64,000 nt of DNA from positions 816-64,815 of the forward strand of contig JANXAU010000037.1 in the NCBI GenBank assembly GCA_025061735.1. Reading direction: 5' to 3'. The notes below the pieces were generated by a model, which had not been told where the DNA came from, made no database searches, and saw only the letters and a list, made by a program, of their open reading frames with translations. Made by a program: the position numbers and the translations under genes. Below are positions 1 to 64,000 of this stretch, piece by piece (position 1 is the stretch's first letter; the number at the start of each line of letters is the position of its first letter). The stretch comes from Candidatus Bipolaricaulota bacterium (GTDB taxonomy: Bacteria; Bipolaricaulota; Bipolaricaulia; RBG-16-55-9; DRXL01).

Positions 1-1
1 G

Positions 2-70
2 GTCGTCAACAAAGAGGGCATCCTCGTGGGGATGCTGCGGCGCATTGATTTGCTCAAAGATCTGCTATGA
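2..70 (+). CDS. 3' end of a CBS-domain-like protein (partial, runs off the window)
   Basis: Frame 2 reads VVNKEGILVGMLRRIDLLKDLL*, resembling the CBS motif VVDxxGxLVGIITxxDLL; its TGA (68-70) overlaps the ispG ATG (ATGA). Confidence 0.5.
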   Translation, partial: VVNKEGILVGMLRRIDLLKDLL

Positions 71-1143
71 TTCCTCCTATTCAGCGCAGAATTTCGAAAG
101 AAGTACGCATCGGCTCGCTCAAGATGGGCGGAGACAACCCGATCGTGGTACAGTCCATGACTACCACCGACACGCGCGACGTCGAAGCGACCGTGAGGCA
201 GATTCACCGACTGGAGCAGGCGGGCTGCGAGCTTGTGCGCGTGGCGGTCTTGAACATGGACGCGGCCAATCAGCTCGCGGAGATCAAGAAGCGCATCCAT
301 ATTCCGTTGGTCGCCGATATCCACTTTGATCATCGGTTGGCGCTGAAGGCCATCGAGCAAGGGGTAGACAAACTGCGGCTCAACCCGGGGAATATCACAG
401 AGCGTTCCAAGATCGAGCAAGTCGTCAAAGCTGCTAAAGATCGGGGGATTCCCATCCGAATTGGGGTCAATTCGGGGTCGCTGCCCAAAGATCTCTTAAT
501 TAAGCACGAAGGCGCGACCCCCGAAGCAATGGTCGAGGCCGCGCTGCGTGAGATCGAGATCTTAGAAGACAACAACTTTTTCGATATTGTAGTCTCATTG
601 AAGTCTACCGACGTGCGCGTGATGATCGAATCGTACAGACTCATAGCGAAGCTTGTGAAGTATCCGTTGCACTTGGGGGTCACCGAAGCGGGGCTGGGGG
701 ACACGGGAATCGTGCGTTCGGCGCTGGGGATCGGGACTCTCTTAGAAGAGGGGATTGGCGACACGCTGCGCTGCTCGCTCACGGGGGATCCGGTGCGTGA
801 AGTCAAGGTAGCGTATGATATCTTGGCAGCGTTGCACATTCGTTGGAAGGGGATTCAATACACGTCGTGTCCGACGTGCGGGCGGATTGGGATAGATTTG
901 GAGAAGATCGTCGCGGAAGTCCAGAAGCGTCTGGAAAACGTAGACAAGCCCATAAAGATCTCGCTGATCGGCTGTGTCGTGAACGGGCCGGGGGAGGCGT
1001 TGCATTCGCATATTGGGCTAGTAGGGCATGAGAAGTCCGGGACGATCTATATTGATGGCAAGCCTTACAAGCGCGTGCCGGAGGAGCAGCTCGTTGATGA
1101 GCTTGTGCGTGTAGCTCTAGAATACAACGAGCGAAAGAGATGA
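67..1143 (+). CDS. ispG: (E)-4-hydroxy-3-methylbut-2-enyl-diphosphate synthase
   Basis: VQSMTTTDT, PLVADIHF, RLNPGNI, IRIGVNSGSL, YPLHLGVTEAG, and C-terminal SCPTCGR...IGCVVNGPGE 4Fe-4S motifs. Confidence 0.95.
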   Translation: MIPPIQRRISKEVRIGSLKMGGDNPIVVQSMTTTDTRDVEATVRQIHRLEQAGCELVRVAVLNMDAANQLAEIKKRIHIPLVADIHFDHRLALKAIEQGVDKLRLNPGNITERSKIEQVVKAAKDRGIPIRIGVNSGSLPKDLLIKHEGATPEAMVEAALREIEILEDNNFFDIVVSLKSTDVRVMIESYRLIAKLVKYPLHLGVTEAGLGDTGIVRSALGIGTLLEEGIGDTLRCSLTGDPVREVKVAYDILAALHIRWKGIQYTSCPTCGRIGIDLEKIVAEVQKRLENVDKPIKISLIGCVVNGPGEALHSHIGLVGHEKSGTIYIDGKPYKRVPEEQLVDELVRVALEYNERKR

Positions 1144-1361
1144 GACCTCAGAATCAAGATTTAGAAGAGTCTCAGGGCTTTGGACGTGATCTTTGGCTGG
1201 CCATCCGTTTGACAGTGTTGGGATGGTTTCTCTATATATTTGCAATTCCCTTGGTCGTAGGTCGTTGGCTGGGGCGCGCATGTTGGAGTGCTTGCGAGCA
1301 ATTCATACGAGCAGCGCTGTGGGTTTATTGGCGGATGAAATCGCTGTTTTTGCGCACTTAA
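1140..1361 (+). CDS. Hypothetical small membrane protein (73 aa)
   Basis: ATGA overlap with ispG, fills the gap, has a hydrophobic core (LTVLGWFLYIFAIPLVVG); no recognised family. Confidence 0.35.
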   Translation: MRPQNQDLEESQGFGRDLWLAIRLTVLGWFLYIFAIPLVVGRWLGRACWSACEQFIRAALWVYWRMKSLFLRT

Positions 1362-1367
1362 CATAAT

Positions 1368-1751
1368 ATGCAATTTCTCTGGACGCTCTTCAACGCGCTG
1401 ATCGGGACGCTCTCATTTCTCGCGTCGGTGCTGATGCTCAAGCACTTATGGGCGATGGTCCCGGTGCCGATGCGCAGCGTTGTGCGCAACGGGCTTGCTC
1501 TGGTGTTTTTTGTCTTGGGGGTGCTTGGCTCGGTGCTGCCCGTGATGCCGGGGTTTGTCTTCTTTCTGCTGGCGTTGCTCGTGATGGACGTGCCTCAAAA
1601 GCGCGTCGCGTTGAGACGCTTGCAGCATAGCTGGATCGTGCAGCGGTGCTTGCGCTCTCCGTCGTTTGCGCGCTCGTGGCGACGCCTGCGGCGCTATGCC
1701 CGCGACCCGCACGAGTTCATCAAGGAATCTGATCAGAGTCGCGCGCTCTAG
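1368..1751 (+). CDS. Small membrane protein, DUF454/PGPGW-like
   Basis: Several hydrophobic segments; LGVLGSVLPVMPGFVFFLLAL resembles the DUF454/PGPGW helix-Pro-helix pattern. Confidence 0.5.
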   Translation: MQFLWTLFNALIGTLSFLASVLMLKHLWAMVPVPMRSVVRNGLALVFFVLGVLGSVLPVMPGFVFFLLALLVMDVPQKRVALRRLQHSWIVQRCLRSPSFARSWRRLRRYARDPHEFIKESDQSRAL

Positions 1752-1788
1752 CCGCAAGCGATTTTCTGCTTTATAATAAGCACTATAT

Positions 1789-2307
1789 ATGGCTCTGAAG
1801 ATTCGCGTATATCCCGATGCCGTCTTGCGCCGGCGCGCGCAGCCTGTGACTCAGATCACCGACGAATTGAGAAAGTTCGCGGACGCGCTCGTCGAGACGA
1901 TGGTCTTAGCGAAAGGCTACGGCTTGGCCGCTCCACAAGTCGGCGTGCTCCAGCGCATCATTGCTATGGATGTCGAGCAAGACTTCTATGTGCTGATCAA
2001 CCCCGAGATCCTCTGGGCCAGCGACGAGCGCATCATCGGAATCGAAGGGTGCTTGAGCATCCCCGGCGTTGAGGCCGAAGTCGAACGACCGTGCCAGATT
2101 CGAGTGCGTGCGCTCAATCTCGATGGACAAGAGATCGTGCTCGAGAGAGACGATCTCGTCGCCCGCGTGCTCCAGCACGAAATAGACCACCTGAACGGCA
2201 TCTTGTTCATTGACCATCTCAGTCAGGCCAAGCGCTTGACGCTACTGAAAGAGTACGAGCGCCTCAAGAAGGCGCCGAAGAAGAGCAAAGCGAAAGTCTC
2301 TCTATGA
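1789..2307 (+). CDS. def: Peptide deformylase
   Basis: GLAAPQVG, EGCLSIPG and QHEIDHLNG motifs; followed by fmt. Confidence 0.96.
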   Translation: MALKIRVYPDAVLRRRAQPVTQITDELRKFADALVETMVLAKGYGLAAPQVGVLQRIIAMDVEQDFYVLINPEILWASDERIIGIEGCLSIPGVEAEVERPCQIRVRALNLDGQEIVLERDDLVARVLQHEIDHLNGILFIDHLSQAKRLTLLKEYERLKKAPKKSKAKVSL

Positions 2308-3218
2308 GGGTGATCTTCGTTGGGACAGCGCCGTTGGGGATTCCTACGCTCTACGCGCTGGCTCAAAAGCACGAGATCCTCGCGGTCTTCACCCAACCGG
2401 ATCGCCCAGCGGGACGGGGCCTCAAGCTCAGACCGCCGCCCGTCAAGGTCGCTGCCCAAGCGTTGAAGCTCCCCGTCTATCAGCCCGATAAGATCAACCG
2501 CGAGATTGAGTTTATAAAGACACTCAATCCCGAGGTGATCGTCGTGATCGCGTTTGGGCAGTTTCTCTCCAAAAAACTCCTAGGGATTCCCAGATATGGG
2601 TGCATCAATCTGCACGCGTCGCTCCTGCCCAAGTATCGTGGAGCCGCGCCCATTCCGTGGGCGATCCTCAACGACGAGCGCGAGACGGGACTGACAACGT
2701 TTCTCTTGAACGAAGAGATGGACGCGGGGGATATCTTGCTCCAAGAGAAAGTCCCTATCAGCGATGACGACACCGCCGGGACGCTGCACGACAGATTGGC
2801 GCAACGCGGGCCGGAGCTGATGCTGCGCACTCTCGAAGGGCTAGAGAAGGGGACGCTCACGCCGCGCCCGCAAGACCACGCGCAAGCGACGTTTGCGCCG
2901 AAGATCGAAGACGCGCTGGGGCAGATCGATTGGACCCAGCCCGCCCGCAAGATTTTCAATCTCATTCGCGGGCTGAATCCCTCTCCAGGAGCGTACACGT
3001 TCTGGGAGGGGCAGCGCGTGAAGATCTATGCGAGCCGGACGGTGCCCAGCGACTCGATCTTTGAGCCGGGGCGGGTGATAGATCCAGAGCGTCTTCTTGT
3101 GCGCTGTGGGGAAGATGCTCTAGAGCTGACAGAAGTGCAGCCGGCGGGGAAGCGTCGCATGAGCGGGCGCGATTTCGTGAATGGGTATAAGATCAAATTC
3201 GGGGTGAAGCTCGGATAA
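2304..3218 (+). CDS. fmt: Methionyl-tRNA formyltransferase
   Basis: VFTQPDRPAGRG, INLHASLLPKYRGAAPI, MDAGDI; ATGA overlap with def. Confidence 0.96.
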   Translation: MRVIFVGTAPLGIPTLYALAQKHEILAVFTQPDRPAGRGLKLRPPPVKVAAQALKLPVYQPDKINREIEFIKTLNPEVIVVIAFGQFLSKKLLGIPRYGCINLHASLLPKYRGAAPIPWAILNDERETGLTTFLLNEEMDAGDILLQEKVPISDDDTAGTLHDRLAQRGPELMLRTLEGLEKGTLTPRPQDHAQATFAPKIEDALGQIDWTQPARKIFNLIRGLNPSPGAYTFWEGQRVKIYASRTVPSDSIFEPGRVIDPERLLVRCGEDALELTEVQPAGKRRMSGRDFVNGYKIKFGVKLG

Positions 3219-3222
3219 CTGC

Positions 3223-3257
3223 TTGCACCGGGTTGTCAAATTCTATAAATTTTTAGA
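3223..3257 (+). promoter_or_regulatory. Sigma70-type promoter and imperfect palindrome upstream of the antitoxin
   Basis: TTGCAC (3223-28), 17 nt, TAAATT (3246-51), then 7 nt to ATG 3259; overlapped by TCTATAAA/TTTTTAGA (3242-57, one mismatch). Confidence 0.5.
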
Positions 3258-3258
3258 T

Positions 3259-3510
3259 ATGCGCACTACGGTTACTCTCGATGACGACGTAGCGGTTCTT
3301 CTCAAGCGTCTCCGGGCGTCCTCTAAAAAATCTCTGAGAGAGTTGATCAACACGGCGCTCCGCAGAGGGCTTAGCGAATTAGAAAAGCTCTCCTCTCGAT
3401 CACGATGTACCTATACCGTGCGCCCTCTGCCTGTGGGGCGCTGTCTGATCGATTCTCTTGATGACGTGGCTGAAGCTCTCGCTGTTGCCGAAGGCGAGGC
3501 GTTTCGATGA
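3259..3510 (+). CDS. VapB-like ribbon-helix-helix antitoxin
   Basis: MRTTVTLDDDVAVLL... start is typical of RHH/CopG antitoxins; ATGA overlap with the PIN toxin. The ORF-track start at 3223 is probably too early. Confidence 0.8.
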   Translation: MRTTVTLDDDVAVLLKRLRASSKKSLRELINTALRRGLSELEKLSSRSRCTYTVRPLPVGRCLIDSLDDVAEALAVAEGEAFR

Positions 3511-3944
3511 TCCTCGTTGACGCGAATATCTTGATCTACGCGCATGTATCAAGCTCACCATACCACAAGGCCGCACGACGCTGGCTGGAAGACCAACTCA
3601 ACAGCACATCGCAAGTGGGGTTACCGTGGCCATCACTTTTGGCGTTTGTGCGTTTGGTGACTAACCCTCGAATTTTTGAGTATCCTGTATCGCTGGATGA
3701 AGCCTGGAACCGTGTCGAGGAATGGTTGGCGCTCCCCTCGGTCTGGATTCCCCAACCCACAGAGCGCCATGCTCAGATTTTGGGGGATTTCCTCAAACGT
3801 GTAGTAGATCGCTCTTCTCTCGTTCCTGATGCACATATCGCAGCACTCGCTATTGAGCACGGTTTGACCCTGTACAGCACAGACAGAGATTTCGCTCGCT
3901 TCCCTGGGCTGAAGTGGTCAAACCCACTTCAACATAGCATATAG
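3507..3944 (+). CDS. vapC: VapC family PIN-domain toxin
   Basis: MILVDANILIYA, DAHIAALAIEHG and STDRDFARF acidic PIN motifs. Confidence 0.9.
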   Translation: MILVDANILIYAHVSSSPYHKAARRWLEDQLNSTSQVGLPWPSLLAFVRLVTNPRIFEYPVSLDEAWNRVEEWLALPSVWIPQPTERHAQILGDFLKRVVDRSSLVPDAHIAALAIEHGLTLYSTDRDFARFPGLKWSNPLQHSI

Positions 3945-3953
3945 CGCGCAGCT

Positions 3954-5102
3954 ATGAAGAAAGTGATCGTTCTTGGCGCAGGCATGGTGGGGCGAGCTAT
4001 CGCGCTCGATTTGGCCCAGCGATACGACGTGACGGCGGCCGACATAGACGAACAGAAGCTCGCGCAACTACGCGCAGACGCCCCTATACGCACCGTCACG
4101 GCCGATCTCTCGCGCGCGGAGACGATCAAAAATCTCGTAAAAGAACAAGATCTAGCGATCGGCGCCCTCCCCGGATTCTTGGGCTTTCAGACGCTCAAAA
4201 CCGTCATCGAGTGCGAGAAGAATATTATAGATATTTCGTTCTTCGCCGAAGACCCGTTTGAGCTTGACGCGCTCGCCACGCAGAAGGGCGTCACCGCCGT
4301 GGTTGACTGCGGCGTCGCCCCCGGCATGTGCAATCTTCTGCTGGGCTATCACAACGCCAGAATGACAGTCGAGCGTTATGAGTGTCTGGTGGGGGGTCTG
4401 CCGGTCAAGCGGAGCTGGCCCTATCAGTACAAAGCGCCCTTCTCGCCCATAGACGTCATCGAAGAGTATACGCGCCCGGCGCGTCTGGTCATAGACGGAA
4501 AAATGATTGAGCGCGAGGCGCTCTCCGACCCCGAGTATGTCGAATTCGACGAGATCGGCACGCTCGAAGCGTTTAATACCGACGGGTTGAGAACGCTCTT
4601 AAAAACCATGAGAATCCCCCACATGCGCGAGAAGACCCTGCGCTACCCAGGGCACATCGAGTATATCAGAGTGCTGCGCGAGACGGGCTTTTTGGGCAAA
4701 GAGCCTATCGAGATCAACGGCACCCAGATTCGTCCTCTCGACGTGACGGCGAAGCTGCTCTTCCCCCAGTGGCGGCTCGATCCCGATGAGCCAGAGTTCA
4801 CGATTATGCGCGTAACGATTGAGGGCATCGAGAACGGCCGGCGCAAAGAGTACGTCTATGAGCTTCTAGATCGCTTCGACTCTAAGACAAAGACTTCTTC
4901 GATGGCGCGGACGACAGGCTACACGTGCACGGCCGTCGCGACGCTCGTGCTTGAGGGAATCTTTACGCAGAAGGGGATCATTCCGCCGGAGTATATCGGG
5001 GCTGATGAGCGATGCTTTCAGGCTGTGATGGAGTATCAGAGAGCAAGAAATGTGCACTACAAGATCGCGGAGAGAGTCGTGGAGAGAGTCGTGAAAGAAT
5101 AG
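3954..5102 (+). CDS. Saccharopine dehydrogenase / lysine 6-dehydrogenase family protein
   Basis: Rossmann LGAGMVG, DCGVAPG, EAFNTDGLRTL, KTLRYPGH, SMARTTGY. Confidence 0.85.
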   Translation: MKKVIVLGAGMVGRAIALDLAQRYDVTAADIDEQKLAQLRADAPIRTVTADLSRAETIKNLVKEQDLAIGALPGFLGFQTLKTVIECEKNIIDISFFAEDPFELDALATQKGVTAVVDCGVAPGMCNLLLGYHNARMTVERYECLVGGLPVKRSWPYQYKAPFSPIDVIEEYTRPARLVIDGKMIEREALSDPEYVEFDEIGTLEAFNTDGLRTLLKTMRIPHMREKTLRYPGHIEYIRVLRETGFLGKEPIEINGTQIRPLDVTAKLLFPQWRLDPDEPEFTIMRVTIEGIENGRRKEYVYELLDRFDSKTKTSSMARTTGYTCTAVATLVLEGIFTQKGIIPPEYIGADERCFQAVMEYQRARNVHYKIAERVVERVVKE

Positions 5103-5138
5103 CGCTCTACTATCACTGACATCCGCAGATTGTCTCTA

Positions 5139-5166
5139 ATGATGGTATTGTATATAATACCATCAT
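5139..5166. promoter_or_regulatory. Perfect 11-6-11 inverted repeat (likely TA operator) overlapping a TATAAT box
   Basis: ATGATGGTATT-GTATAT-AATACCATCAT; TATAAT at 5153-58; ATG at 5169. Confidence 0.7.
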
Positions 5167-5168
5167 AG

Positions 5169-5603
5169 ATGGCTAAGGCCAAGATCGTCCTGGACACGAG
5201 CGTGCTTGTTGCTGGGTTTCGATCGCGGCGAGGAGCTGCGTTCAGATTATTGTCCTTAGTTGGAACAAGACGATTCGATATCGCTCTATCAGTACCGGGG
5301 GTGCTAGAGTATGAAGAGGCATTACGACGAATCCCTTGGCTTACAGAGTCTGACATTCAAGATATTCTCGATTATTTGTGCTCTATTGCTATACATCAAG
5401 AGATCTTCTTTCTCTGGCGACCCTATCTGCGCGATCCGAAGGATGACATGGTCTTAGAACTGGCCGTCGCGGCAGGCTGTACAGCAATTATTACGTATAA
5501 TCAACGCGATTTCGCAGGTGCGGAGGACTTCGGCCTGCGCGTGTTGACTCCAGCGGCATTTCTCGATGAGCTAGCCAGACGAGAGAGAGGAGGAATACGA
5601 TGA
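5169..5603 (+). CDS. PIN-domain putative toxin (PIN_3-like)
   Basis: IVLDTSVLVAG, LEYEEAL, LRDPKDDMVLELAVAAG, ITYNQRDF. Confidence 0.85.
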   Translation: MAKAKIVLDTSVLVAGFRSRRGAAFRLLSLVGTRRFDIALSVPGVLEYEEALRRIPWLTESDIQDILDYLCSIAIHQEIFFLWRPYLRDPKDDMVLELAVAAGCTAIITYNQRDFAGAEDFGLRVLTPAAFLDELARRERGGIR

Positions 5604-5869
5604 GCGCTTTGAGCATTCGGTTACCACATTCTCTCCACAAGCAACTTCGTGAACTCGCAAAGCGCGAAGGGGCTTCAATCAATCAACTGGTGACTTCGGC
5701 GGTGGCCGAGAAGTTGGCTGCTCTCATGACTGTGGAGTATCTGAAGGAGCGAGCGCAACGAGGCAGTCGAGAGCGATTTGAGCGCGTCCTCGCTAAAGTA
5801 CCCGACGTGGAACCGGAGGATTGGGACCGGCTGCCCTCTCGGCGGCGTTCGCGGTCCTCACGTCGCTAA
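5600..5869 (+). CDS. RHH / HicB-like antitoxin
   Basis: MSALSIRLPHSLHKQLRELAKREGASINQLV...AVAEKL; ATGA overlap with the PIN gene. Confidence 0.8.
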   Translation: MSALSIRLPHSLHKQLRELAKREGASINQLVTSAVAEKLAALMTVEYLKERAQRGSRERFERVLAKVPDVEPEDWDRLPSRRRSRSSRR

Positions 5870-5901
5870 AATTTACTGCTCTACAATCAAAGCGAGCACG
5901 G

Positions 5902-6375
5902 ATGAAGAGTTTAAACGATCTTAAGCCCCCGGCGGTGGCCGTCGTCGGCGAGAGCGGCGTGGGGAAGACTACGCTGATTCTAGAATTGATCAGAACTCTT
6001 AGCGCGCGCGGCTATCGGGTTGGCGCGATCAAACACACCCATCACACCGAGATAGAGTTCGACACGCCGGGCAAAGACTCTTATAAGATGAAAGCCGCCG
6101 GTGCGGTGACCGTCGCGCTCGCAACGCCCCAAAGGCTGATGCTCGTGCGCGACGGACCCCCAAAACTCGAAGAGCTTCTGCAACGCGATTTCTCCGAGCT
6201 TGACGTGGTGCTGGTCGAGGGCTTCAAAGAATCCGATCTCCCCAAGATTCTCGTCGAACGCGATGGCTCTAGAGAGACACAGCACGCTAATCTTATCGCT
6301 CGCTTGCGTTCCCCCTTCGGAGCTGCCGAAGTCGCGCAGATAGCCGATCTTTTGGAGAGACGCGTTCTGTCATGA
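5902..6375 (+). CDS. mobB: Molybdopterin-guanine dinucleotide biosynthesis protein B
   Basis: GESGVGKTT P-loop, VGAIKHTHH, GKDSY, LVEGFK; start taken at ATG 5902. Confidence 0.87.
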   Translation: MKSLNDLKPPAVAVVGESGVGKTTLILELIRTLSARGYRVGAIKHTHHTEIEFDTPGKDSYKMKAAGAVTVALATPQRLMLVRDGPPKLEELLQRDFSELDVVLVEGFKESDLPKILVERDGSRETQHANLIARLRSPFGAAEVAQIADLLERRVLS

Positions 6376-7607
6376 ACCGATGGGAGAAGGCTCAGCCGCT
6401 ATCGTCAGCGCTCTCGCAGGCGCTCGCGCGCGTCACGCCCGTGAGCGAGAGCGAAGAGATCCCCGTCTCTGACGCCTACGGGCGCGTCCTCGCCGAAGAG
6501 ATCTTCTCTCCGTGGGATCTGCCGGGTTTTGTGCGCGCGACGATGGACGGCTACGCCGTGCGCGCCCAAGACACCCTCAACGCGAGCCGCGAGCAGCCCG
6601 CTATTCTCAAGGTGATCGGCTCCGTCGAGATGGGCCAAGACCCCCAGACACTTCCGGCCCTTCAAGAGTTCGAAGCGATGGAGATCACGACGGGAGGGCC
6701 GCTGCCCCCAAACGCCGACGCGGTCGTCATGCTGGAAGAGACCGAGAGACTCTCAGATTCGGTAAAGGTCTTCGTGCCCGTGAAGCCGGGGGAGCATCTG
6801 CTCGCAGCCGACTCGGACTTTCAGCGGGGGGAAAGAGTCTTCTATGCGGGGCATCGGTTGCGGGCTGTTGACATCGGTGCGCTCATCGCGCTGGGGCGAG
6901 AGTCAGTGAGGGTCTTTCAGCGCGTGCGCGTTGGGGTGTTGAGCACGGGGTCGGAGCTGGTCTCTGAGGGAGAACCGCCACCGGGGAAGATCCGCGAGAC
7001 GAATTCTTACGTGCTGCGCGGCCTGATCGAAGCGCAGAGCGCCCAAGCGCGGTGCTATCCCATCGTCCCCGACGAGAAACGCTCGCTGCGCATCGCCATC
7101 GAACGAGCCGTGCACGAGAACGATTTCGTCTTGCTCTCGGGAGGTTCTTCGGTAGGGGCGCGCGACTGGACGCTCGAGATCCTTCAAGAGCTGGGAGAGG
7201 TCGTGGTGCACGGCTTGCAGATCCGTCCGGGGAAACCGACGCTCTTCGCGCTGGTCGCTCACAAGCCCGTGGTGGGGCTGCCGGGGAATCCCGTCTCGTG
7301 CGCGCTCGTCTTCGAGAAGTTCGCGCGCCCGCTGATAGCCAAGCGCAGCGGCGTGAGAGTCTTGTTGCCCTCGCATCGTCTGGTGCCAGCCCGTCTGCTC
7401 TCCCGCATCGAGTCTGTCAAGGGCCGCGAAGACTTCGTAGCTGTAAGACTCAAGCTCGACGAGGAGACCGGCGCGCTCTTCGCCGAGCCGATCTACGGAC
7501 ACACGAACAACATCTCGACGCTGGTGCGCGCCGACGGCATCGTCTCGGTGCCCGCAGATTTAGAAAAAATCGAAGCAGGATTGCCCGTCTGGGTGGAGCT
7601 GCTATGA
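6372..7607 (+). CDS. moeA: Molybdopterin molybdotransferase (copy 1)
   Basis: GRVLAE, ATMDGYAV, TGGPLPPNADAVVMLE, STGSEL, SGGSSVG, PGKPT, GLPGNPVS. Confidence 0.9.
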   Translation: MNRWEKAQPLSSALSQALARVTPVSESEEIPVSDAYGRVLAEEIFSPWDLPGFVRATMDGYAVRAQDTLNASREQPAILKVIGSVEMGQDPQTLPALQEFEAMEITTGGPLPPNADAVVMLEETERLSDSVKVFVPVKPGEHLLAADSDFQRGERVFYAGHRLRAVDIGALIALGRESVRVFQRVRVGVLSTGSELVSEGEPPPGKIRETNSYVLRGLIEAQSAQARCYPIVPDEKRSLRIAIERAVHENDFVLLSGGSSVGARDWTLEILQELGEVVVHGLQIRPGKPTLFALVAHKPVVGLPGNPVSCALVFEKFARPLIAKRSGVRVLLPSHRLVPARLLSRIESVKGREDFVAVRLKLDEETGALFAEPIYGHTNNISTLVRADGIVSVPADLEKIEAGLPVWVELL

Positions 7608-8809
7608 AGCGTGCTCACTTGCAACTGACTCCCTTGGAAGAGGCTCGTCGTCGCTTCTTCGATGCGTTGGAGAAGGCTGGTTTTTTTGTGGCTTCGGAAG
7701 AAGAGATCGAGACACCGCAGGCGCTCTGGCGCGTGACAAGCCGTGAGGTTCTGGCGCGCCGAGCGGTGCCGCACTTCGCCAGCGCCGCGATGGACGGGAT
7801 CGCTGTGCGAGCTGCCCAAACTCAGCAAGCGAGCTTGCAGCGCCCGTTGAGATTGGTGCGCGGGCGTGACTTTGAGTTCATAGACACGGGTCAGCCCATC
7901 CCCCCGCCGTTCGACGCGGTCATCAAGATCGAAGACGTTCAAGAGTTCGATAGCCAGACGGTGGTCATCACGAGGCCCACGAGCGCCGGCAAGCATGTTC
8001 GCGCGGTGGGCGAAGATTTCGCGCTGGGCGCTCAAGTTGTGCCCGCTGGCTTTCAGCTCACGCCCGAAGCAATTGCGGCCCTGCTGAGCGCGGGCCATCT
8101 TTCTGTCTGGGTCAAGCGTCAGCTCAAAGCGATCTTCATCCCAACGGGATCGGAGTTGGTCTCGTGGCGAGCAGAGCCACAGATCGGGCAATTCTGCGAG
8201 ACGAACTCTCAGATCGTTGCGGGTTTACTAGAAGAGTGGGGCGCTCTCGTCACCGTGCACGAGATCGTGCCCAACGAAGCTGAGCGTATTCGCGCAGCGC
8301 TGCACCAAGCGCTGGGGAGCTACGATTTGGTCTTAGTGGGATCGGGGACGAGTCAGGGTCGAGGGGATTTGGTGCCCCAGATCGTGCAAGAGCTTGGGAA
8401 GGTGCTCGTGCACGGGGTAGCGTATCATCCGGGGCATCCGGTGCTGTTGGGGCTGGGGAGGGGGGCTATCGTCGGGTTGCCGGGCTATCCGGTGGCTGCT
8501 TGGTTGGCGCTCCATCTCTTCGTGAAGCCCGTGTTGGAGCGCTATTATTTTGGGCGCGAGCGCGAGCGCTTCAAACTGCGGGCGAAGCTCGCCCAGCCCG
8601 TGAAGTCGGCGAGGGGCTATCGGGAGTTTGTGCGGGCGCGCCTGGAGCGCGCTGCCGACGGCTCGTATTGGGTCTATCCGTTGCAAGGGGGCGCGAGCAA
8701 ACTCTCGACGATCGTGAACGCCGACGGCTGGATCGAAGTGCCCGAAGAGATCGAAGCTTACGAGCAGAATACTTTCGTAGAAGTCACGCTGGTGCGCGGG
8801 AGGCCCTAG
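7604..8809 (+). CDS. moeA: Molybdopterin molybdotransferase (copy 2)
   Basis: AAMDGIAV, DTGQPIP, PTGSEL, GTSQG, HPGHP, GLPGYPVA; ATG 7604 overlaps the TGA of copy 1. Confidence 0.87.
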   Translation: MKRAHLQLTPLEEARRRFFDALEKAGFFVASEEEIETPQALWRVTSREVLARRAVPHFASAAMDGIAVRAAQTQQASLQRPLRLVRGRDFEFIDTGQPIPPPFDAVIKIEDVQEFDSQTVVITRPTSAGKHVRAVGEDFALGAQVVPAGFQLTPEAIAALLSAGHLSVWVKRQLKAIFIPTGSELVSWRAEPQIGQFCETNSQIVAGLLEEWGALVTVHEIVPNEAERIRAALHQALGSYDLVLVGSGTSQGRGDLVPQIVQELGKVLVHGVAYHPGHPVLLGLGRGAIVGLPGYPVAAWLALHLFVKPVLERYYFGRERERFKLRAKLAQPVKSARGYREFVRARLERAADGSYWVYPLQGGASKLSTIVNADGWIEVPEEIEAYEQNTFVEVTLVRGRP

Positions 8810-10710
8810 CGGGCGAGCGCGTCAGCCACCCGTTCCCACTCTTCCACTGCCATCTCCAGCTCCGCGCGCTTCTGATGGTAGAGCGCGGTGAGCGCGCGCA
8901 GACCCTCAAGATCGCCGGCGTAGCTCAGGTCTTCCATCTGGCGCTCCAGTTGGGCGATCTCCTCTTCTAGCCGAGAGACCTGAGCAACCAACTCGCTCTC
9001 GCGGGCCGCGAGCTTGGCCCGCTGACGCTCGCGCTGGCGCTGCTCCCTTCCCGGAGAGAACGGACGCCCCCGGCTTCTCTTAGCAGAAGTCTCATGCGCC
9101 GACTGTTGCTCCTCGCGCGCCCGCTGCGCTCGATAGCTCTCATAATCCCCATCGTAGACGCGAAGCCGGCCGTCGCGAATCTCCCAGATCTGGGTGGCCA
9201 ACGCTTGGATCAGATAGCGATCGTGCGAGACGAGCAGAACCGTGCCGGGATACTCTTTGAGGGCCTCTTGCAAGACCTCGCGCGCGTCCATGTCGAGGTG
9301 ATTGGTCGGCTCGTCGAGAAGGAGAAAATTCCCCTTGAGCTGGGCCAATCGCGCCAAGGCCACCCGACTGCGCTCTCCTCCCGATAGCTCCCCGATCTTC
9401 TTGAAGACTTCGTCTCCGGAGAAGAGAAACTGCCCCAGATAATCGCGCGCGGCCGCGACCGTTTGGTCTTTGCCCGCCAGGATCACCTCTAGGACGGTCT
9501 GGTCGGCCTCGGCGCTTTCGAGCTGGCTCTGTTGGAAATAGCCGATCTGGACGTTGTGTCCTAGCTCGATCGTGCCGTGTACGGGAGGGATCTGCCCCAA
9601 GATGGTCTTGAGCAGGGTGCTCTTGCCGGAGCCGTTTGGCCCGATGAGCGCCGCGCGCTCGCCGCGCTGGAGCCGCAGATCCCCGCAGTAGACCAGCACG
9701 CGATTCTCATACCCGATCGCCAGGTCGCGCGCGCGCAGCACCCGCTGGCCGCTCTGGTGCTGGGCATCCAGATAGAGATGGATCTTCTTGGGAGTGCGGG
9801 GGCGCTCGATGCGCTCGAGCTTCTCCAGGAGCTTCTGACGCGCTTGGGCCTGCCCGGCGCGAAAGTCACCACCGGCGAGATTGCGCCGGATAAACTCTTC
9901 GGATTTTCTGATAAACTCTTGCTGCTCTTCGTAGAGCTTCCATTGGCGTTCGATCCGCGCCAGGCGCAAGACGCTGTAGTGCGAGTAGTTTCCGGGGTAT
10001 TCGTGCAGGCGCCCAAACTCCAATTCCCAGACCTTGTTGGCCAACTTGTCCAGAAAATAGCGATCGTGCGAGACGAGGACAAACGCGCCCTTCCAGCGCG
10101 ACAGATACTCCTCGAGCCACTCTAGGCCCTCGATATCGAGGTGGTTGGTCGGCTCGTCGAGCAGGAGGACGTCGGGAGATTCTAGGAGCAGGCGCGCCAG
10201 GGCGGCTCGCGTGCGCTCGCCGCCGCTGAGCTGGGACACGGGTTTTTGGACATCTTCGTCTCTGAACCCCAAGCCCGAGAGAACTTGTGCGATCCGGCTC
10301 TTGTACTCATACCCACCGGCGTGCCGAAAGCTCTCTAGCACCCGATCGTAACGATCCAACACTTCGGGAGAGGCTTCGCCGTGCGCCAGCTTCGCTTCTA
10401 GGTCGTGCAGCTCTTGTTCTTGTTTTAAGAGCGGGGCAAAAGCGCAGAGCATCTCGTCGTAGAGGGAGCGGTCGCTGCGCAGGTCGGGCTCTTGAGGAAG
10501 GTAGCCGACGCGCAGGTCCTTGGCATAGGTGACGCGACCGGAGCTAGGTTCCAAGCGGCGGGCCAAGATGCGCAACAGCGTAGACTTTCCGCTGCCGTTG
10601 AGGCCCACCAGCGCTACACGGTCGTCCCGGTGCAGCGCCACCGAGACCCGCTCCAAGACGACCTCCCCGCCATAGCGGTGCATCACGTTCTCGGTAGCGA
10701 TGAGAGCCAT
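8806..10710 (-). CDS. ABC-F family ATP-binding protein
   Basis: Two NBDs (GLNGSGKS/LSGGE/LLLDEPTNHLD and GPNGSGKS/LSGGE/LLLDEPTNHLD), no TM segments, C-terminal coiled coil. Confidence 0.92.
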   Translation of the reverse strand: MALIATENVMHRYGGEVVLERVSVALHRDDRVALVGLNGSGKSTLLRILARRLEPSSGRVTYAKDLRVGYLPQEPDLRSDRSLYDEMLCAFAPLLKQEQELHDLEAKLAHGEASPEVLDRYDRVLESFRHAGGYEYKSRIAQVLSGLGFRDEDVQKPVSQLSGGERTRAALARLLLESPDVLLLDEPTNHLDIEGLEWLEEYLSRWKGAFVLVSHDRYFLDKLANKVWELEFGRLHEYPGNYSHYSVLRLARIERQWKLYEEQQEFIRKSEEFIRRNLAGGDFRAGQAQARQKLLEKLERIERPRTPKKIHLYLDAQHQSGQRVLRARDLAIGYENRVLVYCGDLRLQRGERAALIGPNGSGKSTLLKTILGQIPPVHGTIELGHNVQIGYFQQSQLESAEADQTVLEVILAGKDQTVAAARDYLGQFLFSGDEVFKKIGELSGGERSRVALARLAQLKGNFLLLDEPTNHLDMDAREVLQEALKEYPGTVLLVSHDRYLIQALATQIWEIRDGRLRVYDGDYESYRAQRAREEQQSAHETSAKRSRGRPFSPGREQRQRERQRAKLAARESELVAQVSRLEEEIAQLERQMEDLSYAGDLEGLRALTALYHQKRAELEMAVEEWERVADALAR

Positions 10711-10736
10711 ACTCTCATAATAGTTCAGAGAGGGCG

Positions 10737-11786
10737 CTACTTCCAGAATCCTTGCGCGGCGAGCAGTTCGGCATCCAGCAGCGCGGCCCCGGCGGCGCCG
10801 CGCAGCGTGTTGTGCCCCAGAATCACAAACTTATAGTCCAAGACCGAACAGGCGCGCACCCGGCCCACGACCGTTGCCATTCCCTTCTCGAGCGTAGCAT
10901 CCAAGCGGGGTTGCGGACGGTCGGGTTCTTCTCGCAAGACGATAGGGCGCGTGGGGGCGCTGGGGAGCTTCAGCTCTTGGGGGAGCGCCGCGTAGCGTCG
11001 TAACGACTCTTTTATATCGTTGAGAGAGGCTTTTCGACGCAGCTTCACGGAGACGGACTCGCTGTGCCCATCGAGCACGGCAACACGAGTCGTCGTGGCG
11101 CTCACGGTCATCGGGTGCGGCTCGATCTTCTGATCGCGCAGCGTGCCGAAGACCTTCTTCGTCTCGCGCTCGATCTTCTCTTCTTCGCCGTCAATGTAGG
11201 GAATGAGATTGCCCAAGATATCCAACGAGGGCACCCCCGGATAGCCCGCTCCAGAGACCGCTTGCATCGTCGTCACGAGCACGCTTTCTATGCCAAAGTC
11301 TCGCTCTAACGGCGCCAGCGCCAAACAGAGCGTGATCGTCGAGCAGTTGCCGTTGGTGACGATAAAGCCCTTCCACCGGCGCTGCGCCCTCTGAAGCTCG
11401 ATCAGCTTGAGATGCTCGGGATTGATTTCGGGGATGAGAATGGGGACGTCGTCGTCCATGCGGTGGTTTTTGGCGTTGCTGAAGACGGCATATCCCGCGC
11501 GGGCAAACTCTTCTTCGATGGGGCCGGCGACCGACGAATCGAGCGCCGAGAAGACAATCGAACAGTCTAGATCGGGCTTGGGTTCTAAGACGGGCAGCTG
11601 GGCGATCTTGTCGGGAATGGGGGAGTCTAGCTTCCAGCGGACGGCCTCTTTGTAGGTTCTCCCCGCCGAGCGCTCCGAGGCTGCTAGAGCCGTCACCTCA
11701 AACCAGGGGTGCTCAGCCAGGAGCTGGACGAAGCGCTGGCCGACCGTCCCCGTCGCGCCGAGAATCCCGACCTTGAGCTTGTGCAT
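10737..11786 (-). CDS. asd: Aspartate-semialdehyde dehydrogenase (archaeal/eukaryotic-type subfamily)
   Basis: GILGATGTVGQRF, HPWFE, TNGNCST, QAVSGAGYPG, GHNTLRGAAG. Confidence 0.93.
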   Translation of the reverse strand: MHKLKVGILGATGTVGQRFVQLLAEHPWFEVTALAASERSAGRTYKEAVRWKLDSPIPDKIAQLPVLEPKPDLDCSIVFSALDSSVAGPIEEEFARAGYAVFSNAKNHRMDDDVPILIPEINPEHLKLIELQRAQRRWKGFIVTNGNCSTITLCLALAPLERDFGIESVLVTTMQAVSGAGYPGVPSLDILGNLIPYIDGEEEKIERETKKVFGTLRDQKIEPHPMTVSATTTRVAVLDGHSESVSVKLRRKASLNDIKESLRRYAALPQELKLPSAPTRPIVLREEPDRPQPRLDATLEKGMATVVGRVRACSVLDYKFVILGHNTLRGAAGAALLDAELLAAQGFWK

Positions 11787-11814
11787 CTTCAGCTTCTCCT
11801 CGACTCTTAAGAAA

Positions 11815-12234
11815 TTAGGGCGAGAGAGTCTCTCCGAAGAAGAGGGCGATCTCGCGCTTGGCCGATTCTGGAGAATCCGAGCCGTGAATCAAGTTCTTCG
11901 TGAGGTCAAGCCCGAAGTCTCCCCGGATCGTCCCCGGCGCGGCGTTGAAGGGGTTGGTCGCGCCCATCATGGCGCGCACGACGCTGATCGCGTTGGGGCC
12001 TTCGACGATCATAGCAACAATAGGGCCGCTCGTGACAAAATCGACCAATTCTCTGAAGAACGGCTTCTCGCGGTGCTCGCCGTAGTGGGTCTCGGCGAGC
12101 TTGCGCTCGATGCGCATCATCTTCAGGGCTATGATATTGAGATTCTTCTGCTCGATGCGCCGGATCAGCTCCCCCATCAGACGACGCTCAACGGCGTCGG
12201 GCTTGAGCATGACGAACGTGCGTTCCGTAGCCAT
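11815..12234 (-). CDS. ndk: Nucleoside-diphosphate kinase
   Basis: [32 protein letters not shown]; SD GAGGGAG before ATG 12234. Confidence 0.96.
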
Positions 12235-12301
12235 GACACTCCCTCTCGAATGAGTTCTGTGAATTAGCCAAGATTGTAGCGCTTGAAAAAGAGTTTGCAA
12301 G

Positions 12302-13414
12302 TCAGGCCAAGCGCAAGTATCTCTTGCCCTCGATCTCCTGCGCCAGTCCGTGCAGCGCGAGCGTCAATAACCCCTCGGAGACCTCGCCCACCGACAGCCC
12401 CGTCTTAGAGACGATCTCATCGAAGTGTATCGGCTCGAACTCTAAGACCGAAAAGATCTTCTCTTCGAGCGGGGAGAGCGCGGGCTTCTGCGTCGGGACG
12501 GGTTTCTCTTTGCGCACTTGAAAGAGCGCTCGTAAGTCTTTGAACTCTTCTAAAATATCTACCACGCTCTCGACGAGTTTAGCACCTTCTTTAAGCAGTT
12601 TATGACAACCGCGATGCGATTGGCCGGTGATGGGACCGGGGACTGCAAAGACTTCGCGACTTTGCTCGAGGGCGCAACGTGCAGTGATCAGCGCGCCGCT
12701 GTCTATGGGGGCCTCGACGACGAGCACGCCCCGGCTCAGCCCACTGATGATGCGGTTGCGTTGGGGAAAGGTCCATTGGTCGGGACTCACTTCTGGGGCG
12801 AACTCGGTGATCGCGCAGCCGTTGGCGACGATCTCTTCTAGCAGTTTTTGATTGCTCTGGGGATAGGGTCTGGCGAAGCCGCTGCCGATCACGGCGATCG
12901 TGCGGGCATTCGCTTTGAGCGCGCCTTTGTGCGCCATGGTGTCAATCCCCTCGGCGAGGCCGCTCACAATCGTAAACCCCAAGCGCCCTAGCTCTTGGGC
13001 AAACTGCTGCGCAACGCGCTTTCCGTAAGATGTCGCTTTGCGCGTGCCCACAATCGCAATCGCCAATCTGTCTTTTTCTAGGTACTCTCCGCGCATGTAC
13101 AGCACGGGAGGGGGCGCCGAGAGCGCGCGCAGTGGCTCTGGGTAGTGCTCATCGGCCAGCGTCACGACGCTGAGTCCCAATTGCGCGATCTGTTCTAAAG
13201 CCCGGTCGAGATCGACTCGCTCGCGGTGGGCGCAGAACGTCTGCGCAGATTCAGCGAAGCCGGGGATCTCTTTGAGTCTTTCTAAGGGCGCTTCCCAGAT
13301 CTCCTGCGGGCTAGCGAAGTGATCGAGCAGAATCTGAAATTTTCTGGGGCTTAAGTTGGGGATGAGCGTGAGCGCGATCCAGTAGCGTTTGTGGTGTAAG
13401 CTTTCGTTGGGCAT
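12302..13414 (-). CDS. dprA: DNA-processing protein DprA
   Basis: [41 protein letters not shown]-terminal winged helix. Confidence 0.94.
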
Positions 13415-13420
13415 TTTCAG

Positions 13421-13494
13421 TGCGCCCGGTGCGACTCGAACGCACGACCTGCGGTTTAGGAAACCGCTGCTCTGTCCAACTGAGCTACGGGCGC
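13421..13494 (-). tRNA. tRNA-Arg(CCT), no encoded CCA
   Basis: Reverse complement GCGCCCGTAGCTCAGTTGGACAGAGCAGCGGTTTCCTAAACCGCAGGTCGTGCGTTCGAGTCGCACCGGGCGCA folds as a cloverleaf; anticodon loop TTCCTAA. Confidence 0.95.
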
Positions 13495-13566
13495 AAGTTC
13501 GATCTTAAGTTTAACAGAGTGAGAAGAATTTGCCAAGGGCAGATGTCCCCCAAATTTTAATCGGTC

Positions 13567-15639
13567 TCACGCTGAAAGAGCTGTTTCGAGCGCCTCCGGC
13601 TCCGTGAGCGGCGCCTGACACGCATACCCTCGACAGAGAAAGACCGTCGGTCGGCCCTCACGCGATCTCTTCCCCCTAAAGAGCGGGCTGAGCGCATCCC
13701 ATTCTAAAAGCTGATCGTCGCTGGCCACCGCTACGATCTTATTGGGCAGAAAGCGCTCGCGCACGACGCGCAGCAGTTCTATAGTGCGTTGGTCTTCTCG
13801 CTCTCCCACCAGAGCGATCTGGTCAATCGGCCCCAGATAAAAATCCAGAGCGCAGAGCCAGTGGGCAAAGCTCTGAGGAGAGCGCTCTAGATAGATTTGA
13901 TGACTCCGCAGGGCTTGCTCGGCTAGGGCGCGCAGATCGGCTCGTCCCGTGAACTCGGCCAGCCGCAAGAGCGCCAAAACCGCCGCAGAAGCCCCCGAGG
14001 GCGTCGCCCCATCGTAGAAGCTTTTTGGACGCACCAGAAGTCTCTCGTGATCGTGCGCCGTGAAGAAGAACCCACCAGAAGCTTCATCCCAGAAGAGCTG
14101 GCGCATCGTCTCGCTGAGCGCTAGGGCTTCTTTGAGATAAACCAAATCAAAGTTGGCTTCGTAGAGATCGAGCAGCGCTGTGATCAAGAACGCATAGTCT
14201 TCGAGATAGCCGTTAAGTTTGGCTTGGCCGTCTTTGTACGTTCGCAAGAGTTTTTCATTTTGTTTGAGGTGCTCAAGACAGAAGCGAGCGGCGTTCGTCG
14301 CGGCGCGAAGATACTCTTCGGTTCCCAAGACTTGATACGCCCGCGCGAACGCCGAGATCATCAGCCCGTTCCACGCCGTGAGAATTTTCTCGTCGCGCGC
14401 GGGCTTGGCGCGTCGCTCGCGCTCTGCAAAGAGAGCGCGCTTGACCCGCGCTAACCATAAGAGAAATTCCGACTCGGTCATCTGCGCTTTCGCTAAAAAC
14501 TCTTCGGTCATGTAGGGCACGTGCAGGACGCTCGTGTGGTGCTCAAAGTTCCCCGTCTCGGTCACGCCAAAATACTCGCACGCGAGCGCCCCGTCGCGCT
14601 CCCCTAAGACTCTCTTAATCTCTTCGGGCCTCCAGACGAAGAACGCGCCCTCGCCGTCGGCGCTGTCGGCGTCTTGGCTAGAATAAAAGCCCCCATCGGG
14701 GCTGGTCATCTCGCGCCGCACGTACTCCAACGTCTCTTCGACGATCCGACGATAGAGAGACTTTTTCGTCGCTTGATAGGCTTCAAGATAGCTCCAAACC
14801 AAGAGCGCGTTATCGTAGAGCATCTTCTCAAAGTGCGGGACTCGCCATTGGGCATCTACCGAATACCGATGAAAACCACCGCCTAACTGATCGTAGATGC
14901 CGCCGCGGGCCATCCGCTCTAGGCTGAACTCAACGATCTGCAGCGCATCGCGGTCGCCGGTGCGCCGAAAATAACGCAGCAACAAGCTCAGCTCCATGCT
15001 GTGCGGAAATTTAGGCGCACCTCCAAAGCCCCCGTGCACGCGATCGAAGCTCTCTAGAGAGACCAGATAAGCCCGCTGAAGCAAGTGCGGAGTGAGCAAG
15101 TTTGTTTCGGAGTTCGCTGAGCGTTGCTGGAGCTGTTGCAGGTGCTGCGTGAGCGCCGCAGCGTGCTCGACGATCCTGGCTCGCTCTTTCCCATAGAGTT
15201 CGACGATCGCTTTGAGCACGGTGAGAAATCCAGGACGCCCCCAGCGGTCTTCGGGGGGAAAGTAGGTCCCGCCGTAGAAGGGCTTCAGATCGGGCGTGAG
15301 AAAGACCGTCAGGGGCCAGCCGCCCTGACCGGTCATCAGTTGGACAGCCGTCATGTAGATCTCGTCGAGATCGGGACGCTCTTCACGATCTACTTTGATA
15401 TTCACAAAGTGCTCGTTCATGAAGCGCGCGATCTCTTCGTTCTCAAACGACTCGTGCTCCATCACGTGGCACCAATGACAGGCCGAGTAGCCGATAGACA
15501 AGAGAATCGGCTTGTCTTCACGACGAGCGCGCTCTAGGGCCTCAGCTCCCCACGGGTACCAATCTACGGGGTTATAGGCGTGCTGTTGCAGATACGGACT
15601 GGTCTCGTGAATCAGCCGATTGGGTTTCACGGGATTCAC
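13567..15639 (-). CDS. Thioredoxin-domain / (alpha/alpha)6 protein of the YyaL/DUF255 (SPATA20-like) family
   Basis: [56 protein letters not shown]; GTG 15639 overlaps the upstream stop (GTGA). Confidence 0.9.
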
Positions 15640-16103
15640 CAACGATGGTACGCGGGGTGTCCGGGCTTGACGGCGACGAAGACCCCGCGACACGTGGCGC
15701 AGAGCTTTTCGTCGTGCGAGAAGAGCTGGCCCTCGACGACGGCGCGGTCTTCGCTCAGCTCGACGGCCTTGGCGCGCAGGCGCACCGGACCGTCCGTTGG
15801 CGTAGGGCGCAAGAATTTCACCGAGTACTCGGCCGTGACGGTGCACGGCGGGCTGCTTAAGTTCTTCTGTTGCATCAGAGAGTAAGCGGCCGTCCAGTTG
15901 CAATGGCAGTCGAGCAGCGTTCCAATAATTCCCCCGTTGAGCGCGCCGCTGAACGCTTGATGATGGGGTTGTGGCCTCCATTCGGCGACGACCTCGTCGC
16001 CGCGCGCGAAGCTGCGAATCTGCAGCCCTTTGGGATTTGCCGGGCCGCAGCCATAGCAGATGCTCTGGGGAGCGTAGGTCTCTTGCAGACTCTTCTCGCT
16101 CAT
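15636..16103 (-). CDS. PaaI family (hotdog-fold) thioesterase
   Basis: [37 protein letters not shown]. Confidence 0.85.
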
Positions 16104-16110
16104 GAATCAA

Positions 16111-16163
16111 ATTATAGCACAGAGCGCGCTTGGGTTGCACTCACGCTTCCCTAGCGTTACAAT
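16111..16163. promoter_or_regulatory. Divergent promoters for the PaaI (-) and S8 (+) genes
   Basis: Minus strand: TG-C-TATAAT (hexamer 16116-16111) 7 nt before ATG 16103. Plus strand: TTGCAC (16135-40), 17 nt, TACAAT (16158-63), 8 nt before GTG 16172. Confidence 0.65.
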
Positions 16164-16171
16164 CACGCTTT

Positions 16172-17617
16172 GTGATGCTCATGCGCACACTCTTAGCACT
16201 AATAGGTCTAACGATAGCGGTCTTGGTGGTGCCGCGTCTTTCGGAGACAGAAGCGTCTTGGAAGACGTCTAAAGCTTTAGAGAGTCTCTTGCTGCGCGAA
16301 GGGCGCGCGGATATTCTGGTGGTTCTCCACGAGCAAGCCGATCTGCGCGCAGCCAAGAACTTCTCTACGCAGCACGAGCGCGGACGCTTTGTCTATGAGC
16401 GGCTGACCGAAATCGCCCAAAGATCGCAGCGCGAGCTGCGAGCGTACTTGGACGCTAAAAAAGTCTCATATCGCGCGCACTACTTGATCAATATGATCGC
16501 GATCTCTGGGGCCGATCTGGGCCTGGTGCGCGCGCTCGCTCAGCGCGCGGACGTTGCGCGCATCGAACTCAACCCCAAGGTACGCAATCAGCTTCTTCAG
16601 ATCGAAAGAGACTCTCCGGCTCAAACAGACGTCTTGTGGAATCTCAAGATTATCAATGCTGATCAAGTCTGGGCGCTGGGAATCACGGGCAAGGGCGTCG
16701 TCGTGGCCGGCGCTGACACCGGCGTGGACTGGCAGCATATAGCTCTGATGAAGACGTATCGCGGCTTTGACGGAGAGAGAGCCGATCATAATTATAACTG
16801 GCACGACGCGGTCGAGGGCTTGCCGGAGCCCCTAGACCCCGGCGGGCACGGGACGATCACCTTGGGGGTCGTTGTGGGCGACGACGGCCAGCGCGCGCGC
16901 ACCGGCGTCGCCTATGAAGCCCAATGGATCGCTTGTCGCAACATGGAACCCAATGGGTTTGGTACCCCTGAGCGTTATATTGGCTGCATGGAGTTTTTTA
17001 TGGCGCCCTATCCCCTTGGGGGAGACCCTTTTAAAGATGGGGACCCCAGCAAAGCACCGTCGGTGATCAACAACTCGTGGGGCTGTCCTCCCAACGAGGG
17101 CTGCTCCCCGGAGACCCTCAAAGAGGCCGTCGAGCGCGTGCGCGCCGCGGGGATTCTCTTTGTGGCCGCAGCGGGCAACGATGGCCCCAACTGCCGCTCG
17201 ATAGATACGCCGCCAGCGATCTACAGCGCGGCGTTCACCGTCGGTGCGACCAATCGCAATGACGAGATCGCGCGGTTCAGCAGTCGCGGTCCGGTGGGCT
17301 TCTTTGGTCTGGATCGTATCAGCCCCGACGTGAGCGCGCCGGGGGTGGGGGTGCGTGGCCCCCTGCCGGGGGATCGCTATGCCAGTGCCAGTGGGACGTC
17401 TCTGGCGGCTCCGCACGTGGCCGGCGTCGCCGCGTTGATCTTCCAAGCGGCGCCGCGGTTGAAGGGGCGGGTCGAGATCGTAGAAGATTTATTACGTCAG
17501 ACATCTCTAGATCGTCCAGGGACGGACTGTGGGGGAGATCGTCCCGATAATACGTACGGCTGGGGGCGGATTGACGCTCTAGCCGCGGTGAAAGCCGCGT
17601 TGGAGAGACAAGAGTGA
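16172..17617 (+). CDS. Secreted S8 (subtilisin/bacillopeptidase F-like) serine peptidase
   Basis: Signal peptide and propeptide; triad motifs AGADTGV, GHGT, SGTSLAAPHVAG; oxyanion AAAGN. Start could be 16172, 16175 or 16181. Confidence 0.9.
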   Translation: MMLMRTLLALIGLTIAVLVVPRLSETEASWKTSKALESLLLREGRADILVVLHEQADLRAAKNFSTQHERGRFVYERLTEIAQRSQRELRAYLDAKKVSYRAHYLINMIAISGADLGLVRALAQRADVARIELNPKVRNQLLQIERDSPAQTDVLWNLKIINADQVWALGITGKGVVVAGADTGVDWQHIALMKTYRGFDGERADHNYNWHDAVEGLPEPLDPGGHGTITLGVVVGDDGQRARTGVAYEAQWIACRNMEPNGFGTPERYIGCMEFFMAPYPLGGDPFKDGDPSKAPSVINNSWGCPPNEGCSPETLKEAVERVRAAGILFVAAAGNDGPNCRSIDTPPAIYSAAFTVGATNRNDEIARFSSRGPVGFFGLDRISPDVSAPGVGVRGPLPGDRYASASGTSLAAPHVAGVAALIFQAAPRLKGRVEIVEDLLRQTSLDRPGTDCGGDRPDNTYGWGRIDALAAVKAALERQE

Positions 17618-17647
17618 GTTTTCGCGCTCGAGATGCCTGGGCGACTT

Positions 17648-19039
17648 TTAAAAACACCGTAGCTGTCCGTCTTCTAGCACCCATAGGCGCTCCGCCCACT
17701 CTTCAAATCCCGAGGAGACGACTAAGAGAATCGTCTTTCCCTGAGAGCGTCGTTGTTGCAGCATCGTTAGAATCTGCCGTTGGCCGTCGGGGTCGAGCGC
17801 GTAGAGCGTCTCGTCGAGAATGAGCATCTGGGGATCGAGAGCCAGGATCGCTGCGATGGCCAGTCGCGCCTGCTCGCCCCCGCTCAGCGTCTGCGCCGAA
17901 CGCGCTCGCAACTCCTCCCAATCCAATCCCACCGATTCACAGGCCCACCGCGCGCGCGCCTCTCGCTCGGATGCGCTCAGATTCTGCGCTTCTAACCCTA
18001 ACTCTATCTCTGCCGCAACACTCTCCCCCAAGAGCTGCTGAGAGGGTTCCTGAAAGACCAAGCCCACCAAACGCACGCGCTCTGACGCCCGCAGCGCCCG
18101 GATCGGCCGACCGTTCACTACGACTTCTCCCTGAGTTGGCTCCTCTAAGCCCGCCAACAACTGCACGAACGTTGATTTCCCCGCCCCCGCCCTCCCTTGC
18201 AGCACGATGAACTCCCCCGCGCCCACCGAACACGAAAGATCACGCAGCACAAACCCCGAAGACCCTTCATAAGCAAAGCTCAAATTCCGCGCTTCGAGCA
18301 CAAAAGAGCGCTCGCGGGTTTTATCGGTATTGGGGGGACGCGGAACCCGCGAACCCACGAACTCGTGAACTCCCGAACGCTCGACAATGCTCAGTCGTCC
18401 CTCCTCTAGTCGAAGCGCCCGATCGTAAAAGCGCTCTGGGAACTCCCGATGCGAGATGAGCAAAATCCCGTGCCCTTCAGATCGCAGCTCTTTGAATAAC
18501 AGAATCAGTTCGCGCAAGAGCCGATCATCGGCGGCGATGTCGGGTTCATCAAAGATAAAATAGCGCGGCTTGAGCGCTAACAGTCCCGCGAGAGCCAAGC
18601 GCTGGCGCTCCGCGGGGATGAGGGCCTCTACGGTATGCGCGGCGTAGCTCCCCAGCCCCACACGCTCTAACGCCGCCCGCGCGCGCCGCTCGATCTCGTC
18701 AGGCGGGAACGCTAGATTCTCTAGCCCAAACGCAACTTCTTCTAGAGGCGTCTGTGCTACCAGATGCGCATGGCTCTCCTGAAAGAGCAAGCCCACCCGA
18801 CGACGCACCTCGCGCAGATGGGCTAAATCGCGAGTATCGAAGCCATCTACGGTGACGGAGCCTTCGGTGGGGATGAGCAGCCCGGCCAGATAGCGCGCCA
18901 GCGTCGTCTTGCCTGCGCCGTTGCGCCCCGAGAGCCAGACGATCTCCCCCGGCGCCAGCGTTAGGTCTAAGCGCTCAAAGAGCTTAGGGCGAGAACCAGA
19001 CGAGATAGGGCGATGGCTGAGCCCGCGCACTTCGATCAT
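17648..19039 (-). CDS. Fused double ABC ATPase of the ECF-transporter A-A' type
   Basis: Two NBDs (GRNGAGKT and GRAGAGKS) with VGLLFQE / VGLVFQEP Q-loops and EEVAFGLEN, typical of EcfA/CbiO. Confidence 0.8.
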   Translation of the reverse strand: MIEVRGLSHRPISSGSRPKLFERLDLTLAPGEIVWLSGRNGAGKTTLARYLAGLLIPTEGSVTVDGFDTRDLAHLREVRRRVGLLFQESHAHLVAQTPLEEVAFGLENLAFPPDEIERRARAALERVGLGSYAAHTVEALIPAERQRLALAGLLALKPRYFIFDEPDIAADDRLLRELILLFKELRSEGHGILLISHREFPERFYDRALRLEEGRLSIVERSGVHEFVGSRVPRPPNTDKTRERSFVLEARNLSFAYEGSSGFVLRDLSCSVGAGEFIVLQGRAGAGKSTFVQLLAGLEEPTQGEVVVNGRPIRALRASERVRLVGLVFQEPSQQLLGESVAAEIELGLEAQNLSASEREARARWACESVGLDWEELRARSAQTLSGGEQARLAIAAILALDPQMLILDETLYALDPDGQRQILTMLQQRRSQGKTILLVVSSGFEEWAERLWVLEDGQLRCF

Positions 19040-20216
19040 GAGAGGGCATGACGCAGGGGCAGGTCTTCCCCGCTTGGCTCAAGACCCAACTGAGCGCACG
19101 CGGCAGGACATCGGCCTCACGCTCCAGTGTCACATCGGGGGTCAGGCCGTTCTCTTGGACCCTTCTCCCCTTGGGGGTGAAATACTCCGCCGTAGTGATC
19201 AGAAGAGCGCCGCCGTCTCGGAGTTCATACGACGTCTGGATGACGCCCTTGCCGAAGGTCCGGCGCCCAAAGAGCGCCCCCATCTGATGATCTCGAATCG
19301 CCCCAGCGACGATCTCCGAGGCGCTGGCCGTGCCGCGATTGATCAGCACGGCGAGAGGCAGATTGGGGTAGCGATTCCCTTTGGAGTGATAGACTTCAGA
19401 CCCCGTGCGGCTCTGTACTTTCAAGACGGCTCCTTCGTCAATGAAGAGGCTTGCTAACTCGATTGCTTCTTGGAGCAAGCCGCCGGGATTGTTGCGCAGA
19501 TCTAAGATCAGCCCGTCGAGGGGCTGAGTCAAGAGATCTTGCAGGGCTTTCTCGACCTCCTCGGCGGTCATCGTGTTGAACGTGTAGACTTGGATATAGC
19601 CGACGCGCCCGTTAGAGATGCGACTGTGGCTGACGATCTTGATCTTGATAATGTCGCGCACGATCTCGAAGACTTTTTCGGTGCCGTCCTCGCGGCGGAC
19701 TTTGAGGGTTACTAGGGTTCCCTTGGGGCCGCGCAGCTTGCGCACGGCTTGTTCTTGCGTGATGCCCTTCGTAGATTCCCCATTGATCTCGATGATCCAA
19801 TCGCCGGCTTCGATGCCCGCGCGAAACGCCGGGGTGTCGTAGAGCGGCGCAACGACCAAGAGCCTCCCGTCGCGCACCTCGATCTGCATCCCCAATCCAC
19901 CAAACTCCTCCAAGACCTCGCGTTCAAAGCCCTCGTTGAACTGGCGCACCTCCTCGGGGGAGAGATAACGACTGTAGGGATCGTTAAGCGTCTCAATCAT
20001 CCCCTGGATGGCGCCCTTCAGCAAGCGGGCGTCGGGAGTGTTCTCGGGTCTATAGAAGTGCGTCTTGATGCGTTGATAGACTTCAAAGAGCGGAGAAAAG
20101 AGCGTGTGATTCGTCTGGGCCGGGACGGTGAAGAGGCTCCAGACCATTCCTAACACGACCAACAAGACGACAAGAACTCCCAAGGCTCGCAGCGGCCATC
20201 GCTTCACGGGCGTCAT
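18984..20216 (-). CDS. ctpA: Carboxyl-terminal processing protease (S41A)
   Basis: N-terminal TM, PDZ (FGGLGM), LDLRNNPGG, GTASASEI, TFGKGVIQ; start at ATG 20216 is inferred. Confidence 0.9.
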   Translation of the reverse strand: MTPVKRWPLRALGVLVVLLVVLGMVWSLFTVPAQTNHTLFSPLFEVYQRIKTHFYRPENTPDARLLKGAIQGMIETLNDPYSRYLSPEEVRQFNEGFEREVLEEFGGLGMQIEVRDGRLLVVAPLYDTPAFRAGIEAGDWIIEINGESTKGITQEQAVRKLRGPKGTLVTLKVRREDGTEKVFEIVRDIIKIKIVSHSRISNGRVGYIQVYTFNTMTAEEVEKALQDLLTQPLDGLILDLRNNPGGLLQEAIELASLFIDEGAVLKVQSRTGSEVYHSKGNRYPNLPLAVLINRGTASASEIVAGAIRDHQMGALFGRRTFGKGVIQTSYELRDGGALLITTAEYFTPKGRRVQENGLTPDVTLEREADVLPRALSWVLSQAGKTCPCVMPSHDRSARAQPSPYLVWFSP

Positions 20217-20324
20217 AGCATCACACATCTTAACAGACGGCTTTTGGCGACGCAAGGGGGGCGTTTGTCAAAAGCCCCAAATTCTGCTATACAATTCTCT
20301 GTAAAACTCTGGATTCTAACAGTT

Positions 20325-21875
20325 ATGTTTTCCAAAGCGATCAGCGGCGCGGTTGTAGGGATTGACGCGGAGCTTGTCGAAGTCCAGTGCGATATAGCTC
20401 TGGGGCTTCCGAGCTTTACGATCGTGGGGCTGCCCCAAAAAGAGGTCCAAGAGAGCCGCGAGCGGATTCGCAGCGCGCTCAAGAACGCGGGCTTTGAGTT
20501 CCCCGCCAAAAGAATTACGGTTAACTTAGCGCCGGCGGACCTCCCTAAAGAAGGCGCCGGCTTGGATCTGCCCTTGGCGCTGGCGATCGCCGTAGCGACC
20601 GAGCAAGCCAAGGGGGAGCGCCTGTCGCAGTTGTTGGTCTTGGGCGAACTCTCTCTTGATGGGGAGGTGCGCCCGGTGAAGGGGGTGCTGCCCATCGCGC
20701 TGGCGGCTCGTAAAGCGGGCTTAGAAGGGATGCTTCTCCCCGCCCAAAACGCCCCCGAAGCCGCGCTGGTCTCCGGTCTGAATGCCTATCCGGTCGCGCA
20801 CCTCAGCGAAGCGCTCGCGTTTCTCAACGGCGATCGCCCGATCGCCCCTGTGGCTATAGATATAGAGAGCTATTTTCAAGAGCACGCGCTCTACGACAGC
20901 GATCTGAAGGACATCAAGGGGCAAGAACAAGCCAAGCGCGCTCTGGAGGTAGCCGCCGCTGGGGGGCACAATCTCTTGTTGATCGGGCCGCCCGGCTCGG
21001 GCAAGAGCATGCTCGCCAAGCGCTTGCCCACCATCTTGCCCGCCCTCTCGTTTGAAGAAGCCCTCGAGGTCACCAAGATCTACAGCATCGTGGGGCTGCT
21101 CGACCGCCCGCTGATGACGACCCGTCCGTTTCGTGCGCCCCATCACACGATTTCGTACGCGGGGATGGTCGGAGGGGGGCATCATGTTCCCCGGCCCGGC
21201 GAGATCAGTCTGGCCCATCACGGCGTGCTCTTTCTCGACGAGCTACCGGAGTTTGAGCGCGACGTCTTGGAGACGCTGCGCCAGCCTCTCGAAGAGCGCC
21301 AGATCACGCTCTCCCGCGCCGCGGCGGCGTTGACCTTCCCCGCGAACTTCATGCTGATCGCAGCGATGAACCCCTGTCCGTGTGGGCATCGCGGCGACGC
21401 CCAAAAGCCCTGCCGTTGCAGCCCTTTGGAGATTCAGCGCTACCGCAAGCGGATTTCCGGGCCGTTTCTTGATAGAATAGATATATTCGTGGAGGTGCCA
21501 CGCTTGACCCGTGAAGAACTGATGGGCCGCCCTAGCGGCGAAGACTCTGCGACGATCCGCGCGCGCGTCGCGCGGGCGCGCCAGCGCCAGCACGAGCGCT
21601 TTCGCCACCAGAAGATCTTCACCAACGCCCAGATGGGCATCCGCGAGATTCGCTCTTACTGCCTGCCCGCGCTGGAGCCCGCCGCCCATCGCTTGCTCGA
21701 ACGCGCGATTGACCACCTTCACTTGAGTGCCCGCGCGTATCATCGCGTCTTAAAGGTCGCGCGCACGATCGCCGATCTAGAAGCGTCAGAGGCGATCCGC
21801 GCCGCGCACATCGCCGAAGCCGTGCAATATCGCAGTTCCGAAGATAGCGTTCTTGAAGGAGGTATCACGCCGTGA
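20325..21875 (+). CDS. comM: YifB/ComM family Mg-chelatase-like AAA+ ATPase
   Basis: FTIVGLP, ESRERIRSA, RITVNLAPADL, GPPGSGKSMLA, RPFRAPHHT, PGEISLAHHGVLFLDELPEF, MNPCPCG. Confidence 0.92.
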   Translation: MFSKAISGAVVGIDAELVEVQCDIALGLPSFTIVGLPQKEVQESRERIRSALKNAGFEFPAKRITVNLAPADLPKEGAGLDLPLALAIAVATEQAKGERLSQLLVLGELSLDGEVRPVKGVLPIALAARKAGLEGMLLPAQNAPEAALVSGLNAYPVAHLSEALAFLNGDRPIAPVAIDIESYFQEHALYDSDLKDIKGQEQAKRALEVAAAGGHNLLLIGPPGSGKSMLAKRLPTILPALSFEEALEVTKIYSIVGLLDRPLMTTRPFRAPHHTISYAGMVGGGHHVPRPGEISLAHHGVLFLDELPEFERDVLETLRQPLEERQITLSRAAAALTFPANFMLIAAMNPCPCGHRGDAQKPCRCSPLEIQRYRKRISGPFLDRIDIFVEVPRLTREELMGRPSGEDSATIRARVARARQRQHERFRHQKIFTNAQMGIREIRSYCLPALEPAAHRLLERAIDHLHLSARAYHRVLKVARTIADLEASEAIRAAHIAEAVQYRSSEDSVLEGGITP

Positions 21876-24127
21876 AGAGAGCCGTTTGGGTGACTCTCGC
21901 TGTGACATGGCTCATGGGGAGTTTGGTCGGTTTCGCTCAAGAGACCGAGAAGAGATACGTCGTGCGCAACGTGGTCATCACCGGGACGAAGGCGCTGACG
22001 CGCTCTGAACTCTACGAGGCCCTGCCCTTTCGCTTGGGCGATGCCATCACGCTCGCCGATGTTGAAAGGGGCGCTCAGGTCCTGCGCGATCTGGGGCCGC
22101 TGGAGAGCGTGCAGAGCGACTACAAAGAGCTGGGCAATGGGATTCGCGTCATCTATAACGTCGTGGAGAACCCCACGGTGAAGAAGATCGAGTTTGAGGG
22201 CAACGAGACGTATCAGTTCTATCTGATTGATATCTTTGGGATCCGGTGGATTCCGTACAAGCTGAAGCTGGCGCGGCGCGACGAGCTGATCGACGCGCTG
22301 CGCGAGGCCAAACCCTCCGTCGAAGAGGGCCGCCCTCTGAATATCCGGTGGTTCGACGACAAGGTCATCGAGAACACGATCGTGCAGTTCTACCAGAAGA
22401 AGGGCTATGCGTTCATCGGCGTGGACGCGCGGTTCAACCGCGATAAGCAGATCCTCACGATCCAGATCGTCGAGGGCAAGCTCGACAGCGTAGAAGTACG
22501 CGGCTTGCAAGAAGTCCCAGAATCGTACGTGAAGCCCGTCATCGAGATGCCGGTGGGAGAGCCGATCAAGATCGAGCGCATCCAAAACGCCCTCAGATTC
22601 TTCAACCGCTCGATCTATTTTGAATCCCCTACAGAGAAGACCCTCCAAATCGAACAGGGCAGCAAACCCAATACGGTCAAGATCATTTGGAACCTCCAAG
22701 AGCGCCGATTGCTCGAAAGCCCCACCGAGATTAGACAGATCCAGCTCAAGGGGATGACCGTCTACCCCAAAGAGCGACTCCAAAGCATGATCGGCAAGTT
22801 GCCCAACGGCCCGGTCAACAACTATCAGCTCAACACGGCTCTTAAGCGCATCTTCGATCTCTATCGCGTTGAGGGCTATCTGCTCGTCGATTTTGTCAGA
22901 GAATCTCTGAGCGACGGCGTGCTCACCCTGCGCATCAACGAGGGGCGCATCGTCAAGGTCACGATCTCCAACCCCTGCCCTAAGAACTTAAAGTCCACGA
23001 TCATCCCCAAGGTCATCGAGTTTGAGCGCCAGTGCACCCCGGAGATCGTCATTCGTAAGGCGCTTCGGCTCAAAGAGGGCGATCTGGTCAACGAGAACCC
23101 GTTGCGCGATAGCTATCGTAATATCGTGCAACTGGGGTATTTTCAGCAGAACAAAGTCCAGATCGAACCGAAGGTGCTCGACCGCGCTACCGGAGAGGTC
23201 GAGCTGTTTGTCGGGGTCGCCGAAGAAGATCAGCTGGGCAATCTCAAGGGCGGCGTGAGCTATAATCCCCAGGTGGGGATCGTCGGGCAGGTCAGCTTGG
23301 GCTGGAAGAATATTCTGGGCACGGCCCAAGATATTGATCTCTCGTTCGACCGCGGCTTGATCGGTCGCCCTGTAACGAATTATAAGATCAGCTACACGAC
23401 GCGCGCCTATTTCCGGGAGTTCTCGTTCTTTGAGATCTCGGTCTTTGATACGACAGAAGAGAAGACCGATCCCCAGAAGCACTTCATGACCAAGCGAGGG
23501 GCTACGTTCGGGGTCGGCTATCCCTTGGGCGCCAACTGGGAGCTGACGCTGCGCTTCCGGCACGAGAACGTCTACCTCTCCGAGCCTTTCGATAAGCAGA
23601 GCCTGATCGTCTCGCTCTCGCTCGATCTGATGCACGACACGCGCAATAACCCGATCTTTCCGACGTCGGGGGGACAGCTCGCGCTGATGGCCGAGCAGGC
23701 GGGGAAGTTTGCCGTCGGGGACGAGTTCACCAAGACGCAGGTCTTCTGGACGCATCACTGGCGAACGCTTGATCGCCAGACGATCTCGGTGCGCTTGCAG
23801 GCTGCGATGGGGTGGACGCTCCCCAGCCAAGAGCGCTTCGGCTTTGGAGGCGTGAACACCGTGCGCGGCTTTGGCATGAGCCTGACGAACTCCTTCGCTC
23901 TGGCCAATCTAGAGTACCGCTTTGAGCTGATCGAGAACGTCTGGGGCGTCTTCTTCTACGATCTGGGCGTTGGAGAGGGGGTGGGCTGGAGATACTCGTT
24001 TGGATTTGAGTTGCGGCCCGTAGCACCGGTCATCGGGAATGTACGACTGGTCATTGTCTGGCCGGCGTTGGAGGGAGGGATTCCCTTGGCGCCGGTCTTT
24101 CAATTTGGCTTAGGCACGTTATTCTAA
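21872..24127 (+). CDS. bamA: Omp85/BamA family outer-membrane assembly protein
   Basis: Signal peptide, POTRA-like repeats (VVITGTKAL, IEFEGNE, VEVRGLQEV), barrel motif GGVNTVRGF, C-terminal FQFGLGTLF. Confidence 0.85.
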   Translation: MKRAVWVTLAVTWLMGSLVGFAQETEKRYVVRNVVITGTKALTRSELYEALPFRLGDAITLADVERGAQVLRDLGPLESVQSDYKELGNGIRVIYNVVENPTVKKIEFEGNETYQFYLIDIFGIRWIPYKLKLARRDELIDALREAKPSVEEGRPLNIRWFDDKVIENTIVQFYQKKGYAFIGVDARFNRDKQILTIQIVEGKLDSVEVRGLQEVPESYVKPVIEMPVGEPIKIERIQNALRFFNRSIYFESPTEKTLQIEQGSKPNTVKIIWNLQERRLLESPTEIRQIQLKGMTVYPKERLQSMIGKLPNGPVNNYQLNTALKRIFDLYRVEGYLLVDFVRESLSDGVLTLRINEGRIVKVTISNPCPKNLKSTIIPKVIEFERQCTPEIVIRKALRLKEGDLVNENPLRDSYRNIVQLGYFQQNKVQIEPKVLDRATGEVELFVGVAEEDQLGNLKGGVSYNPQVGIVGQVSLGWKNILGTAQDIDLSFDRGLIGRPVTNYKISYTTRAYFREFSFFEISVFDTTEEKTDPQKHFMTKRGATFGVGYPLGANWELTLRFRHENVYLSEPFDKQSLIVSLSLDLMHDTRNNPIFPTSGGQLALMAEQAGKFAVGDEFTKTQVFWTHHWRTLDRQTISVRLQAAMGWTLPSQERFGFGGVNTVRGFGMSLTNSFALANLEYRFELIENVWGVFFYDLGVGEGVGWRYSFGFELRPVAPVIGNVRLVIVWPALEGGIPLAPVFQFGLGTLF

Positions 24128-24152
24128 ATCTGAACTCAAAGGAGGAACGATC

Positions 24153-24710
24153 ATGAAGCAGACATGGATCTGGGCGGTCTTGGTGGCGGTGGCGTTGGCG
24201 GCGGGGTTTTTCGGGGGGCAGATGACGCGCGGCGGCGTGGCCGCCTCGGAGGAGCTGCAGACGCGCGTCGCCAAGCTCGAAGAGAAGATCAGCGCGCTGG
24301 AGAAGCAATTGGCTGCCCGTCCCGGCGGCGGAGCGGGCCTGAAGATCGCCTATATTCACGCCGAAAAGGTCTTTCAAGACTACAAGAAGACCACAGAAGC
24401 GGTGCAGAAGTTCCGCACCGAGGCCGAGAAGAAGCAGCAGGAGCTGAAGGCCATCCAAGACCGCTTCAAGAAGGGACAGCTCAGCGAGGACGACTTCCAG
24501 CGCGAATACGCGCGCATCCAGCAGGAACTGCAGCGGCTCGATCTGGAGCTGACCATGCAGATCCAAACCGAGATGCTCAAGGTGATCGAGCAGATTGCCG
24601 TGGAGCGCGGGTTTGATTGGGTCACGCAGCGCAAGGACGTCGTACTCTACGCCAAGCCCGGCGTCCTCGAAGATATCACCTACGATGTGCTGAAAAAGCT
24701 CAACGAGTAA
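24153..24710 (+). CDS. skp: OmpH/Skp family periplasmic chaperone
   Basis: Signal/TM segment, KIAYIHAEKVF, long helical region, DITYDVLKKLN terminus; follows bamA. Confidence 0.82.
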   Translation: MKQTWIWAVLVAVALAAGFFGGQMTRGGVAASEELQTRVAKLEEKISALEKQLAARPGGGAGLKIAYIHAEKVFQDYKKTTEAVQKFRTEAEKKQQELKAIQDRFKKGQLSEDDFQREYARIQQELQRLDLELTMQIQTEMLKVIEQIAVERGFDWVTQRKDVVLYAKPGVLEDITYDVLKKLNE

Positions 24711-24716
24711 AGCTCT

Positions 24717-25130
24717 ATGGACGAGATCTTGGGCATCCTGCCCCATCGGTATCCGTTCTTGATGGTAGATCGGGTATTGGAGTGGGGCGAGGGGCGCGTG
24801 CGCGCGCTCAAGAACGTCACGGCCAACGAGCCGTTCTTCGTGGGGCACTTTCCCCAGCGCCCGGTGATGCCGGGGGTGCTCATCTTGGAGGGGATGGCGC
24901 AGACGGTGGGGCTGTTGGTGGGCCGGGACCGTCGGCGCTTGGGATATTTAGTGGGCGTAGACCGGGCGCGCTTTCGGCGCCCGGTCACTCCCGGAGATCA
25001 GCTCATCTACGAGGCCGAGCTGGAGCGCGCGCGCCAGGGGTTCTATCGCGCGCGGGTCTCCGCTCGGGTCAATGAGACCATCGTCGCCGAAGCGGTGCTT
25101 TCGATCGCCGAAGAGCAACAAGAGCCATGA
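24717..25130 (+). CDS. fabZ: 3-hydroxyacyl-ACP dehydratase
   Basis: LPHRYPFLMVDRV, KNVTANEPFFVGHFP, PVMPGVLILEGMAQ. Confidence 0.93.
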   Translation: MDEILGILPHRYPFLMVDRVLEWGEGRVRALKNVTANEPFFVGHFPQRPVMPGVLILEGMAQTVGLLVGRDRRRLGYLVGVDRARFRRPVTPGDQLIYEAELERARQGFYRARVSARVNETIVAEAVLSIAEEQQEP

Positions 25131-26035
25131 AGACTCTCGTGGAGTGCGTGCCCAACATCAGCGAAGGGCGTGACCACGCCAAGATCGAGCGCGTCGTCGA
25201 GGCCGTGCGTCAGACGCCGGGAGCCGTTCTGTTAGACGTCGACCCCGATGCTGACCATCATCGCACGGTCATCACGTTTGTGGGGGAGCCGGCCGCCGTG
25301 GAGGCGGCCGTCTTGCGGCTGGTCGAGCGCGCCGTGGAACTGATAGACCTGACCAAGCATCAGGGGGAGCACCCGCGCATGGGCGCGGTAGACGTGATCC
25401 CGTTTGTGCCGTTGAAGAACGTCACGGTGGCGGAGTGCGTGGAGATGGCGCGGCGGGTGGGACAGGCGATCTGGGAGAGATTTCGCGTGCCCGTCTATTT
25501 TTATGAAGAGGCCGCGACGCGCCCGGAGCGCCGCGATCTGGCCAACATCCGCAAGGGCCAGTTTGAAAATTACCCCAAAAAGATCCAAGAGCCAGACTGG
25601 GCGCCCGACGTAGGGGAGCGCGTGGTGCATCCCACGGCAGGGGTGACGGCAGTAGGCGTGCGCCCGCCGCTGATCGCGTTCAACGTCAATCTGGGGACGA
25701 GCAACCTCGAGATCGCCAAGAAGATCGCCAAGGCCGTGCGCGGGTCCGATGGAGGGCTGCGCTATGTGAAAGCCCTAGGGCTGGCGCTGGAAGGGCGAGG
25801 GCTGACGCAGGTCTCGATGAACCTCACGAATTTCGAGAAGACCCCGATCTATCAAGCGTACGAGCTGGTCAAACGCGAGGCGCAGCGGTGGGGCGTGCCG
25901 GTCGTGGGGAGCGAGATCGTGGGGCTAGTCCCCCAAGCGGCATTGCTGCAAGTGGCCGAGTACTTCTTGCAGCTCGAAGACTTCAAGGTCCATCAAGTCC
26001 TGGAGAACCGCCTGGCCGAGAAGCTGGGCGAGTAG
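25127..26035 (+). CDS. ftcD: Glutamate formiminotransferase (stand-alone FT domain)
   Basis: LVECVPNISEGR, DHHRTVIT, HQGEHPRMGAVDVIPFVP, QVSMNLTNF, SEIVGLVP. Confidence 0.9.
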   Translation: MKTLVECVPNISEGRDHAKIERVVEAVRQTPGAVLLDVDPDADHHRTVITFVGEPAAVEAAVLRLVERAVELIDLTKHQGEHPRMGAVDVIPFVPLKNVTVAECVEMARRVGQAIWERFRVPVYFYEEAATRPERRDLANIRKGQFENYPKKIQEPDWAPDVGERVVHPTAGVTAVGVRPPLIAFNVNLGTSNLEIAKKIAKAVRGSDGGLRYVKALGLALEGRGLTQVSMNLTNFEKTPIYQAYELVKREAQRWGVPVVGSEIVGLVPQAALLQVAEYFLQLEDFKVHQVLENRLAEKLGE

Positions 26036-26119
26036 TCCTCTGCGTCGGTCACCGATTTCCTCTTCAAGAGCGAGAGGGCGACCTTGTAAAAACGAGCAAG
26101 ATCGCTTACTGTCGCTCTT

Positions 26120-27457
26120 GTGAGAGCGCATCGTCGCGTGGTTGTGCTGGGAGCGGGGCGCAGCGGCCTCGCCGCGGCTCGCTTGCTGCGCCATGCGGGA
26201 GCAGATGTCTTCGTCAGCGACAGTGCTCCTCTTGGCGAAGCCGCCCGCGCGACCCTGCAGAAGCTCCAGATCCCCTACGAAGAGGGCGGACATACTTCAC
26301 AAGCGCTTGACTCGGCCGAGCTGGTCGTCTTATCGCCGGGGATCTCTCTTGATACCCCCATCGTGCAGGCGGCTCGCGCCCGAGGGATTCCCGTCTGGGG
26401 CGAATTAGAATTAGCCTATCGCTTCTGCCCAAGTTCCAAGATCATCGCGGTCACCGGAACGAATGGGAAATCTACGACGACGCTGCTCATCGAAAAGCTC
26501 CTGAAGACAGCCGATCTGGACGTCATCAGCGCTGGGAATTTGGGCGTCCCCTTGAGCGAAAGAATCCACGAGATCACTCCAGAGACCATCGTCGTTTTAG
26601 AAACCAGCAGCTTTCAGTTGGAATCTATCGAGCGATTTCGCCCGCACGTTGCAGTCTTTCTGAACATCGCGCCCAATCACCTGGATCGTCACGGCAGCTT
26701 TGAAGAGTATCTAAAAGCCAAGTGTCGCATCTTCGAGAACCAGACCGAAGACGATCTTCTCGTGCTTCCACGCGATCTGAGCCTGCCCCAGCGCCCACGC
26801 TCTCGCATGATCTTCTATGACGCTCTCTTGCCCGGCTTGAACGCGCTTGCGGAGCATTGGCAGCTCAACGCCGCTGCGGCGTGGGCGGCGGCTCGCCTCT
26901 TCGCTCCCGATCTCCCAATGCCCCAACGCGAAGATCTCCCCCGCCTGCCCCATCGCCAAGAGTTCATCGCCGAGATCTCGGGGGTCAAGTTCTACAACGA
27001 TTCCAAAGCGACGACGGTACACGCCACGCTTGCCGCTCTAGCGGCCATTCCCGGCCCACTGGTGCTGATCTTAGGAGGACGCGCCAAGGGCCAAGACTTC
27101 TCTCTGCTGGCCGAAGCCCTCTCGCGCTACGAGATCTGCGAGGTCTGTCTGATGGGGGAGAGCGCTCTTCAAATCGCCCACGCTTTAGAGCGAGCCAACT
27201 TTAGAAGATTTGTCTTCATCGAGAGTTTTGACGAAGCCGTCGAACGTGCTCTGCGTTACCCCGGCGCGAGCTGCCTGCTCTCGCCGGCGTGCGCCAGCTT
27301 TGATCGCTTTTCCAGTTACGAAGAGCGCGGCGAAGCATTTCGCCAAGCGGTCTGGCGCCGATCTGTCGAGGACATTCGTCCCGCCTCACCTAGACAAAGC
27401 CCAGCCTCCCTCTCGACCCGCGGGCCTTCAGCTCAGAGCCACGTGGTGCTAGGGTAG
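26120..27457 (+). CDS. murD: UDP-MurNAc-L-Ala:D-Glu ligase
   Basis: VLGAGRSG, LSPGIS, VTGTNGKSTT, ETSSFQLE, HLDRH, NDSKAT, LLSPACASFD. Confidence 0.9.
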   Translation: MRAHRRVVVLGAGRSGLAAARLLRHAGADVFVSDSAPLGEAARATLQKLQIPYEEGGHTSQALDSAELVVLSPGISLDTPIVQAARARGIPVWGELELAYRFCPSSKIIAVTGTNGKSTTTLLIEKLLKTADLDVISAGNLGVPLSERIHEITPETIVVLETSSFQLESIERFRPHVAVFLNIAPNHLDRHGSFEEYLKAKCRIFENQTEDDLLVLPRDLSLPQRPRSRMIFYDALLPGLNALAEHWQLNAAAAWAAARLFAPDLPMPQREDLPRLPHRQEFIAEISGVKFYNDSKATTVHATLAALAAIPGPLVLILGGRAKGQDFSLLAEALSRYEICEVCLMGESALQIAHALERANFRRFVFIESFDEAVERALRYPGASCLLSPACASFDRFSSYEERGEAFRQAVWRRSVEDIRPASPRQSPASLSTRGPSAQSHVVLG

Positions 27458-27504
27458 ACCATAAGACAGTCCAGGGGCTTGCCCCTAAAGGGAGGCGCAC
27501 CACC

Positions 27505-28662
27505 GTGTCGGACGTCACACCGCGGCTCTTGCTCGTCGTCGGTCTGCTCACCACGCTGGGCACGGTCATGATCGCCAGCGCGAGCCTCCCGGCTTCGGCC
27601 ATTCGCTACGATAACCCCACGCACTTTCTTGCCAAGCATCTGCTGGCGTTGGCCCTCGGGGTTTTGGTCTTCTGGGTCTGCGCCCGAATCTCGTATCGTC
27701 GTCTGATGGACTGGGACGACAAGATACTCTTAGTAGCGTTCGGCTTGATGGCCTTGACGCTCATCCCCGGCTTGACGGTGCGCGGCAGTTGGTTGCGCCT
27801 GCCCGGGCCGTTTCAGATCCAGCCCACAGAATTCTTCAAACTCGCTCTGATCATCTCTCTCGCGGCGATGGTCACGCGCAAGGGCGAGCGCGTCCGAGAT
27901 TTTACCGACGGCCCGCTAGCGGCTCTTGCCATCGCTGGAGTGGGGGCGCTGATCGCGCTCAAGCAGTCCGACTTTGCGATGGCGTTCATCTTCTTGGTGA
28001 TCGCAAGTTATATGCTCTTTCTTGGGGGAGGGCGGCTGCTTCATCTGGTGCTGGTGGCGCTGGCGGCCCTGCCCGTCTTGACGTGGCTGATCGTCCAAGC
28101 GCCCTATCGTTTTGCGCGCTTCTTGGCGTTTCTCGATCCCTTTCGTTACAGCACCACCGAAGGCTATCAGCTCATTCAGTCTCTCACGGCGATCGGCTCT
28201 GGAGGGCTCTTGGGGCGTGGGCTGGGGGAGAGCCGCGAGAAGCTGCTCTATCTCCCCGAACCCTATAACGACTTCATCTTCGCGATCATCGGCGAAGAGC
28301 TGGGATTGGTCGGGGCGCTCGTGGTGATCGGGCTCTTTCTCTCTTTGGGCTATCTGGGCTATTCGATCGCGCTGAGAGCGTCGGATCGCTTTGGGGCGCT
28401 CTTGGCGTCGGGGATCACGTTCACGCTCTTGACGCAAGCGGCGATCAATCTTGGGGTTGCCACGGGGCTGTTGCCCGTCACCGGGCTGACGTTGCCCTTC
28501 ATCAGTTATGGGGGATCTTCGCTGATCGTCTCGTTGGCGATGGTGGGGATCCTCGTGAATATCGCACAAGGAGCTTCTGGCAATGAAGACGGTGCTCGTC
28601 TGTGGGGGCGGGACGGGAGGGCATCTCTATCCCGCCTTAGCGATCTTGGAAGGGTTGAGTGA
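27505..28662 (+). CDS. ftsW: SEDS family peptidoglycan polymerase
   Basis: Multi-TM; IQPTEFFK, YQLIQSL, GGLLGRGLG, LPEPYNDFIFAIIGEELG, LPFISYGGSSL. Confidence 0.92.
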   Translation: MSDVTPRLLLVVGLLTTLGTVMIASASLPASAIRYDNPTHFLAKHLLALALGVLVFWVCARISYRRLMDWDDKILLVAFGLMALTLIPGLTVRGSWLRLPGPFQIQPTEFFKLALIISLAAMVTRKGERVRDFTDGPLAALAIAGVGALIALKQSDFAMAFIFLVIASYMLFLGGGRLLHLVLVALAALPVLTWLIVQAPYRFARFLAFLDPFRYSTTEGYQLIQSLTAIGSGGLLGRGLGESREKLLYLPEPYNDFIFAIIGEELGLVGALVVIGLFLSLGYLGYSIALRASDRFGALLASGITFTLLTQAAINLGVATGLLPVTGLTLPFISYGGSSLIVSLAMVGILVNIAQGASGNEDGARLWGRDGRASLSRLSDLGRVE

Positions 28663-29671
28663 GGGCCTGCGGCGCGTCTATGTGGGCAGCCGCTACGGCC
28701 TAGAAAGAGAGATCGTTCCGCGCTCGTATGCCAACTCGATGAGCGTCTATCTGCTGCCGGTGAGGCCCTTGACCCGCCCCGGTCAGCGCCCTCTGTGGGG
28801 GGTCTGGGCGCTCTGGGCGCTGCTCTTGCTGCCCGTAGCGCTGCTACACGCGCTCTGGGTGCTTCTTCGGACGCGCCCCTCCGTGATCGTGGGCACCGGC
28901 GGTTACGCGGCCTTTCCCCCACTCGTCTGGGGAATCTTCCTGAGAATCCCAACGCTCATCCATGAGCAGAATCTCTCTCCCGGCTTGGTCAATAGACTGC
29001 TCGCGCCGTGGGTCTCTACGGTGTGCGTTACGTATCCTGAATCGGCTTGGCATCTGCGGGCGCGCCGGCTCGTCGTCACGGGGCTGCCCATCCGCCCGCA
29101 GATTCTCTCGGCGCGCCCCGACCAGAGGCGCTTTCGGCTCTATCCAGATCGCAAGACCGTTTTGGTCTTCGGCGGCAGCCGGGGGTCGCCTCTGCTCACC
29201 CAGGCGGCTCTAGCGCTCCGAGAAAGCTTAAGAGATCTGCAATTTCTGATCGTTACAGGGGATGGCCATTCGCCCCGGTTCTTGAATGGCCAAGGGGCCT
29301 ATACGGTGCTGGTGCCCTATATTGCCGAGATGGGCAGCGCGCTCGCGACCGCCGACGTCGTCGTCGCCCGCGCGGGCGCTTCGACGCTCTCCGAGCTAGA
29401 GGCCCTGCGCAAGCCCGCGGTCATCGTCCCGTGGGCGGGTGCCGCCAACGACCATCAAAGAACCAACGCCCAACGCCTGCGCGCTGCGGCCCCGTGGTGC
29501 TCGGTGCTTCTCGAACGCGAATTAACCTCCCAGCGCTTGGCTCAAGAGATCCGAGCGCTCCTAGAACGTCCATCCCCCACACAGCCAGAGGGCCAAAGAG
29601 AGAACAACGCTTTGCGGTCTATGGTACGCGAGATCGAGGTGCTGCTCTATGAACAGACAGAAAAAGCCTAA
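28583..29671 (+). CDS. murG: Undecaprenyl-PP-MurNAc-pentapeptide GlcNAc transferase
   Basis: GGGTGGHLYPA, GTGGYAA, HEQN, FGGSRG, RAGASTLSE. Confidence 0.92.
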   Translation: MKTVLVCGGGTGGHLYPALAILEGLSEGLRRVYVGSRYGLEREIVPRSYANSMSVYLLPVRPLTRPGQRPLWGVWALWALLLLPVALLHALWVLLRTRPSVIVGTGGYAAFPPLVWGIFLRIPTLIHEQNLSPGLVNRLLAPWVSTVCVTYPESAWHLRARRLVVTGLPIRPQILSARPDQRRFRLYPDRKTVLVFGGSRGSPLLTQAALALRESLRDLQFLIVTGDGHSPRFLNGQGAYTVLVPYIAEMGSALATADVVVARAGASTLSELEALRKPAVIVPWAGAANDHQRTNAQRLRAAAPWCSVLLERELTSQRLAQEIRALLERPSPTQPEGQRENNALRSMVREIEVLLYEQTEKA

Positions 29672-31040
29672 GACGGCTCTGCACTTTGTTGGGATCGGCG
29701 GCGACGGCATGAGTGCCTTAGCAAAAGTCTGCCACGAGATGGGATTCGCTGTCAGCGGCTCCAATATTTGCGAGAACCAGCGAACGCGCGAGCTGCGCGC
29801 CCTGGGCCTCCCCATCGCTCTAGGGCATGACGCTTCTCATCTTCAAGATGCCGACGCGGTCGTCTTCTCCTCGGCCATTCCTACCGACAACGTCGAGCTG
29901 CGCGCCGCGCGCCGTCGTGGGTTGCCCATCGTCCATCGCCTAGAACTTCTGCGGACGCTGATGAGCGACCGATACAGCATCGGCGTCACGGGGACCCACG
30001 GCAAGACGACCACCGCTGCGATGATCGCTACGCTCTTGATGCGCGCCCAGCTCGACCCGACATTTATCGTGGGAGCCGCTTCGCCGACGCTGGGCACTCA
30101 CGCCCGCTTCGGTCGCGGACGGCACCTGGTCGCCGAAGTCTGCGAGAGCGATGGGTATTTCTTGCAGCTCCATCCTCAGATCGCCGTCGTCACCAGCATC
30201 GGGCGGGATCATCTCTCCACCTACGGCAGCGAGCACGCCCTGCGCCAGAGCTTTCGGCAGTTCGTCCAGCAGAGCGAACGCGCCGTCGTCTGTGCCGACG
30301 ATCCGGGCATCCAAGAAGCGATTCTCCAAGAGTCTCACGCGGCGCTCACGTACCGCATCGAGCGCCCGGCCGATCTGGTGGCCTACGACCTGGAGCTTGA
30401 GGGAGAACAGACGCGCTTTGCGATCGCGTGGCGGGGGCGCCCGGTAGGGGCCATCGAGCTGAACGTTCCAGGAAAGCACAATATCTATAACGCGCTGGCC
30501 GCGCTGAGCGTAGGACGCTTGCTGGGACTAACGTTTCAACAGATGGCGGCCTACCTGCGCGAGTTTCAACTGCCCGAACGGCGCTTTGAATTTCTCTTGC
30601 GCTCGCCTATGGTGCTGATAGACGACTACGCCCACTTGCCTGAACAGATCCAGACCAATCTGGAGACGATTCGCACGGCGTGGCGGCCCGCGCGCGTGAT
30701 CGCGCTCTTCCAGCCCCATCGCTACAGCCGCTTAAGCTATCTCGGCGAGGAATTCGGACGGGCGTTTGCGCTGGCCGATGAAGTCATCGTGACCGATATT
30801 TACGCCGCCTTTGAGTCACCGATAGAGGACGTGAATATCGGGCGTCTTCTAGAGGCTTTGCGGCGTCATCACGCGCGGGTGCGCTATCTCTCCCCTGGAG
30901 AAGACCTGAGCCGATGCTTGCAGGAGAGCTGTCGGCCGGGGGACTGGGTGATCGCGTTCAACGCGGGCGATCTGAGCCACCGGCTGCGCCAAGCCGCTAT
31001 GTCGTTTGGGAAGGGGGTGAGCGACGATGGCATCTTCTGA
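29649..31040 (+). CDS. murC: UDP-MurNAc:L-Ala ligase
   Basis: HFVGIGGDGMS, GTHGKTTT, ESDG, PGKHNIYNA, DDYAH, FQPHRYSR. Confidence 0.92.
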   Translation: MNRQKKPKTALHFVGIGGDGMSALAKVCHEMGFAVSGSNICENQRTRELRALGLPIALGHDASHLQDADAVVFSSAIPTDNVELRAARRRGLPIVHRLELLRTLMSDRYSIGVTGTHGKTTTAAMIATLLMRAQLDPTFIVGAASPTLGTHARFGRGRHLVAEVCESDGYFLQLHPQIAVVTSIGRDHLSTYGSEHALRQSFRQFVQQSERAVVCADDPGIQEAILQESHAALTYRIERPADLVAYDLELEGEQTRFAIAWRGRPVGAIELNVPGKHNIYNALAALSVGRLLGLTFQQMAAYLREFQLPERRFEFLLRSPMVLIDDYAHLPEQIQTNLETIRTAWRPARVIALFQPHRYSRLSYLGEEFGRAFALADEVIVTDIYAAFESPIEDVNIGRLLEALRRHHARVRYLSPGEDLSRCLQESCRPGDWVIAFNAGDLSHRLRQAAMSFGKGVSDDGIF

Positions 31041-31926
31041 GCGGTTGCGCGCTCGGCTCCAGGAGCGCCTCCACGGGAAAGTCAAGCTAGGCGAGCCGCT
31101 CTCCCGGCACACGTCGTTGCGTATCGGGGGCCAGGCGGATTATTTTGTCTTACCGCGCTCGGTAGAAGATATCTGCGAGACGATCTCGTTTGCCCAGGAG
31201 CACGGGCTTGCGTGGAGGGTCATTGGAAACGGCACCAACATTCTCTTCCCCGATGAGGGCGTGCGCGGGATTGTCATCAAGCTGGGGCCAGACTTTGGGC
31301 GGATCGAGATCAAAGAGAATAGGATGAAGGCCGAAGCTGGGGCGAGCTTGGCGGGGGTCATCTCGGCGGTGCGCGCGCAAGGATCACGCGAGCTGGATTT
31401 TCTTGTGGGCATTCCGGCCAGCGTCGGCGGCGCTCTCGTGATGAACGCGGGAATCCCTGAATGCTCGATCTCCGAGGTCGTCGCCCGGGTGCGGGCATTG
31501 ACTTTTGACGGGAAATTGATTACCCTAGAGAGAGACGATTGCCGGTTCGGCTATCGTCGGAGCCGGTTTCAAGAGGAGAAGCTCATCGTGATTGAGGGGG
31601 AATTTCGCATAGGAAGCGGGAGATCGTGGGATGGGGCGGCGCTGTTAGCGCGGCGGCGCGAGCGCCAGCCCCTGGGGGTGCCCAGCCCCGGGTGCGTCTT
31701 TAAGAACCCCCCCGCAGCTCCCCCAGCCGGCCAACTCATCGACCAAGCGGGGCTGAAGGGGTATCGCGTGGGGGGAGCGGTAATCTCCGCAAAGCATGCG
31801 AACTTTATCATCAACGAGGGGGGGGCGACCAGCCGCGACGTCCTCCAACTAATTGACATCGCCCGGTCTTATGTGCTTAAATATTTTGGTGTCGAGTTGC
31901 AGTTAGAGTTGGCCGTCGTGGCGTGA
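31027..31926 (+). CDS. murB: UDP-N-acetylenolpyruvoylglucosamine reductase
   Basis: HTSLRIGG, GNGTNILF, GIPASVGGALVMNAG, FGYRRS, GCVFKNP, HANFIIN. Confidence 0.93.
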   Translation: MASSERLRARLQERLHGKVKLGEPLSRHTSLRIGGQADYFVLPRSVEDICETISFAQEHGLAWRVIGNGTNILFPDEGVRGIVIKLGPDFGRIEIKENRMKAEAGASLAGVISAVRAQGSRELDFLVGIPASVGGALVMNAGIPECSISEVVARVRALTFDGKLITLERDDCRFGYRRSRFQEEKLIVIEGEFRIGSGRSWDGAALLARRRERQPLGVPSPGCVFKNPPAAPPAGQLIDQAGLKGYRVGGAVISAKHANFIINEGGATSRDVLQLIDIARSYVLKYFGVELQLELAVVA

Positions 31927-31932
31927 GGTGCG

Positions 31933-32613
31933 GTGCGACGGTGGATACTCGTACTGGCGCTGGTAGGGATCTTCTTCCTACCGTGGCGCGAGTACATAGC
32001 AATACGAGAGATTGTCGTTGAGGGTGGTGAGAGGATACAAACCGATAGAGTCTTACAGAGGCTCCCTTTTCAGAGAGGGGCCCCATGGTGGACCGCGGAC
32101 CTGGCGGCCGCTGAGCGCTTGTTGTTGGAGTGGCCCGAGGTGAAAGCGGTGCGCGTGCAGCGAGTCTGGTGGGGGGGTATCCGGGTTCTCCTCCAGGAGC
32201 GTGAGCCATGGGCCATGGTGCGCTTGCCCGATGGGACGCTCCACTGGAGCGATGATGAAGGATTTCTCTTTGCGCGCGCGCCAGCCATGCTCTTTGGTCC
32301 GGTCTTCTCCGGTGTAGAAGCCACTCCCACAGAGCGCGGCTTGCGCCTGGCCGATCCCTTCTATCTGGTTCCCATGCGCGCGATCCTGCAGGCTCCCGGG
32401 CGCTTTCTCCATCGGATCTCCAGCGTGCGCTTTGCGGGGCGCGAAGCGGTTATCTCGCTGCGCGATGGCCCCGAGCTGTGGGTCTCTGTCTATGATCTGT
32501 ATCGGGCTTGGGAGCGCTGGGAAGCGATCATGGCCGCGCTGCCCCACGCGCGCGCGCTCGACTTGCGCTGGTCAGGAATAGCTATCGTGCGTAGTGGGCG
32601 AACGAACGAGTAA
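31933..32613 (+). CDS. ftsQ: Cell division protein FtsQ/DivIB
   Basis: N-terminal TM, POTRA (IVVEG...VKAVRVQR...VLLQEREP), C-terminal LDLR; sits between murB and ftsA. Confidence 0.8.
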   Translation: MRRWILVLALVGIFFLPWREYIAIREIVVEGGERIQTDRVLQRLPFQRGAPWWTADLAAAERLLLEWPEVKAVRVQRVWWGGIRVLLQEREPWAMVRLPDGTLHWSDDEGFLFARAPAMLFGPVFSGVEATPTERGLRLADPFYLVPMRAILQAPGRFLHRISSVRFAGREAVISLRDGPELWVSVYDLYRAWERWEAIMAALPHARALDLRWSGIAIVRSGRTNE

Positions 32614-32615
32614 GG

Positions 32616-33896
32616 GTGGTGATGGGAATGGGGGAGATTGTTGTTGGATTGGACATTGGCACGACCAAGGTCGTGGCGTTGGTCTGTAACGTCGAAGACG
32701 GAAATATCGAGATCATCGGGATGGGCAAGGCCCCCTCGCGCGGCCTAGAGAAGGGTGTGGTCGTAGACATCGGCGAGACGACGGCTAGCATCAAGCGGGC
32801 CATCGAGGAGGCCGAGAACATGGCCGATGTCAAGATCGAGCGCGTCTTCGCCGGCATCGCCGGACGGCATATCAATAGCATCAACAACTCCGGGACCGTC
32901 TCGATCTCGCGCGATAGTCGCATCATCACCCTCGAAGACGTTCAGCGCGTCATTGACAACGCCCAAGCGATCCAGATCAGCCCAGACAGCCAGCTCATTC
33001 ACGTCATTCCTAGACAGTATATCGTGGACGGCCAAGAGGGGATCACCGATCCGGTAGGGATGACCGGCACGCGCCTTGAGGTGGACGTGCACATCGTTAC
33101 CGGGTCTATTACGGCCGTTCATAATATCATTCGCTGCGTCAACAACGTAGGCATCGAAGTCGAGCAGATCGTCCTGCAGCCTTTAGCCAGTAGTTACGCC
33201 GTGCTCAATGAGGCCGAAAAAGAGCTGGGCGTGGCGCTGATGGACATCGGCGGCGGCACCACCGATATTGCGATCTTCCGCGACGGCGATATCTGGTTCA
33301 GCAAGATCCTGCCCATCGCGGGGGAGCACATCACCAACGACATCGCCGTGGGCTTGAAAGTCTCGTACGAAGAAGCCGACCGTATTAAGATTCAAGAGGG
33401 CTTGCCCCGCCTGACCGACGAGAGCGCCGAAGAGGAACGCATCGAGATCACCACGCTGGCGGAAGAGAAGAAGCTCATCTCCAAGCGCAAGCTCGCCAAG
33501 ATTATCGAGCCGAGACTTGAAGAGCTGTTCGATCTAGCGATGGGCGAGATCGAAGATGTAGGCTATCGGGATCTCATCCCTGCGGGGATCGTGCTCACGG
33601 GGGGGACGTCGCTGCTGAAGGGGTTGCCGGAGTTCGTCTCGGAGCGCTACGATATCGCGGTGCGGCGGGGGAAGAACCCCACCGGGATTCACGGGTTGCG
33701 CGACATCGTCGAGAGTCCGATCTACTCAACCGTGATCGGTTTGGTGAAGTACTCGGTCGTCTCGAAAGAATATATTCATCGGTTTGGGAAGCAGCGGGGG
33801 GTGCGCCAGTGGGGCGGGACTCGTCTCCGCGGGGATGGCTGGAGGGGCCTCTTTGGCAGGCTGATGCGGTGGCTCAACCGTTTCCTACGAGGATGA
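32616..33896 (+). CDS. ftsA: Cell division protein FtsA
   Basis: VGLDIGTTKV, DIGGGTTDI, IVLTGGTS, C-terminal amphipathic helix; start may be 32622 or 32628. Confidence 0.94.
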   Translation: MVMGMGEIVVGLDIGTTKVVALVCNVEDGNIEIIGMGKAPSRGLEKGVVVDIGETTASIKRAIEEAENMADVKIERVFAGIAGRHINSINNSGTVSISRDSRIITLEDVQRVIDNAQAIQISPDSQLIHVIPRQYIVDGQEGITDPVGMTGTRLEVDVHIVTGSITAVHNIIRCVNNVGIEVEQIVLQPLASSYAVLNEAEKELGVALMDIGGGTTDIAIFRDGDIWFSKILPIAGEHITNDIAVGLKVSYEEADRIKIQEGLPRLTDESAEEERIEITTLAEEKKLISKRKLAKIIEPRLEELFDLAMGEIEDVGYRDLIPAGIVLTGGTSLLKGLPEFVSERYDIAVRRGKNPTGIHGLRDIVESPIYSTVIGLVKYSVVSKEYIHRFGKQRGVRQWGGTRLRGDGWRGLFGRLMRWLNRFLRG

Positions 33897-33922
33897 AGAA
33901 GCCGTCGTCGGCGGGAGGAACT

Positions 33923-35029
33923 ATGAGCCGCAACGGTGTGGCACGGATCAAGGTGATCGGTGTGGGCGGTGGCGGGGGCAACGCCATAGACCGCATGAAG
34001 AAGGCCAAGGTCAAGGACGTCGAGCTGATCGCCGTCAACACCGATGCGCAGGTGCTCTCGATCTTAGAAGCCGACCGAACCGTCCAGATCGGAGTCAAGC
34101 TCACGCAGGGCTTGGGAGCCGGGGGCGATCCCGAGGTGGGGCGCAAGGCCGCCGAGGAATCCGAAGCCGAGTTGATCGAGATGCTCGATGGGGCCGATAT
34201 GGTCTTCATCACCGCGGGAATGGGGGGCGGGACGGGCACAGGGGCTGCTCCCGTGATTGCGCGTCTGGCGCGCGAAGCCCAGATCCTCACCGTGGCGGTG
34301 GTCACCAAGCCCTTCTCGTTTGAGGGGCGGGTGCGGGCCGAGCGCGCCAGGAAGGGGATCGAAGAGCTGCGCCAGTACGTGGACACGCTCATCGCCATCC
34401 CCAACGACCGCTTGCTGAAAGTGGCTCCCCCGGAGATGCCCCTGATCAAAGCCTTCGAGTTGGCCGACGATATCCTGCGCCAGGGGATTCAAGGGATCTC
34501 GGATTTGATCACCGTTCCGGGGATGATCAATCTCGATTTTGCCGACATTAAAGCGACGATGCGCAACGCCGGCACGGCGCTGATGGGGATCGGCGAGGGG
34601 GAGGGGCAGAATCGGATGCGCGACGCGGCGCGCAACGCGATCACCAGCCCGCTTCTAGAAGGCTCCATCGAAGGGGCGCAACGGCTGATCTTGAACATCA
34701 CCGGCGGTCCCGATCTCTCGCTCGAAGAGGTCACCGAAGCCGCTTCTCTCGTGCGCGATACGCTCTCCGAGCAGGCCGAGATCTTCTTTGGCGCGGTCGT
34801 GAAGGAGGGCTGCGAGCGCGTGCGGGTCACCGTGATTGCTACGGGCTTCCAGCAGCACGAAGAGCTAAGCAAAGAAGAGTTGGCCAAGCGCGGGCAGCTC
34901 GAAGAAGACGACGATGAAGAAGAACAGCTGATCGAGCAAGTCGAGCGCAGCCTCCGTCGCGACCGCAGCCGCGCCGACGACTGGGACGTGCCTACCTTCC
35001 TGCGCCGGCGCAAGGACGAAAAGCCGTAA
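33923..35029 (+). CDS. ftsZ: Cell division protein FtsZ
   Basis: IKVIGVGGGGGN, NTDAQ, AGMGGGTGTG, NLDFAD, C-terminal DVPTFLRR; SD GGAGGA before ATG 33923. Confidence 0.97.
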   Translation: MSRNGVARIKVIGVGGGGGNAIDRMKKAKVKDVELIAVNTDAQVLSILEADRTVQIGVKLTQGLGAGGDPEVGRKAAEESEAELIEMLDGADMVFITAGMGGGTGTGAAPVIARLAREAQILTVAVVTKPFSFEGRVRAERARKGIEELRQYVDTLIAIPNDRLLKVAPPEMPLIKAFELADDILRQGIQGISDLITVPGMINLDFADIKATMRNAGTALMGIGEGEGQNRMRDAARNAITSPLLEGSIEGAQRLILNITGGPDLSLEEVTEAASLVRDTLSEQAEIFFGAVVKEGCERVRVTVIATGFQQHEELSKEELAKRGQLEEDDDEEEQLIEQVERSLRRDRSRADDWDVPTFLRRRKDEKP

Positions 35030-35053
35030 GAGATTCTCGCTTCTCTCCCCCTT

Positions 35054-35072
35054 CTCCCCCTTTCAGGGGGAG
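35054..35072. repeat. GC hairpin with a TTTCA loop downstream of ftsZ (related to the 48.5 and 50.1 kb hairpins)
   Basis: CTCCCCC-TTTCA-GGGGGAG. Confidence 0.45.
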
Positions 35073-35112
35073 CGTTTGCATCTTCGCGCGCGTCTGTTAG
35101 ACTTACAGCGCC

Positions 35113-38100
35113 ATGCTGCTTGTGGATCGCTATCTGCTCCGAGAGATGGTCTTCCCGTTCTTTTTGGCGGTGGCGGGCTTTGTGCTCTTTGTCTTTTTGA
35201 ATCTCTTTCAGCAGCTTTCGGACTTCATGCTCGACCGCGATCTCTCGTTTTGGGTCTTGGTGCAGATCTTGCTCTATCGGCTGCCGGAGCTGTTGGTCTA
35301 TGGGTTGCCCGTCGGGGTGCTCTTTGCGATCTTCTGGGCGTTGGGGCGCCTAAGCCACGATCGCGAGCTGATCGCGCTCCAAGCCGCGGGCTACTCGCTC
35401 AGAAGACTGATGTGGCCGGTCTTCTTGATGGGCGCGCTCACCGCGCTGATCGCGTTTGGCGTGGGCGACTTCGTCGTGCCCTGGGCGAACCATCAGCACT
35501 TCAATCTCTTGCGCCAGATCTTCTTGATACGCTCCGCGCCGCAGATCCGCGAAGACACGTTCTTCAAGTTGACCGAGTCGGCCTCGGCTTATGTCCAGCG
35601 CTACGATCCCCAGACCCAGACGCTCAAGACGATCTTGATCTTCGACCAACGCGGCGAACACGAGCTGGCCGAGCTGGGCGGCAAGTTCCCCAAGATCATC
35701 GCAGCCGACGAAGGCTTTTGGGATGGGGACTATTGGCGGCTGAGACGCGGGCAGGTCCATAAACTGAACGACGATGGGACGTTTGCGTACTCCGTCACGT
35801 TTGAGCAGCTCTCGCTCTACGCCGGCCCTTATCTGCAAAAGCTCTTTTTAGAGCAGCGCACGCCGCACGAGATGAGCCTCTCTGAGATTGGCGAGCAGAT
35901 CGCGCTGCTGCGCAAGAATGGGCTAGAGGCGCAGAGCTTGATCGTCGAGTATCACACTAAAATTGCTGTGCCCCTCTCGGCGATGATCTTCGCGCTCTTT
36001 GGTGCGCCGTTGAGCCTGATCTTTGCGCAAGGGGGCGCGCCACGGGGGCGCGCCGCGGGCGTGATCCTCAGCGTCGTGCTCGTCGCGTGCTATCAGGGGC
36101 TCTTGCTGTGGACGTCTACGCTGGGCAAGCGCGATCTGCTCCTGCCCAGCCTCGCCCCGTGGATCCCCAATCTGCTCTTTGGGCTGCTCGGTGCTCTGTT
36201 GCTCTTGGTCGTAGACAGATGGAGCCGACTTGATCTGTGGGCGCGCTGGCGCGGTTGGCTGCGCTTGGGCGTAGCGATAGCCGCGATCGCTTCTGCAGAG
36301 ACAACGGCACTGGCCGTTCAAAGTACAAATTCTCAAGCTCTCTTGCTGGATTTGCGCGCCGACCGGTTGACCGTCGCGCGCGATTGGAACACCGTGATCG
36401 CCGAAGGACGAGTGCGTTTTGCCTACAACGACGGGCATCTGAGCGCGGGACAGTTACAGGCCGAGCGCCGATGTCGCAACGACGAAGCCTGCTCCGGCCC
36501 TCAATCTCCGGCGCTCTGGCGCTTGGTCGCCTCGGGCAACGTCCGCTGGCAGAGCGACGAGCTCGACCTCCAGAGCGCGCGTATGGAATTGGAGATCGAG
36601 TGGGACGGGCAGCGCTGGGTTCCCCAGACGGCTCGGCTGCACGACGCGACGCTCTCCTACGAGCGAGGGCGCCTGCAAGCGCGGGAGATTCGGGCGCAAA
36701 TCGCCGAAGATCGTTGGCGGGTCGTGGCCCAAGGCGCGGTGCGATTACACCAAGAAGACGAGCTGAAGGTGGCGCACGTGGGGGAGCTTTCGTTTGATCT
36801 GGAGCGGCGCAGAGCTTCTGAGGACGCGCCATCGAGATGGCAGATCCAACGCGCCCATCTGCGGGAGTTTTCGGGAGAGACGCGCTTTCAGAGCGCCGCC
36901 AAAAGAGAAGAGACGCTGCGCTTTGTGGGGGAGAGAGCCGAAGCGGTCTTCGGGCAAGAGGGCCGCTTGGCGCGCTTGGAGATCACCAACGGAGAGATCA
37001 CGACGTGTGCGTGCGGCGAGCCGGTCGCTCGTGCGGCCTACTCGATCCGCGCGGCGTATCTGCGCCTAGAGAGAGACGAATCTGTCTGGGCCACCAACAT
37101 CTGGCTCAAAGCCTTCGGCGTGCCCGTCTTCTGGGCGCCTGTCTATTACTCTTCTCTCAAAGAAGAGTCAAGAAACCCGCTCCTGCCCGACTTTGGCCAA
37201 TCGCCAGAGCGAGGCTGGTACCTGCGCTGGCGCTTCCCGTTTGTGATAGACCCTCAGAACACAGGGGCGCTTCTGGTAGATTACTACACCAAGCTTCCCG
37301 AAGTTGGCACGGGGATCGAGTACAATTATCGGCTCTCGATTCTTGGCGCAGAGCAGCGCGGGCAGATGACGCTCTATCGGTTGGTCGGTCGGGGGGAGTC
37401 GTGGGCCACGGATTGGGCGCATCAAGGGGAACTCTTCTTGGGGATGCGCCTGAGCGCGGCTATCGCTACCCGCACGGGGTTATTGCAGCAAGAGCTAGAA
37501 CGTCTCTTCACGCGGCTGTCGCTGGGGGCGACGTGGGGGTCGTGGCGCTGGAATCTGCACTGGAGCCGCGATCAATATCTTCAGATCCCTCAAGACTCAG
37601 ACAGTGAAGTCTTATATCGCTTTCTGGAGCGTACTCCAGAGTTCTCTTTGAGCGTGGTGCCGTTGCGCTTGGGGAGGCTGCCGGCGTCGCTGATGCTGAG
37701 CGTCATGTGGGGCAGCTATCGCGAGAAGAAGCTCGACAAAGACGAGATAGACGCCAGCGCGCGCTGGGAGTTCTCCGTCGGATTGCAATCGCTCGCTCTG
37801 GGGTCCCCATTGCTGACCGTGCAGGCCGGCGCTTATTATCGCTTCTGGCTCTACCAGCCGAAAGAGTATCGCCGCGAGGCGTATGATCTCACCGTCACGG
37901 TGCTCTCCCGCCCTTGGCCCTTCTTCAGTGCCGATGCCAATTACACCTATCGCTTGGTCTTTGGCCAAAGCCCGTTCAGCTTTGATCAGATTCACGTGCA
38001 AAATCATATAGCCCTGCGGGCCACTCTCCACACGTTCGGGCGTCCTCATGTGAGCACCGGATACGATCTCTCCAAGAGGCTCTTCGATCTGTTACGCATC

Positions 38101-38595
38101 GCGCTGAGCGAGAGATTGATCATTGGAGAGCTGAGCCTGACGCTAGAGTACGATCTCAATCAGCACCGTTGGCAGCGGCTAGGGGGGCAACTGTCGGGGG
38201 CCGTAGGAGATCATTTGCCCTTGCAGTATCAGGTCTCGACGGCTTATCTGGTCTCGCAGCGCTCCTTTGAAGATTTGATCTTCAAGCTCAGTTGGAGGGA
38301 GCATCGTCTGAGCGGGAGCGTGGACGTGAACAGACTCAGCTTGAAGCGTCTCAATGCGGAGACGAGCTGGGCGTGGGGGGACTGGGAGTTCTCATTAAAG
38401 GGCGAGTATGATCTGTGGAGTCGGCGCTTTACGGCCCTGCAAGTCGGCGTGATCAAAAAATTTTGCAAGGCGTGTTGGCAGATGGGGCTGTATGGGGACG
38501 GGCAACGCTGGTGGGTGCAGGCGCAGATCAACGCGTTCCCCACCGCTCAAGTGCGCTACTCCCCCACCGATCAGCGCCTGTCGTTTGGGCGCTGA
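35113..38595 (+). CDS. LptF/LptG permease fused to OstA/LptA-like repeats and an LptD-like beta-barrel (1160 aa)
   Basis: N-terminal ~370 aa match LptF/G (DRYLLRE, RLSHDRELIALQAAGYS, WIPNLLFG); then jellyroll-like ADRL...IAEGRV repeats, LptD-like ITTC...YSIRA...VPVFWAP and PDFG...RGWYL, then an alternating beta-strand region; no stop codon in between. Confidence 0.8.
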   Translation: MLLVDRYLLREMVFPFFLAVAGFVLFVFLNLFQQLSDFMLDRDLSFWVLVQILLYRLPELLVYGLPVGVLFAIFWALGRLSHDRELIALQAAGYSLRRLMWPVFLMGALTALIAFGVGDFVVPWANHQHFNLLRQIFLIRSAPQIREDTFFKLTESASAYVQRYDPQTQTLKTILIFDQRGEHELAELGGKFPKIIAADEGFWDGDYWRLRRGQVHKLNDDGTFAYSVTFEQLSLYAGPYLQKLFLEQRTPHEMSLSEIGEQIALLRKNGLEAQSLIVEYHTKIAVPLSAMIFALFGAPLSLIFAQGGAPRGRAAGVILSVVLVACYQGLLLWTSTLGKRDLLLPSLAPWIPNLLFGLLGALLLLVVDRWSRLDLWARWRGWLRLGVAIAAIASAETTALAVQSTNSQALLLDLRADRLTVARDWNTVIAEGRVRFAYNDGHLSAGQLQAERRCRNDEACSGPQSPALWRLVASGNVRWQSDELDLQSARMELEIEWDGQRWVPQTARLHDATLSYERGRLQAREIRAQIAEDRWRVVAQGAVRLHQEDELKVAHVGELSFDLERRRASEDAPSRWQIQRAHLREFSGETRFQSAAKREETLRFVGERAEAVFGQEGRLARLEITNGEITTCACGEPVARAAYSIRAAYLRLERDESVWATNIWLKAFGVPVFWAPVYYSSLKEESRNPLLPDFGQSPERGWYLRWRFPFVIDPQNTGALLVDYYTKLPEVGTGIEYNYRLSILGAEQRGQMTLYRLVGRGESWATDWAHQGELFLGMRLSAAIATRTGLLQQELERLFTRLSLGATWGSWRWNLHWSRDQYLQIPQDSDSEVLYRFLERTPEFSLSVVPLRLGRLPASLMLSVMWGSYREKKLDKDEIDASARWEFSVGLQSLALGSPLLTVQAGAYYRFWLYQPKEYRREAYDLTVTVLSRPWPFFSADANYTYRLVFGQSPFSFDQIHVQNHIALRATLHTFGRPHVSTGYDLSKRLFDLLRIALSERLIIGELSLTLEYDLNQHRWQRLGGQLSGAVGDHLPLQYQVSTAYLVSQRSFEDLIFKLSWREHRLSGSVDVNRLSLKRLNAETSWAWGDWEFSLKGEYDLWSRRFTALQVGVIKKFCKACWQMGLYGDGQRWWVQAQINAFPTAQVRYSPTDQRLSFGR

Positions 38596-38651
38596 TTGTC
38601 CGGGTGTGGCTCTCTTCTGTATACTAGGGGGAACTCTGACGTAAAGATCGG

Positions 38652-40667
38652 GTGATCAAAAAACCTATGGAAGTGCGGACGATCTGCTTGGTGGGACATG
38701 CGAGTTCCGGGAAGACGGCGCTGGCCGAGGCATTGCTGAAGCGCTTCGGGCGCGACGCGAAGTTCGACTTCACCCCCGAAGCCAAAAGCCGAGGACACTC
38801 GGTCGATCTGGGAGTGGGCAGCGCGGTCAAATCCGACAAAGTGCTTCAGATCTTGGATACCCCGGGATTTGGAGAGTTCGTCGAAGACGTTTACAAAGGG
38901 CTCTTTGTCGCCGATCTGGCCGTCTTGGTGGTGAACGCCGAGAAGGGCGTTGAAGTCCACACAGAAAAGACATGGGACTTGACAAGAAAGTTCAAAAAGC
39001 CCACGCTGATCTTGATCAACAAGATGGACTTACCCAACGCGGATTTCGCCAAGGCGCTCGATTCTCTCAAGACGACCCTAGAGGGGAAGCTCGCGTGTCT
39101 GGAGTGGCCCATTCGGGAGGGGAATGCGTTTGTGGGCTATGTGGACTTGGTGCAGAACAGAGCGATCTATTTTGACAAGCGCAAGGGAGAGATCCCGGGG
39201 GCTTTGAAGGAGCTGATCGCCGCGGAGCGCGAGAGATTATTAGAATTCTTGGCCGAGGCCAACGACGACCTGATGGTGCACTTCTTAGAGGGCCAAGAGA
39301 TCCCCGAAGCGGAGATTCGAGCCGCACTCAAGACGGCTTTAGAGAAGAGAATCTTCACGCCCGTTCTGGCTTCGGCGGTGCCCATCGCCGCGAGCTTGGA
39401 GACGTTTGTCGAGCTGATCGAGACGACCGCTCCGGCCTTTGTCCCTCAGCACTCCGATGGCTTCTCTGGGATTGTCTTTAATCTCCACTCGGATCAGTAC
39501 TTGGGGCGCTTGGCGTTCGTCAAGATCGAGAGCGGTGCGCTCTCTGAAGGCGATACGCTCATCAATCTGCAGACGGGCGCCCAAGAGCGCGTCAAAGAGA
39601 TCCTGCGCTTTGTTGGCGACAAGGCCGAGAAGATCCCCCAAGCCGGCCCCGGCGAGATCGTCGCGCTGCCGAAGCTCAACGCGGCCAATCTGGGCGATAC
39701 GTTTGCGCATCACGCTAACGCCGCGAAGCTGGCTTGGATTGAATTCCCCAAGCCGGTCTTCGCCCGCGCCGTGACCCCCGAAACCCAAGCCGACGACGAG
39801 AAGATGAGCACGGCCCTCAAAGAGATCGCCAGCCTCAAAGCGACGCTCGCGTTCTATCGCGATCACGTGACCCACGAGGCGATCCTCGCGGGCCTAGGAG
39901 ACACGCATCTGCAAGTCTTTGTCGAGCGCCTCAAGAATCGCTATGGGGTCTCGGTCAAGCTCGCCCGCCCGCATGTGCCCTATCAAGAGACGGTACTCAA
40001 AGTCGCGCAAGGTCAGTACAAGCACAAGAAGCAGAGCGGCGGGCGCGGCCAATACGGCGAGGCTCATCTGCGCGTGGAGCCCTTCCCCGGCAGGGGCTAT
40101 GAATTTGTAGATGAAATCAAGGGCGGGGTCATCCCCAAGGAGTTCATCCCGGCCGTCGAGAAGGGCGTCTTAGAGGCGATGAGCCAAGGGGTGCTCGCCG
40201 GGTATCCCATGACCGACGTGCGCGTCGCCGTCTTTTACGGGAGCTATCACGAGGTGGACTCCAACGAGATCTCCTTCAAGATCGCGGGATGGAACGCTTT
40301 TCGATTGGCGGCTCAAGCGGCGCAACCCGTCTTGCTTGAACCCATCTACAAGGTGACCGTCTGGACGCCCTCGGAGTACACGGGGGACATCATTAGCAGC
40401 CTGAACGGGAAGCGCGGGAAGATCTTGGGGATGGGGATCGAAGAGGAGCACGAGAGCGGCGCCAAGAGAATCGAGAAGATCGAAGCGGAGGTCCCGCTCG
40501 CGGAGATGCTCGACTACGCGCTTGAGCTGAAGTCTATCACCCAAGGGCGCGCGACCTTCCAGATGGACTTTGCGCGCTATCAGATGGTCACCAGCGAGAA
40601 GCTGACCGAAGAGCTGCTCAAGCGTGAGGGGCGGTCGGTGAACAAGGCTCCCGCCGAGACAAAGTGA
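38652..40667 (+). CDS. Elongation factor G-like GTPase (EF-G2 subfamily)
   Basis: GHASSGKT, DTPG, NKMD, KHKKQSGGRGQYG, GSYHEVDSNE, PVLLEPI, ITQGRATF; divergent switch I. Start may be 38667. Confidence 0.88.
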   Translation: MIKKPMEVRTICLVGHASSGKTALAEALLKRFGRDAKFDFTPEAKSRGHSVDLGVGSAVKSDKVLQILDTPGFGEFVEDVYKGLFVADLAVLVVNAEKGVEVHTEKTWDLTRKFKKPTLILINKMDLPNADFAKALDSLKTTLEGKLACLEWPIREGNAFVGYVDLVQNRAIYFDKRKGEIPGALKELIAAERERLLEFLAEANDDLMVHFLEGQEIPEAEIRAALKTALEKRIFTPVLASAVPIAASLETFVELIETTAPAFVPQHSDGFSGIVFNLHSDQYLGRLAFVKIESGALSEGDTLINLQTGAQERVKEILRFVGDKAEKIPQAGPGEIVALPKLNAANLGDTFAHHANAAKLAWIEFPKPVFARAVTPETQADDEKMSTALKEIASLKATLAFYRDHVTHEAILAGLGDTHLQVFVERLKNRYGVSVKLARPHVPYQETVLKVAQGQYKHKKQSGGRGQYGEAHLRVEPFPGRGYEFVDEIKGGVIPKEFIPAVEKGVLEAMSQGVLAGYPMTDVRVAVFYGSYHEVDSNEISFKIAGWNAFRLAAQAAQPVLLEPIYKVTVWTPSEYTGDIISSLNGKRGKILGMGIEEEHESGAKRIEKIEAEVPLAEMLDYALELKSITQGRATFQMDFARYQMVTSEKLTEELLKREGRSVNKAPAETK

Positions 40668-40676
40668 AGCACCGGG

Positions 40677-40749
40677 AGCCGACGGCCGGAGTCGAACCGG
40701 CAACCCACCGCTTACAAAGCGGTTGCTCTGCCGATTGAGCTACGTCGGC
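40677..40749 (-). tRNA. tRNA-Thr(TGT), no encoded CCA
   Basis: Reverse complement GCCGACGTAGCTCAATCGGCAGAGCAACCGCTTTGTAAGCGGTGGGTTGCCGGTTCGACTCCGGCCGTCGGCT; anticodon loop TTTGTAA. Confidence 0.95.
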
Positions 40750-40820
40750 GCTTGCACGCTATTCTAGCGATTTCTCATCTCTCTAGCAAGAGGATCGCTC
40801 GATCTGTTACTATAGCGCGT

Positions 40821-41978
40821 ATGGACTCCGGGTTTGCTGAGATCGCTCTCCAAGTGATCGTCATTCTGGGATGCTCGAAGCTCTTGGCGGTGCTGCTGGA
40901 GCGCCTTGGGCAAGAGGCCGTCGTCGGGGAGCTGCTGCTGGGAGTGCTCTTGGGGCCGTATCTATTGGGGTTTGTCAACCCCAAGGGGGAAGCTGTTCTT
41001 GCGTTTCTTTCGGAGCTGGGCATCATCGTGCTCGCTTTTTATATTGGTCTTGTGGCCGAGCTCGACCCGCTCTTGAAGGCGCGGCGCGCCGCGCTGCGCG
41101 TGGCTCTGCTGGGCATGGGGCTTTCGGTGAGCTTGGGGACGCTCTTTACGGTCTTGACCGGCCAATCGTGGCTGGTGGCGTTCTTCATGGGCGCGGCCCT
41201 CATGGCCACGAGCTTGGGCAAAGTCGGACGATTGCTCTGCACGTCGGGGCAGTTGCAGACCGTCACCGGCGGGATCATCTTGGGTGCAGCGCTCATTGAC
41301 GATCTCTTGGCGCTCTGGGGCTTAGCGGGCTTTCACGCATGGCTTGCCCCTCGTCCCTTCCGCTGGGAACTCTTTCTCTTTGAAGGGCTGCTCTCATTGA
41401 TGATTTTAGGAGTAGGGCTGGCGCTGGGCGTCCGCTGGGCACCGCGGATCTTTCTGCTCTTAGATCGCCTAGAGACGCGCGGCATGATGATCGTCTCGGC
41501 GTTGATCTTCTGTCTGGCGCTGGCGCTGCTGGCGCAGAGTCTGGGCTTGGCCGTAGTCGTGGGGGCGTTTGCCGCTGGGCTGATGCTCGAATACGTCCAT
41601 CGCGAGGGGCAGATCACCCGCCAAGTCGAGACGCTCTGCGATCTCTTCGTGCCCTTCTATTTTGTGAAAGCCGGGGCGTTGCTCGACCCAACGGCTCTGC
41701 TCAAACCGTCGGTGCTCTTGTTGGCTCTGGGGCTTTTGGCCATCGCTCTGATGGCAAAGCTTTTGGGGGGATTGGCCGTGGGGCAGCTCTCGCGCAGGGC
41801 CAGATGGACCATCGGGATCGCGATGATCCCCCGTGGGGAAGTCTCGCTCATCTTTGCGACGTTTGGCCTAGAGTCCGGGCTGCTCTCCAAAGAACTCTAC
41901 ACGGCGATCCTCTTTGTCGTGATTTTAACGAGTGTGCTCGCGCCCCTCTTGCTGAATCTGTTGCAGCGCCGCCGTTGA
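40821..41978 (+). CDS. Cation:proton antiporter (CPA2, Kef/NapA-like)
   Basis: About 12-13 TM segments; VVGELLLG, GAALIDD, GAFAAGL, FVPFYFVKAG, MIPRGEV. Confidence 0.9.
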   Translation: MDSGFAEIALQVIVILGCSKLLAVLLERLGQEAVVGELLLGVLLGPYLLGFVNPKGEAVLAFLSELGIIVLAFYIGLVAELDPLLKARRAALRVALLGMGLSVSLGTLFTVLTGQSWLVAFFMGAALMATSLGKVGRLLCTSGQLQTVTGGIILGAALIDDLLALWGLAGFHAWLAPRPFRWELFLFEGLLSLMILGVGLALGVRWAPRIFLLLDRLETRGMMIVSALIFCLALALLAQSLGLAVVVGAFAAGLMLEYVHREGQITRQVETLCDLFVPFYFVKAGALLDPTALLKPSVLLLALGLLAIALMAKLLGGLAVGQLSRRARWTIGIAMIPRGEVSLIFATFGLESGLLSKELYTAILFVVILTSVLAPLLLNLLQRRR

Positions 41979-42989
41979 AAGCTCTTGCAGCACTGCCGTC
42001 AAGACCTGCTGTGCTCTCTGATACTCATCTAAGCTGAGATGCTCATTCGGGGTGTGATCGAGCGCAGAATCTCCGGGGCCGTAGGCAACGATGGGCACGC
42101 CCCACGCCGGGCCGAGCACGTTCATATCCGAAGTTCCGGTCTTGAGCTTGAACGACGGCTCGCCCCCTGCAGCGCGAATCGCTTTTAAAAAAGCGCGCAC
42201 CAGCGCGTTGTTTTTGTCGGCGCGAAAGGCCGGCGTCGGATCTCCCAAGACCACGTTAGCATCGGGAGCAATCGTGGCGATGAACGACTTTAACTCTACA
42301 AGATCAAACCCCAGCGGCGTGCGCAGATCGAGCGTCATCTCGACCAAGTCTTCCAAGCCTCGGTCGTAGGTGCGGATCTCGATCAAGCGCACATCTACCG
42401 ACTCAAACGCGTTCTTCCCCGCGGGATAGCGACTCTTGAGGGCCTGATAGAAGCGAAACGCCTCTTCGCCGACGGTGGGCGTCGCGTGGCCGTGATGGGC
42501 CGGAGGGCATTTCAGCTCGTAGAGCACCGAGACGCTTCCGCGATAGCCGAGCGTAACGCTCTCCCAGCCGCTGGGTTCGCCGATCACGACACAGTCGGGC
42601 CGATAAGGCTGTTCCAGCAGATGGCGCGCGCCCTCCGAGCAGCACTCCTCGGCAACGCAGCCGATCACCCAGACCGTCAGCGCGCGCGACTCTTTAAAAA
42701 GTCGAGCGCTCTCGATAAAGACCGCCAAGCTCCCCTTGGCGTCTACGGCTCCGCGCCCGTAGAGCTTCCCATCCTCGACGCGCACGGGGATCTCCCCCGA
42801 CACGGTGTCCATGTGCCCGACTAGAAAGACTTTTCTGGGGCCGTGTCCGATCCGCGCGATCAGATTGCCCACGTCATCTAGCTCCGTGTCAAATCCCCAC
42901 CGGCGCAGCTCGTCGCGCAAGAACTCGGCTAGCTGCTCTTCGCAGTGCGCGGGACTGTAGAGTTCGAGCATCTTCTTGAGCAGTTCCAT
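41925..42989 (-). CDS. lysK: [LysW]-lysine/ornithine hydrolase (M20)
   Basis: LVGHMDTV, GRGAVDAKG, AEE, GEPSG, GTSDMN, YGPGDSALDHTPNEH; last gene of the LysW cluster. Confidence 0.9.
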   Translation of the reverse strand: MELLKKMLELYSPAHCEEQLAEFLRDELRRWGFDTELDDVGNLIARIGHGPRKVFLVGHMDTVSGEIPVRVEDGKLYGRGAVDAKGSLAVFIESARLFKESRALTVWVIGCVAEECCSEGARHLLEQPYRPDCVVIGEPSGWESVTLGYRGSVSVLYELKCPPAHHGHATPTVGEEAFRFYQALKSRYPAGKNAFESVDVRLIEIRTYDRGLEDLVEMTLDLRTPLGFDLVELKSFIATIAPDANVVLGDPTPAFRADKNNALVRAFLKAIRAAGGEPSFKLKTGTSDMNVLGPAWGVPIVAYGPGDSALDHTPNEHLSLDEYQRAQQVLTAVLQELSTAALQQIQQEGREHTR

Positions 42990-42993
42990 AAGC

Positions 42994-44169
42994 CTAAAAG
43001 ATCTTCTGCAGTGTCTCAATCACGTGATCTATCTCGGCCCGGCTGATCTCCAACGGGGGCAGGAAGCGCATCACCGTCGGCCCGGCTTGTAACGCTAGTA
43101 TCCCGTGTTCTATTAATTTTGTCAAATAGGGCGCAGACTTCTCTTTGAGTTCCAACCCCAGCATCAGCCCTAACCCGCGCGCTTGGCGCACCGGGCCAAA
43201 GCCCTCTAGCTCTTTCAATCTGCTGAGAAAATACGCACCGTGCTCGCGTGCTTGACGCACCAGATCTCTCTCTAAGATATACTCGATCGTCGCGCGCGCC
43301 GCGGCGCACGCCAAGGGATTCCCCCCAAACGTCGAGCCGTGCTCAGCCTTCTCTAACTTAATATCTTCGCGCAACAGCACCGCGCCGATAGGCACGCCAC
43401 CGCCCATAGACTTAGAGAGACAGAGAATATCGGGTTCGATCTGGGCGTGCTCGCACGCAAAGAGGCGCCCCGTGCGCCCAAAACCCGTCTGAATCTCGTC
43501 TAAGATCAACAAGATATTCTTCTGAGAGCAGAGCCGGCGCACGGCTTGGAGATATTCGACCGTCGCTACATGGACGCCGCCCTCGCCCTGGACGGGTTCG
43601 AGCAGCACGGCGGCGGTCTCGTCCGTGATCGCGCTCTCCAGCTTCTCGATATCCCCAAAGGGCACGAACGAGAACTGCGGGACGAGCGGCTCGAACGGCT
43701 CGCGATACTTCGGATTCCACGTGGCGCTGAGCGCCCCCAACGTGCGCCCGTGAAAGCCCCGCATCATCGCAATAATCCCGGGTTTTTTGGTGAACCCCCG
43801 CGCGAACTTAATCGCCCCTTCTATCGCTTCGGTGCCGGTGTTGCATAAGAAGACTCTTTTGAGATTTTTGGGGGCGATTTCAAAGAGCTTCTCTATGAGC
43901 GCCGCGCGCGCGTCGTTGTAGAAATGCCCATCGGGACAAGTAAGCAACCGCTGAGCTTGCTCGGTGATCGCGCGCACGACGTGCTCGTTGGCGTGACCCA
44001 CCAAGGCTACCCCCATTCCCGTCGCACAATCTAGATATTCGCGCCCTTCGATGTCCCAGACGCGCGTCCCGCGACCGCGCACCAACACTATGGGCTTCTT
44101 GCTGTAGACGCCGCTGGCGTGACGATCTTCGATCTCCAGAATAGCTTGAGCCGTGATGAGCGTGTGCAT
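42994..44169 (-). CDS. lysJ: [LysW]-aminoadipate/glutamate semialdehyde transaminase (class III)
   Basis: NTGTEAIEGA, FHGRT, EPVQGEGG, DEIQTGFGRTG, LSKSMGGG, HGSTFGGNP. Confidence 0.9.
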   Translation of the reverse strand: MHTLITAQAILEIEDRHASGVYSKKPIVLVRGRGTRVWDIEGREYLDCATGMGVALVGHANEHVVRAITEQAQRLLTCPDGHFYNDARAALIEKLFEIAPKNLKRVFLCNTGTEAIEGAIKFARGFTKKPGIIAMMRGFHGRTLGALSATWNPKYREPFEPLVPQFSFVPFGDIEKLESAITDETAAVLLEPVQGEGGVHVATVEYLQAVRRLCSQKNILLILDEIQTGFGRTGRLFACEHAQIEPDILCLSKSMGGGVPIGAVLLREDIKLEKAEHGSTFGGNPLACAAARATIEYILERDLVRQAREHGAYFLSRLKELEGFGPVRQARGLGLMLGLELKEKSAPYLTKLIEHGILALQAGPTVMRFLPPLEISRAEIDHVIETLQKIF

Positions 44170-44193
44170 AAGCTCTTCCCTCTCTTTATTAGT

Positions 44194-44988
44194 CTAGCAG
44201 ATACGCGTGCCCATGCCTTGGAGGGTCTTGGTGAGCGGGGCTTCGCCGCGTGCCCCGCCCAATAGAACTTCTTTAACCCCGCCGTCGAGTGCCTCTTGGG
44301 CAGCTAAGAGTTTCTTCTTCATGCTGCCGCGCGCGTAAGTCTCTATAAATGCTTCGATCTGATCGCGCGTGACCCTCTCAATCACGCTTTGAGGATCTTG
44401 AGGGTCGCGCAGCAGCCCCGGTACGTTCGACAGGATCACCAAGCGCTCGGCTTTGAGAGCAACGGCGATCTGGGCGGCGCAACGATCGCCATCGACGTTG
44501 ATCGCCACGCCCTCGTAGCTGATCGCTGGCGGGGTGAGGACGGGCGTATAGCCGTGATCTAAAAGAAGCTTTAGAAGCTGGGTGTTGACACGCTCGATGA
44601 TCCCGCTGAGGTCGCCCCTCAAAATCTTCTTGCGCCCGTTCTCTATGATTTTCAAAGCTTCTTTCTGGCGGCCCTCTAGGATTCTACCGTCAAGACCCGA
44701 CAACCCAATAGCGTTGACGCCCGCGTGCTGGAGCTTCTCAACCAGCATCTTGTTCATCTTGCCGGCGTAGACCATATTGAAGATCTCCAGCGTCTCGCGG
44801 TCGGTGTAACGGCTGGTGAACCCCGAGACCGACGTGACGAAGACGGGGGGCTTGCCCAGCTTGGTAGCGATCTCTTCTAATTGAGAAGAGCCGCCGTGCA
44901 CGAGCACGTAGTCTCTATACTGAGCCAGATCGCGCACGAACGCGTCGTAGTCTATTCCCTTGCTGCCCCCGATCTTGACGACAAACAT
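44194..44988 (-). CDS. lysZ: [LysW]-aminoadipate/glutamate kinase
   Basis: VVKIGGS, VHGGS, FVTSVSGFTSRYTD, NVDGDR, MKKKLLAA. Confidence 0.92.
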   Translation of the reverse strand: MFVVKIGGSKGIDYDAFVRDLAQYRDYVLVHGGSSQLEEIATKLGKPPVFVTSVSGFTSRYTDRETLEIFNMVYAGKMNKMLVEKLQHAGVNAIGLSGLDGRILEGRQKEALKIIENGRKKILRGDLSGIIERVNTQLLKLLLDHGYTPVLTPPAISYEGVAINVDGDRCAAQIAVALKAERLVILSNVPGLLRDPQDPQSVIERVTRDQIEAFIETYARGSMKKKLLAAQEALDGGVKEVLLGGARGEAPLTKTLQGMGTRIC

Positions 44989-44996
44989 AGAGAAGC

Positions 44997-45025
44997 ATTA
45001 TAAACTACACCGCGATGGTTGACAA
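44997..45025 (-). promoter_or_regulatory. Internal sigma70 promoter for lysZ-lysJ-lysK
   Basis: Minus strand TTGTCA (45025-20), 17 nt, TATAAT (45002-44997), 8 nt, ATG 44988; no SD. Confidence 0.75.
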
Positions 45026-45069
45026 TCTCCCATCTGTGCTTGGCCTCAGCTTTCTGCTATAATTCTATG

Positions 45070-45309
45070 ATGATCATCATCACGATAGATGAAATTCAAC
45101 GAGATGTGAAAAGCTACCTGCAACGGGTCAAAGCAGGAGAGACTCTAGTGATTCTCGAAGCGAACAGACCCGTCGCAGAGATCAAGCCGATCATAGCTCA
45201 CGAAGACTCTTTACGACCATACGCCCTATGCGCGGGAGAGTTTCACGTGCCAGAAGACTTTGATGCCCCCTTGCCCGACGAAGTCATCCAGCAGTTTGAA
45301 GGACGATGA
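45070..45309 (+). CDS. Phd/YefM family antitoxin
   Basis: ITIDEIQRD...LQRVKAGETLVILEANRPVAEIKP...VPEDFDAPLPDEV; TG-C-TATAAT (45055-63) lies 6 nt upstream. Confidence 0.82.
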   Translation: MIIITIDEIQRDVKSYLQRVKAGETLVILEANRPVAEIKPIIAHEDSLRPYALCAGEFHVPEDFDAPLPDEVIQQFEGR

Positions 45310-45698
45310 GACTGCTACTTGACACGCACATCTTCCTGTGATATATCACCGGAGACGCTCGCCTATCAATCCCAGTGTTGCAGTTGATCCGTGATCCAGC
45401 TAATGACGTCTATCTCAGCGTTATCTCGGTCTGGGAAGCGATGGTGAAGTATCAGCTTGGCAGGCTGCCCTTACCTCAAGCGCCAGACCTCTATATCTCC
45501 GAACAGCGTCAGCGCCATAAGATCGCAAGCCTGGCCTTGGATGAACTCAGGGTGACTAAGCTCGCTAAGCTTCCTGCTTTGCATAAAGACCCCTTCGACC
45601 GCATGATCATCTGCCAAGCGATCCAACACGGCTTAACCCTAGCCTCTGCAGACAGTGCTGTACGAGCTTACTCCGCTCACGTACTAATCGTTCCATGA
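45306..45698 (+). pseudogene. VapC/PIN toxin with an in-frame TGA at codon 12
   Basis: Reads MRLLLDTHIFL*YITGDARL...SVISVWE...HKDPFDRMIICQA; the TGA (45339-41) falls where this family usually has Trp. Confidence 0.8.
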
Positions 45699-45721
45699 AG
45701 ATCACAAACGTCTTTAAGCAG

Positions 45722-46756
45722 TCACGGATGCAACCCCCAGTGATCTAAGCCTATCTTCTCATCTAAACCGCACATCAGATTGAAACACTGCACGGCTTGG
45801 CCCGCTGCGCCCTTCATCAGATTATCTATGGCACAGATCACGACCAAGCGCCCCGTATGCTCGTCCTTCTCAAAGCCGATATCGCAGAAGTTCGTGCCTG
45901 CGACGATCTTGGGTTCGGGAAAACGATAGAGCCCCGCACGCTCTTTGACGATCCTCACAAACGGCTCATCTCTGTACGCTTGCAGATACGTCTGCCAAAT
46001 ATCTTTCTCGGTGTACTCGTCTTCAAGAAAGACGTGGAGCGTGCTGAGAATCCCGCGCACCAGCTCGACCGCGTGGGGCGAGAACGAAATTTTCAATCCC
46101 AGCTCCTGCTCGATCTCGGCGATGTGACGGTGCCCCGTGGGCTTGAAGCTGCGCACGACCCCGGCGCGCTCGGGATGGTGGCTGTCCGGCCCCGGCTCCG
46201 CTCCCCCCGCCGACGAGCCGACTTTCGAGTCAATCACGACCAACTTCACTCTAAATCGCTGCACTAACGGCCACAACGGGATGATCGCGCTCGTCGCCGT
46301 GCAGCCGGGCACCGCCACCCATCTGGCTCTTTTAATCTCTTCTCGGTGCAGCTCCGGCAGTCCATAGACAAACTTACCCAACAGCTCCGGGTGCGGATGT
46401 TCGTAGCCGTACCACGTGGGATAGTCTTGCGGGTTTTTAAGGCGAAAATCTGCGCTCAGATCAATGACTCTTTCGGCGATCTTCAGATAGCCGGGCATCT
46501 CGGCCATCGTCTGGCCGTGGGGCCGCGCGGTGAAGAGCACGTCGCTCTCTTTTAAGTCTTCAGGAGCGCTGAATTTCAGCTCCGTCCTCCCGCGCAGCTG
46601 GGGGTGCGCGCGCGTAACGGGCTTGCCCGCGAGGCTGCGCGAGACCACCGTGACGACCTCCACAAACGGGTGACTCAATAACAAGCGCAACAGCTCGCCT
46701 CCTACGTATCCCGATCCCCCAACAATCCCCACTCTGATTCTCTCTCGCTCAGGCAT
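45722..46756 (-). CDS. lysY: [LysW]-aminoadipate/glutamate-phosphate reductase (ArgC-like)
   Basis: GGSGYVGGE, IDLSADFRL, VYGLPELHR, PGCTATS, SHHPER, IDNLMKGAAGQA. Confidence 0.92.
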   Translation of the reverse strand: MPERERIRVGIVGGSGYVGGELLRLLLSHPFVEVVTVVSRSLAGKPVTRAHPQLRGRTELKFSAPEDLKESDVLFTARPHGQTMAEMPGYLKIAERVIDLSADFRLKNPQDYPTWYGYEHPHPELLGKFVYGLPELHREEIKRARWVAVPGCTATSAIIPLWPLVQRFRVKLVVIDSKVGSSAGGAEPGPDSHHPERAGVVRSFKPTGHRHIAEIEQELGLKISFSPHAVELVRGILSTLHVFLEDEYTEKDIWQTYLQAYRDEPFVRIVKERAGLYRFPEPKIVAGTNFCDIGFEKDEHTGRLVVICAIDNLMKGAAGQAVQCFNLMCGLDEKIGLDHWGLHP

Positions 46757-47591
46757 GGGCCGACACCTGCTCAACGTAATCTAAAATCTTTTCGGCAATC
46801 GCAACGCCCGTCGGTGCCAAGAGATCCCGAAACTCCCCCACGCTGTTGACCTCGTGCACCACCAAGCCCTCCGAAGACTCCATCAGATCGATCGCCAAGA
46901 CGCCGCCGCCCACGGCGCGCGCGGCTTGCAAGCAGAGCGCGCGCAACTCCGCCGTGACAGGACAGTTCTCGACCTTGGCGCCACGGTCGCTATGCGTAAT
47001 CCAGTGTCGTCCCGCCCGATACACGGCGCAGATGACTTCGTCCCCCACGACAATCGCTTGAATATCCCGCCCCGGCTTGGGAATGTACTTCTGTATATAA
47101 AAGATCGAGTGGTAGTAAGACCCCAAGCTGTCTTTGTGTTCCAAGATCGCTTCGGCCGATTCACGATCGTTGACCTTTGCTAATAGCTTGCCCCACGTGC
47201 CAACGGCGGGCTTGAGAATGACAGGATACCCCATACGCTCTATGGCCGCGAGTGCGCTTTCGGGGGTGAAGGCGACCAAGACGTCGGGCGTGGGGATATG
47301 ATGCTTGCGCAGGAGCTTGGAGATCGAGACTTTGTCGGCGCAGCGCCGGGCTACGTCGTAAGCGTTGATCGTGCGAATGCCCGCCCTTTCTAAGAGAAAG
47401 AGCGCGCAGAGATCTCTGGGGTGCAAAAAATCCCGCGCGAGCACCACATCAAACGGAAAATGGTTCTCTAAACCGAATATGAGATTTCTCAGATCGGCTT
47501 TGATCACGTTGTGCCCGCGTCGGCTGGCCTCTTGCATCAAGAGTTTCTCTTCTATCCCGACGCGCGTGCAGAGCAACCCCAGATTAAGCAT
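46749..47591 (-). CDS. LysX/ArgX family ATP-grasp ligase, copy B (divergent)
   Basis: DKVSISKLL, KPAVGTWGKL, YIQKYIPKPGRDI, VHEVN; substrate loop reads WITHSDRG. Confidence 0.82.
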   Translation of the reverse strand: MLNLGLLCTRVGIEEKLLMQEASRRGHNVIKADLRNLIFGLENHFPFDVVLARDFLHPRDLCALFLLERAGIRTINAYDVARRCADKVSISKLLRKHHIPTPDVLVAFTPESALAAIERMGYPVILKPAVGTWGKLLAKVNDRESAEAILEHKDSLGSYYHSIFYIQKYIPKPGRDIQAIVVGDEVICAVYRAGRHWITHSDRGAKVENCPVTAELRALCLQAARAVGGGVLAIDLMESSEGLVVHEVNSVGEFRDLLAPTGVAIAEKILDYVEQVSAHA

Positions 47592-48477
47592 ACGTCACGC
47601 TCTCTTTCTTCTCTTCTTTCTTTCTCTCTTTGGCAACGCGCACGCAGTAGTCGATCAGCAGATCGGGAATAGGAGCGTCGATCACGGCCATGCTCGCCTT
47701 GAACTCCATCGCACAGTTGACTTCATGAACCGTTAAGCCGTTGGGGGTTTCCATCAAATCCACAGCCAGGGCTTGGCCGCCTACGGCGCGCGCGGCCCTC
47801 ACGCAGAGATCGTTCAGTTCGGGGGTGACCTTGCAGGGCACCGTCCAGCCGCCGCGCGCCGCGTTCGTCAGCCAGTGATTCGAAACTCTGTAAGCCGCTC
47901 CAACGGTCTCGTCGCCGATCACATAAGCGCGAATATCGCGATCGGGCTTCTCGATGTACTCTTGAATGTAAAAGACCGAGTGATAGTACGAGCTGAGATG
48001 GGCTTTGTGCTCTAAGATGGCTTCAGCGGCCGTACGGTTCTCGATCTTGGCCATCAGTCGTCCCCAAGAGCCGTCCACGGGCTTGAGCACCACGGGGTAG
48101 CCCAGCTCTTCGATGGCCGCCAATGCGCTCTCTTTGGTGAAGGCGACTTTGATCGCTGGCGTGGGGACGCCCGCATCGTGGAGCACTTTAGATGTGAGCA
48201 GCTTGTCGCCACCAATCCGCGTCGCTTCAAAGCTGTTGATGGTGATCACGCCGGAGCCTTCAAAGAGCTGGAGCGCATAGAGCGCCCGCGATTGAGAGAT
48301 CTCGCGATCCAAGAGCACGTCTATCGGCGGGCGCTCATCCAAGCTTAAGATCAGCTCACGGCTGTCAATCGGGACAAGCTCGACGTCGCGACGGCGCTGC
48401 GCCGCTTGAAAGAGCAGCTTCTCCTCCAAGCGCAACCGCGAGAAGAGTATGCCTACACGGACTTTCTCCATAGCCAT
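47584..48477 (-). CDS. lysX: LysX family [LysW]-amino-acid ligase, copy A
   Basis: REISQSRAL, GDKLLTS, KPVDGSWGRL, YIQEYIEKPDRDIR, WLTNAARG, HEVNCAMEFK. Confidence 0.88.
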   Translation of the reverse strand: MAMEKVRVGILFSRLRLEEKLLFQAAQRRRDVELVPIDSRELILSLDERPPIDVLLDREISQSRALYALQLFEGSGVITINSFEATRIGGDKLLTSKVLHDAGVPTPAIKVAFTKESALAAIEELGYPVVLKPVDGSWGRLMAKIENRTAAEAILEHKAHLSSYYHSVFYIQEYIEKPDRDIRAYVIGDETVGAAYRVSNHWLTNAARGGWTVPCKVTPELNDLCVRAARAVGGQALAVDLMETPNGLTVHEVNCAMEFKASMAVIDAPIPDLLIDYCVRVAKERKKEEKKESVTYA

Positions 48478-48487
48478 TTCTTTCTCT

Positions 48488-48523
48488 CCCCTCTCCCTCT
48501 CAGGGAGAGGGGTAGGGTGAGGG
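48488..48523. repeat. REP-like hairpin element between lysW and lysX
   Basis: CCCCTCTCCC-TCTCA-GGGAGAGGGG-TA-GGGTGAGGG; nearly identical to 50079-50113. Confidence 0.75.
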
Positions 48524-48694
48524 TTACTCTCCCCAATCTTCTTCTTCTTCGGGAGCCAACGCGACTTTCAGGGGGTTCAAGCTCACGACTTCCAGCTCGA
48601 TCCCACACGTATCGCACGTCAGGATCTCGTTCTCCACGACATCCGCCGGAAGTTCTACTTCGGAGCCGCATTCGGGGCACTCGACTCTCTTCAT
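48524..48694 (-). CDS. lysW: Amino-group carrier protein LysW (56 aa; absent from the ORF track)
   Basis: My translation is [56 protein letters not shown]: two CxxC pairs plus the EDWGE tail; SD GAGAGGTGA. Confidence 0.95.
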
Positions 48695-48708
48695 ACGATT
48701 CACCTCTC

Positions 48709-50046
48709 TTACTGATGGATGAGTCTGTCTAACGTCTTAAGATATCGCTCGCGCTCGACGCGCCACTCTCTGTGCGCTCTCTCTATCTCGCTCTTCAGGA
48801 CGTCTAGCTGAAGATTTCCCGGCCCGCCCAGATGCGCTCGCTTCTTTAGAGCGTCTTTGAGATTGGGCACGCGCAGCGCGCTCAGCTCGCGCTTGAGATT
48901 CTGATAGGCTTTGCGAAACGGCACCCCGCGCTGCACCTCTTCCAAGACCCTATCTACGGCGAAGATCTCCGCCGAGCACGCCGCCCGGAGCTTCGCTTCG
49001 TTGACGCGCAGCTCTGGAATCAGCCTGCTCAAGACGGCTAAGCAGTCTCGTGTTGTAAGCAGGCTCTTCATGAACGGCTCTTTCGTCTCTTGCAGATCGC
49101 GATGGTACCCCGACGTCAGCCCGTGCACGACCAGCGCCACCGCACCGCCGGCGCTCACCACCCGCGCCACGCGCGCGCGAATCAATTCCAACAGATCGGG
49201 ATTGGTCTTGTTGGGCATCAAACTGCTGCCGGTGCAGAAGCGTTCTGGGATCTCAAAAAATCCAAACTCCTCCGACGAAAACCAAACCAGATCGTCGGCC
49301 AGACGCCCGATCGTGAGCATCACGCTGCCCAAGGCGCTCACGGTCGCGAATTCGAGCTTCCCGCGGCTGTTCATCGCGGCGAGCGCATTTCTCTGGACAG
49401 CCTTGAAGCCCAGCAGTTCGGCCGTGAGCGCGCGGTCGAGCGCCAAGGGCACGCCGTAGCCCGCAGCCGCCCCTAAGGGCGAAGCGTCGTTCAGCTCATA
49501 GACAGCTTTGACGAGCTTCACGTCATCGAGCAAGCTCTCGCTGAACGCCGCGGCCCACAGCCCCACCGACGCGGGCATGGCGCGGCGCGTGTGGGTGTAA
49601 CCGGGCATCGGGACGAACTCGTGCTTCTGTGCAAATTCTGCCAGCGCCTCGGCCAGTGCCAGCAACTCTAGAGCGATCTCTTGGAGGCGCTCTTTTGCAT
49701 AGAGTCTCAGATCTGCCAAGACCTGATCGTTGCGCGACCGGCCCGTGTGGAGCTTCTGCCCCAGTTCGCCAAGCCGAGCCACGAGCAGATTCTCGATCTT
49801 GGTGTGGATATCTTCGTCCTCGACGGAGAGCGTGAGCTTCTGATCCAACAGCTCTAGGAGCGCTCCTCGCAAACGGCAATGCTCCTCTGCCGTTAGCACT
49901 CCAATCTTCTGGAGCATCGCAGCGTGGGCCAGCGAGCCGAGAACGTCATAGCGAGCGAGCGCCTCGTCCAAGGGCAGGTCGTCTTGGGCGGTGAAGCGCT
50001 CGACGATAACGTCGGTCTTCTCTCGGCCTGTCTCCCAGAGCTTCAT
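48709..50046 (-). CDS. argH: Argininosuccinate lyase
   Basis: [49 protein letters not shown]. Confidence 0.93.
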
Positions 50047-50057
50047 CGTCAGCCCCA

Positions 50058-50113
50058 CCCTCACCCGGCCTTCGGCCTCCCTCTCCCTTCCAGGGAGAGG
50101 GTTGGGGTGAGGG
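50058..50113. repeat. Y-shaped REP-like element inside the argG 3' end
   Basis: Outer CCCTCACCC (50058-66)/GGGTGAGGG (50105-13); inner GGCC-TTC-GGCC and CCCTCTCCC-TTCCA-GGGAGAGGG. Confidence 0.75.
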
Positions 50114-51347
50114 TCTTTCTCACGCGATGGGCCACGCGCGTCGGCAGCCCCCAGATCTCGATAAAACCGGGCGCGGCCATCTGATTGAACGTGTGATGCG
50201 CATCGTACGTCGCTAAGTTCAAGTCATACAGCCCGTTGGGCGATTGCCGCCCCACGACTTGGACGTGCCCCTTATAGAGCTTCAGGCGCACCGTGCCCGT
50301 CACGCGCTCATTCACTTTATTAATATAAGCGTTGAGCGCCTCCATCAACGGATCGTACCACAGCCCTTTATACACCAGCTCGGCCCACTTGCGGTCTATC
50401 AGGGGCTTGAACTCGTTCTCGTGAATGGTGCAGCAGAAGCGTTCGAGGTCCCTGTGCGCCGTTAAGATCGTCACAGCAGCGGGGCACTCGTAGATCTCGC
50501 GCGATTTGAGTCCCACGACGCGGTCTTCGGTCATATCGATAATGCCGACGCCGTGGCGCCCGGCGATCTCGTTGAGCTTGAGGATCAGATCGACCAAGTT
50601 CAAGCGCTTCCCGTCGAGCGCGACGGGCAGGCCCTCTTCAAACGTCAGTTCGACATAAGCGGGCCTCTCCGGCGCTTGCTCAGGAGGCGTAGCGTAAGAG
50701 AAGATCTCCGGGGGAGGCTCTTGGTCGGGATGCTCTAAAACCCCGCACTCGATGCTGCGGCCCCACATGTTCTCATCTGTAGAATAGGGCGAGTCCACAT
50801 CTACGGGCACGGGGATGCCGTGCTTTTTGGCGTAGGCGATCTCGGCGTCGCGGGTCATGTTCCATTCGCGCACCGGAGCCAAGACGCGCAGCGCGGGATC
50901 GAGCGCCTGAATCGAGATATCAAAGCGCACCTGATCGTTGCCCTTGCCGGTGCAGCCGTGCGCGACCGCGTCCGCGTTGATCTTGTGGGCGTATTCGACG
51001 GCGAGCTTGGCGATCAGGGGGCGAGCGACGGCGGTGCTCAACGGGTACTGATCTTGGTAGAGGCCGTTGGCCTTGATTAACGGGGCGATATAGTTCTGGG
51101 CGAACTCCTCGCGAGCGTCCACGATAAACGCTTCTTGGACGCCGAGCTGGTGGGCCTTGGCGCGCGCGGCCTCGAGGCCGCCCTGGCCCAGATCTACCGT
51201 CAGCGTCGCGATCTCGGCCTCGTAGTGCTCTTGGAGCCACTTGATGAGACACGACGTGTCGAGTCCACCAGAATAGAGCAAGAGAATCTTGCGGATCTTC
51301 GAGGGCCCTGTGCTCTTGGGGGGGCTCATCGTGGGTGCTGTGTGCAT
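50061..51347 (-). CDS. argG: Argininosuccinate synthase
   Basis: LLYSGGLDTS, HGCTGKGNDQVRF, YSTDENMWGRSIE, KSREIYE; SD AAGGAAGGTG before ATG 51347. Confidence 0.95.
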   Translation of the reverse strand: MHTAPTMSPPKSTGPSKIRKILLLYSGGLDTSCLIKWLQEHYEAEIATLTVDLGQGGLEAARAKAHQLGVQEAFIVDAREEFAQNYIAPLIKANGLYQDQYPLSTAVARPLIAKLAVEYAHKINADAVAHGCTGKGNDQVRFDISIQALDPALRVLAPVREWNMTRDAEIAYAKKHGIPVPVDVDSPYSTDENMWGRSIECGVLEHPDQEPPPEIFSYATPPEQAPERPAYVELTFEEGLPVALDGKRLNLVDLILKLNEIAGRHGVGIIDMTEDRVVGLKSREIYECPAAVTILTAHRDLERFCCTIHENEFKPLIDRKWAELVYKGLWYDPLMEALNAYINKVNERVTGTVRLKLYKGHVQVVGRQSPNGLYDLNLATYDAHHTFNQMAAPGFIEIWGLPTRVAHRVRKTLTPTLSLEGRGRPKAG

Positions 51348-51349
51348 TT

Positions 51350-51441
51350 GGGGTCACCTTCCTTCAGGGTGAAAATAAAAGTCTTTGGCGAACCGATAGA
51401 GCGCCTGGAGGCTGAGAGAGCGAAGACCTCTCTGCCGGCGT
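51350..51441 (-). promoter_or_regulatory. Structured leader-argG spacer (candidate attenuator hairpins, U-run and SD-occluding hairpin)
   Basis: On the mRNA strand: AGAGAG-GTCTTCG-CTCTCT hairpin, GGCG...CGCC stem, TTTTATTTT (51380-72), and CACC..GGTG enclosing the argG SD. Confidence 0.5.
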
Positions 51442-51567
51442 TCAGGAGCGACGCCGACGCGGGAACGAGAGACGAAGGAGGGAACGAGCAACAACAGAGA
51501 CAGAGAGAGAAGAGAACGGCTGGCTCGTCTGAGAGCAATCTATGCTGTCTAGGCTATCTTGGGCCAT
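51442..51567 (-). CDS. Putative arginine leader peptide (41 aa)
   Basis: AAGGAGG (51579-73), 5 nt, ATG; MAQDSLDSIDCSQTSQPFSSLSVSVVARSLLRLSFPRRRRS*; tandem CGT CGG CGT CGC just before the stop. Confidence 0.72.
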   Translation of the reverse strand: MAQDSLDSIDCSQTSQPFSSLSVSVVARSLLRLSFPRRRRS

Positions 51568-51613
51568 CTCGACCTCCTTGGGATTGTGGGGCCCTCTATT
51601 AAAGCTAGCTGGG

Positions 51614-51642
51614 ATTATAGCGCTCGAGGGCACCGTTGTCAA
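51614..51642 (-). promoter_or_regulatory. Consensus sigma70 promoter of the leader-arg/lys operon
   Basis: Minus strand TTGACA (51642-37), 17 nt, TATAAT (51619-14). Confidence 0.85.
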
Positions 51643-51659
51643 GCGGCTCTCCTCTGGTC

Positions 51660-51688
51660 TTGCTCGAGGGCCATCGGCCCGGTAGAAT
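51660..51688 (+). promoter_or_regulatory. ruvB promoter (leaderless type)
   Basis: TTGCTC (51660-65), 17 nt, TAGAAT (51683-88), 7 nt, ATG 51696. Confidence 0.6.
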
Positions 51689-51695
51689 CTTCGAT

Positions 51696-52715
51696 ATGGC
51701 GCGCGAAGCAGTTTTGCGAGGGGAGCTTCAAGACGAAGATCAAGCGATAGCGTCGTTGCGCCCGCATAGACTCTCAGAATTCATCGGGCAAGAGCAGCTC
51801 AAAGAGCAGTTGCAGCTCTATATGCAAGCCGCCCGCGCCCGCGGCGACGTCTTGGATCACATCCTCTTGCATGGGCCTCCGGGCTTGGGGAAGACCACGC
51901 TGGCGCTGATCATCGCGGCCGAGATGGGCGTCAATATTAAGATCAGTTCTGGCCCGGCGATCGAGCGCCCCGGCGACTTGGCAGCGATCGTGACCAATCT
52001 CGGCCCCGGTGACGTGCTCTTCTTAGATGAGATCCACCGCCTGAGAAGAAACGTCGAAGAGCTGCTCTACCCCGCGATGGAGGATTTCAAGCTCGATCTG
52101 GTGATCGGCGAAGGCCCGCACGCGCAGTCCATCAGGCTAGATCTGCCCAAGTTTACGCTCATCGGCGCGACGACGCGCACCGGGCTGCTCACCAACCCAC
52201 TGCGAGATAGATTTGAAGTCGTCTTTCATCTGGATTTTTACGACGACTCCGAACTCACCCAGATCGTGCGGCGCGGGGCGCAGATTCTGGGGGTGAAGAT
52301 CACCGACGAGGGCGCGCACGAGATCGCGCGGCGCGCGCGGGGCACACCGAGAGTCGCCAACAGACTCTTGAAGCGCGTGCGCGACTTCGCTCAAGTGAAG
52401 AAGAAGCCCGTCATTGATCGCGAGATCGCCCGCGAAGCGCTCGCGATGCTACGGATAGACGAAGAGGGCCTCGACGAATTAGACCGCAAGATTCTCAAAA
52501 CGATCATCGAGAAGTTCAGCGGCGGCCCGGTGGGGCTGGAGACGCTCTCGGCTGCCCTAAGCGAAGAGAAGGACACGCTCTCGGAGGTCTATGAGCCATA
52601 TCTCCTCAAGAAGGGATTCATTCAGAGAACACCGCAAGGGCGTGTAGCTACTGAACGTGCGTACCGACACCTTGGAGTCGAGTACCCCAAGGCGCGCGAG
52701 GCACCCTTGCTGTGA
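51696..52715 (+). CDS. ruvB: Holliday junction branch migration helicase RuvB
   Basis: [62 protein letters not shown]. Confidence 0.96.
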
Positions 52716-52724
52716 GGTCTTTCT

Positions 52725-53045
52725 ATGATGCGCTTAACAGAGAAGCGCTGCGTTCCGTGTCGAGGCGGCGTCCCGCCGATGACCGTCGAGCAGGCCCAAG
52801 AGTATCTCAGAGAGATCGTGGGCTGGGAGCTGATCGACGGGAAGAAGATCGTCAAAGAGTTCAAATTTAAGAAGTACTTAGAGAGTTTGGAGTTTGCTCA
52901 ACGAGTCGGGGAGCTGGCCGAGCGCGAGGGGCATCACCCGTATATTCATATCTTTTACAAAAAAGTACGGATCGAAATCTGGACCCATAAGATCGACGGG
53001 CTGACCGAGAGCGATTTTATCTTGGCGGCGAAGATTGATGACCTC
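52725..53045 (+). CDS. Pterin-4-alpha-carbinolamine dehydratase domain (no stop; in frame with thrC)
   Basis: CVPCRGG, EGHHP, WTHKIDGLTESDFILAAKID; continues through a 19-codon linker into thrC. Confidence 0.85.
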
Positions 53046-53099
53046 CCCCCTCAGTCCCCTTCCCTACGCGCTATTCGCCGTGCCGCCAGAGGCGGCACG

Positions 53100-54173
53100 A
53101 TGGACAGTCCAGACGAAGTCTGGCCCGGCGTCTATGCCCGCTATCGAGAGCATCTGCCCCCTATTGCTGACGAGAATATCATCACGCTGCTGGAGGGCGG
53201 CACGCCCCTGGTGCGCGCGCAGAATCTTGAACGTCGGTTTGGCTTGCCGTGCGCGCTCTATCTCAAGTGCGAGGGTGCCAATCCCACCGGGTCGTTCAAA
53301 GATCGCGGCATGACCGTGGCGATCTCGCAGGCGAAGCAAGCGGGCGCTCAGGCCGTCCTCTGCGCTTCGACGGGGAACACGGCCGCGTCGGCGGCAGCCT
53401 ATGCGGCCCGCGCAGGAATGAGGGCTTTTGTGATCGTGCCCGAGGGCCAGATCGCCTTGGGAAAGCTCGCCGGCTCGATGATCTACGGTGCCACGGTCAT
53501 TCAGATTCAGGGCAATTTCGACAGAGCTTTAGAAATAGTGCGCCAGATCGCGCAAGAGCATCCCGTGACGCTGGTGAATTCGGTCAATCCCTATCGCATC
53601 GAAGGGCAGAAGACGGCAGCATTTGAGATCTGCGATCTCTTGGGGCGTGCGCCGGACTATCACGCGCTGCCGGTGGGCAACGCTGGGAATATCACGGCGT
53701 ATTGGAAGGGGTATTGTGAGTATTTCGCTGCGAAGAAGATCGCGCAGCGTCCGGTGATGCTGGGCTTTCAAGCCGAGGGCGCGGCGCCTCTCGTCTTGGG
53801 CCATCCCATCGAGAACCCCAAGACGGTCGCCACGGCGATCAAGATCGGCAACCCCGCGAGCTGGCAAGGAGCCATCCAAGCGCGCGACGAGTCCGGGGGA
53901 CTCATCACAACCGTGACTGACGAGCAGATTCTCGAAGCGTATAGATTGTTAGCACAGCTAGAGGGGGTCTTCTGCGAGCCGGCATCGGCGGCGTCGGTCG
54001 CGGGGGTGCTTCGGTTGGCTTGGCAAGATTACTTCAAGCCCGGAAGCATCGTCGTCTGCACGCTGACGGGGCACGGGCTGAAAGACCCTGATAATGCGCT
54101 TGCCGTAGGCTCATCCGAACGGATATCGGTAGAAGCGAAGCTAGAAGCCGTGCTGGATGTCATGGGGCTGTGA
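53100..54173 (+). CDS. thrC: Threonine synthase
   Basis: TLLEGGTPL, NPTGSFKDRG (PLP Lys), ASTGNTAAS, PVGNAGNI, EPASAASVAG, TGHGLKD. Confidence 0.93.
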   Translation: MDSPDEVWPGVYARYREHLPPIADENIITLLEGGTPLVRAQNLERRFGLPCALYLKCEGANPTGSFKDRGMTVAISQAKQAGAQAVLCASTGNTAASAAAYAARAGMRAFVIVPEGQIALGKLAGSMIYGATVIQIQGNFDRALEIVRQIAQEHPVTLVNSVNPYRIEGQKTAAFEICDLLGRAPDYHALPVGNAGNITAYWKGYCEYFAAKKIAQRPVMLGFQAEGAAPLVLGHPIENPKTVATAIKIGNPASWQGAIQARDESGGLITTVTDEQILEAYRLLAQLEGVFCEPASAASVAGVLRLAWQDYFKPGSIVVCTLTGHGLKDPDNALAVGSSERISVEAKLEAVLDVMGL

Positions 54174-54234
54174 TTTGCCAAAGAGCCTCTGGGTATCGTA
54201 AGATTAAGAGAGTTCATATAAGGAGGCTACGACC

Positions 54235-54897
54235 GTGAAGCACAGCAGATTCTGGGGCTTGCTCCTGCTTGCCGTAGTTTTCTTCTTATCGGGATGCGGC
54301 CAACGCCCGCCACAGCCCGCGCCGCAGTCCCCAGCAGAAACCGAGAAGAGGGAGCCTGCACCCCCACCTCCGGCAGCCACCAGCAAGCCCGCAGAACCAT
54401 CTCCTGTGGCTTCTCCCCCACCTATGACCAAGAACCCGATAGCGATCGTCGAGACGAGCTTGGGGATCTTCAAGATCGAACTCTTTCTGGATAAAGCCCC
54501 CATCACGGCCCAGAATTTTATCGATCTGGTCAAGCGCGACTTCTATAAAGAGATGATCTTCCATCGCGTCGTGGCCAACTTTGTGATTCAGACGGGCGAC
54601 CCCACCGGCACGGGGCGCGGTGGCTCCGATAAGACGATTCCCCTGGAGATCCATCCCGAGCTCAGGCACGACAGCGCCGGCGTCGTCGGCATGGCGCGCG
54701 GCCCAGACCCCAACAGCGCCAGCAGCCAGTTCTACATCACGCTGCGCGCCACGCCCCATCTCGATGGCCGTTACGCGGTCTTTGGGAAGGTGATCGAAGG
54801 TCTCGATGTGGTCATGAAGATCGGCGAGGTCGAAGTCGGCCCCGGGGATCGCCCCGTGATCCCCGTCGAGCTGAAAGCGATCACACTGCAGCAATAA
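54235..54897 (+). CDS. Lipoprotein cyclophilin-type peptidyl-prolyl isomerase
   Basis: Lipobox LSGC, Pro-rich linker, [31 protein letters not shown]. Confidence 0.9.
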
Positions 54898-54924
54898 TGC
54901 AAAAAACGAAAGCGAGAAGAGAGT

Positions 54925-56067
54925 ATGAACTTCACACTGACGCCTGAACAAGAACTCTTCCGCAAGTCGGCGCGCGAGTTCGCGCTCAAGGAGCTAGAGC
55001 CGATCGCTGCGGATCTCGATCGCGAGCACCGCGTCGCGCTCGATGTGCTCAAAAAGCTTGGCTCTTTGGGGTATTTGGGCATGACCGTCCCCGAAGAGTA
55101 CGGCGGCATCGGCGCGGACATGCTCAGCTACATCTTGGTGATGGAAGAACTCTCGCGCTCGTGTGCCTCGACCTCAACGGCGGTCACGGTGCAGAACTCG
55201 CTCTGCAATACCCTGTTGGTAGAATTCGGCAGCGAAACGCAAAAGCGCAAGTATCTCCCGGAGTTGGCGACGGGCAAGAAGTTTGGGGCGTTTGCGCTGA
55301 CGGAACCCGAATCGGGGTCCGACGCCGCGGGCATGAAGACAACGGCAGTCCCCAAGGGCGACTCGTTCATCCTCAACGGCACGAAGCGCTTCATCACCAG
55401 CGCGGGCTTTGCTGATATATTCTTGGTCTTTGCGTTGACCGACCCCAGCGCCGGCAATCGCGGCGTCAGTTGTTTTCTGGTCGAGCGCCACACCCCCGGC
55501 TTCACGGTGGGCAAAGAAGAGGACAAGATGGGGATTCGCGGCTCCAGCACGTGCGAGCTCTTCTTCGAGAACTGTCGCGTCCCCAGGGAGAATCTGATCG
55601 GAGAGCTGAATCGCGGGTTCAAGGTGGCGATGGTGACGCTCGATTCGGGCCGGATCGGGGTAGCCGCGCAAGCGCTGGGCATCGCGCAAGCCGCTTTAGA
55701 CGAGGCGATCCAGTACGCCAAAGAGCGCAAAGCGTTTGGTAAGCCGTTGGCCGAGTTCCAGGCGATTCAGTTTAAACTCGCCGAGATGAAGACCAAGGTA
55801 GAAGCCGCGCGCTTGCTGGTCTACAAAGCCGCGTGGAAGAAAGATCACAAGCTCGATTATATCATGGACGCTTCGATCGCCAAGCTCTATGCATCGGAGA
55901 TCGCCAGCGAGGTGGCCGACGAAGCCGTGCAGATCTTCGGTGGCTACGGCTACATTCGCGATTACAAAGTCGAGCGCCTCTATCGAGACGCGCGGATCAC
56001 GCGCATCTACGAGGGCACCAGCGAGATCCAAAAACTCGTGATCGCGCGCGAATTGCTCAAAGATTAA
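54925..56067 (+). CDS. Acyl-CoA dehydrogenase (short/branched-chain type)
   Basis: FALTEPESGSDA, KMGIRGSST, GRIGVAAQALG, QIFGGYGY, IYEGTSEIQ. Confidence 0.93.
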   Translation: MNFTLTPEQELFRKSAREFALKELEPIAADLDREHRVALDVLKKLGSLGYLGMTVPEEYGGIGADMLSYILVMEELSRSCASTSTAVTVQNSLCNTLLVEFGSETQKRKYLPELATGKKFGAFALTEPESGSDAAGMKTTAVPKGDSFILNGTKRFITSAGFADIFLVFALTDPSAGNRGVSCFLVERHTPGFTVGKEEDKMGIRGSSTCELFFENCRVPRENLIGELNRGFKVAMVTLDSGRIGVAAQALGIAQAALDEAIQYAKERKAFGKPLAEFQAIQFKLAEMKTKVEAARLLVYKAAWKKDHKLDYIMDASIAKLYASEIASEVADEAVQIFGGYGYIRDYKVERLYRDARITRIYEGTSEIQKLVIARELLKD

Positions 56068-56079
56068 AGGAGAAATTCT

Positions 56080-56466
56080 ATGCCCAAGCGTATCGTCAAA
56101 ACAGAGAGAGCCCCCCAAGCGATCGGGCCGTATTCGCAAGCCGTGGTTGCCAACGGCTTCGTCTTTGTCTCTGGGCAGATCCCGCTCGACCCGGCGACGG
56201 GCCAGCTTGTCTCTGGAGATATTCAGCAGCAAGCCCGACGGTGCCTAGAGAATCTAAAAGCGATTCTCGAAGCCGCCGGCACGACGATGGATCGCTTGGT
56301 CAAAGTCACCGTCTTTGCTAAAGATTTGAAAGACTTTCAAGCGATCAATCAGATCTATGCAGAATACTGCAAAGAAAACCCTCCAGCTCGATCGTTCGTC
56401 GAGGTCTCTAGGCTCCCTCGGGACGCCGCGATCGAGATAGAGGGGATCGCGCTGCTGGAAGCTTAG
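56080..56466 (+). CDS. ridA: RidA family enamine/imine deaminase
   Basis: APQAIGPYSQA, FVSGQIP, PARSFVEV, IEIEGIA. Confidence 0.92.
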   Translation: MPKRIVKTERAPQAIGPYSQAVVANGFVFVSGQIPLDPATGQLVSGDIQQQARRCLENLKAILEAAGTTMDRLVKVTVFAKDLKDFQAINQIYAEYCKENPPARSFVEVSRLPRDAAIEIEGIALLEA

Positions 56467-56470
56467 CTAC

Positions 56471-57301
56471 TTAAAAGACGCCAAAGGCCTTCAGCAGGGC
56501 CAACGCGCCCAGCGCCGCGCCCAAGGCCCCCACGATCATATTCGTCTGAAGCTGATTCTCTGCTTGCAGCAGGCGCTTCTTCAATGCGCTCGACTCGTCT
56601 TGGACTTTCTTGAGCTGCTCCTCTTGCTGAGCCATCATAGCGGCTTGTTCTTCGAGTTTGGCCTGAAGCGCGGCCAAGCCCTCTTCGGTGCGGATGGCTT
56701 TGTTCGTCAGCCCGGAGAGCACATCGCCCAAGGCTTTGACGCGGTCGCGCAGCTCGTTGATGCGCAGCGTCAGCTCATCGGCGGCCTTGGGATCTACTGG
56801 CATCTTGATCGCTTTCTCTAAGGTGCTGACGCGCTCTTCGATGGACCGCACCCGGTCGCTGAGGTCCAGGAGCGTGCGCACGCGATCTTCCATGCCCTTC
56901 AGCCGCACATTCAGTTGGTCGATCATTCCCTCGCTCTGGAAGATGCGCGACGAGAGCATGTCGAAGCGCTCTTTGGTGTTATGGGCCAGTCCCGCCACGC
57001 TCGTCTCGAGATTGGCGATGCGCGGCACGATCTCCGATGAGAGCTTCTTCTCCAGATTCTGCAGATCGCGCAGCATCGACTCGGCCTGCTTCATCTCAAA
57101 CGAGATCTCCTTGACGATGCTGCCCAACCCCTCGGCCTTCTGGACCTGGAACGAAAGATCTTTCACAAGCGCTTCAAGACGCTTGAAGGCCTGCTCGAGC
57201 TTAAAGACCTTCTCGGCCAGCTTTTCGTCGTCGGACTGCGCCCAGACGGGCAGAGCAAAGCAGACAGCTACGGCCAGCAGCACGATAACAAGACGCTTCA
57301 T
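56471..57301 (-). CDS. Secreted long coiled-coil protein with a C-terminal hydrophobic anchor
   Basis: Signal peptide (ends VWA), ~230 aa of heptad-like charged helix, terminal IVGALGAALGALALLKAFGVF; SD AAGGAGG. Confidence 0.75.
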   Translation of the reverse strand: MKRLVIVLLAVAVCFALPVWAQSDDEKLAEKVFKLEQAFKRLEALVKDLSFQVQKAEGLGSIVKEISFEMKQAESMLRDLQNLEKKLSSEIVPRIANLETSVAGLAHNTKERFDMLSSRIFQSEGMIDQLNVRLKGMEDRVRTLLDLSDRVRSIEERVSTLEKAIKMPVDPKAADELTLRINELRDRVKALGDVLSGLTNKAIRTEEGLAALQAKLEEQAAMMAQQEEQLKKVQDESSALKKRLLQAENQLQTNMIVGALGAALGALALLKAFGVF

Positions 57302-57522
57302 CGTCGGTTCGTCCTCCTTGCCACGGTTGATCTGTCCGTTCGAGCGCTGTCTAGGGAGAGCGCCGCGAACGTCCAGGCTCTCAGAGTCTAGGGGTAGTCC
57401 CCGTCACGCCCAAGGAGCGGTGTCAACGGGAGTATGGACGTTGGGCACTCTGGGGAGAGACGGGGTTGCCCCTCCCACCCCCGGATCGGTTATAATACAG
57501 CCCAAGGAAGGGGGATCGACCC

Positions 57523-58425
57523 ATGAAGGCCGCGCCTAGCTCCCATCTCTCTGATTTGATCCAATCGTTTTTAGAGTCTCTCGATATCAATGCGACCTCG
57601 GTGCGCACCTATAAAGAAGCCCTGAAGAACTTTGTCGCGTGGCGCAACGGGCAGCCTCCCGAGGCGCCCGTCACCGCCGGCGAGATCAAGCTCTACAAAG
57701 AGTGGCTGCGCCAAAACCGCGCGGCGAATACCGTCGCGACGTACTTGGTCGCGCTGCGGCGCTTCTTCCAGTATTGCGTCTCCGAGGGGGTTTATTCGGA
57801 GAACCCCGTCGAGAAGGTGAAGAACATTCGTCGCCCGCGCGGGCATCTTAGACAAGACATCTCTCGGGAGGGGTTGCGCCGGCTCTTCTCGGTCGTGGAT
57901 CGGAGTACGCTGATGGGCAAGCGCGATTTTGCCATCATGAGCTTGATGGCCCGCAACGGCTTGCGCGTAATCGAGGTGACTAGAGCCAATGTGGGCGATT
58001 TAGAGTACCGTCGTGGGCGGCAGATCTTGCGGATCTGGGGGAAGGGGCGCGACGAGCGCGACGAGTTTGTTGTGCTGAGCGAACCGACGGTCTCGGCGTT
58101 AGAGGACTATCTGCAGGCGCGCGGGGAGGCCAATCCCCAGGAGCCGCTCTTTGTGGGCGTGCGCGCCCGCAACAAGGGCCGCCGCCTGACGACGCGCCAG
58201 ATCAATCGCATCGTGAATAGATATTTAATAAAAGCCGGGCTGAAGAACGAGAAGATCTCGCCCCACAGCTTAAGACACAGCTTTGTCACGCTGGCCATTC
58301 AGAGCGGTGCTTCTATCATCGAAGCCCAGATCGCCGCGCGCCATAAGTCTATCGAGACGACGCGGGTCTACTTCCACGAGCACGACCGGCTGGAGTCCCC
58401 TCCAGAAGACAAGATCGAGATTTGA
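57523..58425 (+). CDS. Tyrosine recombinase (XerC/D-like)
   Basis: R in GLRVIEV, K in WGKG, PHSLRHS, ARHKS, Y in TTRVY; N-terminal SAM-like domain. Confidence 0.9.
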   Translation: MKAAPSSHLSDLIQSFLESLDINATSVRTYKEALKNFVAWRNGQPPEAPVTAGEIKLYKEWLRQNRAANTVATYLVALRRFFQYCVSEGVYSENPVEKVKNIRRPRGHLRQDISREGLRRLFSVVDRSTLMGKRDFAIMSLMARNGLRVIEVTRANVGDLEYRRGRQILRIWGKGRDERDEFVVLSEPTVSALEDYLQARGEANPQEPLFVGVRARNKGRRLTTRQINRIVNRYLIKAGLKNEKISPHSLRHSFVTLAIQSGASIIEAQIAARHKSIETTRVYFHEHDRLESPPEDKIEI

Positions 58426-58433
58426 GCTGTAGG

Positions 58434-59333
58434 ATGGCTCAAGTCTTTGTGACGGGCGCGACGGGCTTTGTAGGGCGGCACTTGCTCCCCGCGCTCCTTC
58501 ACGCCCAGCACCGCGTGCGCTGCTTGGTCAGAAAACCCGTGAACGCCGAGACGCTGCAAGACTGTTCTGTATATCAGGGTGATTTGCTGCACCCCCAGCC
58601 ATGGGAACCAGCGATCATGGGAGCCGATACGGTGATCCATCTCGCTTCGGTGCATCGAGGGACACCAGAACTCTTGCACCGGACGAACGCCGAGGGGACA
58701 GCCACACTCGTCGCTCTGGCTGAGCGCGCCGGCGTCCATAGATTGATCTATCTGAGCACGCTGACGGCAGCACCCACGCCCCAGTGGCCCTATGCGTATT
58801 CGGCGTGGCTAGCGGAGGAAGCTATTCAGAAAAGCTCTTTGGATTATACGATCTTGCGTTGCTCGGTCATCGTGGGGCCGGGCGATCCCTTTCTCGGAGG
58901 GATGATAAGAATCGCTCGGAGCTGGCCGGTGGTGCCCATCATCGGGAACGGTCAGACGAGATTTCAGGTGCTCGACGTGCGAGACGTGGTGCGCTGCGTG
59001 CTCCAGATCATCGCCGAAGGGCGATTCTCTCGGAAACTGCTGAGCATCGGTGGCCCGGAGGCGCTCCGTTATGAAGAGATCGTAGAGAGAGTGCTGGCAG
59101 CGCTGGGCGTGCGCAAGCCCAAGGTGCGTGTGCCGCGGCGGCTTATGCGCTGGCTGGTGAACCGGCTCGAAGGGTGGGGAGTGCGCACGCCCTTCGTCCC
59201 GGCGCACTTCCTCTCGCGCGATCACTGCGCCGCGAGTCTTGATGTCATCCAAGAGCATTTTCGCTTTTCCCCCACAAGATTCGACGATACGCTTCGAGCC
59301 GTTTGCACCTCTGCCGACGACTTGTTACTGTAG
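58434..59333 (+). CDS. Atypical SDR / NDUFA9-like NAD(P)-binding protein
   Basis: VFVTGATGFVGR, LVRK, YTILRCSVIVG, IGGPE. Confidence 0.82.
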   Translation: MAQVFVTGATGFVGRHLLPALLHAQHRVRCLVRKPVNAETLQDCSVYQGDLLHPQPWEPAIMGADTVIHLASVHRGTPELLHRTNAEGTATLVALAERAGVHRLIYLSTLTAAPTPQWPYAYSAWLAEEAIQKSSLDYTILRCSVIVGPGDPFLGGMIRIARSWPVVPIIGNGQTRFQVLDVRDVVRCVLQIIAEGRFSRKLLSIGGPEALRYEEIVERVLAALGVRKPKVRVPRRLMRWLVNRLEGWGVRTPFVPAHFLSRDHCAASLDVIQEHFRFSPTRFDDTLRAVCTSADDLLL

Positions 59334-59363
59334 AGAAGATTTCTCAGAGAAGGAGACGGGCGT

Positions 59364-59921
59364 ATGGAGCTTCAGCCGGACGATGTCGTGTTGGGGGAGG
59401 TGACGGCGCTCAAGTCGTATGGGGCGTTTGTGCGCTTGGCTACGGGAGATCAGGGGATGATTCACATCTCGGAGGTCTCTCACGAATTCGTGCGCGATAT
59501 CTCGCAGCATCTGAAGGTGGGCCAGCAAGTGGTCGTGAAGGTGATCGGGCGCAACGAGGAGGGCAAGTACAATCTCTCGCTCAAGCGCGTCTCGCGCCAG
59601 GACCAAGAGGCCGCGCGCTTCCACAGCGAGGTTACGCAATTCACCAAGGCCCTCAACGAGCAACTGGTCGTGAAAGAAGAGCTGGTCAAACAGTTGGCCG
59701 AGCGCCAGACGCGTCAGGTGGCCAAGAGTTCGCTGATCGCGTGGCTGACGAGCGCGCGGCGCGAGATCCAACACCTAGAGCGTCGCCAGCAGGGGCGGAT
59801 GCGCGCCTACGAGCCGGACTGGCATCAACTGGCCGAGCGCGCGTCTTCTTCTCCTGCTGATGCTGAGGCGCCTGCGTTGGAGGAGCCTGGCGAGATCGAG
59901 TCGGGGGAGGAGCAGCGGTGA
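59364..59921 (+). CDS. S1 RNA-binding domain protein with a helical C-terminal extension
   Basis: GEVTALKSYGAFV, GMIHISEVSHEFV, VKVIG, LSLKR. Confidence 0.85.
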   Translation: MELQPDDVVLGEVTALKSYGAFVRLATGDQGMIHISEVSHEFVRDISQHLKVGQQVVVKVIGRNEEGKYNLSLKRVSRQDQEAARFHSEVTQFTKALNEQLVVKEELVKQLAERQTRQVAKSSLIAWLTSARREIQHLERRQQGRMRAYEPDWHQLAERASSSPADAEAPALEEPGEIESGEEQR

Positions 59922-60445
59922 GTGGGGAAGAGAGCTACAGATCCGAGCGCGTCTTCCGGGGGAGGCTCTTGGCGGTGCGCGTGGAGGAGGTCGTGCTGGC
60001 GGATGGGCGACGGGCACGGCGCGAGATCGTCGAGCATCCCGGTGCCGTCGCGATTCTCGCTGTAGATGATCAACAACGGGTGGCGCTTGTGCGCCAGTTC
60101 CGCAGAGCCGCTGATCAAGAACTCTGGGAGGTCCCCGCGGGCACGCTCGAACCCGGCGAAGCGCCTCTGGAATGCGCTCGACGCGAACTCCAAGAAGAGA
60201 CGGGGTTTTCGGCCAACGAATGGCAGCCTCTCTTGACGTTCTACACGGCTCCGGGCTTCTGCACCGAGAAGATGTATCTCTTTCTCGCTCAAGAGCTAAG
60301 ACCCGTCGCCCAAAAGACTGAAATCGCCGATGAGCAGATCGAAGTGCGCTTCTACTCTAAACGCGAGATCGAGACGATGCTCCCAGGGCTGCACGACGCC
60401 AAGACGCTCGTGGCGCTGCTGTGGTGGCTGCACCAAAACAGATAG
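59918..60445 (+). CDS. NUDIX hydrolase (ADP-ribose pyrophosphatase-like)
   Basis: REIVEHPGAV, Nudix box GTLEPGEAPLECARRELQEETG, APGFCTE, DAKT. Confidence 0.9.
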   Translation: MSGEESYRSERVFRGRLLAVRVEEVVLADGRRARREIVEHPGAVAILAVDDQQRVALVRQFRRAADQELWEVPAGTLEPGEAPLECARRELQEETGFSANEWQPLLTFYTAPGFCTEKMYLFLAQELRPVAQKTEIADEQIEVRFYSKREIETMLPGLHDAKTLVALLWWLHQNR

Positions 60446-60446
60446 A

Positions 60447-61712
60447 ATGATCACCGAGCTGCAACGACGCACCGAATTTAAATTATTAGAGACGGCGCAG
60501 TACTTCTTTGAAGAAGCCGCCGATCGTTTGGGGTTGGAGCGCTCGTTGCGCGAGCTGTTGGCTTATCCCAAGCGCAAATTTATTGTGGTTTTTCCCGTCG
60601 TGATGGACGATGGCCGCGTGGAGAGCTTTGAGGGCTATCGCGTGCAGCATCATTTGGTCTTAGGCCCCTGCAAGGGCGGGGTGCGTTATCATCCTGAGGT
60701 TACCCTGGAAGAAATAGAAGCTCTGGCGATCTTAGCGACGTGGGAGGCGGCGCTGCTAGAGCTGCCCTTCAGCGGGGCCAAGGGCGGGGTGCGTTGTGAT
60801 CCCAAGAGGCTGTCGCTGGCCGAGCTAGAACGCCTCACCCGGCGCTACGCCGCGGAGATCGCGCCGCTCATCGGCCCGGAGATAGACATCCCCGAACCCG
60901 ATCTCTACACCAGCGAGCGCGAGATGGCGTGGATCTTGGACACGCTCAGCATGCACGCGCACGGTCAGTACTTGGCGTCGGCCGTGACGGGCAAGCCGGT
61001 GGTCTTGAGCGGCTCGTTCGGGCGTGAGCACGCCACCGGGCGCGGTGCGTTCTTTATTGCTCGAGAAGTCCTCAAGACGCTGGGGATCTCTCCCAAAGAA
61101 GCTAGAGTTGCAATTCAGGGGTTTGGCCATTCGGGCAAGAGCTTCGCTCAAGCGATGCACGCCGCGGGCGCTCGGGTGATCGCCGTGAGCGACTCCCGCG
61201 GCGGCACCTTCTGCGCCGAGGGACTCGATATTCCCAAGCTCTTGGAATACAAACACGAGACGGGCAGCGTGGTCGGCTTTGCAGAAGCGATCTCCAACTC
61301 AGAACTCTTGACGCTTCCGTGCGATCTCTTGGCTCCGGCGGCGATTGAGAATCAGATCACCGAAGAGAACGCCGGAGCGATTAAAGCGCGGGCGATCTTA
61401 GAGTTAGCCTACGGCCCGACGACGCTCGAGGCCGATAGAATTCTCTACGATCGCGACATTCTCGTGGTGCCCGATATTTTGGTGAACGCGGGGGGCGTGA
61501 CGGTCAGCTACTTTGAGTGGGTGCAGTCGCGCACGTTTGACTTCTGGAGTCCGGCTCAAGTCGAGCACCGGTTGAAGCGCTTTATGAGACGAGCGTTTCG
61601 GCGCGTGCAAGCGGCGTGCGAAGCCGAGAAGACCGATCTGCGCACGGCGGCGTACTGCCTCGCAGTCAAGCGCGTGGCCGATGCGGCGCGCGCGCGGGGG
61701 CTGTACGCTTAA
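60447..61712 (+). CDS. Glu/Leu/Phe/Val dehydrogenase family protein with an altered active site
   Basis: GYRVQH, GPCKGGVRY, AKGGV, VTGKP, ATGRG, NAGGVTVSYFEWVQ; but TWE where TWK is usual. Confidence 0.85.
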   Translation: MITELQRRTEFKLLETAQYFFEEAADRLGLERSLRELLAYPKRKFIVVFPVVMDDGRVESFEGYRVQHHLVLGPCKGGVRYHPEVTLEEIEALAILATWEAALLELPFSGAKGGVRCDPKRLSLAELERLTRRYAAEIAPLIGPEIDIPEPDLYTSEREMAWILDTLSMHAHGQYLASAVTGKPVVLSGSFGREHATGRGAFFIAREVLKTLGISPKEARVAIQGFGHSGKSFAQAMHAAGARVIAVSDSRGGTFCAEGLDIPKLLEYKHETGSVVGFAEAISNSELLTLPCDLLAPAAIENQITEENAGAIKARAILELAYGPTTLEADRILYDRDILVVPDILVNAGGVTVSYFEWVQSRTFDFWSPAQVEHRLKRFMRRAFRRVQAACEAEKTDLRTAAYCLAVKRVADAARARGLYA

Positions 61713-61735
61713 GCTAAACAAATAAGAGAAAGAAT

Positions 61736-62524
61736 ATGAGGATTGTTTCATTAGCCAGCGGCAGCAGCGCCAACGCTACGCTGATCGAGTCTGAGCACAC
61801 GAGAATCTTGATTGACGCGGGCCTCTCGCGGCGTCAGATCGTCCAGAGGCTCACCAAGGTCTGCGGGGCGAACGGGCGCCTGGACGCGATCTTGGTGACC
61901 CATGAGCATCAGGATCATATTGTGGGGCTGGAGCGCACGGCGCGGGCTTTTGAGGTTCCCATCTACGCGACCGAGGGCACGATCGCCGCGTTGGAGCCGT
62001 GCTTGGAGAAGATCAGCAAATTAGATCTGCGTGTTTGTGTGCCGCGTCGCGCGTTTGAGATCGGCGACTTGGTGATCGAACCCTTTCGCACGCCCCACGA
62101 CGCCGCCGAATCCTGTGGGTTCTTCATCGAAGAGAGATCGCTCTTTGCCAAGCTCAACAAGCGGGTGGGGTTGGCGACCGACTTGGGGACGGTCACCCGA
62201 GAAGTGCGGGAGTACTTAGAGCAGTGCGATTTCGTATTATTAGAATCGAATCACGATGTCGAGATGCTTCTTCAGGGGATGTATCCTGAAGATTTGAAGG
62301 CTCGGATTCTCAGCGAGGTGGGGCATCTGTCCAACGACGATTGTGCCGAGACGTTGGTTCATCTGGCGAAAGAAGGGCGCTTGAAGAGAGCTGTGCTGAT
62401 GCATTTGAGTCAGAACAACAATCGTCCGAAGTTGGCTTTAGAGACGGCACAACGGTCTTTGAACGGTTCGGTAGAAGTAGCAGTTGCGCCGCGCGACCGC
62501 ATGAGCGAGATCTTCGTGCTGTGA
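61736..62524 (+). CDS. MBL-fold metallo-hydrolase (YycJ/WalJ-like)
   Basis: LASGSSAN, LIDAG, THEHQDH, TPHDA, ATDLG, LESNHD, GHLSN, HLSQNNN. Confidence 0.9.
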   Translation: MRIVSLASGSSANATLIESEHTRILIDAGLSRRQIVQRLTKVCGANGRLDAILVTHEHQDHIVGLERTARAFEVPIYATEGTIAALEPCLEKISKLDLRVCVPRRAFEIGDLVIEPFRTPHDAAESCGFFIEERSLFAKLNKRVGLATDLGTVTREVREYLEQCDFVLLESNHDVEMLLQGMYPEDLKARILSEVGHLSNDDCAETLVHLAKEGRLKRAVLMHLSQNNNRPKLALETAQRSLNGSVEVAVAPRDRMSEIFVL

Positions 62525-62582
62525 GAGAGCGATTTCTCTCAATCTCATCAGCTGATTAAGATTGCTGGTAAAACGGTCTTCT

Positions 62583-63818
62583 TTAACCTCCGCACTTTGC
62601 CCGTAGTTCCTCTGAACTATAGTCCCCATTCTTATTTGAGGAGACCTGGTTGGCTTCGCAGCGCGTGATAAATCGTGGGTCAAGATTGATACCATACCCT
62701 TGATTATGCTCGATGTGATTCATGTGCAGAATCTCAATCCCTATGTAGATACCAAGATCAGGACTATAATCGCTCCTGATCCCATCATGGTTATTCGAGA
62801 CAATTCTGTTGATCTCAATACGAATATTCGAGGAGCCTGGCAACAACTCGATCCCCGGACCCTCATTCCGAGCAATCAGGTTCTGCCATATTTGAACGTC
62901 GGTGGATTTCCAGGACTGGATACCATAATCGTTCTCTTCTAGGATGTTAGTATCTATGTCAATAGCTGTTGATCCGTACAGTTGAATGCCAGTATCATTG
63001 TCATAGAGGTGGTTTACAGCAATCCAAATCCCGTGAGCGTTATTAAGATCAATCCCATCCCCCCCGTATGGATAGTCAAAGTGACAGCCCGTGATCTCAT
63101 TGTGAGCAATCAAGATACCGTGCCTTGCGTTAAGAGGGATGAATGGCGAATCGAAGCTTATCCACCCCTTAACGCCTTGTAAGACGATGCCGCTCTTGCC
63201 CCCCTTAATGAGATTGCTCGCAATTAAAAGATGAGCGAATGCTCCTGTAAGCCAGATTCCCCCAACTCCAGTGTCACCCCGAGGCTGAATAGAATTGTGG
63301 GCAATCAGGCCGCTCACTCGTCCTACAACTTGGATTGCCTCAGAGTTCCCGACAATCTTCATGTGGGTGATGCCCACCGTGATGTGCCAGGAGCCAGCGA
63401 CGAAGATCGTGGGGCGCTTAGCATCCAGCCCTTCTAGCTTGCCCATCACTGTTGTTTGTTCGCGCCCAGCCCCTTGAAGCCAAACGCTCTTGAGCACAAT
63501 CAAGTTCTCTTGATAGGTGCCAGGGGCGATCTTAATCTGTGGAATAGCCACAGGCTTGCGATTCTCAAATGTTACTGGCGGGGTTTCAGGGGCTGCATGG
63601 ATAGCATCTTGGATCTTCTTGAAATCGCAAGTTGGTGGGCCTTCAGGGCAAACGGTCAGAGTTATAGACGGTATAAGAGGAAACTCTTGCTGAGCATCTA
63701 GCAACGGTATTTGGTGTATGGACAGTCCTTTTGTCATCGTCAAGATCGTGCCACGAGTGAGCATCAGCATGCCGATGATAATGAATATAAGCATGCTGAG
63801 CGCCTTGAGTGCTAGCAT
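62583..63818 (-). CDS. Exported right-handed parallel beta-helix (NosD/pectin-lyase-like) protein
   Basis: N-terminal hydrophobic segment; CDFKKIQDAI...IAPGTYQENL...LQGAG cap; repeated I..N.I..N...GI.L units; SD GAGGAGG before ATG 63818 (the ORF track starts at 63914). Confidence 0.8.
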   Translation of the reverse strand: MLALKALSMLIFIIIGMLMLTRGTILTMTKGLSIHQIPLLDAQQEFPLIPSITLTVCPEGPPTCDFKKIQDAIHAAPETPPVTFENRKPVAIPQIKIAPGTYQENLIVLKSVWLQGAGREQTTVMGKLEGLDAKRPTIFVAGSWHITVGITHMKIVGNSEAIQVVGRVSGLIAHNSIQPRGDTGVGGIWLTGAFAHLLIASNLIKGGKSGIVLQGVKGWISFDSPFIPLNARHGILIAHNEITGCHFDYPYGGDGIDLNNAHGIWIAVNHLYDNDTGIQLYGSTAIDIDTNILEENDYGIQSWKSTDVQIWQNLIARNEGPGIELLPGSSNIRIEINRIVSNNHDGIRSDYSPDLGIYIGIEILHMNHIEHNQGYGINLDPRFITRCEANQVSSNKNGDYSSEELRAKCGG

Positions 63819-64000
63819 AGAACCCTCCTCTCTAACTATTGCAAACGGGGCATCGCGGCTCAATCGAGCTGTTCGGATCGATTGGCTCCGTTTCATCCCA
63901 GTCAGGTTCCCCAATGATTATAGCAGATTCTGGGTTCCCATGGTTGGGGGATGAGGGCTGAGACGTCTCAGACCACGGTTCTGCGACGCAAACAGCTCTT

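Follow-up and report, generated by a model that had tools for sequence, protein, structure and literature searches.

A putative LysW-dependent ornithine-arginine operon with a remodeled second ligase in a thermophilic Acetothermia bacterium

Introduction

Does a bacterial LysW carrier operon headed by argG and argH make lysine, arginine, or both? This question is raised by a 64-kb stretch of DNA (64,000 nucleotides, referred to below as the window) from a hot-spring, thermophilic Acetothermia (Bipolaricaulota) bacterium. An earlier note on the window had proposed that the LysW route supplies ornithine to ArgG and ArgH, possibly with dual use for lysine and arginine. To our knowledge, synthesis of ornithine on a LysW carrier has been demonstrated experimentally in archaea only, and in no bacterium. 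Our comparative analysis points, with a probability of about 0.7, to a LysW/ArgW-type ornithine-arginine operon.

Results and Discussion

Organization of the operon

The operon is encoded by the minus strand in the order promoter, leader ORF, argG-argH-lysW-lysXa-lysXb-lysY, a toxin-antitoxin (TA) insertion, and lysZ-lysJ-lysK, neighboring genes abutting or sharing a few bases (Table 1). Gene identities were assigned from NCBIfam profile scores, in bits, in comparison to the cut-off of each model, and all nine arg and lys genes of the earlier note were recovered where it had placed them. ArgH comprises 451 residues from a GTG start codon or 445 residues from an ATG at position 50046. With the LysJ model NF042418, lysJ scored 485 bits, under the cut-off of 700. 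The single lysW copy of the window encodes a carrier with a CxxC...CxxC zinc ribbon and the C-terminal sequence EEEEDWGE. The hairpin between lysW and lysXa, which is not followed by a U tract, is retained in a 92%-identical relative (L002) with one pair altered on both sides and may act as a transcript stabilizer or processing site.

By homology, LysXa would load glutamate onto LysW, LysZ would phosphorylate the bound glutamate, LysY would reduce the LysW-bound intermediate, and LysJ would generate LysW-ornithine by transamination, ornithine being finally freed by LysK. Conversion of ornithine to arginine would involve OTC, encoded elsewhere, followed by the co-transcribed ArgG and ArgH. What the data establish are the gene identities, their order, the motifs, and the signs of conservation and selection; we infer the substrates, the mode of regulation, and the replacement of the acetyl pathway by the LysW route.

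Table 1. Positions of the operon features in the window
Feature	Positions	Strand	Basis
Promoter P1, TTGACA-17 nt-TATAAT	51614-51642	-	12/12 consensus matches
Leader ORF, 41 codons, MAQDSLDSIDCSQTSQPFSSLSVSVVARSLLRLSFPRRRRS*	51442-51567	-	
argG, argininosuccinate synthase, 428 aa	50061-51347	-	NF001770, 565 bits (cut-off 334)
argH, argininosuccinate lyase	48709-50064	-	TIGR00838, 323 bits (cut-off 279.5)
lysW/argW, amino-group carrier protein, 56 aa	48524-48694	-	TIGR01206, 66.6 bits (cut-off 53.2)
11-bp GC-rich hairpin between lysW and lysXa, CCCCUCUCCCU-GAG-AGGGAGAGGGG	48488-48512	-	
lysXa, ATP-grasp LysW ligase, bacterial Xa subfamily	47584-48477	-	TIGR02144, 311 bits (cut-off 276)
lysXb, diverged ligase, Xb_div subfamily	46749-47591	-	TIGR02144, 281 bits (cut-off 276)
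lysY/argC, LysW-glutamyl (or aminoadipyl) phosphate reductase	45722-46774	-	argC model TIGR01850, 397 bits (cut-off 234)
Insertion, 733 bp	44989-45721		Comparison with L002
PIN (VapC-like) toxin gene	45306-45698	+	
Phd/YefM-like antitoxin, 79 aa	45070-45309	+	PF02604, 25 bits, below cut-off
Promoter P2, TTGTCA-17-TATAAT, insertion-borne	44997-45025	-	11/12 consensus matches
lysZ/argB-like [LysW]-amino-acid kinase, 264 aa	44194-44988	-	NF010659, 383 bits (cut-off 223)
lysJ/argD-like aminotransferase, 391 aa	42994-44169	-	TIGR00707, 457 bits (cut-off 410)
lysK/argE-like M20 hydrolase releasing the product from LysW, 354-364 aa	41925-43019	-	NF003367, 390 bits (cut-off 363)

Two predicted ligase subfamilies

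The products of lysXa and lysXb appear to belong to functionally distinct subfamilies, a point missed by the earlier note. LysXa has the signature Y-A-A-A-S, with Asp132 located within KPVDGSWGR, and belongs to a subfamily of at least 83 clusters (90% identity) defined by the pattern [FYL][ATSV][AV][AGTES]S. Asn258 was never found among these clusters. This residue is common to all aminoadipate (AAA)-accepting enzymes that were compared (N-S in Tt, N-T in Sa, and N-A in Tk) and is missing from the Glu-only enzymes (G-F in Sulfolobus and A-L in haloarchaea). The 13 haloarchaeal ArgX sequences, of signature [LV]-M-A-A-L, have A203 and A258 in common with LysXa, to which haloarchaeal ArgX is 48% identical. 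In an NJ tree with StArgX as the outgroup, the Xa clade was recovered in 100% of the bootstraps and joined Xb in 75%; in an NJ tree that included haloarchaeal ArgX, these sequences were the sister or nearest outgroup of the Xa clade with a bootstrap value of only 39%. We propose that LysXa is a glutamate--LysW ligase, i.e., that it has the ArgX function. Neither ligase of the window displays the signature of any characterized ArgX, and deduction of the substrate from the motif is soft, because motif swaps in NgArgX indicate that the five signature residues alone do not fix specificity (PMC10433800).

LysXb has the signature I-V-S-D-L and differs from the rest of the family at otherwise conserved sites (S134T, R180Q, N202H, and A204D). 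Three of these substitutions (R180Q, N202H, and S134T) are fixed in the LysXb subfamily, at sites that are invariant in 316 to 319 of the 319 other family members, and R180, N202, and A204 are conserved across AAA-specific and Glu-specific enzymes alike. The subfamily is discrete (12 clusters at ≥76% identity). Among the matches listed at ≤64% identity, the signature was F-[IV]-T-N-S, except for L-I-T-N-S and F-I-T-K-S, and the tree placed the origin of LysXb in the F-I-T-N-S clade. LysXb is under purifying selection, with dN/dS ratios of about 0.05 (0.047 versus L002 and 0.051 versus L003). Judging from its remodeled substrate-site residues, LysXb has lost the appearance of an aminoadipate ligase.

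Linkage to arginine and lysine genes

The survey covered 80 related lysW loci from several phyla and 110 ligase sequences. argG and argH lie next to the lysW cluster in 16 of the 30 loci with a non-N258 ligase versus none of the 50 N258-only loci (Fisher p = 5e-9, a value that counts related genomes rather than independent events). The linkage was detected in Acetothermia, Marinimicrobia, Anaerolineae, Chloroflexia, KSB1, and haloarchaea, only in the presence of a non-N258 ligase. The F-I-T-N-S signature was found in 65 of the 110 sequences and in neither ligase of the window. In two relatives, L231 and L232, argF (OTC, 355 bits for a cut-off of 306) is located divergently upstream of argG. 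Thus, the proposed feeding of ornithine to ArgG and ArgH by the LysW route is well supported by comparison, namely, by the haloarchaeal gene order, the linkage, the leader, and argF in a relative (see below for the order and the leader).

Pfam and NCBIfam scans of every non-overlapping ORF of at least 300 aa revealed no homocitrate synthase (HCS), homoaconitase, homoisocitrate dehydrogenase (HICDH), or OTC in the 64-kb window, and tblastn searches of the window with Acetothermia HCS, HacL, HacS, HICDH, and OTC returned nothing, confirming that the three lysine-side enzymes reported as missing from the window are indeed not encoded there. The six loci of the sublineage lacked AAA-forming genes over a distance of 10 kb from the operon. 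Relatives that combine LysXa with an F-I-T-N-S LysX also possess HCS, homoaconitase, and HICDH. In L004, a divergent HICDH-HCS-hacL-hacS cluster adjoins argG; the L153 cluster has the order lysX-lysX-lysY-lysZ-lysJ-HCS-acn-acnC-IDH-lysK-HCS; and in L005, L009, and L010, the genes for HCS, homoaconitase, and HICDH lie at other places in the MAG. The co-occurrence of both ligases with aminoadipate-forming genes in relatives points to an ancestral operon that served both lysine and arginine in this bacterial clade, with LysXa as the loading enzyme for Glu and the canonical F-I-T-N-S LysX as that for aminoadipate. In the sublineage of the window, the canonical second ligase would have become the remodeled LysXb, still under selection.

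A Sulfolobus-like dual system might persist in the window lineage, in which LysXa would load glutamate, LysXb would still load aminoadipate, LysW and LysZ/Y/J/K would be shared by the two pathways, and genes elsewhere in the genome would supply HCS, homoaconitase, HICDH, and the AAA aminotransferase. This is the arrangement of the nearest outgroups, L004 and L153, and it is consistent with the F-I-T-N-S ancestry and purifying selection of LysXb. No HCS was found among the matches listed for the L002 and L003 MAGs, a result that proves nothing because the same scans overlooked an HCS that is known from the L008 contig. However, N258 and S259 are absent from 12 of 12 LysXb clusters, in addition to the changes at R180, N202, and A204, and LysXb carries F182I, a substitution that alone allows Thermus LysX to accept glutamate (PMC12998189). 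Since F-I-T-N-S occurs in neither ligase and the surroundings of the operon revealed no AAA-forming genes in any member of the sublineage, dual use looks unlikely here, although it may well describe the ancestral state in the relatives L004 and L153.

It is still less probable that LysXb lacks its own substrate and acts as a non-catalytic or regulatory partner, e.g., as a subunit of a LysXa heteromer, retained to aid assembly or to control how LysW is loaded. Such a role would be in line with the R180Q and N202H changes at invariant substrate-site residues, the replacement by GTWG[KRQ] of the GSWGR loop, which recognizes the EDWGE tail of LysW, the 8-nt overlap of lysXa and lysXb, which fits coupled synthesis, and the oligomers typical of LysX/RimK enzymes. 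Against this, R205, the ATP-grasp Lys of ILKP, and the Mg-binding residues (the D of IDL and the E and N of HEVN) are intact in LysXb, whereas pseudo-enzymes usually lose some of these residues, and a single ArgX suffices in haloarchaea. Finally, an ordinary Thermus-type lysine (aminoadipate) operon, with incidental argG/argH adjacency and arginine made by the N-acetylglutamate pathway, is hardly credible: the public annotation and NCBIfam equivalogs do name LysX, [LysW]-aminoadipate kinase, and [LysW]-lysine hydrolase, and Thermus LysX is closest to both ligases among solved structures, but F-I-T-N-S is missing from both ligases, the argGH-lysW linkage recurs across phyla only with a non-N258 ligase, Arg rather than Lys codons are abundant in the leader, argF adjoins the operon in a relative, and the window lacks AAA-forming genes.

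Leader peptide

The Arg-codon leader described at the head of the operon was borne out by a consensus promoter, an AAGGAGG ribosome-binding site, and an Arg-rich ORF that terminates in FPRRRRS*, 94 nt ahead of the argG ATG. Homologous leader peptides are present 5' of argG in L003, L229, and L231, with the same N terminus; the peptide is kept in four lineages, with an Arg-rich C terminus in every one. Independent short FVRRR leaders are found in L006 and L007. No ARG box was found near the operon, and the leader region contained no terminator-like hairpin, no covarying structure, and no Rfam match, with a fold that was not unusually stable (z = 0.5). Transcription from P1 would run through the conserved leader with its C-terminal run of Arg codons, and ribosome stalling would probably tie expression to the supply of arginine or Arg-tRNA. 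Attenuators of the trp, his, leu, and thr type likewise comprise a short translated ORF that follows the promoter, precedes the first biosynthetic gene, and contains consecutive codons for the end product of the pathway. Unlike these attenuators, the leader revealed no U-tract terminator hairpin and no conserved alternative pairings, and both ends of its peptide sequence are conserved among lineages, which suggests, in place of classical attenuation, a mechanism dependent on the peptide or coupled to translation.

TA insertion

The TA pair, previously assigned to the operon strand, is in fact antisense. The insertion directly follows the lysY stop codon and directly precedes the lysZ start codon, and it is missing from L002, in which the two genes overlap as TGATG. 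The antitoxin and toxin genes share 4 nt (ATGA). Codon 12 of the toxin gene is an in-frame TGA (45339-45341; MRLLLDTHIFL*YITGD), the stop replacing Trp, and the toxin is probably inactivated. Since only 8 nt separate P2 from the lysZ ATG, the lysZJK mRNA is probably leaderless. A recent antisense TA insertion would have split the operon and given lysZJK a new promoter. Type II Phd/YefM-VapC (PIN) pairs similarly consist of a small antitoxin gene overlapping a PIN toxin gene, but here the toxin is interrupted at codon 12 and the cassette occupies the opposite strand within a biosynthetic operon.

Comparison with known systems

The closest known system appears to be the haloarchaeal ArgW cluster rather than that of Sulfolobus, with which the locus had been compared. 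Knock-outs of argW, argX, argB, and argD in Natrinema gari are arginine auxotrophs, and the ArgX of this species ligates Glu, not AAA, in vitro (PMC10433800). The order from argG to the M20 hydrolase gene is the same in both systems, as confirmed on a haloarchaeal contig (L233), the carriers share the EDWGE end, and haloarchaeal ArgX, like LysXa, lacks Asn258 and carries Ala203 and Ala258. The haloarchaeal route is dedicated to arginine, as proposed here, lysine being made via DAP. The differences are the bacterial host, the location of lysXb between the first ligase gene and argC/lysY, the location of argF outside the operon, the Arg-rich leader peptide before argG, and the ligase signature (Y-A-A-A-S versus [LV]-M-A-A-L), the function here being a prediction.

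The LysW system of Sulfolobus has paralogous LysX (AAA) and ArgX (Glu) enzymes (Ouchi et al. 2013, as cited in PMC12998189). The combination of one carrier, one set of downstream enzymes, and two paralogous ATP-grasp ligases follows exactly the same logic as in L004 and L153, but the NJ clades indicate that the ligase duplication was independent, the signature of Sulfolobus ArgX is I-Y-V-G-F in comparison to Y-A-A-A-S for LysXa, and, unlike in Sulfolobus, the AAA-type partner is remodeled in the window lineage and argG and argH have joined the operon. The Thermococcus kodakarensis LysX/ArgX (Y-I-T-N-A) shares Tyr182 with LysXa of the window and L002 but is a single bifunctional enzyme differing at the other four signature residues, whereas two ligases are present here. 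In the aminoadipate pathway of Thermus thermophilus and Deinococcus, LysW, LysZ, LysY, LysJ, and LysK are homologous to those of the operon, and among solved structures this group is the nearest in sequence (LysX 3VPD; E = 5e-69). Thermus LysX (F-I-T-N-S) is strictly AAA-specific, Thermus synthesizes arginine by the acetyl route, and its argGH are not linked to the cluster, unlike in the operon described here. The ornithine-arginine reading would thus extend the known archaeal LysW/ArgW route to a bacterium, with the addition of an altered second ligase.

Gene content of the operon

Searches with NCBIfam and Pfam models identified argG, argH, lysW, two lysX genes, lysY (argC family), lysZ, lysJ, and lysK on the minus strand, abutting or overlapping by a few bases, and every gene passed the curated cutoff of at least one model. 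The gene order proposed by the earlier note was recovered in full, except that the toxin-antitoxin genes lie on the opposite strand. LysW is a 56-residue zinc ribbon (C6, C9, C27, and C30) with the C-terminal sequence EEEEDWGE, scores above the cutoffs of TIGR01206 and PF21344, and is encoded by a single gene in the window. Both the first (LysXa) and second (LysXb) LysW ligases of the operon are RimK-type ATP-grasp enzymes that passed TIGR02144; the GSWGR loop, which recognizes EDWGE, reads KPVDGSWGR in LysXa and GTWGK in LysXb (S134T and R137K). The adjoining kinase LysZ, semialdehyde dehydrogenase LysY, class III aminotransferase LysJ, and M20 hydrolase LysK scored above the cutoffs of NF010659, TIGR01850, TIGR00707, and NF003367, respectively. 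By domain content, the operon is predicted to encode the components of a LysW/AmCP carrier-protein system, namely, carrier, ligase, kinase, dehydrogenase, aminotransferase, and hydrolase. In agreement with the earlier note, no gene for homocitrate synthase (HCS), homoaconitase, or homoisocitrate dehydrogenase (HICDH) was found within the 64 kb, and a gene for ornithine carbamoyltransferase was likewise not found there.

The remainder of the window is of a housekeeping nature (ispG, def/fmt, MoeA/MobB, asd, dprA, BamA, EF-G, ruvB, thrC, gdh, and the murD-to-ftsZ portion of the dcw cluster). The operon sequence was found only in 9.7-kb Logan contigs from hot-spring metagenomes, with no exact 60-mer match among the GTDB representative genomes, and the closest genomes are Candidatus Acetothermia/Bipolaricaulota metagenome-assembled genomes (MAGs), with LysXa identities of 92%, 84%, and 70%. 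In one of these relatives (L002), the hairpin that follows lysW has one base pair altered on both sides (C-G to A-T); unrelated hairpins occupy the same lysW-lysX position in L005 and L007, and none is present in L003, L229, or L231. The hairpin of the window may raise the carrier-protein transcript relative to those of the enzymes. Elsewhere in the window, the saccharopine dehydrogenase family protein may be connected with lysine or polyamine metabolism, and the overlap of the two listed MoeA reading frames stems from the GTG, farther upstream, at which the second one starts.

Coordinates of features in the window and in the loci of relatives
Sequence	Position	Strand	Feature	Details
Window	3954-5102	+	Saccharopine dehydrogenase family protein (PF16653/PF03435)	No NCBIfam equivalog; faint carboxynorspermidine synthase match only
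Window	6372-7607; ~7600-8809	+	Two tandem MoeA paralogs	After MobB
Window	35113-38595	+	1,160-residue protein	LptF/LptG permease domain in first 364 residues only; no Pfam match (E ≤ 1e-8) in remaining ~800
Window	48488-48512	-	Strong GC-rich hairpin without U tract	Directly after lysW
Window	52725-54173	+	Threonine synthase (TIGR00260, 309 bits)	Unusual fusion; N-terminal pterin-4a-carbinolamine dehydratase domain (PF01329, residues 18-107)
Window	57523-58425	+	Phage integrase family tyrosine recombinase	6 kb beyond the operon, beside an NAD-dependent epimerase gene
L004	3891-5303		HCS	C-terminal AsnC/Lrp-type ligand-binding (RAM) domain PF01037
L010, L011	~80-135 nt upstream of argG		Small ORF, Lys-rich (MGIILNQLKRKKNSKKK), not Arg-rich	Marinimicrobia
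L231	12235-13770		SNIPE/T5orf172 nuclease-domain gene	After lysY
L232	9885-11420		SNIPE/T5orf172 nuclease-domain gene	After lysY

Linkage of argG and argH to ligases lacking Asn258

The operon proteins were mapped onto 80 loci encoding LysX homologs. Approximately 38 of the 80, for example, in Caldilineaceae and Chloroflexales, are of a lysine type, in which genes for HCS, the large and small subunits of homoaconitase, and HICDH lie beside lysW-lysX. In a second type, found in Acetothermia, MAGs labeled "Thermotogae," Marinimicrobia, Anaerolineae, Chloroflexia, and KSB1, argG-argH directly precedes lysW. Ligases were compared at five residues (TtLysX positions 182, 192, 203, 258, and 259), for which F-I-T-N-S defines the α-aminoadipate (AAA)-specific LysX, I-Y-V-G-F the Sulfolobus ArgX, and Y-I-T-N-A the bifunctional enzymes (PMC12998189). 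F-I-T-N-S was present in 65 of the 110 ligase sequences of the surveyed loci. At least one ligase without Asn258 was present in every locus having argGH beside lysW; this linkage was observed for 16 of 30 loci with a non-Asn258 ligase versus none of the 50 with Asn258 ligases only (P = 5e-9, for loci that are phylogenetically nonindependent). The pattern recurs across several phyla; in Chloroflexota and KSB1, analogous paralogs without Asn258 have separate origins. Two Chloroflexia MAGs (L056 and L065) carry three lysX paralogs within a single argG-argH-lysW cluster, with the signatures F-I-T-N-S, F-S-T-G-L, and the very divergent L-E-R-gap-P/S; the divergent copy directly follows lysW and lacks the usual S134, R137, N202, and A204.

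LysXa as a candidate glutamate-LysW ligase

LysXa belongs to a clade (Xa; 100% neighbor-joining [NJ] bootstrap) that comprises at least 83 protein-database clusters from Acetothermia, Marinimicrobia, Fraserbacteria, and other hosts. Asp132 (KPVDGSWGR) and the signature [FYL][ATSV][AV][AGTES]S characterize its members, which never have Asn258 and are called LysX or LysW-aminoadipate ligase wherever public sources provide a name. The LysXa signature, Y-A-A-A-S, is not the F182-I192-T203-N258-S259 that defines the AAA-specific LysX of Thermus and Deinococcus (PMC12998189), differs from the I-Y-V-G-F of the Sulfolobales ArgX, and shares only Y182 with the Y-I-T-N-A of the bifunctional Thermococcales LysX/ArgX.

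In the LysXa comparison, a scan returned Halorubrum and other haloarchaeal genomes. [LV]-M-A-A-L is invariant in 13 haloarchaeal ArgX sequences, in agreement with the "Ala-Leu" of NgArgX, an enzyme that is glutamate specific in vitro and needed for arginine prototrophy (PMC10433800). Ala203 and Ala258 are common to LysXa and haloarchaeal ArgX, and positions 182, 192, and 259 differ. In the NJ tree, haloarchaeal ArgX and the Xa clade are sister groups, with a bootstrap value of only 39%; at strict thresholds, position 54 was the only one shared by the two and different in F-I-T-N-S enzymes. On the basis of its collinear gene neighborhood, its association with argGH, and the loss of Asn258 and Thr203 that it shares with haloarchaeal ArgX, LysXa is the strongest candidate for a glutamate-LysW ligase.

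Arginine versus lysine synthesis

Taken together, we consider arginine synthesis to be the best-supported reading of the operon, with a probability of roughly 0.7. Its main rival, for which the odds are distinctly lower, is that the operon supplies both lysine and arginine, as its ancestor would have done. Such ancestral dual use is suggested by the outgroup loci (L004, L005, and L007 to L011), since their second ligase has the canonical signature F-[IV]-T-N-S and their genomes encode HCS together with the partner enzymes, beside the operon (L004), within the cluster (L153), or on another contig. The ligase duplication underlying dual use was independent of that of Sulfolobus. None of the six loci in the sublineage of the window has an AAA-forming gene within 10 kb of its operon. 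No HCS of the closest MAGs (L002 and L003) appeared among the matches listed, whether from single-sequence or alignment-based searches, a result that is uninformative because the known HCS of the L008 contig was also missed. Five of the 120 HCS homologs considered for the window organism (P0001, P0003, P0006, P0012, and P0032) all came from other samples. The literature on Acetothermia amino acid metabolism yielded no statement on the lysine or arginine routes of these bacteria.

HCS with a RAM domain, as in L004 and its homologs P0001 to P0120, was found in Acetothermia, Marinimicrobia, Anaerolineae, and many archaea, and the domain suggests built-in feedback control.

The second ligase, LysXb

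The remodeled second ligase is the truly unexplained part of the operon. LysXb belongs to a discrete long branch, so far with 12 members, all from hot-spring or subsurface Acetothermia (those of the window, L002, and L003 plus nine other clusters in the database). These are at least 76% identical to the window protein, and the next matches, nearly all F-[IV]-T-N-S, are at most 64% identical. The signature of the subfamily is [IL][VI][SATP][DQHY][LMW] (I-V-S-D-L in the window), N258 being replaced by D, Q, H, or Y and S259 by L, M, or W. The replacements R180Q, N202H, and S134T (GSWGR loop) are fixed at sites invariant in 316 to 319 of 319 other family members, and A204D and changes at positions 252 to 254 are also present; together, R180Q and A204D shift the net charge by two. 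Judged by motif, R180 is the counterpart of the arginine in RimK (R189) that contacts the substrate glutamate. An Arg and an Ala are conserved substrate recognition residues of LysX and ArgX (PMC10433800); from this statement and the analogy with RimK R189, we infer that these are R180 and A204.

With I-V-S-D-L in place of F-I-T-N-S, LysXb lacks the signature of the AAA-specific LysX, and its resemblance to the Sulfolobales ArgX is limited to Ile182 and a bulky hydrophobic side chain at position 259. StArgX, which shares 32% identity with haloarchaeal ArgX, falls outside the Xa and Xb clades. The change to Ile182, which LysXb carries, alone lets Thermus LysX accept glutamate (PMC12998189). Because its ATP- and Mg-binding residues are retained and its dN/dS ratio (~0.05) is the same as that of the remaining operon genes, LysXb is probably functional, yet the substitutions in its substrate site make it appear neither LysX-like nor ArgX-like. 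A tentative and rather unlikely explanation is that LysXb represents a new subfamily of LysW ligases that gave up the dicarboxylate pocket and would load a substrate other than glutamate or AAA, such as an amine or an amino acid that is neutral or basic. If true, LysXb would open a third, undescribed carrier-protein branch inside a primary arginine operon.

Leader peptide and control of the operon

The leader rich in Arg codons that the earlier note placed at the head of the operon is indeed present. Downstream of a perfect TTGACA-17-TATAAT promoter come an AAGGAGG site and an ORF of 41 codons. The ORF ends in FPRRRRS, its run of four Arg residues being encoded by CGT CGG CGT CGC. The peptide is kept in four lineages (the window, L003, L229, and L231), with the conserved N terminus M-x-[QE]-[DE]-[SN]-[LQ]-D and C terminus R-x-L-P-R-x-[RP]-R-[SP]. 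L006 and L007 have a different leader of 16 residues containing FVRRR. A classical transcription attenuator was rejected despite the regulatory codons: no terminator-like site was found between the leader and argG, the stability of the leader region fold was unexceptional (z-score of 0.5), no covariation was detected in this region (5 pairs in RNAalifold), and the region matched no Rfam family. Control by ArgR was also rejected, as no ARG box was found near the operon. These negative results leave arginine-dependent control through translation of the leader as a plausible mechanism. A search of RNA sequencing runs returned none that covers the operon. In L231 and L232, argF and a carbamate kinase fragment lie divergently upstream of argG.

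The L010 and L011 operons, which keep both ligase types, are preceded by a Lys-rich small ORF; these operons may respond to lysine or be under dual control, or the ORF may merely be AT rich.

Disruption of the lysY-lysZ junction

Genes for a Phd-like antitoxin and a PIN toxin separate lysY from lysZ. Comparison with the 92%-identical L002 locus, in which lysY and lysZ overlap as TGATG, revealed a precise 733-bp insertion. The genes do not appear to form an intact type II Phd/YefM-VapC pair: an in-frame TGA at codon 12 of the PIN toxin gene splits the LLDTH motif from the remaining PIN domain, and the antitoxin, at 25 bits, falls short of the Pfam cutoff of 29.8. The insert contains a near-consensus promoter ending 8 nt before the lysZ ATG. 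The nuclease-domain gene that cuts the operon in L231 and L232, where lysZ, lysJ, and lysK are absent from the part of the contig covered, is a second, independent disruption at this junction.

Comparison with known carrier-protein systems

A "LysW-L-glutamate pathway" has already been listed in surveys of bacterial MAGs based on KEGG modules, Gemmatimonadota being one example, but such surveys cannot separate this pathway from the lysine route, as both modules draw on the same orthologs. Caldithrix has been described with only the Thermus-type lysine route, and an evolutionary model published in 2025 (FEBS J 2025) places bacteria on a "lysine only" branch and includes no bacterial LysW-Glu system. 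Our comparison shows a coherent and widespread subfamily of bacterial ligases tied to argG and argH. If its role is confirmed, many bacterial MAGs that now bear the annotation "lysine biosynthesis protein LysX" and are scored with KEGG modules will need to be read again, predictions of arginine and lysine auxotrophy will change, and the Asn258 rule will offer a simple, testable criterion for calling lysine versus arginine synthesis; the remodeled second ligase would then be a natural experiment in respecializing the entry enzyme of a pathway. Arginine synthesis on a carrier protein is established for Sulfolobus, Thermococcus (in vitro), and haloarchaea and has been demonstrated in archaea only. 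The haloarchaeal arginine cluster is collinear with the window operon, which points to a shared origin, possibly involving transfer between bacteria and haloarchaea.

Follow-up and report, generated by a model that had tools for sequence, protein, structure and literature searches.

A candidate arginine-codon leader peptide upstream of argG in a LysW-type arginine operon of Bipolaricaulota

The argG locus and its leader

The stretch of DNA analysed (the window) comprises 64,000 nt from Candidatus Bipolaricaulota bacterium (Acetothermia; assembly GCA_025061735.1, contig JANXAU010000037.1, positions 816 to 64,815 of the forward strand). Its minus strand carries argG, encoding argininosuccinate synthase (50061..51365 including the SD, ATG at 51347; NCBIfam NF001770, E = 8e-170), with the SD sequence GAAGGAAGGTGA at 51365-51354. 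NCBIfam and Pfam matches identified the genes that follow on the same strand (45722..50064) as argH (50064-48709), lysW (48694-48524), two LysX/ArgX-type ATP-grasp ligase genes (48477-47584 and 47591-46749), and argC/lysY (46774-45722). The order argG-argH-lysW-lysX-lysX-lysY was also found at seven related loci (L161, L164, L166, L167, L169, L171, and L172). An inserted toxin-antitoxin pair lies between this group and lysZ-lysJ-lysK, as does a second promoter, and a leader upstream of argG would thus directly govern only argG to lysY. The initial annotation, which had placed a LysW-type operon under leader control, therefore stands for argG to lysY but not for lysZ-lysJ-lysK.

On the minus strand, 94 nt 5' of argG, a promoter and an AAGGAGG-5-ATG start site precede a 41-codon ORF that ends in PRRRRS-TGA. 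The sigma-70-type promoter (51614..51642; TTGACA at 51642-51637, 17-nt spacer, TATAAT at 51619-51614) matches the consensus at 12 of 12 positions and was the sole such site across the 60 kb scanned; shuffled sequences gave 0.3 sites per 1.5 kb in the promoter scan. All nine aligned relatives have TTGACA unchanged and retain a hexamer resembling the −10. Transcription would start near 51607. The leader SD AAGGAGG (51573..51579, minus strand) lies 5 nt before the leader ATG (51567), and the SD-ATG block AGGAGGTYGAGATG is invariant in nine related upstream regions. The ORF itself, MAQDSLDSIDCSQTSQPFSSLSVSVVARSLLRLSFPRRRRS, spans 51442..51567 on the minus strand with its stop codon TGA at 51444-51442. 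Promoter, SD-ATG, ORF, stem, U-run, and argG SD were all found on the minus strand where the initial annotation had placed them.

An ATG-initiated ORF containing RRRR arose in 55 of 20,000 dinucleotide shuffles of the 298-nt region. Among all SD-preceded ORFs of ≤60 codons in the window, runs of four identical residues occur in just two, the leader ORF and LysW. Gene callers annotated the same ORF as a gene in two relatives.

Conservation of the leader and its arginine codons

Related leaders were collected from several sources. Among the matches listed in a metagenome scan with an ArgG alignment, relatives showed ≤59% identity; closer loci were gathered through exact-protein look-ups, and a leader-peptide profile search gave four matches, two of them new (P0123 and P0124). 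Ten related leaders were obtained in this way, eight as upstream regions (L078 and L161-L167) and two as called peptides. The eight upstream regions contain orthologous ORFs with start, frame, and stop context kept and with lengths of 33, 38, 39, 40, and 41 codons, the middle part being unconserved. P0123 and P0124 are peptides of 37 and 38 residues with termini like those of the window's leader.

The C-terminal block of the window's leader (51448..51486, minus strand, from the codon alignment) has six Arg codons among its final 14: R28 at 51486-84, R32 at 51474-72, and R37-R40, CGT CGG CGT CGC, at 51459-51448. This block is presumed to be the sensing codon cluster. For comparison, 17 long ORFs elsewhere in the window have Arg at 7.4% of their codons. 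Of these Arg codons 9% are CGT, versus 4 of 6 in the leader and 33 of 58 over the nine aligned leaders. The related leaders share the C-terminal consensus R-x-[IL]-L-R-[LF]-P-R-x-[RP]-R-S-stop; each of the nine aligned leaders contains four to six Arg among its final 13 codons, with all but one having five or six, and the C-terminal parts of P0123 and P0124 have five and six, respectively. The expectation that orthologous leaders would end in Arg runs thus held for the Arg-rich C-terminus; conservation does not extend to the strict RRRR run, which is limited to the window's own clade, with RTRR, RGRR, RQRR, or RTPR in the other relatives. At the N-terminus, L-D-S is kept through synonymous changes (CTA/TTA/CTC/CTT and GAC/GAT), and the serine is kept even across a codon-family switch from AGC/AGT to TCG. 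Conservation of the peptide at both ends hints that the peptide sequence itself matters.

Leaders of unrelated sequence were found upstream of argG at greater distances. More distant Bipolaricaulota leaders end in VRRRSR, LRRERC, RLKRRA, and RFKRRA, and in L001 and L169 two Arg are kept via synonymous changes (CGA to AGA and CGG to CGC). In Candidatus Saccharibacteria, whose ArgG is 47-50% identical to that of the window, an unrelated, AT-rich RRRR leader ORF of 16-20 codons (peptide MTYRHNIV..RRRRSDSEG) lies ~90 nt upstream of argG. It is part of a complete 1:2/2:3/3:4 attenuator with a U-tract, in which a 9-bp terminator is followed by UUUU(U) and is compatible in 98.9% of cells in 39 sequences. 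One Peribacteria argG is preceded by an RR leader and a canonical terminator. Over 102 upstream-region clusters, short ORFs preceded by an SD showed clustering of Arg more often than of any other amino acid, with 21 cases on the forward and 8 on the reverse strand. Two kinds of candidates were set aside: an ORF in L004 (Nanohaloarchaea) that ends in NRARRR and is followed by a hairpin and U8 was not counted, as it occurs without SD or promoter context, and Arg-rich ORFs in GC-rich control loci were discounted because they lie inside upstream argR or other coding sequence. The core claim of the initial annotation, a translated Arg-codon leader ahead of a LysW-type arg operon, withstood the comparison with orthologues, which keep both the frame and the Arg-rich C-terminus, and was further strengthened by the recurrence of Arg-run leaders 5' of argG in unrelated lineages.

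Arginine biosynthesis is held to be under the control of ArgR, or of T-boxes in some Firmicutes, and a comparative survey from 2005 listed T-boxes as the sole RNA-level control for arginine (PMC1262725). In agreement with the initial annotation, which had seen neither T-box nor ARG box, a T-box search of the region 50800-52200 gave no match even at E ≤ 10, and none reached the gathering score in 13 related loci. The ARG-box consensus with ≤3 mismatches was not found at the promoter; the two matches in the 64 kb (58212 and 60471; chance expectation, 1.38) are both far from it. An Rfam search of the leader region yielded no bacterial family and only two chance-level matches to vertebrate lncRNA models. 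In the 13 whole related loci, matches were limited to tRNAs and a single c-di-GMP-I riboswitch, which is unrelated and lies outside the leaders.

No ArgR homologue is encoded within the window, which is uninformative for the whole genome. In the sample examined, leader and adjacent argR showed zero co-occurrence, and in 18 further argG loci argR sits immediately upstream and the leader is missing. Together with this absence beside argR, the leaders of Bipolaricaulota, Saccharibacteria, and Peribacteria suggest Arg-sensing attenuators that replace ArgR. Such stand-ins are thereby suggested for poorly studied and mostly uncultured phyla.

RNA pairings, read-out and proposed mechanism

The strongest conserved helix of the leader RNA, the hairpin R1:R2 (51434..51458, minus strand; 8 bp, −14.7 kcal/mol), involves the Arg codons directly. 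Its 5' arm R1, GUCGGCGU (51458-51451), lies inside the Arg codons, the loop CGCUCCUGA (51450-51442) holds the leader stop codon, and the 3' arm R2, ACGCCGGC (51441-51434), lies just 3' of the stop. R1:R2 was predicted at the equivalent position in nine of nine relatives, with energies of −12.4 to −22.6 kcal/mol. It is also part of the consensus structure for the window's clade, with eight of eight pairs kept in all four sequences. An alternative partner of R2 is R3, CCAGGCG (51408-51402, minus strand), which itself can form a weak local hairpin of about −5 kcal/mol with R4, CGCC (51390-51387; predicted; R3 and R4 region, 51387..51408). The R2:R3 duplex was likewise predicted in nine of nine relatives, at −17 to −26 kcal/mol and with z = −0.3 to −3.9 versus shuffled downstream sequence; in L078, R2 has T in place of G, and R3 correspondingly lacks one C. 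The MAFFT alignment of the nine relatives is ungapped and misregisters a 4-nt insertion after the stop in L163, L164, and L167, and the two pairings were therefore judged by duplex energies instead of column-wise covariation. Covariation support for R1:R2 and R2:R3 is thin, with nine related sequences in which the pairs are mostly invariant.

Between R2 and R3 lies the hairpin P3 (51414..51432, minus strand; GAGAGG/loop/UCUCUC), which corresponds to the AGAGAG/CTCTCT stem of the initial annotation. RNAalifold predicted it with six pairs, three of them compensatory, from the window and its three closest relatives (L078, L161, and L162). The initial annotation had also proposed that the 5' arm of this stem, GGCAGAGAG, may pair alternatively with CTCTCTGTC inside the leader ORF. 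Sequences of the L163/L164/L167 clade fold into a ~20-bp helix composed of R1:R4 and R2:R3, the outer pairs of which reach the argG SD flank in two of the three. Downstream in the L163-L167 group are a conserved G-poor stretch, UCCCAAA..UAAC, and the conserved hairpins P3 and P5.

The initial annotation had completed the attenuator with a U-run (TTTTATTTT, 51372..51380, minus strand), which could serve as a pause or termination tract or as a partner of the argG SD. This terminator half found no support. A terminator scan of the interval from the leader stop to argG (51441 to 51348) found no intrinsic terminator, and the best hairpin abutting the U-run reaches −4.9 kcal/mol. The T-run is kept in L078, L161, and L162 but absent from L164-L166 and the more distant leaders; six of 13 Bipolaricaulota leaders have one and seven have none. 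A relaxed hairpin-plus-T-run scan gave no convincing hairpin-plus-U tract in any of these 13 leaders and recovered clear terminators in the leaders of Saccharibacteria and Peribacteria (CPR). Terminator-like sites were not clearly enriched in this genome, with 19, 17, and 29 observed versus 17.3, 17.4, and 17.9 expected, respectively. In the consensus structure of the window's clade, a predicted helix joins UUAUUUUC of the U-run to GAAGGUGA of the argG SD. All nine leaders contain C-rich 78-nt stretches (C/G 1.7-3.3, corresponding to the 95th to 99.9th percentile of the window), which lie inside the ORF in eight of them, and the R2-R3 spacers are likewise G-poor. No rho gene was found in the 64-kb window or the examined loci, which is uninformative for the whole genome.

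We favor, with moderate confidence, a reading of the leader as a ribosome-mediated attenuator that senses charged tRNA-Arg. Transcription would begin at the consensus promoter, and the strong SD would drive translation of the 41-codon leader. With plentiful arginine, the ribosome would reach the stop codon and leave, R1:R2 would form with R3 remaining free, and most transcripts would be terminated or silenced before argG, in the 94-nt spacer. Under a shortage of Arg-tRNA, stalling of the ribosome on R1 would free R2 for pairing with R3, and RNA polymerase would continue into argG-argH-lysW-lysX-lysX-lysY. On comparative sequence grounds, the putative Arg-sensor half of this model, unlike its output half, is well supported, because relatives keep the Arg-rich ORF, distant analogues exist, and no other regulator was found in the window. 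The terminating step is probably transcriptional without being of the canonical intrinsic type; candidates are a weak terminator formed at the U-run and Rho, for which the leader and spacer RNA, rich in C and poor in G, might serve as substrate.

The same Arg-codon sensor might instead have a post-transcriptional read-out, which we regard as fairly unlikely. In that case the position of the ribosome on R1 would change folding further downstream, and this would alter either argG translation initiation, with the U-run or another pyrimidine tract pairing with the argG SD, or mRNA stability, for example by RNase cleavage of the long R1:R4 and R2:R3 helix as in Salmonella speF. The absence of a canonical terminator, the clade-level pairing of the U-run with the argG SD, a UCACC/GGUGA hairpin predicted in the window, and the approach of the ~20-bp helix to the argG SD flank in two of the three L163/L164/L167 sequences are consistent with such a read-out, and a precedent exists in the RNase G-sensitive structure of speF orf34 (PMC6386406). 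However, the U-run:SD helix is weak and consists mostly of A-U and G-U pairs, the unpaired probability of the argG SD/AUG showed no consistent shift among the free, stalled-at-Arg, and at-stop states in nine sequences, and the Arg-codon region matched the argG initiation region as a pairing partner no better than shuffled sequences did (z = −1.5 to +0.5). With both accessibility under three ribosome positions and duplex energies giving null results, a model of SD sequestration was rejected.

The conserved peptide termini raise the question of whether the nascent chain itself is the sensor. According to this improbable reading, the leader is a ligand-responsive arrest peptide that senses free arginine or a pathway intermediate in the ribosome tunnel and holds the ribosome at or near the stop; it would be comparable, in a bacterium, to the arginine attenuator peptide of fungi, to TnaC, and to SpeFL. 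The nascent chain would be of 33-41 residues, about the span of the exit tunnel, with an acidic N-terminus, the C-terminus R-x-[IL]-L-R-[LF]-P-R-x-R-R-S, and an Arg block within 2-5 codons of the stop. Its termini are conserved at the amino-acid level while the middle varies, and the dispensability of a strict Arg run suggests a motif rather than a codon count; SpeFL, a sensor of 34 residues, likewise has an RR motif that is essential (see also PMC6386406). The unrelated leaders elsewhere, however, share only the Arg cluster, which points to codon-level sensing as the common principle. Conservation of the C-terminal nucleotides is also explained by R1:R2 pairing, and the repression by ligand that a biosynthetic operon needs is already provided by the classical scheme. 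A combination of the two sensors for a LysW-based arginine pathway is likewise improbable: a peptide M-x-[QE]-[DE]-[SN]-L-D-S ... R-x-[IL]-L-R-[LF]-P-R-x-R-R-S-stop might act as an arginine-responsive arrest peptide and through its own Arg codons, reporting both charged tRNA and free metabolite, with the stalled or released ribosome gating access of Rho to the C-rich leader RNA in an organism without canonical intrinsic terminators.

Even less credence is given to a structured RNA acting as a binding site for a protein or metabolite, or to an ORF encoding a small basic protein that has its own function; in either case the Arg codons (CGN) would be a by-product of GC-rich stems without a part in arginine sensing. 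The Arg codons do coincide with the strongest conserved helix, and the G-poor stretch of the L163-L167 group with P3 and P5 resembles a structured leader RNA. Against this, no Rfam family matched; frame, SD-ATG, and stop are all conserved, which would be needless for an RNA-only element; Arg clusters recur in unrelated leader RNAs, always before argG; and in L001 and L169 the two Arg persist despite synonymous changes. That the ORF arose by chance in the promoter-proximal 5' UTR and has no regulatory role is very improbable and is disfavored by the comparative data. The whole-leader fold was no better than shuffles (z = +0.37), and GC-rich DNA yields spurious Arg-rich ORFs as in the control loci; against this, an RRRR ORF is rare in shuffled sequence, the leader is the only ORF of its kind in the 64 kb besides LysW, and it is conserved in ten related sequences with analogues in other phyla.

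Relation to known leaders and regulators

The attenuation model can be compared with several established systems. ArgR with its ARG boxes and Arg T-boxes perform the same task, keeping arg genes off when arginine is sufficient, and neither was detected here. Leader-peptide attenuation is textbook knowledge for Trp, His, Leu, Thr, Phe, and Ile/Val, and for Lys in Thermus. The classical trp, his, leu, thr, phe, and ilv attenuators likewise have an SD-preceded short ORF 5' of a biosynthetic operon with end-product codons clustered near its 3' end; as is predicted for the window, these codons fall in region 1 of a 1:2 hairpin, the stop codon lies between regions 1 and 2, and region 3 is the alternative partner of region 2. 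The window's leader differs in being arginine-specific, a kind for which no leader was found in Rfam or the literature searched, in its long ORF (33-41 codons) with conserved peptide termini, and in lacking a GC-rich 3:4 hairpin with an adjoining U-tract. It has no sequence homology to Rfam Trp_leader, His_leader, Leu_leader, Thr_leader, or Phe_leader. The Bipolaricaulota leader thus offers a case for studying the read-out of attenuation where hairpin-plus-U terminators are not evident.

The lysine (alpha-aminoadipate/LysW) cluster of Thermus thermophilus reportedly has a leader with Lys codons and a terminator. In both cases a deep-branching bacterium would use a leader peptide to control an operon of a LysW-carrier-protein pathway; the Thermus leader senses lysine, whereas the operon in the window is headed by argG-argH and has no evident terminator. 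The window's leader contains no Lys codons, and an adjacent pair of them occurs in none of the nine aligned group-A leaders, with a single Lys in L165. The leader is also relevant to the question of how a shared LysW pathway, possibly serving lysine as well as arginine, comes under the control of just one of the two products.

In fungi, the arginine attenuator peptide (arg-2/CPA1 uORF) confers arginine-responsive expression through a conserved peptide. Like the window's leader, it is encoded by an upstream ORF before an arginine-biosynthesis gene and is conserved in peptide sequence. Unlike it, the fungal system is eukaryotic and scanning-dependent, senses free arginine via the nascent peptide and not via codons, and shows no sequence similarity to the leader described here.

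Arg codons as sensors have been described in bacteria for other targets. In speF orf34 (SpeFL) of Salmonella and E. coli, ribosome pausing at consecutive Arg codons under low arginine refolds the downstream mRNA, translation of the ORF counteracts Rho-dependent termination, and the Arg-codon pause is tied to an RNase G-sensitive structure (PMC6386406). Shared features are a leader ORF of ~34 codons and the lack of a canonical intrinsic terminator; orf34, however, is proteobacterial, controls a catabolic/polyamine gene, also senses ornithine via the nascent chain, and has no sequence similarity to the window's leader. In Staphylococcus aureus rbfL, slow decoding of Arg codons in a short leader ORF reports arginine limitation (PMC13009471). 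Here, in contrast to the window, two rare AGA/AGG codons are used, the paused ribosome occludes an adjacent RBS so that starvation represses, and the target is a biofilm regulator, not arg genes.

An Arg-codon leader controlling arginine genes has not been described previously in the literature searched, and the findings point to a missing class, represented by the conserved Arg-codon leaders 5' of argG in Bipolaricaulota. Such leaders provide a handle to annotate arg regulons in metagenome-assembled genomes. The Saccharibacteria argG leader, likewise without a description in the literature searched, should work in standard hosts with its canonical terminator. It differs from the window's leader in its shorter ORF, unrelated peptide, and clear terminator, and both share the same predicted four-region topology with R1 within the Arg codons.

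Leader elements and the operon they precede

All of the elements listed in the initial annotation were present on the minus strand upstream of argG: a promoter TTGACA-17 nt-TATAAT (51642-51637 and 51619-51614), which matches the consensus at 12 of 12 positions, as no other site did across the 60 kb scanned; a ribosome-binding site AAGGAGG (51579-51573), 5 nt before the leader ATG (51567); a 41-codon ORF, MAQDSLDSIDCSQTSQPFSSLSVSVVARSLLRLSFPRRRRS, ending CGT CGG CGT CGC TCC TGA (stop 51444-51442); the stem GUCGGCGU/ACGCCGGC (51458-51434), whose loop contains the stop codon; an AGAGAG/CTCTCT hairpin, termed P3 (51432-51414); the U-run TTTTATTTT (51380-51372); and the argG Shine-Dalgarno sequence (SD), followed by the argG ATG (51347). 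An ATG-initiated ORF containing RRRR occurred in 55 of 20,000 dinucleotide shuffles of this 298-nt region. Of all ORFs of ≤60 codons in the window that follow an SD, only the leader ORF and LysW contain the same residue four times in succession.

The operon comprises argG (51347-50061), argH (50064-48709), lysW ending EEEDWGE (48694-48524), two LysX/ArgX-type ATP-grasp ligases (48477-47584 and 47591-46749), and argC/lysY (46774-45722), all on the minus strand. The LysW cluster is split between lysY and lysZ by an insertion on the opposite strand, a pair of Phd/YefM antitoxin and PIN-domain toxin genes (45019-45698, plus strand). Downstream of this pair, lysZ, lysJ, and lysK have their own promoter (TTGTCA-17-TATAAT, 45025-44997, minus strand). 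Thus, direct control by the leader would be limited to the first six genes. The −10 element of the second promoter ends 8 nt upstream of the lysZ ATG (44988), so that the lysZ mRNA may be leaderless. Upstream of the leader, the divergent ruvB (ATG 51696) adjoins a gene for a 482-residue protein (52725-54173, plus strand) with an unusual fusion of an N-terminal pterin-4a-carbinolamine dehydratase and a PLP-dependent (PALP) enzyme domain.

Conservation of the leader in Bipolaricaulota

The nearest relatives of the window's ArgG were from metagenome-assembled genomes of Candidatus Bipolaricaulota/Acetothermia (96%, 73%, 69%, and lower identity), followed by DPANN and other archaea (∼60%) and Candidatus Saccharibacteria (∼48%). 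DNA upstream of argG was taken from 17 loci with ArgG 60-96% identical to that of the window. The feature is real and conserved: eight of these loci (L078 and L161-L167) contained the same promoter, an invariant block AGGAGGTYGAGATG, and a same-frame ORF of 33-41 codons with its stop in the same context, and a profile search identified two further peptides of this family. Both termini of the peptide are conserved (N-terminus M-x-(Q/E)-(D/E)-(S/N)-L-D-S; C-terminus R-x-(I/L)-L-R-(L/F)-P-R-x-(R/P)-R-S-stop), and the middle is unconserved and length-variable. Length differences were whole codons throughout, and the N-terminal Leu, Asp, and Ser were retained via synonymous changes, with the serine codon family switched once; these comparisons thus provide evidence that the leader ORF is translated. 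Gene callers annotated the ORF in two relatives.

This comparison of argG upstream regions is the check that the initial annotation, which had centered on the RRRR run, suggested. In the leaders of this family, the conserved frame and the Arg-rich end stood, but strict RRRR was limited to the window's own clade (window, L078, L161, and L162), with RTRR, RGRR, RQRR, or RTPR elsewhere. Five or six Arg lie within the last 13 codons in eight of the nine aligned leaders (four in L167), and the two called peptides from the profile search have five and six; Arg makes up 7.4% of residues in the window's genes. CGT accounts for 33 of 58 Arg codons (57%) across the nine leaders and for four of six in the window leader (51448-51486, minus strand), whereas across 17 of the window's long ORFs the share of CGT is 9% and that of CGC 50%.

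At more distant Bipolaricaulota loci, a consensus promoter and a strong SD precede a first ORF that is unrelated in sequence yet Arg-rich at its end (KCVRRRSR in L002, PLRRERC in L003, TRLKRRA in L171, and KRFKRRA in L172, each before the stop). Two Acetothermia loci, whose ArgG shares 72-73% identity with that of the window, have another ORF of 15-17 codons with the motif IGR(E/N)RFI (MQANHDIGRERFIIK, L001, 3786-3833; MWSRYGIGRNRFISMWH, L169, 2829-2882), in which two Arg are kept synonymously (CGA to AGA; CGG to CGC) and after which no T-run follows. Locus L170 is without a leader, and its argG directly follows aconitase-family genes; L168 is ambiguous.

As the initial annotation had stated, neither an ARG box (looked for near the promoter) nor a T-box (T-box search) was found, and the window contains no ArgR homologue. 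Among the matches listed, an argR homologue lies directly upstream of argG at 18 metagenomic loci with ArgG 48-56% identical to the window's (L093, L102, L106, L121, L124, L125, L128, L131, L136-L141, L146, L148, L156, and L158); it is absent from this position at all leader-bearing loci. On the related metagenomic contig L164, the strand opposite the arg leader carries, upstream of the leader region, a c-di-GMP-I riboswitch aptamer (551-627, minus; RF01051, 43.2 bits versus a gathering score of 35).

Predicted RNA pairing and read-out

For each of the nine orthologues, a hairpin (−12.4 to −22.6 kcal/mol) is predicted between region R1, made up of the final Arg codons and Ser, and R2 just past the stop; the stop codon falls within the loop or beside it. 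In the window, R1:R2 lies at 51458-51434 and is the top helix of the clade consensus. A second complement of R2 lies farther downstream, R3 (consensus CAGG[C/U]G[C/U]UCG; window 51408-51402), with R2:R3 duplex energies of −17 to −26 kcal/mol; where T replaces G in the R2 of L078, one C has been lost from its R3. Directly after R3, R4 (AAGAGCGRC) can pair with R1 in L163, L164, L165, and L167, so that their naked RNA would form a long R1:R4 plus R2:R3 helix. The AGAGAG/CTCTCT stem proposed initially is retained in the window's clade, and three of its pairs show compensatory changes there. Another hairpin with compensatory changes, P5, is specific to L163, L164, and L167. A single-stranded stretch poor in G, UCCCAAA..UUAACUAAC, is conserved between P3 and R3 in L163-L167 and has stops in two or three reading frames; the window's own clade lacks it. 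The whole-leader fold was no better than that of shuffled sequences (z = +0.37).

On comparative grounds, the sensor half, a translated leader whose C-terminal Arg codons would report Arg-tRNA supply, is well supported. With generally known ribosome footprint distances, a ribosome whose A site is at any of the four Arg codons would cover R1 and leave R2 free for R3, and a ribosome at the stop codon would cover R2. This geometry is like that of the trp paradigm.

The terminator half of the proposed attenuator was not recovered: a terminator scan from the leader to argG gave none, and R3:R4 amounts to only about −5 kcal/mol in the window, 6 nt from the U-run. A T-run occurs in six of 13 Bipolaricaulota leaders and is lacking in seven, the hairpins ahead of T-runs are weak or irregular, and terminator-like sites showed no clear enrichment in the window's genome. 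The leader ORF RNA (window 51445-51567, minus strand; L078 and L161-L167) is consistently C-rich and G-poor though its sequence is unconserved, with C/G ratios of 1.7-3.3 in 78-nt windows (95th to 99.9th percentile of the window), compared with a coding-strand ratio of 0.88 in normal genes; the R2-R3 spacers are likewise G-poor. This C-richness could reflect a Rho-loading site, structure avoidance, or a constraint on peptide composition.

The most likely read-out, which we infer only, would be premature termination inside the 94-nt spacer before argG, caused either by a weak intrinsic signal located at the U-run or by Rho that loads onto the C-rich RNA; Salmonella speF orf34 is a known leader system read out through such termination (PMC6386406). 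The overall scheme, an Arg-sensing leader-peptide attenuator with premature termination, is considered somewhat probable. A post-transcriptional read-out appears unlikely. The U-run is predicted to pair with the argG SD in the clade consensus; even so, modeled SD accessibility showed no consistent change with ribosome position, and the Arg-codon region has no special complementarity to the argG start. Participation of the nascent chain itself in sensing, for which the conserved peptide termini would speak, is more doubtful still. Of the readings considered, an arginine-sensing leader-peptide attenuator acting on a LysW-type arginine operon is the most likely.

Arg leaders in other phyla and known systems

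Unexpectedly, 48 Candidatus Saccharibacteria (TM7) loci among the matches listed contained a short ORF ∼90 nt upstream of argG, MTYRHNIV(IVA)RRRRSD(S/P)EG-stop (L015-L061, L065, L070-L073, and L079; for example, L024 3790-3931). Region 1 of a 1:2 hairpin is made up of the final Arg codons of this ORF. Region 2 (GAGGGCU) has its complement in region 3 (AGCCCUC), which in turn builds a 9-bp hairpin with region 4, ahead of UUUU(U). These helices were fit by 98.9% of cells across 39 sequences, compared with 9-71% for slid partners. This leader is predicted to be a complete textbook RRRR attenuator (1:2 / 2:3 / 3:4 plus U-tract), of which no description was found in the literature searched and which is possibly the quickest way to experimental proof. 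For this attenuator, RNAalifold gave the identical nested R1:R4 plus R2:R3 arrangement, so that the four-region topology appears common to Bipolaricaulota and Saccharibacteria.

In Candidatus Peribacteria (L012, within 3758-3956), the ORF MKTSYFTSQARRTPLI has a 1:2 hairpin and precedes a canonical terminator (CUCCACUGGAUCAUCCGUGGAG plus U7), and a second Arg-containing ORF, MKRRRTPFDPLTT, stands in tandem ∼24 nt upstream of argG. A metagenome-assembled Nanohaloarchaea contig (L004, 3781-3955) has, upstream of argG, an ORF MRLLDLQSTRLVKLALNRARRR and then a long hairpin with U8. Leader-peptide attenuation would be unexpected in an archaeon; the arrangement may have arisen by chance, or the contig may be mis-binned. 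Across 102 clusters of upstream regions, Arg was found clustered in short ORFs preceded by an SD more often than any other residue, with 21 forward-strand versus eight reverse-strand clusters of ≥3 in six codons, and seven versus two at a threshold of ≥4; several of the remaining forward-strand matches fall within an upstream argR gene.

No Rfam leader family matched the window leader. Arg codons are sensed by leader ORFs in Salmonella speF (PMC6386406) and S. aureus rbfL (PMC13009471), the targets of which are not arginine biosynthesis, and a comparative survey lists T-boxes as the sole RNA-level control for arginine (PMC1262725). In agreement with the initial annotation, which knew of no precedent, no Arg-codon leader for arg genes was described in the full-text literature searched, subscription-only literature aside. 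The system would work like a classical leader-peptide attenuator, although without the intrinsic terminator that defines this class, and what is new are its amino-acid specificity, the phyla, and the non-canonical read-out.
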